Source: Crocinitomicaceae bacterium (GTDB lineage Bacteria; Bacteroidota; Bacteroidia; Flavobacteriales_D; Crocinitomicaceae). From it: a DNA stretch of 32,378 nucleotides. How positions within the stretch are numbered: position 1 is the stretch's first letter; the number at the start of each line of letters is the position of its first letter. The notes under the pieces were generated by a model. That model worked only from the letters and a program-made list of their open reading frames with translations. It ran no database searches and was not told where the DNA came from. Where the stretch lies: the NCBI GenBank assembly GCA_041582905.1, contig JBFHGY010000001.1:1-32378 (forward strand), read 5' to 3'. Position numbers and translations under genes: made by a program. This document shows positions 1-32,378 of this stretch, in pieces.

Positions 1-3
1 GAA

Positions 4-70
4 TCCCTTCCTCTCTGCAAAAAAGGTTTGACCGTAAGGTTGAACCTTTTTTTGTTTAGAGAGGAGTGGA
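4..70. terminator. Compound hairpin, bidirectional intrinsic-terminator-like
   Basis: Inner stem 19-33 pairs with 38-52: AAAAAAGGTT/AACCTTTTTT, then 5 more pairs (2 are G-U), with a GTAA tetraloop and A- and T-runs on either side. Outer stem 4-16 (TCCCTTCCTCTCT) pairs with 58-70 (AGAGAGGAGTGGA), 1 mismatch and 1 wobble. It probably terminates a gene left of the window. Confidence 0.45.
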
Positions 71-98
71 TGAGAACCTGTTCGAACCGAAACGAAGT

Positions 99-146
99 GC
101 ATCGCACCCCACTTGGGATCACGGAGCGCAGCGGAGTGAATCCCTC
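99..146 (+). repeat. Unclassified intergenic repeat, copy 1 (GCATCG..CCCC..TTGGGATCACG.AGCGCAG..GTGAATCCCTC)
   Basis: Hand alignment to 229-273 and 11623-11656. The terminal GAATCCCTTC also occurs at 1-10, which suggests a truncated further copy at the window edge. Confidence 0.6.
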
Positions 147-192
147 ACTTGTTTATGCTAGAAGCTCGCTTCAGGTTTGATCCATGAAAAAA

Positions 193-273
193 GACAATAC
201 CCCACCGCAGGTGGTTTGGCTTTTGGTTGCATCGCTCCCCGTTTGGGATCACGCAGCGCAGTGAATGCCTTTC
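193..273 (+). repeat. Unclassified intergenic repeat, copy 2 (long form with CCACC-GCA-GGTGG mini-hairpin, then TTGGCTTTTGGTTGCATCG)
   Basis: Same orientation as 11587-11656. In my hand alignment 37 of the first 42 positions are identical, with a weaker but recognisable match through GGATC.ACG and GAAT.CCTT.C. Confidence 0.65.
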
Positions 274-413
274 ATTGTCTTAATGGATACGCGCTTTAAA
301 TCCTGATTCGCATGTTATTAAGAAACAGTTAACTAGGAATTCAACATTCTTGTTCAAGTTGTAGAGTAAAATAGCCACTCTTCAGGAAATTTATTCTTTC
401 TTTAAAGTATTCT

Positions 414-806
414 ATGAAAACGCTTTGGCACATTTTGGGTTTTTTAATACTAGTTTCCTTTCTATTTACGAATAACGGATTAACTACTTATAAGAACACG
501 TGTCCAATGTCGGGACAGGTAACGTATGAGTATTTTTTCAATACTTGTTGTTGTTCTGGTGAATCTGGAAGCGGATGTTGCGAAACAACTGTAAACCATA
601 TTCAATTTGTTCCAGATGGATATTTTTCAGCAGATAATGTTGATTTGACTTTGTCGTATACTCAAGACATCATTCCGATTGTCGAGAATCTATTTAAGAG
701 TGAAATTGTCTTTTATGATGAGAGAGAAAAGGATAAGGACTATCCTCCTCCGAACTTTTCACATGGGCGACAGCTACTTGTTGAACTCGAGACTTTCTTA
801 ATTTAG
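414..806 (+). CDS. Small membrane-anchored Cys-rich protein, divergent HYC_CC_PP-like paralog
   Basis: 130-aa ORF with an N-terminal hydrophobic anchor (WHILGFLILVSFLF) and a Cys cluster CCCSGESGSGCCETT. The C-terminus PPPNF...LLVELETFLI parallels SPPPLY...VLLKESFLI of the 3885..4301 product, and the CCE motif is shared. The HYC motif is absent here. Confidence 0.7.
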   Translation: MKTLWHILGFLILVSFLFTNNGLTTYKNTCPMSGQVTYEYFFNTCCCSGESGSGCCETTVNHIQFVPDGYFSADNVDLTLSYTQDIIPIVENLFKSEIVFYDEREKDKDYPPPNFSHGRQLLVELETFLI

Positions 807-853
807 AAATTGTTTTTTTTGATCAAGCCAATTAACAATATAAAAATGAAGAA

Positions 854-1534
854 ATGAAAAAACTATACATATTCGTTGCCATTCTGACTGTGTCGCTGGC
901 AACACAAGCACAAGACTTTAGCTATCCATTAGGACAACATTTAGTGGAAACGGTAACAGATGAAAATTTTGAAGGTTTTCGGATCGATATCAATACACCA
1001 GCTCCAGAAGCAATCACATATGACTGGGAATTAGTAAGTAATAGCTTCCCAGCTGCATGGAGTTACTCACTTTGTGATTACGGTGGATGCGCAGTTGGAA
1101 TTCCATCGTCGGGTTCAATGACACCAATTACTTTATCAGATGCTCAGAACGGTGTTATTGGTTGGTTTAAAATTCAATTAACGACCGGACCGAACTCGGG
1201 TAATGGAGAGGTTAAAATCTACGTACATGATGCGTCGGACTACAATCGTGGTGACACTGTGTCTTGGAACATTACTTATGATGCTTCAACGGCTTCACTC
1301 ACAGTTCATACGAATGATCAATTTAATATGTACCCGAATCCAGCTAACGATCAGGTTACTATTGATGGCTTCGCTGCTCATAAGGGTGAAATGTACAATA
1401 GTCTCGGTCAGAAAGTCTCCTTGGAGAATAGCAATCAGGATGTATTAGATGTTTCCTCCCTACCTTCAGGAGTGTACTTAGTTCAACTTTCCACAGAAAA
1501 GGGTATTCGAACGAAGCGACTTATTATCCGATAG
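854..1534 (+). CDS. Secreted hypothetical protein with T9SS type-A C-terminal sorting domain
   Basis: Signal peptide MKKLYIFVAILTVSLATQAQ. The C-terminal ~80 aa (MYPNPANDQVTIDG...GVYLVQLSTEKGIRTKRLIIR) fit the Por secretion tail pattern. Confidence 0.85.
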   Translation: MKKLYIFVAILTVSLATQAQDFSYPLGQHLVETVTDENFEGFRIDINTPAPEAITYDWELVSNSFPAAWSYSLCDYGGCAVGIPSSGSMTPITLSDAQNGVIGWFKIQLTTGPNSGNGEVKIYVHDASDYNRGDTVSWNITYDASTASLTVHTNDQFNMYPNPANDQVTIDGFAAHKGEMYNSLGQKVSLENSNQDVLDVSSLPSGVYLVQLSTEKGIRTKRLIIR

Positions 1535-1536
1535 AT

Positions 1537-2415
1537 ATGTACAGATGTAGCCTTTTGAGGGTTGCGTTGTTTGCGATTGGGTTTATTTGTGTAAGTTCAT
1601 CTTATGCTAATGTCGTGTCCGATACTATTTACTTGAATAGAGGAACAATGTTAGCTGTTGATAGCACAAGTATTCCCTACTTCGCTTTTAACAGTAGCTC
1701 GACTTTTGACAAAGAAAATGAACGCATTTTTCTTGATGTAGGTGATACCATGCAGCTGCTCGTTGTTAATACGGATAGTTTAGCGCATGGATTTGATATT
1801 AAATATTACTCAGGGATAAATACGGCTATTCCAGCATACGATTCCGCTCACGTTTTATTTGTATTTCAGGAGGAGGGCGCTCATATTTTTTACGACCCAA
1901 CCCAATCTGAAGCCTATAGATATATGGGAGCTGGAGGCATGATTATTTGTCGAACTCCGAATCCGGATATTCATCGGTTCTTTTGGAACATGAAAGATCA
2001 TCAGGTAGCATACAATGAACTGTTGAATCAAGGTGGTTTAGTGGATTGGAGTCAATATTATCCCGACTATTTTACAATTAATGGAAATAGTAATCCCTAT
2101 ATTAATCAAGATACTGCAGCACGTATAACAGGAAGTGTGGGAGATACGATCTATGTATACATGGTAAATACTGGACAGTCAGTTCATTCGATCCATTTGC
2201 ACGGTTATCACGGGGAAATAATACAATCAAGTAAATTTCCTTTTCATCAAGGAAGAAGCAAGGACACGGTTCCAGTGTACAGCATGGAAGTCGTAATTCT
2301 CAGAATTGTACCCGATCAACCAGGTGAATATCCCGTTCACGATCATAACCTCGTAGCGGTTAGTGGTGGTAATATATATCCGAATGGAATGTTTTTAACC
2401 ATGGTAATAAATTGA
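1537..2415 (+). CDS. Two-cupredoxin-domain multicopper-oxidase-like protein lacking the type-1 Cu cysteine
   Basis: Signal peptide. The second domain carries HSIHLHGYH and PVHDHNLVAVSGGNIYPNGM, i.e. an HCH-type motif with C replaced by D. The first domain has only AHGF. Starts 2 nt after the previous stop and abuts the next MCO gene. Confidence 0.8.
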   Translation: MYRCSLLRVALFAIGFICVSSSYANVVSDTIYLNRGTMLAVDSTSIPYFAFNSSSTFDKENERIFLDVGDTMQLLVVNTDSLAHGFDIKYYSGINTAIPAYDSAHVLFVFQEEGAHIFYDPTQSEAYRYMGAGGMIICRTPNPDIHRFFWNMKDHQVAYNELLNQGGLVDWSQYYPDYFTINGNSNPYINQDTAARITGSVGDTIYVYMVNTGQSVHSIHLHGYHGEIIQSSKFPFHQGRSKDTVPVYSMEVVILRIVPDQPGEYPVHDHNLVAVSGGNIYPNGMFLTMVIN

Positions 2416-2417
2416 TT

Positions 2418-3662
2418 ATGAAGACACTATTAATATTGATTTGTTCGTTTGGTTTCGCATTAGATGCTTGTTCGCAACAAGACCTTGACTTTTTATTGAT
2501 AGCGAGAAACACGGGAGAAAAGATAATTGCAAGCGATGACACGATTAGAGTGTTTGGTTTTGCGCAATCACTGGGAGAGCACCCCAGCATTCCAGGACCA
2601 ACTTTAGAAATGAACGAAGGAGATTCCGTCCATATTGATCTATGGAATGTCTCTCAAGGTGCCCCGCATACAATCCACTTGCACGGTCTCGACGTCGACC
2701 AGCAAAATGATGGTGTTCCGCACCTTTCATTCGATGTACATCACATGGATCATGGCTATTACCACTTCAAAGCTCCACATGCAGGTACATATTTGTATCA
2801 TTGTCACGTAGCTTCAACGATTCATGTTCAAGCAGGAATGTATGGATTAATAATCATAAGACCACCAAATGGCGGAAATACGACATGGGACGGAGGTCAT
2901 GCATACACGAATGAACACACGTTCTTTTTATCAGAAATAGATACATCATGGCATACGGATTCAGTTTTGCTTCATGACCATGACACTACGCTTACCATAC
3001 ATCAAGTAGAGATTCCCGATTATAATCCTCAGTTCTTTCTTGTGAATGGTCTTTCGGATCAACAACTAGTAAATGAGAATACCGTTTTCAATAGTGCAGT
3101 CGGTCAAGTTGATTATACAAGATTGGCAAATATTGGGTTCTGTGGTGTGAGGGTTATTTTTCCTCCAGAGTTGAATGCTCAGATAGTAGCTTCTGACGGT
3201 CGTCCCTTGCCTACTGAAGAAATTTCTGATACGGTATATCTATTCCCTGGAGAGAGATTTGGTGTTCTTACGGATCCTAGTTCTGAATTTACCGGAGAAA
3301 TAACATTTGATTATATCGACATGAATACCATGCAAACGAAGAACACTCAGGTTGTTCCAGTAATTGTTAGCGGTTTTGCGGGTAATGATGAGGTTTCAAT
3401 TTCAAATGATAATGTTCAAATATCTCCTAACCCCTTCATTTCAAAACTAGAAGTCGAGTTTGAGTTGGAATACGCTGATGCGATAGGGTTTCAAATAGTA
3501 GATTTTAATGGGCGGATAATCGAAAAAGTTGCCCCCAAAAATTTCGAAGTAGGAACGCATACCGTTTTTCTCGGTCAAAGCTTACCTTCTAATTGTGGAT
3601 ATATGCTTATGATGTCAGGAGAAAAAGGTATCATTCATGCCGAAACGATCATCAAGCTATAA
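2418..3662 (+). CDS. Multicopper oxidase domain protein with T9SS C-terminal sorting domain
   Basis: The first cupredoxin domain has HTIHLHG and YLYHCHVASTIHVQAGMYG (type-1 Cu plus trinuclear-cluster-type ligands). The second domain lacks these motifs. C-terminal ISPNPFISKLEVEF...IIKL is a T9SS tail. The ORF track starts at TTG 2412 (4-nt overlap with the upstream stop). I prefer ATG 2418 (MKTLLILICSFGFALDACSQ). Confidence 0.85.
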   Translation: MKTLLILICSFGFALDACSQQDLDFLLIARNTGEKIIASDDTIRVFGFAQSLGEHPSIPGPTLEMNEGDSVHIDLWNVSQGAPHTIHLHGLDVDQQNDGVPHLSFDVHHMDHGYYHFKAPHAGTYLYHCHVASTIHVQAGMYGLIIIRPPNGGNTTWDGGHAYTNEHTFFLSEIDTSWHTDSVLLHDHDTTLTIHQVEIPDYNPQFFLVNGLSDQQLVNENTVFNSAVGQVDYTRLANIGFCGVRVIFPPELNAQIVASDGRPLPTEEISDTVYLFPGERFGVLTDPSSEFTGEITFDYIDMNTMQTKNTQVVPVIVSGFAGNDEVSISNDNVQISPNPFISKLEVEFELEYADAIGFQIVDFNGRIIEKVAPKNFEVGTHTVFLGQSLPSNCGYMLMMSGEKGIIHAETIIKL

Positions 3663-3884
3663 TGGATACATTTCAATAGGATTCCTGTTGGGCTAACATT
3701 CTGAATTAGACACTTTGGAAAGTGTAGCAACGGCATCTCTCCATACTTGAGTTCAGGTGGTGTAACGAAGTGTCGGCCTTCTGTGTTTATCGGTAAATGG
3801 ATCAACAGAATTAGCGTTTACAAAAAATGAATTCAGTTCAGCAAGGAGAATGAACAATTCAAGGTTTTTCCATATCTTTAGATT

Positions 3885-4301
3885 ATGTTGAGGTCGATCA
3901 CATCATTTTTTCTAATCTTCATTGTTCTTCTCGGAACAGTTGGATTTAGCTATGATGCGCACTACTGCAGTGGTGTTTTGGTGAATCAGAAGCTGTCCAT
4001 TGTGCAGTCAGATTTATCATGCGGAATGGCAATGAAAGAAAATGTTGCTTCCCAGCCTGATGGAAATGAGCGAATCGAACCAGAAACGTGTTGCGAAAAT
4101 CATCACCTAAGTTTTGAAATTTCAGATGATTATAAAGATGTTCAAAGTGCATCTTTCTTTTACGTCCCATGTCATTCGTTTCCGAGTATTGAGGGACAAT
4201 CTCTCTTTTTTTCGCAAGAAAAAGAGTATGATTTTATCGGATATTCCCCACCACCACTTTACAGGGATATCGTACTTCTCAAAGAGTCTTTTTTGATTTG
4301 A
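3885..4301 (+). CDS. HYC_CC_PP-like small membrane-anchored Cys/His protein
   Basis: 138 aa with an N-terminal TM (FFLIFIVLLGTVGF). Motifs in order: AHYCSG, ETCCENHH, SPPPLY. Sits immediately upstream of the RND pump gene. The family name is from memory of an NCBI family model and is not verified here. Confidence 0.75.
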   Translation: MLRSITSFFLIFIVLLGTVGFSYDAHYCSGVLVNQKLSIVQSDLSCGMAMKENVASQPDGNERIEPETCCENHHLSFEISDDYKDVQSASFFYVPCHSFPSIEGQSLFFSQEKEYDFIGYSPPPLYRDIVLLKESFLI

Positions 4302-4386
4302 TTTAGTGTTGTCGATCGAACGTATATCGGTCGAAGAGGCAAATCTATGCCCAAAAAATAACATCTAAATTAAATCTTAAGTGAAA

Positions 4387-7300
4387 ATGATAAAAAGCAC
4401 TATAAAGTTCTTTCTCGAGAATAAGCTAGTAGCGTGGATATTACTCGCATTATTCATTGTTTGGGGACTTGTTACAGCACCATTCAATTACGATTCAGAC
4501 TGGTTACCCAAGGACTCAGTTTCTGTAGATGCAATTCCAGACATTGGTGAAAATCAACAAATCGTATTTACCCAATGGACTGGTAGGTCTCCACAAGACG
4601 TTGAGGATCAGATTACGTACCCGCTCACTTCTGCACTACTGGGAATACCGGGTGTAAAAAGTGTAAGAAGTAATTCCATGTTCGGCTTTTCGAGCATCTA
4701 CCTCATTTTTGAAGAAGACGTTGAGTTTTATTGGAGTAGAAGTCGAATTTTGGAGAAATTAAACTCGCTACCATCCAATTTATTACCTGATGGCGTTCAA
4801 CCGTCTCTCGGCCCTGATGCAACTGCGCTTGGACAAATTTATTGGTACACCTTGGAAGGGCAAGATGATGATGGAAACCCCACGGGTGGATGGGATTTAC
4901 ATGAGTTAAGAACAGTTCAGGATTTTTATGTCAAAAATGCGTTGCAATCTTCGGGAGGTGTGTCTGAAGTCGCATCAATCGGTGGTTTTGTTCAGGAATA
5001 TCAAATTGATGTAGACCCTGAAAAGATGAAATCCTTCGATGTTAGTTTGACACAAGTCATGAAGGCAGCGAAGGAAAGTAACCTCGATATTGGCGCGCAA
5101 ACCATTGAAATAAATCAGGTCGAGTACTTTGTGCGAGGACTCGGTTATGTTAAGCAAATCGCTGATATTGAAGAAGCGGTTGTGGTGGCACCGAACAATG
5201 TTCCAGTGAGAATTAAAGACCTCGCCGTTGTTCATCTTGGGCCGAAAACAAGAAGGGGTATTTTGGATAAGTCGGGAGCTCCAGCGGTAGGTGGAGTTGT
5301 TGTGGCACGATACGGGGCAAATCCGTTGGAAGTTATTGAAAACATCAAATTGAAGATTGCAGAGATTGAAGATGGACTTCCTTCTAAACAACTTGCGGAT
5401 GGTACAGTATCGAAAGTAAAGCTTGTACCATTTTATGATCGAACCCAGCTTATCAATGAGACAATCGGAACACTTGAAGAGGCACTTTCTTTGGAAGTTC
5501 TGATTACCATCATTGTGGTGATTCTCATGTTACTCAACCTAAAGTCTTCACTGCTTATTTCAGCTTCTTTACCAGTAGCCGTACTCATGTGTTTCATAGC
5601 TATGCGATACACAGGTATTGATGCAAATATTGTGGCACTTTCAGGAATTGCAATCGCTGTAGGAACAATGGTTGACATGGGAATTGTACTGACAGAAAGC
5701 ATGATCTCTCAAATGAAGATTGCACCTCCAGATCAATCAATTCAGCGAACAATTTATCTGGCAACTGTTGATGTTGCTTCTGCGGTAATTACGGCAGTGG
5801 CCACGACCATTGTGAGTTTTCTTCCCGTATTTACGATGGAAGCGGCGGAAGGGAAGTTGTTCCGACCATTGGCTTTTACAAAATCCTTTGCTCTCCTCGC
5901 TTCAATTATTCTCGCCCTTACGGTTTTGCCTGCTTTGGCAACAAAGCTTTTTAGCTTCAAGAGCAAAGGGAAAATCTCCAAGTATTTTACGAATGGTGCT
6001 TTGATCATTCTATCGATCATTCTACTATTTACTAACTATGGATTTATTGGCATTTTCGGAGTGATTATTGGATTGGGAGGTGTCATTTCTACATACGCTC
6101 GGGAAGCAAAATCTGAACAATGGAATACGCGTTTTGAGTTTGCAAAGAACATCGTTTATGCTTCTTTGGTTGCCTGGCTATTAGCCAAAACATGGATGCC
6201 ACTGGGTGTAGCCAAAAGTGAAATCCTAAACTTTGTATTCGTAGCCATAATCATTGGAAGTTTAATTAGTACGTTCTATTTGGTGATCCATTTTTATGAA
6301 CGAATATTGCGATTCTTCATTCGAATTCGCTTCGTGTTTATCGGTTTGCTCTTGCTTTTACTATACGCGGGATATTCGGTATTCAGAAATACAGGACAAG
6401 AGTTCATGCCTTCGCTCAATGAAGGTTCGTTCTTGTTAATGCCGACTTCAATGCCTCATGCTGGAATGGAAATGAATGAAGCCAACTTGAGATTACTCGA
6501 TATGTCGGTGAACTCAATTCCTGAAGTTGAAATGGTGGTAGGTAAGGCTGGTCGCGTTGAAAGTTCATTAGATCCCGCTCCGATGTCCATGTATGAAAAC
6601 ATGATCGCCTACAAGTCTGAATATAAATTAGACGAGAACGGACATAAAATTCGATTTAAGGTTGACAAGAACGGAATGTACCTCAAAGATCAGAATGGTG
6701 CGTTGATTCCGGATGAAAACGGTCAGTATTTTCGACAATGGAGGGATCATATTCAATCTCCTGATGATATATGGGAAGAAATCGTAACCGCTACGAAAAT
6801 ACCCGGGATTACATCTGCGCCTAAACTCCAGCCTATTGAAACGAGGTTAGTCATGCTTCAAACAGGAATGCGCGCTCCAATGGGAATCAAAGTTAAAGGA
6901 ACTGACCTCAAAACCATTGAGGAATTTGGTTTACAACTAGAGATGTTCTTAAAGGAAGTGAAAGGAGTAAAGAGATCGGCTGTTTTTGCAGAACGAATTG
7001 TCGGGAAACCTTACCTCATGTTAGATATTCGAAGAGAAGCTATCGGTAAATATGGTTTAACCATTCAGGAAGTTCAAAATCAAATTCAGGCGGCAATTGG
7101 TGGAATGGTTATGACCTCCACCGTGGAAGGACGCGAACGGTATGGGATACGCGTACGTTATCCGATGGAGTTAAGAAATGACCCAGACAAGATCAAAGGA
7201 ATTTACATCAATACTGCCAATGGAGCACAAGTACCACTTGGTGATCTCGTTGAAATAGAATATGAGCAAGGTCCTCAGTCTATCAAAAGTGAAGATGGTT

Positions 7301-8058
7301 TTCTAGTGGGATATGTTCTCTTCGATAAAGAAGATGGGTTTTCTGAGGTAGAATTGGTGAATAGTGCTCAAGATTATTTGAAAGGGAAAATTCAAACGGG
7401 TGCATTGAAAGTACCAAATGGAATTAACTACCAATTTGCGGGTAATTATGAACAGCAATTACGAGCCAATAAGCGTTTGGGAATCGTAATTCCAATTGCG
7501 TTAATCCTCATTTTCTTAATTCTCTACTTCCAATTCCGATCGGTGGTAACCTCCATGTTTGTGTTTTCAGGCGTATTTGTTGCCTTTTCTGGAGGATTCA
7601 TCATGATTTGGTTATACGGTCAGGATTGGTTCATGAATTTTGATCTCTTCGGAACCAATATGCGAGATTTATTCCAAATGAATACCATCAATCTGAGTGT
7701 AGCGGTCTGGGTTGGTTTTCTAGCACTTTTCGGCATAGCTACCGACGATGGTGTTCTCGTTGCCACTTTCTTGAAAGATAGTTTTAAGCGGAACGAACCA
7801 AACAATTTCAAAGAAATCGAAGATGCAGTGGTGGAAGGAGGCCTTAGAAGAGTAAAACCTGCAATGATGACAACTGCTACAACCATTTTGGCACTGCTAC
7901 CTGTGCTTACCTCAACGGGAAAGGGGGCAGACATTATGTTACCCATGGCGATTCCCTCTTTTGGAGGAATGGTGTTGAACGTGATAACCATGTTTACCGT
8001 CCCAGTGCTTTACTATACATGGAGAGCTGGAAGAATGAAATGGAAAAGAAAAAACTAA
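4387..8058 (+). CDS. Heavy-metal efflux RND permease, CusA/CzcA family (enlarged form)
   Basis: Collinear by eye with E. coli CusA from the N-terminus: MIKSTIKF.. vs MIEWIIRR.., DAIPDIGENQ, ITYPLTSALLGIPGVKSVRS, LGPDATALGQIYWY, GGFVQEYQIDVDPEKM. A Met-rich segment LLMPTSMPHAGMEMNE lies where CusA has its Met cluster. The track start GTG 4381 is an alternative. Confidence 0.92.
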   Translation: MIKSTIKFFLENKLVAWILLALFIVWGLVTAPFNYDSDWLPKDSVSVDAIPDIGENQQIVFTQWTGRSPQDVEDQITYPLTSALLGIPGVKSVRSNSMFGFSSIYLIFEEDVEFYWSRSRILEKLNSLPSNLLPDGVQPSLGPDATALGQIYWYTLEGQDDDGNPTGGWDLHELRTVQDFYVKNALQSSGGVSEVASIGGFVQEYQIDVDPEKMKSFDVSLTQVMKAAKESNLDIGAQTIEINQVEYFVRGLGYVKQIADIEEAVVVAPNNVPVRIKDLAVVHLGPKTRRGILDKSGAPAVGGVVVARYGANPLEVIENIKLKIAEIEDGLPSKQLADGTVSKVKLVPFYDRTQLINETIGTLEEALSLEVLITIIVVILMLLNLKSSLLISASLPVAVLMCFIAMRYTGIDANIVALSGIAIAVGTMVDMGIVLTESMISQMKIAPPDQSIQRTIYLATVDVASAVITAVATTIVSFLPVFTMEAAEGKLFRPLAFTKSFALLASIILALTVLPALATKLFSFKSKGKISKYFTNGALIILSIILLFTNYGFIGIFGVIIGLGGVISTYAREAKSEQWNTRFEFAKNIVYASLVAWLLAKTWMPLGVAKSEILNFVFVAIIIGSLISTFYLVIHFYERILRFFIRIRFVFIGLLLLLLYAGYSVFRNTGQEFMPSLNEGSFLLMPTSMPHAGMEMNEANLRLLDMSVNSIPEVEMVVGKAGRVESSLDPAPMSMYENMIAYKSEYKLDENGHKIRFKVDKNGMYLKDQNGALIPDENGQYFRQWRDHIQSPDDIWEEIVTATKIPGITSAPKLQPIETRLVMLQTGMRAPMGIKVKGTDLKTIEEFGLQLEMFLKEVKGVKRSAVFAERIVGKPYLMLDIRREAIGKYGLTIQEVQNQIQAAIGGMVMTSTVEGRERYGIRVRYPMELRNDPDKIKGIYINTANGAQVPLGDLVEIEYEQGPQSIKSEDGFLVGYVLFDKEDGFSEVELVNSAQDYLKGKIQTGALKVPNGINYQFAGNYEQQLRANKRLGIVIPIALILIFLILYFQFRSVVTSMFVFSGVFVAFSGGFIMIWLYGQDWFMNFDLFGTNMRDLFQMNTINLSVAVWVGFLALFGIATDDGVLVATFLKDSFKRNEPNNFKEIEDAVVEGGLRRVKPAMMTTATTILALLPVLTSTGKGADIMLPMAIPSFGGMVLNVITMFTVPVLYYTWRAGRMKWKRKN

Positions 8059-8059
8059 T

Positions 8060-9310
8060 ATGATGAGTATGAAAAGTATATATCTTTTGGCGCTTACTTG
8101 TGCATTTGTGCTGTTCGTTCAATTGTATGGGAGTGCTCAAACCTTAGATTCGCTTTATCAGATTTCGGTAAGGAACAATCCTGAACTGAAAGCAATTGAG
8201 CTAGAGTATCTCGCTCTATTGGAACAAGAGAATCAGGTGAGCCAATTGCCCAATCCTCAGTTGGGTGTGGGTGTGCCTGTCATGCGCCCAGAAACACGTT
8301 TAGGTCCTCAGATGATGATGATCAGTGCCACACAGATGTTCCCTTGGTTTGGAACGCTCGATACCAAAAAGGAGGTGGTGATTCAATTATCGAAAGCCAA
8401 GTACGAAGAGCTTTCAGCGATAAAACTGAATCTTTTCTTTCAAATTAAGTCTGCATATTATCAATTGGTGTTTGTCCAGCAGAAAAAAGAACTGTATATC
8501 CAAAGTAAAAAAAACTACAAAGCCCTCGAATCGCTAGCGCTTTCGAGAGTGGAGGCTGGTCAATCGTCTTTGGCTGATGTGTTGAGAGTACAAACGAAAA
8601 TTGATGAATACGATATGCTCATCGAACAACTATCAAACGAAGAGTTGGCGTATACTGTGCAGATCAACACTCTGTTAAACCAACCCATTGAAAATCCAGT
8701 CTCTGTTGTCGATTCTATTGATTATCGCTTTAGTGAATACGATTTGAATGCCTATCAGTTGAAGATTCAGCATCATCATCCGATCATTAAACAACTGGAT
8801 TATCAAATCGCGGCTTCGAATAGTAGACTCGTGGTGAATCAAAAAATGAATCAGCCAACGCTGGGAGTAGGCGTCGACTACAGCTTGGTAAATCCACGAA
8901 CAGATGCTAATCCTCAGGACAATGGAAGAGATATTCTTGTGCCGAAGGTGATGCTTTCCATCCCGATTTATCGTAAGCAATACCGAAGTGTTATCAGTGA
9001 AGAAAAACTGAATCAGGATGCAATGAATTATCGAAAGGAAAGTGCAACTGATGAAATGATTATGCGAATTGTGACATTCAAAAGTGAGTTTGACAACGCT
9101 CATCTGACTCATGAACTAACATTGCAGCAAGAAGAGAAAATAAGAAGTGCGTACGAAATTCTTTTGGCGAGCTACAGTGCAGATGGAAAAAAAATGGAAG
9201 AGCTACTGTCAACACAAAATGAATTGATTCAAATTCAACTAAAGACAAGAATCAGCAGATTGAATATGGGGATGGCGAAAGCAAAAATTGAACGCTTAAC
9301 GCATTTTTAA
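8060..9310 (+). CDS. TolC-family outer membrane efflux protein (CusC-like)
   Basis: 416 aa with a signal peptide and the two-repeat coiled/beta pattern typical of outer membrane factors (NPELKA..., RLGPQ..., LGVGVDYSL). Starts 2 nt after the cusA-like stop. Confidence 0.85.
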   Translation: MMSMKSIYLLALTCAFVLFVQLYGSAQTLDSLYQISVRNNPELKAIELEYLALLEQENQVSQLPNPQLGVGVPVMRPETRLGPQMMMISATQMFPWFGTLDTKKEVVIQLSKAKYEELSAIKLNLFFQIKSAYYQLVFVQQKKELYIQSKKNYKALESLALSRVEAGQSSLADVLRVQTKIDEYDMLIEQLSNEELAYTVQINTLLNQPIENPVSVVDSIDYRFSEYDLNAYQLKIQHHHPIIKQLDYQIAASNSRLVVNQKMNQPTLGVGVDYSLVNPRTDANPQDNGRDILVPKVMLSIPIYRKQYRSVISEEKLNQDAMNYRKESATDEMIMRIVTFKSEFDNAHLTHELTLQQEEKIRSAYEILLASYSADGKKMEELLSTQNELIQIQLKTRISRLNMGMAKAKIERLTHF

Positions 9311-9319
9311 GAAGAAACA

Positions 9320-11089
9320 ATGAAAAAATATATAATATACATCGGTTTACCACTTTTCGGGTTATTGCTCGGCTGGGTAATTTTCGGAGGAGGTACACAG
9401 GGAGAAGATACCTCAATAAAGGCCCACAATCATGTGGAGGAAGATCAAATCTGGACGTGCTCCATGCACCCTCAAATCAGACAACCAGAACCTGGAGATT
9501 GCCCAATTTGTGGAATGGATTTGATTCCACTGGATGAAAATGCGAATCAGAACGAACTTGTTTTCTCCATGTCCGAAGATGCGGTACGATTGGCAAATAT
9601 CCAAACGACGATTGTTGGTAGCGGAGGTAATCATGCTCAGGGAATATCTCTGTCTGGACGAATAGAAGCAGATGAAACGGCTTCTTCTAGTGTCGTGACG
9701 CACATCCCGGGTAGAATTGAAAAACTATACATCGGTTTTACGGGAGAAAACGTACGACGTGGGCAAAGGGTGGCAAAGATGTACTCATCCGATTACATCA
9801 CCGCACAGCGAGAATTATTAGAAGCGTACAAAGTGAAGGATGTCAGTCCGAGTCTGCTCAAAGCGGCAAAAAACAAACTGAGATACTGGAAGATTAGCGA
9901 TGAAGAAATCAATGGCATAATTGAACGTAATCGCGTAAATGAGTACATCGATATTCGCTCAGAGTATTCTGGGGTTGTACACCGTAAGTTAGTGTCGGTG
10001 GGAGATCATTTAGGTCAGGGACAAGCACTATTCGAATTACAGAATTTAGGAAAACTCTGGGCGGTTTTCGATGCCTATGAGTCGCAATTAAACGCAATTG
10101 AATTGGGCGAAACAATCACATTTACAACACCCTCTGTCGCTGGGGAGGAGTTTAGTTCGAAGGTCGACTTCATTGATCCAGTAATCAATCCAAACTCCCG
10201 AACTGCACGTATTCGGATGGAGGTGAACAATGCAAAAGGTCGTTTAAAACCAGAGATGTTCATTCGTGGAAATATTGAAGGTGATCTTTCGGCGCAGGAA
10301 GTATTGACTGTTCCAAAATCAGCGGTTTTATGGACAGGTACAAGGTCGGTTGTGTATGTTAAAGTGCCAGATGTGATGGTACCAACATTTGAATACCGCG
10401 AAATAGAACTTGGGAAATCGACGGGAGAAAATTACGAAATCGTTGAAGGGTTGAAATCAGGAGAGGAAGTAGTAACGAATGGAGCATTCGTGATTGATGC
10501 TTCGGCGCAACTGAATAATCAGTCGAGTATGATGAATAAAAATCTACTCGAATCGTCTCAATCGAAACCTTCGTCAGAACCAGCGGAAAAGTTTGAAGCG
10601 AATGAAGCCTTCCTCCACCAATTAGCGAATGTGACAGAGAAATATATACTGATCAAAGATGCGCTTGTGGCGGACAATTCAAAAAAGGTAAAGATGGCAG
10701 CGAAAGAAATGCTTTCAGCACTGAAAGGAGTGGACATGAAGCTGTTGGACGATCAGGCACATATCTTTTGGATGAAAAAGATCAAGACCTTGAAAGAATC
10801 ACTGAACAAGATGCTGGAATCTGGTAAGATTAATGCACAGCGTATTTCATTTGGTGTACTCTCCCAAAACTACATTCAGGTGATGCAAACATTTGGCTCC
10901 AACTCTCAGGATTTGTACGTACAGGAATGTACAATGGCTTTCGACAACAAAGGAGCGCGGTGGCTGAGTACTGAAAAGAAGATTTTTAATCCATACTATG
11001 GAGCCGATATGCTGAATTGTGGCTCTGTAATTGACTCAATTAGAAAAGAAAATAATGACAAAGCAGATCATAGCGGTCATGCTCATTAA
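9320..11089 (+). CDS. RND periplasmic adaptor (CusB-like) with N-terminal heavy-metal-binding domain and C-terminal DUF3347-like extension
   Basis: WTCSMHPQIRQPEPGDCPICGMDL (paired Cys motifs). Central membrane-fusion-protein core (GRIEADE..., HIPGRIEKLY, FIDPVINPNSRTARIRMEVNN, VVYVK...FEYREIELG). Tail with ...MAFDNKGARWLSTEKKIFNPYYGADMLNCGSV and a terminal HSGHAH. Confidence 0.88.
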   Translation: MKKYIIYIGLPLFGLLLGWVIFGGGTQGEDTSIKAHNHVEEDQIWTCSMHPQIRQPEPGDCPICGMDLIPLDENANQNELVFSMSEDAVRLANIQTTIVGSGGNHAQGISLSGRIEADETASSSVVTHIPGRIEKLYIGFTGENVRRGQRVAKMYSSDYITAQRELLEAYKVKDVSPSLLKAAKNKLRYWKISDEEINGIIERNRVNEYIDIRSEYSGVVHRKLVSVGDHLGQGQALFELQNLGKLWAVFDAYESQLNAIELGETITFTTPSVAGEEFSSKVDFIDPVINPNSRTARIRMEVNNAKGRLKPEMFIRGNIEGDLSAQEVLTVPKSAVLWTGTRSVVYVKVPDVMVPTFEYREIELGKSTGENYEIVEGLKSGEEVVTNGAFVIDASAQLNNQSSMMNKNLLESSQSKPSSEPAEKFEANEAFLHQLANVTEKYILIKDALVADNSKKVKMAAKEMLSALKGVDMKLLDDQAHIFWMKKIKTLKESLNKMLESGKINAQRISFGVLSQNYIQVMQTFGSNSQDLYVQECTMAFDNKGARWLSTEKKIFNPYYGADMLNCGSVIDSIRKENNDKADHSGHAH

Positions 11090-11111
11090 CATCAAAATAA
11101 ATCAGAATAAT

Positions 11112-11456
11112 ATGAAAAGAACAATGTTAACGCTTGCAATTGCAGCATTTTTGGTGTCTTGTGGCGGACAAGGTCCAAAAGAAGGAGAAGTAAAAGAAAC
11201 ATTTACGGTTTATGGAAACTGTGGGATGTGTAAAAAAACAATTGAAGGTTCGCTCAATGGAGTAGATGGTGTATCATCTGCTGAATGGAACATGGACAAT
11301 GATAAGATGACAGTCATTTTTGATGAAAGCACAATTTCGTTGGACGATGTAAAACAAAAGATTGCCAGCGTCGGTTATGACATGGATGATGTTCGTGCTG
11401 ATGACGAGGTCTACAATAAATTACATTCATGCTGTCAATATGATAGACCGGAATAG
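11112..11456 (+). CDS. Heavy-metal-associated (HMA) domain lipoprotein
   Basis: Lipobox LVSCGG. HMA-type metal motif YGNCGMCKKTIEG. C-terminal HSCCQYDRPE. The track ORF starts at 11031 inside the upstream gene. In-frame ATG 11112 gives a clean lipoprotein signal peptide. Confidence 0.85.
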   Translation: MKRTMLTLAIAAFLVSCGGQGPKEGEVKETFTVYGNCGMCKKTIEGSLNGVDGVSSAEWNMDNDKMTVIFDESTISLDDVKQKIASVGYDMDDVRADDEVYNKLHSCCQYDRPE

Positions 11457-11548
11457 TTACAGCGGCTTTATTCAAATCGGTAGTCACTCGATTCAAGAAG
11501 TAGCTTTCTCATTGAAATTAGATCATTTGAGGTAGGGTTCGATAACTG

Positions 11549-11656
11549 CTCCTTCCTCTCCGCAACTAAAAGCCAAACAGTCAGAAGACAGTACTCCACC
11601 ACAAGTGGATTGGCTTTTGGTTGCATCGATATCCATTAGGATCCACGAATTCCTTC
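11549..11656 (+). repeat. Unclassified intergenic repeat, right-hand copy, containing a terminator-like hairpin
   Basis: CTCCTTCCTCTCCGCAA matches 1-20 (GAATCCCTTCCTCTCTGCAA). Stem AAAAGCCAA (11568-11576) pairs with TTGGCTTTT (11610-11618) and encloses CCAC-CACAA-GTGG. 11587-11656 aligns with 193-273. It lies between convergent genes and abuts the stop codon at 11657. Confidence 0.65.
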
Positions 11657-12562
11657 TTAATCTCCTCCTAAATTCGCTTCCAACCCGATTCTAGCATACG
11701 CGCGAACTCTTGGATCTGTGTTTTTCTTAAGCGCTTCTTTCCAAACATCTTCCGAAGAGGTAATCTTGTGTAATGTATCTAAGCTTTCTTGTCGGATCAG
11801 TCCGTCTTCGTGGTTGTTTGAAAGCTGCTCCAATAGGTCCACCGTACGATCATTGTGAATGAATTGAGCCAAATTGAGAATGCTGAATTTGCCAATATTA
11901 TTTCCTCCTTCGTAGATCAAACTTTTGATTTTTTTTGCTTCCGTGTCAAATGCATACTGACGCTCGCGTTTGTCATCGCTTCTCAGAATAATATTGATGG
12001 CCAATGCGTCTTCTTCCTCTGGAGGAAATTGACAATGTATGTCTTTTGAGGGACGAAAGTAGAGCGCTTTTTTTTCTGACAAATACGTGCTTTCAAGAAA
12101 ACGCAGGTCGACCGGTTCCCCGGCATAACCGATTACCTGATCATAATCGTACTCCCATAAATCTGTTTTGTACCCTTGCCCTTTGTATCCTGCTGTGAGT
12201 AATGAAAAGTTATGATCATGAGCGAATCCATACGAAAAGAGCTTGTTTTGGGCATCTCTAATGCTTTTGTTCGAAGATAAAATGGGCCAATACGTCAAAC
12301 GAACAAAATATTCAGGTGTCTCATGAAGAATATAACTCTGTTCCGAATACTGATTGTGCAATTGAAACTTGTTCACATCTCCCATGAGGTTCGTATTCAA
12401 AAAATCTAGAAAAAACTGTTTATTATTCGCGAGTTTCAGCAGAACATCCGAACAGGACAACAAGGAAGCCTCATCCTTCTTTTTGATTTTGTTTGTGACG
12501 GTATTTATGAAATCGTCAAAAGATATTTCTTCATCGGATTGTATTGAAAATGATAATGCCAT
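11657..12562 (-). CDS. Hypothetical protein: cupin-like domain with candidate 3-His site plus C-terminal HEAT-like repeats
   Basis: 301 aa. LTYWP...FSYGFAHDHNFSLLTAGYKGQGY resembles cupin motif 1 of CDO/COG5553-type metalloenzymes, with a later DIHCQ His. The C-terminus ...NTDPRVRAYARIGL is HEAT/PBS-lyase-like. Paralogous to the upstream gene, 8-nt spacer. Confidence 0.75.
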   Translation of the reverse strand: MALSFSIQSDEEISFDDFINTVTNKIKKKDEASLLSCSDVLLKLANNKQFFLDFLNTNLMGDVNKFQLHNQYSEQSYILHETPEYFVRLTYWPILSSNKSIRDAQNKLFSYGFAHDHNFSLLTAGYKGQGYKTDLWEYDYDQVIGYAGEPVDLRFLESTYLSEKKALYFRPSKDIHCQFPPEEEDALAINIILRSDDKRERQYAFDTEAKKIKSLIYEGGNNIGKFSILNLAQFIHNDRTVDLLEQLSNNHEDGLIRQESLDTLHKITSSEDVWKEALKKNTDPRVRAYARIGLEANLGGD

Positions 12563-12570
12563 AGCTGATT

Positions 12571-13434
12571 TTATTGATTGAGAATAGATAAAGATTGAAG
12601 AGCAGCTCTCTTCACTTCTTCATGTGTTTCATTTATTGCCATGTCTTTCAAAATAGCAAGTCCGTTATCGTAGTCTAGATTGATCATAGATCGAGCATTC
12701 TCCCATCGCACGGTATGTATAGCGCTAGTTACAAACCTATTCAAAACATCTACAGAAGAGTCATTTCCTATCTGACCTAATATTTTTAAAGAAGTTTCAA
12801 GACGTGCAATATTGGTGTCAGCGAGTACAATTCTATTCGGTTTGAGCGTAGTGGCGTCGTACTCCCATGAATACGCCAAGGGGTTTGCTTTGAGCTTAAG
12901 TACGAGAGAAACAAGAGGTTTGTATTTGTCGATGTGTAGAATATCCTTGAATTTTTCAATGTAAATGGCTTTGCCTGGAGCTTGCTTTTCATCAATATGA
13001 GATTCGAGGTAAAATGATTCTTTGAGAAGGGTTGGGTCATTCGTTTTTCGTTGCTGGAATATTTTGTAATTCGAATTGACGTCGATAATAGGACAGAAAA
13101 CAATGTCTTGTACATGCGAATACATAACAGATCCAATGAATTCTTTCGGTTTTCCAAAACTGCAGTGGATGTCCAATTCGAAATCAGCTTCATCCAGTAA
13201 AACAAGATTATTATAGTTTCCTTTCAGTGTGAAAGAAGCATCCTGTTGCAAGAGTCTTTCAATACTCTGATTGATGATTTCTTCCAAGGGACAGTTTTCA
13301 TAAAGCCGTTCAATCTGGCGTATGCAGTTTTCCCTGCTGGTGTTCTCGAGCAATGATTTTCTGAAGTTAGCGATGGATGGGAAAGTTGCTGCATAATCGA
13401 AATAGGTTCTTTCCGTGGTTGGTTGTTCATTCAT
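12571..13434 (-). CDS. Hypothetical protein: degenerate paralog of the cupin-like/HEAT-like protein
   Basis: 287 aa, collinear by eye with the 301-aa protein, but HDH is replaced by YSHVQD. C-terminal HEAT-like TSAIHTVRWENARSM...THEEVKRAALQSL. Confidence 0.75.
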   Translation of the reverse strand: MNEQPTTERTYFDYAATFPSIANFRKSLLENTSRENCIRQIERLYENCPLEEIINQSIERLLQQDASFTLKGNYNNLVLLDEADFELDIHCSFGKPKEFIGSVMYSHVQDIVFCPIIDVNSNYKIFQQRKTNDPTLLKESFYLESHIDEKQAPGKAIYIEKFKDILHIDKYKPLVSLVLKLKANPLAYSWEYDATTLKPNRIVLADTNIARLETSLKILGQIGNDSSVDVLNRFVTSAIHTVRWENARSMINLDYDNGLAILKDMAINETHEEVKRAALQSLSILNQ

Positions 13435-13489
13435 TAGGTTGAAGTTGATGACGAAATGTAAATGAGAAGTGAAATCTGAGTGTAAGAAA

Positions 13490-13521
13490 CTGCCTCACCA
13501 TTGTTTTTTGAGGCGAGGCAG
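13490..13521 (-). terminator. Hairpin between the small ORF and the cupin/HEAT genes (attenuator or terminator-like)
   Basis: CTGCCTC (13490-13496) pairs with GAGGCAG (13515-13521). An alternative register pairs GCCTCA with TGAGGC. On the minus strand the stem is followed by TTTCTT. Confidence 0.35.
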
Positions 13522-13530
13522 ATCTGTTGA

Positions 13531-13647
13531 TTAATGCCAGATATACCAAATGGCAAATACGCATGGTAAGGCTCCAGTGAACGACTCTTTTTTAAAGTTA
13601 GAGTTGATTGGATTGTCTAGCTCTGGTAATACAATTCTCTTTTTCAT
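13531..13647 (-). CDS. Candidate 38-aa peptide ORF (MKKRIVLPELDNPINSNFKKESFTGALPCVFAIWYIWH)
   Basis: I translated this by hand from the reverse complement. It is below the ORF-track size cutoff. ATG start with an in-frame TGA three codons upstream. Same strand as, and directly upstream of, the cupin/HEAT pair. Charged N-terminal half, aromatic/hydrophobic C-terminus with a single Cys. An ORF this short in AT-rich DNA could be chance. Confidence 0.25.
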   Translation of the reverse strand: MKKRIVLPELDNPINSNFKKESFTGALPCVFAIWYIWH

Positions 13648-13941
13648 GATTACTCATTTAAATTTATGTTGGTTAGGATATACCAAGCGTACCCACAAAC
13701 GCTACAATGTTGGCTTTATCATTCTAATTTATTTCGAAGGACAAGAAGTCGCATGAATGAAAGCGACTCTACCAAGCTTTGAGGATGGAAGTAACGAAAT
13801 GATCGGGAGTAAAATCATCCCCCAAGGAGGGGAGGAGGGGCTGGTTTGGATAAAAAGTCAAAAAAAATTGTTTCGTTATAACTTGAAAAACAACCACTTG
13901 ACCATCTTCTGAATAAAAAAATCACGAAATCGTAAAAAATG

Positions 13942-13974
13942 AGACAACCTTTTGTTTTAAAATCTGCGTAGGTG
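13942..13974 (+). promoter_or_regulatory. Putative ECF-sigma-type promoter, copy A (AGACAACC-N17-CGTAGGTG)
   Basis: Same two 8-mers at the same 17-nt spacing as 15196-15228, with 10/17 spacer positions also identical (AAAATCT shared). AAC...CGT architecture is typical of ECF promoters. Lies about 49 nt upstream of ATG 14023. Confidence 0.45.
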
Positions 13975-14022
13975 AGATGTAATTGCTCTTGTGGCAATAC
14001 GCTAAACTAAAACACGCTAACT

Positions 14023-15000
14023 ATGAAAACAAAATTACTAACGCTCGGCTTATTGGGGGGGCTTCTCCTTGCAGGATGTCAAAAAGAAGACATTGCTCCT
14101 GCTGAAAACACCATTACACCATTAGTACAAAACACGCTTTCCAACTCTTCCACTACAGGATGTGAGGAAGTATTTACATTATTCGCTGGACAGCACATTG
14201 AAGCAGGAACAATTACTGTTTCGAATGACGACACGAATATTTATGTGACGTACGAAACAACTGGAGGATGGGTGTTGAATGAAACACATTTGTACGTAGG
14301 AGATCCTGCAGGTATTCCAACAAACGGTGCTGGAAACCCAACAATTGGATTATTCCCTTACAACGACACGCACAATGGAGTGACATCATATACTGTAACT
14401 GTTCCGATTGATCCTTCTTTGGAATGTTACGCAGTTGCTGCACATGCTTCTGTAAGCTTGATCCAAAATGGAGTACCTGTTCAACAAGAAACAGCTTGGG
14501 GGAACGGAAATCCAATTAATAACGGTGGAAGCTGGGCAACGTACTCAGATTACTGCTTGCAAGATTGTTGTGAGTACGAAACAATATCATACGATTACTT
14601 CGCAGGACAAACAATCCCTGTAGGGTCGTTGGATGTAACAAATGACGATCAAAACTTATACATCACATTTAACTTCGAAGGTGGAGATTGGTACACACAA
14701 CAAACACACTTGTATGTTGGGCCAGCCTCTGATATCCCTACAAATGGCGCAAATACTCCCGTGCCTGGTCAATTCCCATACGCAGTAACACACGATCCTG
14801 CCGTACAAACGTATACGTATACTATTCCATTAAATGATTTGGATCCTTGCTACGTGATCGCTGCACACTCTGAAATGATTCAAGTGGATGGGAATGGAAA
14901 CGTTGTGTCTGAAGAAACAGGATGGAGTTATGGAATAGAATTTCCGAATACACCACGTTGGGGATGGTACAGTGAGTACTGCACGCAAGTATGTAACTAA
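14023..15000 (+). CDS. Lipoprotein made of two tandem homologous ~140-aa Cys-bracketed domains
   Basis: Lipobox LLLAGC. FAGQHIEAGTITVSNDDTNIYVTYETTGGW..THLYVGD..IPTNGAGNP..ECYAVAAHA is repeated as FAGQTIPVGSLDVTNDDQNLYITFNFEGGDW..THLYVGP..IPTNGANTP..PCYVIAAHS. Confidence 0.85.
   Translation: MKTKLLTLGLLGGLLLAGCQKEDIAPAENTITPLVQNTLSNSSTTGCEEVFTLFAGQHIEAGTITVSNDDTNIYVTYETTGGWVLNETHLYVGDPAGIPTNGAGNPTIGLFPYNDTHNGVTSYTVTVPIDPSLECYAVAAHASVSLIQNGVPVQQETAWGNGNPINNGGSWATYSDYCLQDCCEYETISYDYFAGQTIPVGSLDVTNDDQNLYITFNFEGGDWYTQQTHLYVGPASDIPTNGANTPVPGQFPYAVTHDPAVQTYTYTIPLNDLDPCYVIAAHSEMIQVDGNGNVVSEETGWSYGIEFPNTPRWGWYSEYCTQVCN
14161..14997 (+). repeat. Internal tandem domain duplication (14161-14568 and 14569-14997)
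   Basis: Protein-level repeat, aa 47-182 vs 183-325, with conserved Cys positions (see the CDS evidence). Confidence 0.7.
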
Positions 15001-15060
15001 GACAAAATATTAAACGCGTAGTCTAAAAAAGCCTTTATAATTTAAACCTCTACTACCTAA

Positions 15061-15097
15061 CTCCCAGCAAGATTATTCTTGCTGGGAGTTTTTATTT
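15061..15097 (+). terminator. Rho-independent terminator
   Basis: Perfect 12-bp stem CTCCCAGCAAGA/TCTTGCTGGGAG, loop TTAT, followed by TTTTTATTT. Lies 61 nt after the 15000 stop. Confidence 0.85.
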
Positions 15098-15195
15098 ATG
15101 TTGGCTGTGCATGTGGCAATTGGTGAGGGAATCACCGCAACAACACTTCATTTTTGAATGGGAATATTTTATCACATTACATTTTTTAACTTGCT

Positions 15196-15228
15196 AGACA
15201 ACCCTTTAACCCAAAATCTACGTAGGTG
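15196..15228 (+). promoter_or_regulatory. Putative ECF-sigma-type promoter, copy B (AGACAACC-N17-CGTAGGTG)
   Basis: Matches 13942-13974. Lies about 19 nt upstream of ATG 15247, the first gene of the lipoprotein/ECF sigma/membrane protein operon. That placement fits autoregulation. Confidence 0.5.
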
Positions 15229-15246
15229 TAGTATAAAGTGGATACT

Positions 15247-15927
15247 ATGAAAACAACAAGAGGACTTTTTGCCCTTCTTTTTAGCGCTTTGCTCTTAGGA
15301 GCCTGCAATAGTAAGCAATGGAAAGAAACGGTAGAAACAACTATACAATTGAAGTCGAGTAGTTCCCATATCCAGTTTGGAACTCAGCACAGTTTATCCA
15401 TTGATACGCTGACTTTAAGTGTGAACAGTTTTTCTCTGGCAGGAAATCGCATTCAAGCAGAAGATATTTTCCTTGTGAGTGATGCTCAATATACAGCGAG
15501 TCAAACTGGAGGAACAGGAACATTTAATGCAACATTCAACATTCCTCAAGGTACATACGAGTCCTTGCAGTTAACAACGGAGCTTGTCGGACAAAATTCA
15601 TTTTTGTTAAGAGGTGTTTATGTAGGGCCCTTGGGTGTTCCAAAAAGAGTGGAATTGAACGTAGAAAGTGCTGACTTCCTGATCACATCTATATTAGAAA
15701 ACGGAAAAGAAACAGTATCAATCGATAAAAATACTCCCAAAATAATTTCGATTAGTATTGATATGAATAGCCTAATGGCAGATGTTGGACCTGGATTGTG
15801 GAATGCTGCTGTCGCAACAGGTTCAGGAGGACAAGAAACCATCAAAATTTCGCAAATGCAGAATGGAAATATGTACAATGCGATTCTCGGCAATTTTAAT
15901 GAATCATTCAACTGTAAAGTAGAGTAG
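15247..15927 (+). CDS. Hypothetical lipoprotein, first gene of the ECF sigma operon
   Basis: MKTTRGLFALLFSALLLGACNSK is a lipoprotein signal. The track start GTG 15238 is 3 codons upstream. The stop lies 7 nt before the sigma gene. Confidence 0.8.
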   Translation: MKTTRGLFALLFSALLLGACNSKQWKETVETTIQLKSSSSHIQFGTQHSLSIDTLTLSVNSFSLAGNRIQAEDIFLVSDAQYTASQTGGTGTFNATFNIPQGTYESLQLTTELVGQNSFLLRGVYVGPLGVPKRVELNVESADFLITSILENGKETVSIDKNTPKIISISIDMNSLMADVGPGLWNAAVATGSGGQETIKISQMQNGNMYNAILGNFNESFNCKVE

Positions 15928-15934
15928 TGACACG

Positions 15935-16531
15935 TTGAGCAAAGAACGGGAGTATAAAATCGTTAGAGGATGCATAAAGGGAAAACGCCTTGCATTCAAA
16001 CAACTTTATGAGTTGTATAAGGATGATATGTTCCGTGTTTGCCGAACGTATGCTCCAAATTATGAGGTGGCAAACGATTTTTTACAAGAGGGTTTTTTAA
16101 AAGTGTTTCAGAATTTACACAAGTATGATCACAAAAGAAGCTTGGGAGGATGGATGCGTCGTGTGATGATTAATAACTCCATTGACATGTTGCGCAGAGA
16201 TCATTGGGATAAGATCGTGGTTACGCTAAATGAAGATTACGAGCAGGGAAGAGCAGAAAGAATTGAAAATGATTTTGAAAGACGACTCAACTCGAGTTCT
16301 TTCTTTGAAATACTAGATAAACTACCCCTTGGGTACAAAACAATTTTGAACCTTCATTATTTGGAAGGATTAACACATAAAGACATCTCGGAGAAGTTAG
16401 GAATCACCGAAGGAAGCTCGAAATCGCAACTTTCGAAAGCAAAAAAATACCTGAAAGGTACCTTACTGAAGGAAATGTCAATAAACGAAATAGAAGAATA
16501 TGTTGGACAATTGGCTAAAGAAGTGGTATAG
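15935..16531 (+). CDS. RNA polymerase ECF-type sigma-70 family factor
   Basis: Region 2 pattern AFKQLYELYKDDMFRVCRTY...ANDFLQEGFLKVFQNLHKYD. Region 4 HTH LPLGYKTILNLHYLEGLTHKDISEKLGITEGSSKSQLSKAKKYL. Apparent TTG start, because the first in-frame ATG would delete region 2.1. Confidence 0.88.
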   Translation: MSKEREYKIVRGCIKGKRLAFKQLYELYKDDMFRVCRTYAPNYEVANDFLQEGFLKVFQNLHKYDHKRSLGGWMRRVMINNSIDMLRRDHWDKIVVTLNEDYEQGRAERIENDFERRLNSSSFFEILDKLPLGYKTILNLHYLEGLTHKDISEKLGITEGSSKSQLSKAKKYLKGTLLKEMSINEIEEYVGQLAKEVV

Positions 16532-17840
16532 TAAATCGTACCAAGATGCTTCTGTCGAGAATCCATCGACTGAAGTGTGGGACAATATTGCATCAAAACT
16601 GGATGATGAGACGTCATTTTGGTATACATCAAACGTTGCATCAAAGGAAAATAGCGAACCTGTTTCTCCACGCGTATGGGAAAATTTGAATGCATACGTA
16701 GACGCTCGTGCCGCTCAAATCGTGCAAAAGCGTTGGAGATTCGTTAGAAATTTTGGGTTGACGACTATCCTTCTAGTTGTGCCATTTTTTATCTCGGATT
16801 CTTTTGAGAACGTGACGAATGTCCATCCAACACATTCCGCTCAGGCGGCAATACCCTCACACGGAACGAGTGTAGCTTCTCCAGAAACCGAAAATAGAAC
16901 GGAAATTAAACTTTCTCCTTCTGAGGAATCGACCGTAGCCTATGCTCAAAACCAACAAGAGACGTCAACGTACAATAGTTCCTTAGCGACTTCCGAGGAT
17001 TTTAGTGTCCTTCCTGAAAATGTTCCTTCAGCAAACGAAATAGCGACTGTACTAACTGCCCAAAAAAGTGCACCTGCTCTTGTTTATGATGAGGTGGCAG
17101 AACTTCCTGTGAGAACAATCACTGCTGAAGATGAGTTCGATACGGAAATGGATAGAACACTTGTGATGAGTAGAAACGAAATCGCTACAACTCCAACGGA
17201 GATTTCCAGACCAAGCTCAACCGGAAAGTGGCGATTGGGAATAGGAGTAAACAATCAGGTTTCCAACTTATTGAACCCGATTACGCAACAAGGTATCGAT
17301 AAAGACAGCGATATTGATTTATCAATCAGCTCAAATTATTCCTTTGACATTTCTCTCGAACGAAAAGTGGGGAGATTTGGTTACTTGGGGCTAAGCGCTC
17401 GATTGAATGATCAGAAGACGCAGAGATACCATGATCTTTACGGTTCGGAACAGATTGAAAAGCAATTGTCGTTAAGTTATCAATCACTCTTTCTGAATTA
17501 CTCGCAAGCCATTTTGACGAAGCATTTCAATAAACGATTTGGCTTGGAGCTCAACTCAGGTATTTATGTGGCGCATTTAGGTGACGTTACTGAAAAATGG
17601 GATAATCAAGATCGATACGAATTAACAGAAGGTTTTCGCACGTTTGATCTCGGCGCTATGATCGGAATCAATGGAAGTTATCGCATTAGTAAGTCTTTTG
17701 ATGTGAATGCGGGTGTTTATTATTCGAATGGGGCCATCAATGTTTTCAAAGGTGTTGAAACAATGCCTTCGTACTTTTTCAGAACATTTACTTCATCGTA
17801 CGGTGGAAGCGTAAAACTTCGCTACTATTTTGATCGGTAG
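16500..17840 (+). CDS. Membrane-anchored protein with C-terminal outer-membrane beta-barrel (porin-family)-like domain; possible anti-sigma partner
   Basis: Overlaps the sigma gene by 32 nt. ~95-aa N-terminal segment, one TM (FGLTTILLVVPFFI), a Ser/Thr/Glu-rich low-complexity linker, then alternating-hydrophobic beta-strand sequence ending ...GGSVKLRYYFDR. Confidence 0.75.
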   Translation: MLDNWLKKWYSKSYQDASVENPSTEVWDNIASKLDDETSFWYTSNVASKENSEPVSPRVWENLNAYVDARAAQIVQKRWRFVRNFGLTTILLVVPFFISDSFENVTNVHPTHSAQAAIPSHGTSVASPETENRTEIKLSPSEESTVAYAQNQQETSTYNSSLATSEDFSVLPENVPSANEIATVLTAQKSAPALVYDEVAELPVRTITAEDEFDTEMDRTLVMSRNEIATTPTEISRPSSTGKWRLGIGVNNQVSNLLNPITQQGIDKDSDIDLSISSNYSFDISLERKVGRFGYLGLSARLNDQKTQRYHDLYGSEQIEKQLSLSYQSLFLNYSQAILTKHFNKRFGLELNSGIYVAHLGDVTEKWDNQDRYELTEGFRTFDLGAMIGINGSYRISKSFDVNAGVYYSNGAINVFKGVETMPSYFFRTFTSSYGGSVKLRYYFDR

Positions 17841-17878
17841 TCACTTGCCCATTCAAAAGGAAATGACAGTTGTCTCAT

Positions 17879-18805
17879 CTATAACTTAATGAGCTTTTCA
17901 TGGCTCACTTCGTCATTGTCAAGAACGATACTGATGAGGTAAAATCCAGCCTTCCAATCAAAAGTGGAAACTTCAACTGTTCCGATCAAACCTTCAAGTT
18001 TTTCGATTAATTCACCATTTGAATTATGTATGGTTAACGAATACTGCTGATTTCCTGCAGTCGATACCTGAAACTCCGAGTTCACTGGATTGGGAGAGAT
18101 GTCAAACGGTTCACTTTCAATTGATCTTACAGATAAGGCTGTTGGACATTCACCACTCGCTAAAACGACAGAGTCTTGCACATTCGAATAGGAGTTTCCA
18201 TCAAAAGTCGCACATGTCCATTCTTGTGAATATGACACCGACCCATAACCAGGATCACTTAATAGTCCATGATTCGATCCAAATCCTTCAAACCAATTAA
18301 CAGGGGGGAGGCCTGATGTACCATTCTCAACCGAAATGATGTGATGATAGCTTCCCATCAACAGAAAGGAATCAACCTCAGTGACATAAACATCCTGAAG
18401 TCCGCTTGGTGTTATGGTGCCGCCATAGTACTCCATGGAGAATACATCATTAATGGTATCTCCCACCGCTACGTCAAAATCATAGAGCAAATACTCGGCG
18501 GTAGAATCCTTTGGAACAATCGTTACGCGTTTATTAGTTACATCATTTCGAAAAGCAGCGACGTAACTGGTCGTGATCAAACCACTCTGACTTATCGTTT
18601 TTTCCTGAATTTTAATAAAATTATGGGTGTTGATGAGCGTGTCTCCATCAGTAAATACTATTTGATGCCAATCTGGCTCTGTCCAAGCCCAATCGTGCCA
18701 TGTGTGAAGCCAAGTCGCATTGTTTTCGGGAATTGGGTGATAACTTTGAGAAAAAGCAGTAACGGTAAAGAGTGAGATGAAAGTGAGGGTGAAAAATCGT
18801 TTCAT
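17879..18805 (-). CDS. Secreted hypothetical protein with T9SS C-terminal sorting domain
   Basis: The internal ATG at 18805 gives the signal peptide MKRFFTLTFISLFTVTAFSQ. The track start 18868 would overlap the upstream gene. C-terminal FDISPNPVNSEFQVS...FYLISIVLDNDEVSHEKLIKL. Confidence 0.82.
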   Translation of the reverse strand: MKRFFTLTFISLFTVTAFSQSYHPIPENNATWLHTWHDWAWTEPDWHQIVFTDGDTLINTHNFIKIQEKTISQSGLITTSYVAAFRNDVTNKRVTIVPKDSTAEYLLYDFDVAVGDTINDVFSMEYYGGTITPSGLQDVYVTEVDSFLLMGSYHHIISVENGTSGLPPVNWFEGFGSNHGLLSDPGYGSVSYSQEWTCATFDGNSYSNVQDSVVLASGECPTALSVRSIESEPFDISPNPVNSEFQVSTAGNQQYSLTIHNSNGELIEKLEGLIGTVEVSTFDWKAGFYLISIVLDNDEVSHEKLIKL

Positions 18806-18830
18806 GACTGTGCGTTTTGATTCGTTGATG

Positions 18831-20687
18831 TTACTTCTGAAGATTGTAAACTCGTTCAGTTGTGCCATCCGAGTAAATGTAGATAAGTGGTGTGTTTGCT
18901 CGTGGCGATGTTACTCGACCCATCAAATCAACTATTTTGATCACCGTTTTTTCGTTTTCGGGCAGTTCAGTAATTCCAATAAAGCAAGGATTTCCGCAGT
19001 CTGTACTGAATGAAGTCTGCGCATCAATATTCGTCCAATTGGCACTCGACCATGCAACATCGTCTACTTGAATACAGTTTAGATTCGGATTACCTGTCGC
19101 CCAAAAGGAGAAGATCGATGAGTTTGCACCATTTTGAACATTCAAACAATAAAGTTGATTCGAGGTGCAACCCACAAGACCCAATGCCGAGTTTTGAGTA
19201 AGATCTAGAGAGGTAATTTGATTCGAATCACATATGGCTACGTAGAGGTTTGTGTTTTGGGTAAGGTCAAGTTCGGTTAGTTGATTGTTATTACACGATA
19301 CCGAAAACAAACTTGGATTCTGCGTGATATCTAAACTTGTGATTTGATTATTTGAACAAAACAAGTCGTGCAATGATGAATTTTGAGACACATCCAATGA
19401 TGTCAATTGGTTAAATCCACATGACAGTTGATACAATCCAGTTATGTGGGAAACACCTATACTCGACAGTTGATTATACGAACAACTCAGGTGGGTCAAC
19501 ATCGTGTTTTGGGTTAAATCAAGCACTGTGATTTGATTTGAGTCGCAATCTAAGATAACTAAATCTGGGTTCTGAGATACGTCTAATGCTGCAATAGCGT
19601 TTCTGTGACAACTCAGTGTATTAAGGTCTGCCTGATTGGAAACATCGATAGAGGCAAGTAGATTATATCCGCACTGTATATTTACTAACAATGGATTCGA
19701 GGAAAGGTCGAGTGCCGTCAATTGATTATTATTACACTCAAGATGTGTCAAATTTGAATTTTGAGAAAGGTCCAAAGATGTCAATTGATTGAGCCAACAT
19801 TTCAACGATGTCAAGTTTACATTGTTGGATACATCCAAAGAAGTCAATAGATTCTCCCCACAGTCGAGATGAATTAAGGCTGTGTTTTGTGATAAATCAA
19901 GACTTGTTAATTGGTTGTAAGGAACTTCTAATGAAGTAAGATTGGTAAATGCTTCTATTCCTACAAGACTTGTAATTCCTTCGTAATCACATACAATTCC
20001 ACCCGTATAGGCGCTGGCTTCAGAACATTGTATCTCATTGTCTCCATTTGTGTTGATCCCAGGCATTCCGACAAGAATCGCTTTAAAATTTGCGTCCGGA
20101 ATGGTGACAACGCACGGACAATTCGTGCTAAAGCTCGTTTGCGGATCAATATTTGTCCATGTCGATGTGCTATATGTAACATCATCAACGGTGATGCAGG
20201 TCAAGTTGGGGTTGGTATGCGCCGAAAAGGAATTTTGTCCCATGCTGATATTATTTCCATTCGCCACATTCAAATAACTCAGTTGATTGATTTGACACAA
20301 TAAATTATTCAAGGACGTATTCTGACTTACATCGAGGGAGGTTAACTGATTGGCTCCGCAAAATAATAGTTCCAGCGCTGTGTTGGCACTAACATCGAGG
20401 CTCGTCAATGCGTTGGATTGGCAGCGTAATTCCGTTATTGCAATAAATGCTTCGATACCCGTTAAATCTGAGATAGACAATCCCTGACAGGAGATGACTC
20501 CAGTAAATGCGGACGCTTCAGCTACCTGTATTTCGGTATCTCCGTTGGTGTTAATGGAGGTATTTCCTACTAAGTAGGCTTTAAAATTGGCATCAGGAAT
20601 GAGTACATTTTGAGCGTGGGAAAGTCCGCAGATCATGAAAACTGCAACTAAAGCAGTAATAAATTTAGGTTTAGTTAAGTGCATCAT
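18831..20687 (-). CDS. Leucine-rich-repeat surface/secreted protein with T9SS-like C-terminal domain
   Basis: Signal peptide ...GLSHAQ. Two modules (aa 27-190 and 193-564), each with cap IPDANFKA.LVG..INTNGD.EIQ, 21-aa LRRs (LTSLD[VL]SQNT.L..L.C..NQ; 3 and ~13 copies) and cap NPNL.CI.VDDV..S...WTNID.QTSFST.C. Short beta-rich tail. Confidence 0.88.
   Translation of the reverse strand: MMHLTKPKFITALVAVFMICGLSHAQNVLIPDANFKAYLVGNTSINTNGDTEIQVAEASAFTGVISCQGLSISDLTGIEAFIAITELRCQSNALTSLDVSANTALELLFCGANQLTSLDVSQNTSLNNLLCQINQLSYLNVANGNNISMGQNSFSAHTNPNLTCITVDDVTYSTSTWTNIDPQTSFSTNCPCVVTIPDANFKAILVGMPGINTNGDNEIQCSEASAYTGGIVCDYEGITSLVGIEAFTNLTSLEVPYNQLTSLDLSQNTALIHLDCGENLLTSLDVSNNVNLTSLKCWLNQLTSLDLSQNSNLTHLECNNNQLTALDLSSNPLLVNIQCGYNLLASIDVSNQADLNTLSCHRNAIAALDVSQNPDLVILDCDSNQITVLDLTQNTMLTHLSCSYNQLSSIGVSHITGLYQLSCGFNQLTSLDVSQNSSLHDLFCSNNQITSLDITQNPSLFSVSCNNNQLTELDLTQNTNLYVAICDSNQITSLDLTQNSALGLVGCTSNQLYCLNVQNGANSSIFSFWATGNPNLNCIQVDDVAWSSANWTNIDAQTSFSTDCGNPCFIGITELPENEKTVIKIVDLMGRVTSPRANTPLIYIYSDGTTERVYNLQK
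19152..19976 (-). repeat. Array of ~13 consecutive 63-nt (21-aa) LRR coding units
   Basis: I counted these on the protein (aa ~238-510). The periodic LTSLD.SQN...L.C..NQ units also recur at the DNA level. Confidence 0.75.
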
Positions 20688-20967
20688 CGTATATATTTAA
20701 AAATTATTGAATAGTCCGTGAAACAAACTGGACGTATAATTCGACGTGATTTGTTCCGCGTATTAACACTGTTAAGAGCAGTACCTTCTTTTGTCAAATG
20801 ATGCGATAACGGTAGGGTATTATCCCATCACTACTCAACAAACATAGAGGATCGGGTACGTTTGAAACGAATCGAGTTCGCGAAACGCCAATTTGAATAC
20901 GTGAAACAGGAAAGAGAGATTTACACATGTAATATTCTTTCGAAAAGTGAAAAATGCATGATCAATA

Positions 20968-21006
20968 AAATGCCCCAACACCTTTTATATTGGCGTTAGG
21001 GCATTT
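20968..21006 (-). terminator. Intrinsic terminator downstream of the 803-aa gene
   Basis: AAATGCCC (20968-20975) pairs with GGGCATTT (20999-21006), with partial inner pairing. On the minus strand it is followed by TTTATTGAT. Begins 23 nt after the stop at 21029. Confidence 0.6.
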
Positions 21007-21028
21007 CAGTTAAGGAAAGAAGAAAAAA

Positions 21029-23440
21029 CTAGTGCTTCACAAGTCGTTTGGAAATGCTTGTTTCATCACTCAACGTCATTTGAACAATGTAAACACCTTC
21101 AGCAAGCGAATGTACATCAAGCCTTCTCTCTTGTCCGCTGGATAGTGCAAAACGCTCCATGATACGACCATCCGAAGTAAGCAAAGTAACCCTTGCATCT
21201 TTTCCTGTTGTATTTTCGATAACAGCGTAGTTTTGAGCAGGATTTGGGAACAATTTAAAGTCTAGCGGTTCAATTGAATTTTCTTGTTTTACCGCATTAA
21301 TTTTTTGCAAGTAGTCATCAATCTGTGCTTTCAAAGATGCAGGAACTTCTTCCGTTGCATGTATGGATGTAGCAGATTTAAACTGACCTACATCTTGAAA
21401 AGCACTTTGCTCGTCGGCGCAACCAGAAGGATCACGTACGAAATGCGTCACTCGATAATTTACTCCATGATCAATTCCTACGAAACTATACGATTGATGA
21501 GAAGTAGACCAGGGTACATATTGAACAAGTGTGAACGATCCATTGGCGTTTTCACGGAGTAAGAACCAACGGTGTTCTAAGGTATTGTCGGTTTCCGCAG
21601 CCGATACATCTAAATCAAAAACTTGGTTTCCGCTGGTGTTCGTGTACGGCAAATTTAAAACAGAAGAAAAATGACCGCTAATCACACGTTTTTCGACTTT
21701 AAAGGTCTTCATTAAGGGCATCCAGCCGATACATTCATTACTCACAGCAACCAATATTTGATACTCATACCCATCAGGAAAATCGAAGGGTTGACTCGCG
21801 TTGTTTGCGAGGTCGCGTAGGTTTGAAATTCCAGCAGGACCTCCTAACCAATTCAATTGACCATGCCAAGTGAACGCTCCCGTGCTGCCAATCGGCCGTT
21901 TGTTGAAACCTATGAAGTGATTCGTCTCATTTTGTGAAGCCAAACCATTAAAAAAGATCGCCTCATCACAGTAAAACAAATCGCTTGGAGTTCCATTAGC
22001 ATCTTGCGTATGGTAATCAATGATTAGATCGCCAGCTACACCATCATCGTATACACCAACAAATGATCCGCTAATTGAATAATTGCTGTAGGTAACAACT
22101 GGAAATGTTGGATTAGCACTGGCTGTGGTGTGATCATAGTCAATCGCTATTGAAGTTGTGCCGATATCATAGTCGCCTGCAATTACCTTATCTCCGTCAG
22201 ATTGAATAAGAATGATTTCTCCTTCAGAATGTGGACCATTTCCGTAGGTAGAAGATGAAAGGGTAGTAAGCGCATTTCCATTCGATTTATCGTACGATTG
22301 AGCAAAGTAATAGGAATCGTCGTAATCAGATCCGCTAGGAACGATTACTGTCTTGAGTCCTGTAGTATATAGTTCATCGCATTGGCTCACAGCAAGTCGC
22401 ATCCTAAATTGATTGGGTAAAAACTTCGACCAATTCTGGTGGTTCATGTTCGTAGCATTGCAATACAAACCTTGTTTTGAAGTGAAATAGAGAGAATTGG
22501 TCGATTCTTCCAACGCTAGATCGTCTATTGCCTGAGTGAAGAATGCGACACCATTTCCAGTAGCTGTTGGGTTCGATACCACAACTGGAGTCCATGTAGC
22601 ATCAAAATTCCCGTTTGAATCAAGGCGAAGAACCGACCCTGCTGTGCTCGCTCCTGTGGAAAAGTTAATGGTTGATGAGGTGTTCATAATTGTAGCGCCG
22701 TTTTGAACTTCAGCGCCCAGATAGATGCGACCTAACGCATCTACTTCCATCTCTGTAGACCACGCGCTTGTTGTTTGATAAACACTTTTTGCCCACAACA
22801 AGTCGACTGAATTATTGATACCGTTGGACAAATCATATTTTGCGACAAACGCTGCACTCAAGAGGCTTGAGTTTTTTGTTAGAAAGGTACTTGGTTGTCC
22901 TGGGTCGATAAACTCTACTGGACCATTATTCCCTTCAGTAAATCCATACAGGTACAAGGCATTGTCTTTCACCACAAGACTCGTTACATAGAAGTCACCG
23001 AGAATCGACACAATAGAAGGATGAAAACTATTTGGGTTTGATTTATTGATGATAGCGACTTCAACATTTCCCATTCCAGCCGATCCTGAAGGATGAAATT
23101 CCTTTGTATAGTATACGTAGTCATCGTCGGTATCAATTCCACCACCAAAATGACTATGAATAGGGAAATTTGGATTTGTTCCTGTTGCTACTGATTTAAC
23201 GAACCCAGAACTTCCGTTGGGGAGAAATTCTCGAACGGTATTTTGGTAGCCGTTTGATCCATAGGTTTCCAGAAATAAATACGTGTGATCATCTTCATCG
23301 ATTACACCTTTGTATATGTGACTTCGCGTTGCATTTCCGACATCTAAAAAATTGATGTCTGCTTTCCAGCCTTGAGCGAAGGTTGTCGTTGCCCCGAAAA
23401 ATGCCAGGCATATTCCGAGTAACAATTTGGATTGTTTCAT
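21029..23440 (-). CDS. Large secreted hypothetical protein with T9SS type-A C-terminal sorting domain
   Basis: Signal peptide MKQSKLLLGICLAFFGATTTFAQ. C-terminal FKLFPNPAQNYAVIEN...GVYIVQMTLSDETSISKRLVKH. I recognise no catalytic motif. Confidence 0.85.
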   Translation of the reverse strand: MKQSKLLLGICLAFFGATTTFAQGWKADINFLDVGNATRSHIYKGVIDEDDHTYLFLETYGSNGYQNTVREFLPNGSSGFVKSVATGTNPNFPIHSHFGGGIDTDDDYVYYTKEFHPSGSAGMGNVEVAIINKSNPNSFHPSIVSILGDFYVTSLVVKDNALYLYGFTEGNNGPVEFIDPGQPSTFLTKNSSLLSAAFVAKYDLSNGINNSVDLLWAKSVYQTTSAWSTEMEVDALGRIYLGAEVQNGATIMNTSSTINFSTGASTAGSVLRLDSNGNFDATWTPVVVSNPTATGNGVAFFTQAIDDLALEESTNSLYFTSKQGLYCNATNMNHQNWSKFLPNQFRMRLAVSQCDELYTTGLKTVIVPSGSDYDDSYYFAQSYDKSNGNALTTLSSSTYGNGPHSEGEIILIQSDGDKVIAGDYDIGTTSIAIDYDHTTASANPTFPVVTYSNYSISGSFVGVYDDGVAGDLIIDYHTQDANGTPSDLFYCDEAIFFNGLASQNETNHFIGFNKRPIGSTGAFTWHGQLNWLGGPAGISNLRDLANNASQPFDFPDGYEYQILVAVSNECIGWMPLMKTFKVEKRVISGHFSSVLNLPYTNTSGNQVFDLDVSAAETDNTLEHRWFLLRENANGSFTLVQYVPWSTSHQSYSFVGIDHGVNYRVTHFVRDPSGCADEQSAFQDVGQFKSATSIHATEEVPASLKAQIDDYLQKINAVKQENSIEPLDFKLFPNPAQNYAVIENTTGKDARVTLLTSDGRIMERFALSSGQERRLDVHSLAEGVYIVQMTLSDETSISKRLVKH

Positions 23441-23708
23441 TTTGAAAAGATTTAAAAGTAAATGTTGGTTAGCGCTAACATTAAATAGTGGTTAATAACC
23501 GCTTTTCAAAGGTACAAGCAGAATCAACCCGACTTCTGCTCACTTCCTTAAATACACCGATCACTTTGCAAAACCCAAAAGGGCAGCCTTGGACATGAAA
23601 AAGTACAATGACCTAACTCATGTATCTGAAAAGAATACACAGCGCATAGATGTTTTTGTAGGTGTCTGATTGAATGTTAGAACGGATGAATTCAACAGTG
23701 TTATTCTG

Positions 23709-24353
23709 TTACTCATCTCCCAGTGCTGAAACCAACTTGTATAAATCCAACACATTATTCACATCTAGCTTCCGATAGATGTTTTTTCGATGGGTAATCA
23801 CCGTTTCTACACCAATATTCAATTGGTCAGAGATTTCTTTATTGGTTTTATTCTCCAAAAGAATGTGCATGATTTCCGTTTCGCGCTTAGAGAGTTGACT
23901 GATTTTCTGAAAAGGATCAGATAAAAGCTGCTCTTCCTCCTGAAGGGAATTTGAGTTTTGGTTGGAAGAATTGCCTGTTGAAATGGGAGTTTCTCCCGAA
24001 ATAATACGTGTAAGCAGTTCGTTGAGATCTTCCTGACTGGCATTTTTCGTCAGAAAACCATTTACTCCAAGATTGTTCAGTTTGCGGGAAAGTCCACTGT
24101 TTTTGTATTGCGTTAGCACAACGATTTTAATCCGTGGATAATACGTTCGCACACGCTCGATGAGCTTGATACCATTTACTTTGGGTAGGTTCAAATCGGT
24201 AATGAGGAGATCAATCTTGTTTTCATGCAAAAGACCAAAAGCATCTTTACCATTCGTCGCAGTCAAAATGCTTTGTACCATTTCGCGCTTATTCAGCATC
24301 GAGACAATATATTCCTGGAACATCGTGTGATCCTCAACAACAAGAACGTTCAT
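23709..24353 (-). CDS. Response regulator, NarL/LuxR family (REC + LuxR-type HTH)
   Basis: MNVLVVEDH...DLLITDLNLPKVNG receiver motifs. C-terminal LSKRETEIMHILLENKTNKEISDQLNIGVETVITHRKNIYRKL. ATGA overlap with the kinase stop. Confidence 0.9.
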   Translation of the reverse strand: MNVLVVEDHTMFQEYIVSMLNKREMVQSILTATNGKDAFGLLHENKIDLLITDLNLPKVNGIKLIERVRTYYPRIKIVVLTQYKNSGLSRKLNNLGVNGFLTKNASQEDLNELLTRIISGETPISTGNSSNQNSNSLQEEEQLLSDPFQKISQLSKRETEIMHILLENKTNKEISDQLNIGVETVITHRKNIYRKLDVNNVLDLYKLVSALGDE

Positions 24354-26317
24354 TTTTCTTCTAATTCAGTTTTTCTAAGGGAGAGGTTAATCCTAAACGT
24401 GGTTCCTCGGGGATTTGTATCTAATTGAACTTTTCCATTCAGAAATTCGATCCGCTCGTGAATATTTCGAATACCATTTCCGGATGAATTTACATCAAAT
24501 CCTATTCCATAATCGCGGATCAAAACAGATAAGTGAAGACCATTTTTCTCGAAGATTAAGTCCATTTTTTCCGTTTGACTATACTTGATGGCATTGTTAC
24601 AGATTTCTTGAATCACCCTAAAAAGGACAAGTTCACGTTCTGATTCCAGGAAAACATGTTCATCTTCGGAGTTAAATTCCACATGAAACAGGATGGGAAT
24701 GGAGGCACTTAAATCCTCGATGTAGTCCTCGATAATATGTTGAAATGGATTCTTCTGATCGTATTTTATGAGTGAAAGGTTGTGAGAAATATCTCGGACT
24801 TCAAGATTAAGATTATCCAATCGTTCAGCAACATTTTCTCGCCAGTTATGTTCGGTGGCCCGATCGCTATTCTTGACCAATCGTGAAATGGTGGAAATTT
24901 GAGAGCAAACACCGTCGTGTAAATCCATGGAGATTCGCGTACGTTCACGCTCTTCGCCCAACACTTGATGAATAATTTTGGTTTTATTCTTTTGGTGTCG
25001 GGTATGATTGATGTAAAACGCCCCAATGGATAAGGTAAGAAGAAGCAAAATCACAATGATTTGCCATTGCCTGCGGTATTTCTCCTTCGATTGAGCTTCC
25101 ACAATTTTCTCTTTTTTGAGGAGGTCAATTGTTTTATCCTTCAGTTCGCCTTCGTACTTAGCAGTGGCCTGAGCAATCGTTTTAACGTGTTGCACTTTTT
25201 GTACACTATCGCTGAGAGCTGTGTAATGTTCGTGCCACTTCAATGCTTCGTTGTACATCCCCTTCTTCTTGTAAAGCTCATACAGATAGCGTGAATTGGT
25301 CACGAGCAAAGAAGGAGTTCGTTTCTTGAAGAGCTCATCACTCTGGAGTAATAAGTTTTCGGCTTCATCCAATCGATTTTGTTCGAGATAAACAGAACCC
25401 AAAGAATGCATTGCGTAGCTCTTGGTGAAATAATCATTGTATTGATCACCTAATTGAATGGCTTTTTTGAGATACAATTCGGCAGAATCCAACTCCTTCG
25501 TACTCTTGTAAAAATCCCCAAAGGCATTAAATAGCCCCATCTGTGAAATCACTTGATTACTCTTATTCGTAATTTTTGGGACGAAATTCTTGGCATTGTC
25601 CAGATAATATCGTGCTTTCGTCCATTCACGCATTTTTCGTGAGTTATCTGCAAGATTTTGATAACAACAAGATACCATAAAGGGTAGGTTTTGATGTATC
25701 GATTGATCAAGACATTTGAGATAGTATTCGGACGATTTCTGATAATTCTGAGATTCAGAGTACGTCACAGCAATTCCCCAGTACAGATTCGTATGTGCTG
25801 TGCTGTATGGTTCTTTGATCTTCTTTAGAAGTTTTAACGCATCCTGATAAATGGATTGAGCCTCAACCAATTCGGCTTTAGCAAGATGGCTTCGAGCAAT
25901 AAAATCTAATAAGTTGATTTGTTCTTCGACATTCACAGGAAGATTGTGCAGAACGGAATAGGATAGTTTCTTCGATTCTTCGAGGTCGGATTGAGCATCA
26001 GAAATAATGTAGATTTTTTGGATCGTTAGTTCGATTTCGGCGCGGGAGTTGTTGCTTTTACGAACTTCTTGAATTGTCTGGTCGATAAGTGAAATGATCT
26101 CTTCGGGGTAAAAGTACCCCAACTTTCTACAGTCTGAAATGATGGCTTTGGTCCGCTTGGATTCACTGAGTTTTTCATAAGAAGCCTCCAAACTATCGAT
26201 TAATTCTTGATTGAAGGCATCAGATGGAACTGTTTCCTTTATGCTGGAATGAGTCCGTCCATACTGCGAAACGAGTAAAAAAAGAACGAATGAAACAAGT
26301 CTGAGAATAAATGGCAT
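24350..26317 (-). CDS. TPR-repeat sensor histidine kinase (HisKA_3/NarX-like)
   Basis: Signal/anchor, long TPR-like region, TM WQIIVILLLLTLSIGAFYI, H-box ERTRISMDLHDGVCSQ, ATPase motifs EICNNAIKY...DYGIGF...GNGIRNI. Confidence 0.88.
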   Translation of the reverse strand: MPFILRLVSFVLFLLVSQYGRTHSSIKETVPSDAFNQELIDSLEASYEKLSESKRTKAIISDCRKLGYFYPEEIISLIDQTIQEVRKSNNSRAEIELTIQKIYIISDAQSDLEESKKLSYSVLHNLPVNVEEQINLLDFIARSHLAKAELVEAQSIYQDALKLLKKIKEPYSTAHTNLYWGIAVTYSESQNYQKSSEYYLKCLDQSIHQNLPFMVSCCYQNLADNSRKMREWTKARYYLDNAKNFVPKITNKSNQVISQMGLFNAFGDFYKSTKELDSAELYLKKAIQLGDQYNDYFTKSYAMHSLGSVYLEQNRLDEAENLLLQSDELFKKRTPSLLVTNSRYLYELYKKKGMYNEALKWHEHYTALSDSVQKVQHVKTIAQATAKYEGELKDKTIDLLKKEKIVEAQSKEKYRRQWQIIVILLLLTLSIGAFYINHTRHQKNKTKIIHQVLGEERERTRISMDLHDGVCSQISTISRLVKNSDRATEHNWRENVAERLDNLNLEVRDISHNLSLIKYDQKNPFQHIIEDYIEDLSASIPILFHVEFNSEDEHVFLESERELVLFRVIQEICNNAIKYSQTEKMDLIFEKNGLHLSVLIRDYGIGFDVNSSGNGIRNIHERIEFLNGKVQLDTNPRGTTFRINLSLRKTELEEK

Positions 26318-26419
26318 TTGGCAAGTATTAAGTTGAAACGCTGCGGTTTGTAAAAGTAATGAATCAACGCAGATTGGTGTTTTACAAAAAATAAGCCAAG
26401 CCTGAAATGCTGTTATTTA

Positions 26420-29398
26420 ATGAGCGAATCTGTTAAAAAAAAGAAGAACAACGTTATTCGTCCAATTAATTCTTCTACATTCGAATGTATGAGGTGGTGC
26501 ACACTCTTTTTCATTTTTTTTGGTGGTTTCTTGTCGTTAGGGCAGAGTCTACAGTCGTTCTCCATTGGAGAAAGCGAACTGGCAAATGTAGATGTTTACA
26601 GCGTGTACTACGACGATTCAACAGATGTGCTTTTTGCCAGTACCGACAGAGGGCTGTACTCATACCGACAAAATAAATTTGTTCAGCATCGGGGAGATTC
26701 TCGACAGATTGGAAACTCACTGTTTCAACTCAAGAAAGATCGAAGAGGAAGATTGTTTTGCTGTAATTTGGTTGGGCAAATATTTCAAGTACATAAGGAT
26801 AGGATAGAGTTGTTTTACGAACTTCCCAGAGATTCTTCTGTAGTTCAATTTAGGTTTTATTTCGACCAGCAGAACAATTTAGTTCTTAATACCCTAGATA
26901 AGGTAATGAGAGTTGATTCGTCTGGAAATGAGTCTCTTTTGTACAGCACCTGGGACTTCAGTGTAGGCCGTCGCTCGTCCAATGGAGCGAAACTTATTTC
27001 TCAAAGCTCTCAGGTAGGAGATCGTATTTATTTTATTCTGAGAGGTCGTAATAAATACCTTGTCTATGATGGTGACTCTGTTCAAATTGAGTATTTGCCC
27101 CGAACTCACAAAACCTTTGAGCATCCTATTTTTGGAATAAATAATGTTCTCTACTATGTTGCGGATGAACGATGTTGGCGCTTGGATGGTAAAGAAATGA
27201 GTGCGTCCCTTTCTATTAGTAAAGTCAATTCGCTTTATCAATTAGATGCCTCAACAGTTGTTACTATTGGTGCGTTTGAGTCCTTTGGTTATTTATTTCA
27301 CGAGGATCCTAACAATTTGATCAAATGGCGCTATGAATCCAATCAGTTTTATTCCGCAGTATGCAAAAACAAGAAGGGAACGCTTTTCTTAGGAACCTTC
27401 AAGGAAGGCGTTTTTGTGGTTCCGAATCCGCGCATTCAAAAGTATACAACAACTAAATCCTTGGTCGGAATAACTGTATCAGAGGACAACAATGTTTTTA
27501 CATCTAATCTTCAGAAAGAAGTACAAAAGAACCAAGAACCACGAATTGAGTACACTCACTATAACCTTGATAATCTATTTTATTTAGAAGGGAACTATTT
27601 GTTTAGGAATCATCCGATTCATGGAACGTTTTACGGTTATGGGGATCAACACGTGTGGAGAGGGGTTTGGACCAATTTAAAAGACGTAGAGGAGCACATC
27701 AATAAAATAGTTCTGGCCATTGATCACGCCGGTATTCTGGTAGTGCTTCCATCAAAGCAAGCTGACATCAATGAAGGTTTTGCAGAAAAGTTGAGCGCAA
27801 CGAATTACAGAATCCATATTCCAAGTAGAGGAAAGGCAGTTACCTTTATTGATGAAACAAATAGCGTATACTTTTCAACCAGTGCAGGATTGTACAAGAA
27901 AGAATGGAATGCTTCGGAACAAGAAGAAATCCGTTTCCAGAATACTACCATCTTGGCAAACGACTTGTCGCATTATGAGGGATTACTCATTGTTGCGACG
28001 GAATCCTCAGGCTTGTTGTTTTATGACGACACGAAGTATGAATATCAAATTTCGAAGCAGCATGGATTAAAATCGAACGTAGTTACAAAAGTGGAGCGCC
28101 ATAACGACCTACTTTTTATTCAAACGATTGAGGGGTTTCAGGTGTTTAATTTAAAGAAAGGAAAGTTCATTCATTTAGGGATTTCGGAAGGGATTATGAC
28201 AGATAAAGTCATCAACTTTGCGCACAATCGTGAGTTTCTGTGGTTCCTGGAGAAGAATGGATTTTATCACATTCCGATTCAGATGTTAAGCGATATTCCG
28301 GCACCTGACAACACGGGTTATTTCGACTTCGATTCAATTGTAGTGAAAGGAATCAACGTGTTAGAACAAACCGAAACCATCCTCTCACATGATCAAAACG
28401 CCATTAAGTTCCATTTTGATTTTCGAAACATTGAACAGAAAAATGAGACAAGGATTTTGTACAAACTCGTTGGATTAAATAACGATTGGATTGAAATTTC
28501 GGCCAATGAAAACAATGTTCATTTTCTGTCTTTACCACCGGGAGAATATACCTTTAAAATGAAAACGGTGTACAGAAATGTGGAATCGGAGGAACGAACA
28601 TTTCCATTCACCATTCGTCCACCGTTTTGGGAAACAGGTTGGTTTTTTACATTGTGTGTTTTGCTGATCGTAGGTGTGACATTCTTGATTTTTTATCTGC
28701 GATATCGTTCACTGAGAAAAAAGAAAGAGACGGAACTGCAGCATCGAAAAATGCATTTGGATATACTCGAAGCCAAACTGGGAACGATCCGCTCCCAAAT
28801 GAACCCACATTTTATTTTTAATGCATTGAACTCCATTCAGGCTTTGGTGCTGGAAGAAAACGTATCCCAATCGTATGACTATATCGAAATGTTTGGGAGC
28901 CTTGTCCGAAAAACGTTGAACTACTCCGAAACGGATTTCATTGATCTTCAAGATGAGATTAACTTTTTGGAGATCTACTTAAAATTGGAGTCATTGCGCT
29001 TTAAGAAGGATTTCGATTACACGATTACAAATGATGTTGAAGATCATGTTTTGGTTCCCACATTGCTCGTACAACCCTTTTTGGAAAACGCCATTCATCA
29101 CGGACTTTTGCATAAGAAAGGGAAGAAAACCCTTCATGTTCGTTTCTTTGAGCACAAAGACACCATTAACTGTACAGTGAATGACAATGGTGTTGGGCGG
29201 GCCGCGTCGAAGTTAATTAATGCCAAACGTTTGCAAGCGGAGTCATTTTCACTCAAAGCAATCAAAAGCCGAATGAGTTTGATGAATCAACAAGAAGGAA
29301 AAGGTTTTGGGTATGCCATTGAAGATTTGTTTGATGATGATGGGAATGCCGCAGGAACACGGATTACAATTCATTTCCCCAAAAAGCAAGTTTTCTAA
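26420..29398 (+). CDS. Sensor histidine kinase, LytS/YehU type, with periplasmic propeller and Y_Y_Y-like domains
   Basis: The ~650-aa N-terminal region looks beta-propeller-like. ILYKLVGLNNDWIEI...PPGEYTFKMK is Y_Y_Y-like. TM WFFTLCVLLIVGVTFLIFYL. QMNPHFIFNALNSI (His_kinase family). LLVQPFLENAIHHG. Alternative start ATG 26489 (MRWCTLFF...). Confidence 0.88.
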   Translation: MSESVKKKKNNVIRPINSSTFECMRWCTLFFIFFGGFLSLGQSLQSFSIGESELANVDVYSVYYDDSTDVLFASTDRGLYSYRQNKFVQHRGDSRQIGNSLFQLKKDRRGRLFCCNLVGQIFQVHKDRIELFYELPRDSSVVQFRFYFDQQNNLVLNTLDKVMRVDSSGNESLLYSTWDFSVGRRSSNGAKLISQSSQVGDRIYFILRGRNKYLVYDGDSVQIEYLPRTHKTFEHPIFGINNVLYYVADERCWRLDGKEMSASLSISKVNSLYQLDASTVVTIGAFESFGYLFHEDPNNLIKWRYESNQFYSAVCKNKKGTLFLGTFKEGVFVVPNPRIQKYTTTKSLVGITVSEDNNVFTSNLQKEVQKNQEPRIEYTHYNLDNLFYLEGNYLFRNHPIHGTFYGYGDQHVWRGVWTNLKDVEEHINKIVLAIDHAGILVVLPSKQADINEGFAEKLSATNYRIHIPSRGKAVTFIDETNSVYFSTSAGLYKKEWNASEQEEIRFQNTTILANDLSHYEGLLIVATESSGLLFYDDTKYEYQISKQHGLKSNVVTKVERHNDLLFIQTIEGFQVFNLKKGKFIHLGISEGIMTDKVINFAHNREFLWFLEKNGFYHIPIQMLSDIPAPDNTGYFDFDSIVVKGINVLEQTETILSHDQNAIKFHFDFRNIEQKNETRILYKLVGLNNDWIEISANENNVHFLSLPPGEYTFKMKTVYRNVESEERTFPFTIRPPFWETGWFFTLCVLLIVGVTFLIFYLRYRSLRKKKETELQHRKMHLDILEAKLGTIRSQMNPHFIFNALNSIQALVLEENVSQSYDYIEMFGSLVRKTLNYSETDFIDLQDEINFLEIYLKLESLRFKKDFDYTITNDVEDHVLVPTLLVQPFLENAIHHGLLHKKGKKTLHVRFFEHKDTINCTVNDNGVGRAASKLINAKRLQAESFSLKAIKSRMSLMNQQEGKGFGYAIEDLFDDDGNAAGTRITIHFPKKQVF

Positions 29399-29472
29399 AT
29401 TTCATACAGTGAAAGGAGGATTTCATACATCACATGACCACTCGAACTTCAGCAATCCTATAACTTTAGCAC

Positions 29473-30216
29473 ATGGAGCCAATTAGAGCAATTATTGTAG
29501 ATGACGAAGAAGATGCACGAAAAGTACTTAAGAAGTTGATTCAAATTTCGAATCTACCTGTTGAAGTAATTTCCATGTGTGAAGATTTGGAAGAAGCAGT
29601 GGAATCGATTCGTGCACAACAGCCTGATGTGGTTTTTTTGGATGTGCACATGCCAAAATATGCCGGATATGAGATCATCGATTTTTTTGATGAAATTACA
29701 TTTGAAATCGTCTTCGTTACAGCATACGATGATTACGCTCTGAAGGCATTTGAATTAAGCGCAATCGATTATGTACTAAAGCCCGTCAATCGATTTAGTT
29801 TGAATGAAACACTTCAAAAAATTGTCAACTCGGTGAAAACGAAGCAAGCAGCAAAAGAGTTTGCCGTGCTACGTGAAGCTGTTGAAAGCAGGAAGTTTGA
29901 TAAAATAGTTATCCCAGAAATTGGAGGAAATCTCGTGCTCCAACTACAGAATATTATCAGCATCAAGGGAGATGGAAATTATTCAGTGATTAGTTTGGTA
30001 GGAGGCACGAAATACACCGTGAGTAAAAACCTAAAGTATTTTGAACAGGTGATCGAAGGAGGCAGTTTTTTCCGAACTCAAAAATCGTGGATTATCAATA
30101 TGGATCACCTGAAGCGGTTTAACTCTAATACAGGAGAAATTCTATTGACGGATGACTTGAAAGCCAAACTTTCTCCGCATCGAGCAGATGAATTCAAAAA
30201 ACAGTTGAATCTCTGA
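29473..30216 (+). CDS. LytTR-family response regulator (REC + LytTR DNA-binding domain)
   Basis: IRAIIVDDE...DVVFLDVHMPKYAGYE...VFVTAYDDYALKAFE, then ...I..IKGDGNYSVI...SKNLKYFE...FFRTQKSWIINMDHL. Confidence 0.9.
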   Translation: MEPIRAIIVDDEEDARKVLKKLIQISNLPVEVISMCEDLEEAVESIRAQQPDVVFLDVHMPKYAGYEIIDFFDEITFEIVFVTAYDDYALKAFELSAIDYVLKPVNRFSLNETLQKIVNSVKTKQAAKEFAVLREAVESRKFDKIVIPEIGGNLVLQLQNIISIKGDGNYSVISLVGGTKYTVSKNLKYFEQVIEGGSFFRTQKSWIINMDHLKRFNSNTGEILLTDDLKAKLSPHRADEFKKQLNL

Positions 30217-30234
30217 TAAAAGAAAAGCCTGAAA

Positions 30235-30264
30235 GAGAATGAACAATAGGTATGGTCCATTCTC
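30235..30264. terminator. Hairpin between convergent genes
   Basis: GAGAATG (30235-30241) pairs with CATTCTC (30258-30264). On the minus strand it is followed by the T-rich CTTTCAGGCTTTTCTTTT, so it fits better as the terminator of the 30283..31773 gene. Confidence 0.45.
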
Positions 30265-30282
30265 CCTCAAACATAAAATGGG

Positions 30283-31773
30283 TTAAAGTGTTACGGCCTT
30301 GACTTCTTGATGTATTGTTCCTTCATTTCCAGCATTTCCCCAAGATCCATGATTTCCATCCGATCCGTATGAGCATGAAAAACAGGTTCCTTTCGTTCCT
30401 CCTGCTCCTCCAGCACCGCCAGATACACTGCATTGAATAGGAACAGTTGTAGCGGATGGATCAACATATACTTTGATGGAACCACCATCACCACCGTCGC
30501 CTCCAGGTCCACCATCTTCAGGACTTACGTATCCGTCGTTTGCTGTTCGATCATGCCCAGGACCACCATCTCCTCCGCTACCTCCAACAGAACTGATGTA
30601 GAAAGTTCCACCTTTGGCAATTTTGTACAATTTTCCACGTGAGCTTCCTTCGAGCCCTACTCGGCATGCGTAGATTGTTTCTCCTGTTTCGGAATGTTTC
30701 ACCGCTTTTACTTTTGCGACAATATCGGGACCATCGCTACCGTTACCTCCGAAACCGCTGTAGTTACTTGAGGAGCTTCCCATGCTTCCGCTGTAAAAGG
30801 CGTGTGCTTCCATGCCATATTCAATAGGAAGTTTAATGGTACACTCTCCCGATCCAGAATACTTCGGACGAACTTTAACCAGAACGAAGTCTTTATTTGC
30901 GTCCGATCCATTGGCGGTAAGGTAAGCGCTGGTTTTGGGATTGGCACCATACGATCCAGGTACATAATTGGTACCTACACCTGAAAGATCCGAATTCACA
31001 CTTTCCACTTCTAAATCTTCCACGTATGCATGTCCGCCTACGTTGGATGTTTTTAACACGCTACCATCAGCAAGTGTTACCTCGAAACCTACTTGGATTT
31101 TCTCTTCGAAATTGATTTTAGAAGGAGTTCCATTTGGGAAAACGGGGCGGATTGAAGTAACCTCTTTACCTTCTAAAGTATATTGTTTTCTGTGCGCAAT
31201 TTCCTCTTCTTTGACACGGTCGCGGTCCTCTTCAATTTGTCCTTTTCCATAATCTCGATACGCTTGAATTTCTGCTTTTAGTTCGCTGACTTTCTTTTTG
31301 GAATTCAAACTCCAGTTGATGACGTCCACTTCATATTTAGAGTTACACGAATAATGAACGATCATTTCTTCAGTGAAGTACAGACAATTGTTGTTGTTCT
31401 GAACAAAAGCACACACGAATTCAGAACCTCCAAAGCTATATGGATTGTATTTTTCAGATTCCATATCGTAAGCCGATCCTTCGCCAAGTCGAACGGTGAT
31501 AACCTCGCCGTTTTCATCTTTTATTATTCGGATGTACCGAGTCCCTTCGCGCATCATGCGTGGACCTTCTTGGTCGAAGTACGTATATTCTCCGCTATCC
31601 CAATTTTTGGCTAATGCTCGTTGTCCTTCTGAGGGCATTTCGGCAGTACTGTTTGATCCTCCGGTGAGCTGTTCCTTTCTTTGCTTAATGAGTTCGCGAA
31701 CAGTTTGAGATTGGGAGAAAAAAGAGGGAGATATGATGGCGACCATCAGAATCATTTTTGCTAGTGTTTTCAT
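30283..31773 (-). CDS. Secreted hypothetical protein with Gly-rich C-terminal ~100 aa
   Basis: Signal peptide MKTLAKMILMVAIISPSFFSQSQ, a central charged helix (EDRDRVKEEEIAHRK), and a C-terminus GGSGGDGGPGHD...DGGPGGDGGDGGS...SGGAGGAGGTKG...GSWGNAGNEG. No T9SS tail seen. Confidence 0.8.
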   Translation of the reverse strand: MKTLAKMILMVAIISPSFFSQSQTVRELIKQRKEQLTGGSNSTAEMPSEGQRALAKNWDSGEYTYFDQEGPRMMREGTRYIRIIKDENGEVITVRLGEGSAYDMESEKYNPYSFGGSEFVCAFVQNNNNCLYFTEEMIVHYSCNSKYEVDVINWSLNSKKKVSELKAEIQAYRDYGKGQIEEDRDRVKEEEIAHRKQYTLEGKEVTSIRPVFPNGTPSKINFEEKIQVGFEVTLADGSVLKTSNVGGHAYVEDLEVESVNSDLSGVGTNYVPGSYGANPKTSAYLTANGSDANKDFVLVKVRPKYSGSGECTIKLPIEYGMEAHAFYSGSMGSSSSNYSGFGGNGSDGPDIVAKVKAVKHSETGETIYACRVGLEGSSRGKLYKIAKGGTFYISSVGGSGGDGGPGHDRTANDGYVSPEDGGPGGDGGDGGSIKVYVDPSATTVPIQCSVSGGAGGAGGTKGTCFSCSYGSDGNHGSWGNAGNEGTIHQEVKAVTL

Positions 31774-32056
31774 GTCTTGAGTTAAAAAGTAAGTGAGTTA
31801 TTATTAAGGTACATTCAACCTTCATGTACGTCCGTAGATGGAATCAAAAATAGGACCTCCCTTCGCCACAGAACAAGTTGAATTCTTCAAATGATGCTTT
31901 GAGTTCACAAAATTGTTTGACGGTCAATCTTCGTGGAGATACTTGAAAAAAGTGAGATTTTGTACAGCGAAGTGTGTATTTCAAGAGGTGAGAGTAGTTG
32001 AAATAAAATAATTCGTGGAGAACAAAGTTGAATCATTGAATATTAAAAACCACATT

Positions 32057-32236
32057 ATGAAGTATGTACTTTCCCTTTGTTTTTTATCCCTTTTATGTGC
32101 TTGTACACGAGAAAAGGCAGTTTGTGTTGCCAAATCCGTTGACGGTACAGAAATGTATGTTGTTGAGGGAGATGATGTCTGTGAAGATCAAATTTCGCAG
32201 GAAAATGGTGAATATTGCGAATGTAACTGGCGTTAA
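32057..32236 (+). CDS. Small Cys-rich lipoprotein (59 aa)
   Basis: MKYVLSLCFLSLLCACTREK has a clean lipobox. The mature ~43 aa are acidic with 5 further Cys (CVAKS..DDVCED..EYCECNWR). The track ORF starts at 32015. ATG 32057 gives the signal peptide. Confidence 0.6.
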   Translation: MKYVLSLCFLSLLCACTREKAVCVAKSVDGTEMYVVEGDDVCEDQISQENGEYCECNWR

Positions 32237-32270
32237 TGGGGGTATAGTAGTTTTTTTAAACAATGGATAC

Positions 32271-32302
32271 AAAAATAAGCCAACACAAAAGTGCTGGCTT
32301 AT
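32271..32302 (-). terminator. Intrinsic terminator, minus-strand orientation
   Basis: Stem 32275-32286 pairs with 32291-32302 (ATAAGCCAACAC/GTGCTGGCTTAT, 1 mismatch), loop AAAA. On the minus strand it is followed by TTTTTGT. This suggests a convergent gene entering from the right edge. Confidence 0.5.
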
Positions 32303-32378
32303 CAACAAACTATAACCTAAACCTAACCTAGTTATTATAATCCTCCTCCACAGGCTTTGTACAAGTTCACGATGGATA

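Follow-up and report, generated by a model that had tools for sequence, protein, structure and literature searches.

A candidate peptide-modifying cassette: a short leader-bearing peptide gene conserved with two cupin-HEAT paralogues

Gene content and layout of the locus

We analyzed a stretch of 32,378 nucleotides from a Crocinitomicaceae bacterium (hereafter the window), in which three consecutive ORFs occupy the minus strand between positions 11657 and 13647. These code for a 38-aa peptide and for two proteins of 287 aa (B) and 301 aa (A), and all of them were recovered where a first-pass annotation of this DNA had placed them, as were the 8-nt spacer between the stop of B and the ATG of A, the motifs FAHDHNFSLLTAGYKGQGY and DIHCQ of A, and the motif YSHVQD of B. 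At other loci the B and A genes overlap by 4-13 nt.

The peptide gene comes first in the direction of transcription (13531..13647, minus strand; 38 codons plus stop; MKKRIVLPELDNPINSNFKKESFTGALPCVFAIWYIWH), and was delineated by ORF calling, homologous small ORFs, a leader HMM and codon comparison. It encodes a leader (residues 1-26, 13570-13647, minus strand) carrying the motif LPELDNPI, and a variable hydrophobic/aromatic tail (residues 27-38, 13534-13569, minus strand; LPCVFAIWYIWH) in which the codon for Cys29 lies at 13561-13563 of the same strand. A stem-loop follows directly 3' of the gene (13490..13521, minus strand; 10-bp stem, 12-nt loop, dG -20.4 kcal/mol). B, a putative pseudo-enzyme (12571..13434, minus strand), consists of helices at the N-terminus, a cupin-like beta domain that lacks metal ligands, and C-terminal HEAT repeats matching Pfam HEAT_2 (residues ~205-286, 12577-12822, minus strand). 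A, the putative metalloenzyme (11657..12562, minus strand), has helices at residues 15-60, a cupin barrel with a predicted 3-His site at 76-216, and HEAT-like helices at 221-298 (11669-11902, minus strand).

The cassette lies between a metal island and an ECF module, as had been described. The first is a Cus/Czc-type efflux island with an HMA gene, on the plus strand and extending up to 11456, and the ECF sigma gene (15935-16531) is located 2.3 kb away on the opposite strand, with two genes between. No transporter is attached to the cassette within the window.

Leader conservation and tail variability in a small peptide gene

The 38-aa ORF is a genuine, unannotated and syntenically conserved gene. 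Homologous small ORFs are found upstream of the B-A pair in L001-L003, in most genome loci and in flavobacterial relatives. The first-pass annotation had proposed that this ORF is real, and its persistence in syntenic loci had been set beforehand as a check; we found that synteny is kept, that the leader is conserved while the tail varies, and that peptide, hairpin and B-A are conserved together across phyla, which argues against chance. An alignment of 28 precursors gives a leader motif of the form phi-x-(L/I)-x-x-L-(D/E/N/K)-x-(P)-(V/I), followed by about 12-16 polar residues and then by a hypervariable hydrophobic tail. An HMM of this leader matches just upstream of the B-A pair in 61 of 85 sources, with no spurious match among 16,269 six-frame segments; only five matches fall elsewhere, and these are also precursors.

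Comparison of the window with the related locus L086 points to different constraints on the two parts of the peptide. Leader codons 5-26 comprise 10 identical, 9 synonymous and 3 non-synonymous positions, against 0, 4 and 7, respectively, for core codons 27-37, indicating that the leader is under purifying selection and the core is diverging. A chance origin of the ORF was rejected, since the peptide frame shows purifying selection. We also rejected an antisense ORF of 68 aa as a real gene, its frame not being kept open in relatives (stretches of 32-72 aa). Gene callers place a wrong-strand annotation over the precursor gene. In 50 of 70 loci the peptide ATG has an SD motif ahead of it, and tandem duplicated precursors with different tails occur at single loci (L040, L062, L078, L021, L025).

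A conserved N-terminus with a variable hydrophobic C-terminus would also fit a small tail-anchored membrane protein. On this view the cassette would be a sensor or regulatory module: depending on O2, iron or redox state, A/B would bind or oxidise the conserved N-terminal segment of a membrane-associated substrate, and the output would run through ECF sigma/anti-sigma or cyclic-nucleotide signalling, making the module a bacterial analogue of PCO/ADO oxygen sensing. The composition of the tails lends this some support: they are largely aliphatic, with I, V, A, L and G accounting for 63% of the final 12 positions, and 36 of the 70 pass the Kyte-Doolittle transmembrane threshold. However, 28 of the 70 have fewer than 15 uncharged residues, the tail of the window peptide stays below the threshold (0.76 versus 1.6), and Nevskia-type tails are charged or aromatic.

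The intervening hairpin and the upstream region

The first-pass annotation had described a hairpin followed by a T-rich stretch between the peptide and enzyme genes. The hairpin stands, being stable (z = -4.26; none of 200 shuffles folds as stably) and recurrent across phyla, whereas the T-rich stretch amounts merely to TTTCTTACA. Among 69 distinct loci, 67% have a hairpin with z < -2 within 80 nt after the peptide stop, and many of these post-peptide hairpins combine a G+C stem with a T-run. It is likely that the element acts as a partial terminator or attenuator between the precursor and the enzyme genes. A simple terminator scan did not list the window hairpin, and the sigma-70/terminator scan was uninformative. 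A scan of the whole window found no Rfam family, so that the hairpin does not correspond to any known riboswitch or leader RNA. Concerning the promoter, no exact match to the Bacteroidota -7 box (TAnnTTTG) occurs in the roughly 380 nt that precede the peptide ATG; there are only near-matches, one (TAAATTTA) that ends 11 nt ahead of the start codon and another (TAGCGTTTG) some 50 nt upstream of it.

Protein A has a thiol-dioxygenase fold with a predicted 3-His site

We identified 82 homologues of A, all of them 'hypothetical' and with no Pfam domain recorded, while the family as a whole comprises 1055 clusters at the 50% identity level and occurs in at least 568 species genomes; scanning metagenomes with A yielded a single near-identical locus. 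The catalytic domain of the family is modelled in neither Pfam (2025) nor NCBIfam (2026).

The AF2 model of A (pLDDT 93.8, pTM 0.87) is a beta-barrel, and its best Foldseek matches in the PDB are thiol dioxygenases, with E-values down to 1.5e-8 (8vni). The matches 8vni, 4tlf, 3uss, 6xb9, 4qm9 and rat CDO (4z82) have a probability of 1.00 and target TM-scores of 0.58-0.69; PCO4 and ADO rank lower (E 4e-6 to 5e-5, TM 0.41-0.49), and generic cupins are also among the fold matches of both the A and B models. The cupin fold that had been suspected for A is thus borne out by the model. A follows the cupin superfamily consensus against which we compared it (motif 1 G(X)5HXH(X)3-4E(X)6G, a motif 2 His, and a double-stranded beta-helix), except that the Glu is replaced, as in 3-His cupins: motif 1 reads H115-x-H117-x3-(F/L)121-x6-G128, and D174-x-H176 lies on a later strand. 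The codons of H115-D116-H117 and D174-I175-H176 are found at 12212..12220 and 12035..12043, respectively, on the minus strand.

The three putative ligands are conserved as had been anticipated, H115 and H117 in 225 of 226 homologues and H176 in all 226. Position 121, where cupins canonically have a Glu, is always occupied by F, L or I; G128 is kept in 224 of 226. D174 is present in all 226 and Q178 in 225, and R88, W92, Y131 and N190 are invariant. From this conserved metal site we infer that A is catalytic. According to its model, A is a cupin with a thiol-dioxygenase fold, a predicted carboxylate-free 3-His site and a C-terminal HEAT module.

The proposal that A belongs to the PF05995 (CDO_I) or PF07847 (PCO_ADO) families did not hold. 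A Pfam scan at E <= 10 returned neither, and hhalign of the A profile against rat CDO, whose sequence was verified against 2b5h, gave a probability of 0.3%; the link between A and thiol dioxygenases therefore rests on fold and motif. Moreover, a Ser-His-Tyr (SHY) second-sphere motif is a feature of CDO/MDO, and an X-Asp-Leu motif stands in for it in PCO/ADO (PMC10966181). The SHY motif is absent from A: over the 226 homologues there is no conserved His beyond the three ligands, and Y131 is the sole invariant Tyr. The strand after H176 carries S186-x-S188-x-N190.

The fusion of the barrel to HEAT-like repeats, also suggested earlier, is supported by the helices of the model and by the profile of A, which among PDB sequences matches only HEAT/alphaRep proteins (E 8e-7). 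Pfam HEAT_2 scores 19.1 bits on the C-terminus of A, below the cut-off of 27.7.

Protein B is a distant paralogue of A without metal ligands

B is a distant paralogue of A, with the same fold and HEAT module and no metal ligands. The paralogy that had been claimed is invisible to BLASTP (best E 0.2) but is recovered by profiles, since hhalign of the A family against B gives 98.2% (E 5e-14, 257 columns), and 92% (E 6e-7) when restricted to the N-terminal domains. Likewise, the statement that the two proteins match no named family is correct for their N-terminal domains, but not for the C-terminus of B, which passes Pfam HEAT_2 (32.3 bits, cut-off 27.7).

Few homologues of B could be found (3 by word-based search, 17 by profile), and the resulting thin MSA accounts for the moderate AF2 model (pLDDT 72). 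This has nonetheless a three-part architecture matching that of A, and its best fold matches are also thiol dioxygenases (6xb9, E 3e-6). Its only invariant residues are R243 and W244, with no conserved His. B thus keeps the fold without the His triad, and the pair looks like an enzyme and a pseudo-enzyme, as had been proposed.

That the fold persists in B without a metal site raises another explanation, namely that A and B are binding, chaperone or immunity proteins for a membrane-active peptide such as an unmodified bacteriocin or toxin, the metal site being structural. HEAT repeats are binding modules, and the hydrophobic tails do resemble membrane-active peptides. However, what is conserved in the peptide is its polar leader and not the membrane-active part, and the near-absolute conservation over 226 diverse sequences of the three His together with R88, W92, Y131, D174, Q178 and N190 is a hallmark of catalytic centres. 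Catalytic arrangements that pair an enzyme with a dead paralogue are, in addition, common. We consider such a binding role very improbable.

The HEAT repeats also recall the PBS-lyase HEAT proteins of the CpcE/CpcF and NblB types, which share C-terminal HEAT_2-type repeats, a DPHPxVR signature and side-by-side paralogous genes with A and B. In A/B, by contrast, the HEAT part spans only about 80 residues, the remainder being cupin, nothing in the context points to bilins or phycobiliproteins, and the NCBIfam CpcE and NblB models score 14-15 bits against cut-offs of 300-330. We rejected assignment to these families, since HEAT repeats are present but the equivalog scores fall far below the cut-offs.

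Distribution and neighbouring genes

The gene order peptide, hairpin, B and A is conserved across at least seven phyla, and the three-gene cassette is found in hundreds of bacterial species. The 80 genome loci belong to Bacteroidota, Cyanobacteria, Acidobacteriota, Planctomycetota, Proteobacteria, Actinobacteria and Verrucomicrobiota, and peptide-B-A synteny is found for example in Tenacibaculum, Flagellimonas and a sphingomonad metagenome. In 71 of 85 sources a B-like ORF runs up to the start of A. Distribution is patchy, and some copies are plasmid-borne.

Exporters adjoin the cassette in several phyla (ABC-2, MacB/HlyD), as does a recurrent novel membrane protein, 'C'. No protease is conserved with the cassette in any locus examined, nor is there any protease or PCAT near the sphingomonad precursors of the 'EVGG' type, and a profile scan of the window proteins detected no RiPP recognition element. 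An explanation as a defence system was dropped, as Pfam, NCBIfam and PADLOC gave only HEAT_2 on A, B and the peptide.

Other neighbours point towards signalling and bear on the sensor alternative set out above. In about 27 sphingomonad loci, and likewise in the flavobacterial L089, the cassette is immediately preceded on its own strand by an ECF sigma gene and a gene for a membrane protein of ~210 aa, and an ECF sigma gene is also present near the window cassette. HAMP-GGDEF-EAL genes adjoin the Nevskia loci, CHASE2-cyclase, CHAT and TPR genes lie near sphingomonad loci, and P0113 is an A-TPR-S-cyclase fusion. PCO and ADO, which are among the fold matches of A, are oxygen sensors that act on peptide or protein substrates (PMC8503633). 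However, these signalling neighbours are clade-specific, and the components universal across loci are the peptide, B and A only; in the window, the ECF gene and the cassette lie on opposite strands and are separated by two genes. Moreover, ECF sigma/anti-sigma pairs regulate RiPP clusters too, microbisporicin being an example, and the tandem precursors, the terminator-like hairpin and the adjacent exporters suit the logic of RiPP loci better. A sensory module appears unlikely.

Is the peptide cysteine the substrate?

The first-pass annotation had speculatively linked a Cys-containing peptide to thiol dioxygenation. In its most direct form, A would be a peptide cysteine dioxygenase converting the thiol of the precursor Cys to sulfinic acid (+32 Da). 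Besides the fold matches, a carboxylate-free 3-His site of the kind found in thiol dioxygenases (PMC10966181) favours this possibility, as does the position of the Cys, which where present (45 of 70 tails) lies 14-18 residues past the leader motif in Flavobacteriia and Sphingomonadales alike. Cys29 of the window peptide is at the leader/core junction, exactly the position of the Cys in those relatives that have one. The peptides carry no N-terminal Cys.

As a general rule, however, the link does not survive comparison of the precursors. No Cys follows the leader in 25 of 70 distinct precursors, including 9 of the 15 from Bacteroidota, and in the Cys-free sister flavobacterial loci A is as close to the A of the window as it is in Cys-containing loci. 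One locus, L078, encodes both Cys-containing and Cys-free precursors. The active site of A is the same in the two groups, and the residues of A that co-vary with the peptide Cys are clade markers, none of them in the active site. The lack of a Ser-His-Tyr motif, of a CDO_I or PCO_ADO match and of profile-to-sequence similarity to rat CDO also weighs against a cysteine dioxygenase. We therefore regard this assignment as quite improbable. With so many precursors lacking Cys, the common chemistry of the family is probably not a simple thiol-to-sulfinate conversion; thiol oxidation at Cys29 of the window peptide itself is possible.

A candidate peptide-modifying system

The precursor/modifying-enzyme layout proposed by the first-pass annotation matches that of such loci, and the intervening hairpin is conserved. 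Two features by which RiPP systems are recognised are found here: a short precursor gene whose leader is conserved and whose core varies, and putative modifying enzymes that adjoin the precursor and are co-inherited with it, as peptide-B-A across phyla. We suggest, with slightly more confidence than doubt, that the three minus-strand genes form one functional unit of a ribosomal peptide and two proteins acting on it in RiPP style. In support of this we count the synteny, the leader HMM and selection on the leader, the tandem precursors, the conservation of the three His, the folds, the paralogy of B, the hairpin, the exporters and protein 'C', the SD motifs, the plasmid-borne copies and the patchy distribution; against it we count the absence of a conserved protease, of a RiPP recognition element and of a transporter in the window, as well as the aliphatic tails that would suit a tail-anchored protein and the neighbours of signalling type. 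On the whole, the unit most likely represents an undescribed peptide-modifying system, and we found no published description of it in the literature on cupin, thiol dioxygenase, HEAT and RiPP combinations.

In such a system, A and B would form a complex in which the leader would be docked by the HEAT modules, by the dead cupin of B, or by both, and a mononuclear Fe(II) centre in A would carry out an O2-dependent oxidation of the peptide within or close to the beginning of its hydrophobic segment, Cys29 being the candidate site in the window. The post-peptide hairpin would let the precursor transcript outnumber the enzyme transcript, and the product would be a hydrophobic peptide, either exported or membrane-inserted.

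Relationship to known systems and implications

The closest structural relatives of A and B are the thiol dioxygenases (CDO and the 3-mercaptopropionate and mercaptosuccinate dioxygenases, PF05995; PCO/ADO, PF07847). A shares with them a cupin barrel preceded by N-terminal helices, and an HxH...H arrangement in which the motif 1 Glu is replaced by a non-ligand, but there is no detectable sequence relationship, and the SHY motif of the small-molecule enzymes is missing from A. Unlike them, A has a fused HEAT module, a dead paralogue as partner and a dedicated leader-bearing peptide, none of which is, to our knowledge, known for thiol dioxygenases, and its likely substrate often has no thiol.

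In organization, the cassette is reminiscent of the MNIO/DUF692 pairs MbnB-MbnC and TglH-TglI, where an iron enzyme and a leader-binding non-catalytic partner adjoin the precursor, the distribution is wide but patchy, and exporters are often adjacent. It differs in that the enzyme is a cupin and not a TIM-barrel, that the partner is a paralogue of the enzyme, and that no RiPP recognition element, protease or known tailoring gene was found. Cupin-type peptide hydroxylases of curacozole and thioamitide clusters offer a precedent for a cupin-fold oxygenase acting on a ribosomal peptide (PMC11575548, 10.64898/2026.01.07.698260). They are accessory enzymes within larger classified YcaO or cyanobactin-like clusters, whereas the present cassette has no conserved enzyme other than the cupin pair, which would for that reason define the class. 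More tentatively, and with the balance somewhat against it, the cassette could be the founding example of a new class of ribosomal-peptide systems, in which an iron enzyme of CDO fold, paired through HEAT modules with its dead paralogue, would act on short hydrophobic peptides by a leader-directed oxidation other than a simple Cys-to-sulfinate conversion. This enzyme would be the first of CDO fold in bacteria to be directed at peptides, and, with no protease conserved, its activity might even extend to cutting off the leader oxidatively.

The leader motif combined with the A-family motif HDHNF(S/P)(F/L)LT provides a rule for genome mining, and the minimal unit of three genes is small enough to be expressed heterologously at once. 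If A modifies the peptide, it would represent a new family of peptide-modifying metalloenzymes and probably a new RiPP class. This would extend the thiol-dioxygenase fold from small-molecule thiols and eukaryotic N-terminal Cys oxygen sensing to dedicated bacterial peptides, and the occurrence of Cys-free precursors alongside an unchanged 3-His site suggests a chemistry not yet described for this fold.

Layout of the cassette in the window

The cassette comprises three minus-strand ORFs: a small ORF of 38 aa (13531-13647; MKKRIVLPELDNPINSNFKKESFTGALPCVFAIWYIWH), a 287-aa protein here called B (12571-13434), and a 301-aa cupin-HEAT protein, A (11657-12562), whose ATG lies 8 nt after the stop codon of B. 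A stem-loop with a 10-bp stem and a 12-nt loop (13490-13521) separates the small ORF from B. The cassette is flanked on one side by a Cus/Czc-type RND metal-efflux set with an HMA protein (plus strand, ending at 11456), and on the other by a lipoprotein-like gene (14023-15000, plus strand), followed by one uncharacterized gene and then by an ECF sigma factor gene (15935-16531). The first-pass annotation had described these three ORFs, the 8-nt gap, the stem-loop and the flanks accurately. The window holds the bare three-gene core, with none of the clade-specific extras seen elsewhere.

Concerning the surroundings, the heavy-metal efflux island (4381-11456, plus strand) encodes a CusA/CzcA-like RND pump, an outer-membrane factor, a CusB-like fusion protein carrying HMBD and DUF3347 domains, and an HMA metallochaperone. 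The TTG start listed for the HMA gene overlaps the preceding gene by 59 nt, and the true start probably lies further downstream. The lipoprotein-like protein encoded at 14023-15000 (325 aa) has an LLAGC lipobox and two internal repeats of ~150 aa with the pattern ...FAGQxIxxGxxxVxNDDxNxYxT...THLYVGxxxxIPTNGxxxPxxGxFPY..., and gave no Pfam match. T9SS cargo proteins at 17879-20687 and 21029-23440 (both minus strand), with Por_Secre_tail, LRR and beta-propeller domains, are consistent with a Bacteroidota (Flavobacteriia-like) origin of the window.

Protein A folds like a thiol dioxygenase

With one genome scanned for each species, A has relatives in at least 568 of them, belonging to Bacteroidota, Cyanobacteria, Acidobacteriota, Planctomycetota, Alpha-, Gamma- and Deltaproteobacteria, Actinobacteria and Verrucomicrobiota; 80 of the loci were extracted. 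All 82 word-indexed homologues are named 'hypothetical protein' with no Pfam domain recorded, and an exhaustive profile search with A gave 1055 clusters (50% identity level), of which 810 reach E <= 1e-10. The first ~220 residues match nothing in Pfam, NCBIfam or PADLOC. The C-terminus resembles HEAT repeats: its HEAT_2 score of 19 bits is below threshold, but the A family profile matches alphaRep proteins (E 8e-7).

Six residues (R88, W92, Y131, D174, H176 and N190) are invariant in 226 diverse members of the A family, and H115 and H117, as well as Q178, are kept in 225/226. Where cupin motif 1 canonically has its Glu (position 121), the family invariably has F, L or I, with G128 six residues further on. 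These residues make up cupin motifs 1 and 2, with a 3-His site that lacks a carboxylate. A confident AlphaFold model of A (pLDDT 93.8, pTM 0.87) consists of helices (15-60), a beta-barrel (76-216) and HEAT helices (221-298). When this model is compared with the PDB by Foldseek, thiol dioxygenases take the first 28 places: the best match is mercaptosuccinate dioxygenase (8vni, E 1.5e-8), followed by Pseudomonas and Azotobacter MDO, B. subtilis and rat CDO, and PCO4, and then by ADO and ergothioneine dioxygenase, ahead of generic cupins and JmjC enzymes.

However, despite this similarity in fold and metal site, a sequence-level link is absent, the A profile matching verified rat CDO with 0.3% probability. 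A also lacks the Ser-His-Tyr motif, which is the defining feature of small-molecule thiol dioxygenases (PMC10966181), since no His is conserved beyond the three of the metal site. In fold and metal site A thus resembles a thiol dioxygenase, yet it lies outside the known families of these enzymes.

Protein B is a paralogue that lacks the metal ligands

BLASTP detects no relationship between A and B (E 0.2). With the B family defined as the ORFs ending at the start of A in 70 loci, hhalign aligns the A and B profiles at 98.2% probability (E 5e-14) over 257 columns (A 15-298, B 21-286), and at 92% (E 6e-7) when the HEAT regions are left out. Opposite H115, H117 and H176 of A, this alignment places Q/x, I/x and L/F in B, respectively. 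The Asp residues next to these positions (D110 and D164) are retained, no His is conserved in the B family across the 70 loci, and the only invariant residues are R243 and W244, both in the HEAT part. The B model, of moderate confidence (pLDDT 72), has the same three-part architecture as A, and its best fold matches are again thiol dioxygenases (6xb9, E 3e-6). The earlier description of the two proteins as a catalytic/pseudo-enzyme pair is therefore a fair one. A keeps its metal ligands; that A and B are non-catalytic and serve as a chaperone or in immunity is a reading to which we give very little credence.

In most loci the B and A genes overlap by 4-13 nt or are separated by 1-8 nt, an arrangement suggestive of co-translation and of a complex between the two proteins. 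In a Chitinophagaceae MAG (L020, 5001-7627), two A genes accompany one B: the forward-strand A comes first and converges on B and the second A, both on the reverse strand.

The small ORF encodes a peptide with a conserved leader

This small ORF is a real gene. Small ORFs, one or two per locus, lie just 5' of the B-like gene in almost all retrieved loci. The gene order in Tenacibaculum, Flagellimonas and a sphingomonad metagenome runs from a small ORF (42-46 aa) through a HEAT_2 protein (245-312 aa) to A, and these small ORFs have the motif (L/I)PEL(K/D)(N/T)(P/S) in common. The alignment reveals a leader/core architecture with a common plan: a basic N-terminus, the pattern phi-x-(L/I)-x-x-L-(D/E/N/K)-x-(P)-(V/I), 12-16 polar residues, and a variable hydrophobic tail.

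A leader-only HMM was run (threshold E < 0.01) against the loci and the window translated in six frames, 16,269 stop-to-stop segments in all, and matches at the expected position in 61/85 sources. The only five matches elsewhere are all obvious precursors; they belong to a rearranged locus of Nevskiaceae/Stagnimonas type and lie ~3.5 kb downstream of A. In the loci of this type (L018, L019, L025 and L027), the precursor genes lie downstream of B-A, past a large opposite-strand gene; some are tandem duplicates, and their tails are aromatic and Pro-rich, e.g. AAFLFYAFIPPN, and not membrane-like.

The leader (LPELxNPINSNFxxESFTG) is near-identical in flavobacterial relatives, although their A is only ~50% identical to that of the window. 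Compared with the homologous locus L086, leader codons 5-26 of the window include 10 identical, 9 synonymous and 3 non-synonymous codons, and core codons 27-37 include 0, 4 and 7, respectively. Shine-Dalgarno-like motifs precede the peptide ATG in 50/70 loci; the exceptions shown include all Bacteroidota loci, for which a missing motif is expected, and some Nevskia-type loci. Gene callers annotate a 68-aa antisense ORF (13550-13756 of the window, plus strand) in the near-identical contigs L090 and L091 and miss the peptide ORF, and this choice explains why the 38-aa gene is unannotated. The antisense ORF was ruled out as the gene, since its frame is not kept open in relatives.

Cysteine is not a general target

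The first-pass annotation had speculated that a peptide Cys is the substrate of a thiol-dioxygenase-like cupin. In favour of this link, the leader is followed in 45/70 distinct precursors by a Cys whose offset, 14-18 residues, is constant and coincides with the start of the hydrophobic segment; Cys29 of the window sits at this position. However, the link does not hold as a general rule: the other 25/70, including 9/15 from Bacteroidota, have no Cys after the leader, its position being occupied by V, A or F in the Bacteroidota cases, and at the locus L078 a single A/B pair is accompanied by two precursors, one with and one without Cys. Moreover, no columns of A in or near the metal site separate loci with and without Cys. 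Thiol dioxygenation may thus take place in some members but cannot be the common reaction of the family, and we consider a strict Cys-sulfinate model quite unlikely.

A conserved hairpin follows the peptide gene

The window hairpin (dG -20.4 kcal/mol, z = -4.26) is equalled by 0/200 dinucleotide shuffles. The T-tract on its 3' side is weak (TTTCTTACA), and a generic terminator scan of the window did not list it. Across 69 distinct loci, the 80 nt after the peptide stop have z < -2 in 67% (median -2.8), and many, such as L006, L008, L019, L042 and L048, show classic G+C stems followed by T-runs. A hairpin after the peptide gene is conserved as a feature. Partial terminators between precursor and modifying-enzyme genes are a familiar device of RiPP operons.

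Genomic neighbours and mobility

The peptide, B and A are inherited together and are the only universal members, the other recurrent genes being clade-specific. In gammaproteobacteria, an ABC ATPase and an ABC-2 permease lie directly 3' of A, and MacB/FtsX and HlyD accompany the cassette in Mucilaginibacter, Nostoc, Alteromonas and others. A novel polytopic membrane protein of 335-345 aa, 'C', is encoded directly 3' of A in Flavobacterium, Mucilaginibacter, Chitinophaga, Nostoc and Acidobacteria (L009 5882-6880; L010 5947-6984; L012 5898-6926; L013 7236-8285; L014 5729-6733; L016 5889-6893); this family spans three phyla, has a soluble C-terminal domain of ~90 aa, and has no Pfam or NCBIfam match. 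No conserved protease accompanies the cassette in any locus.

Directly upstream of the peptide gene and on the same strand, ~27 sphingomonad loci and the flavobacterial L089 carry an ECF sigma factor and a multi-pass membrane protein of ~210 aa with an N-terminal (D/E)LxxLxxxW motif (e.g. L003/L004 3412-4592; L045 2483-3618; L089 835-1971), with no BLASTP similarity detectable between the membrane proteins of Sphingomonadales and that of L089. Genes for GGDEF-EAL, CHASE2-cyclase, CHAT and TPR proteins lie near the cassette in some clades. In the database protein P0113 (901 aa), an A-type cupin-HEAT module (1-294) is fused with a TPR-S sensor region and an adenylate/guanylate cyclase domain, a hint that signalling pathways can make use of the A module. 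The main rival reading is a signalling module with the small protein as a membrane-associated substrate. The aliphatic tails, 36/70 of which pass a transmembrane hydropathy threshold, would fit, but 28/70 are too short, that of the window fails the threshold, and the signalling neighbours are not universal; we regard this reading as unlikely.

The cassette is also found on a plasmid-like contig (L088, with Rep3, ParA and MobC/NikA) and on an Alteromonas stellipolaris plasmid (CP013927.1, 68152-68940), which indicates horizontal mobility. In Tenacibaculum sp. MAR_2010_89 (L001, 1-12891), it is flanked by duplicated PP-binding/PhyH gene pairs on one side and by an NRPS of > 2300 aa on the other, a neighbourhood that may be a coincidence or a hybrid cluster.

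A proposed RiPP-like model

On balance, we lean towards a RiPP-like model for the peptide-B-A cassette. A and B would form a complex, the leader being bound by the HEAT modules and/or the dead cupin of B. A putative Fe(II) 3-His centre in A would activate O2, and A would oxidise the peptide at or near the leader/tail junction. The hairpin would ensure a high precursor-to-enzyme ratio, and the hydrophobic product may be exported or enter the membrane.

Full-text literature searches turned up no account of such a peptide/cupin-HEAT system, and source databases name these proteins 'hypothetical' or 'HEAT repeat domain-containing'. The logic of precursor, enzyme and partner is known from RiPPs. 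What is new is the enzyme family itself, its pairing with a dead paralogue, and the mismatch between its fold and an often thiol-free substrate.
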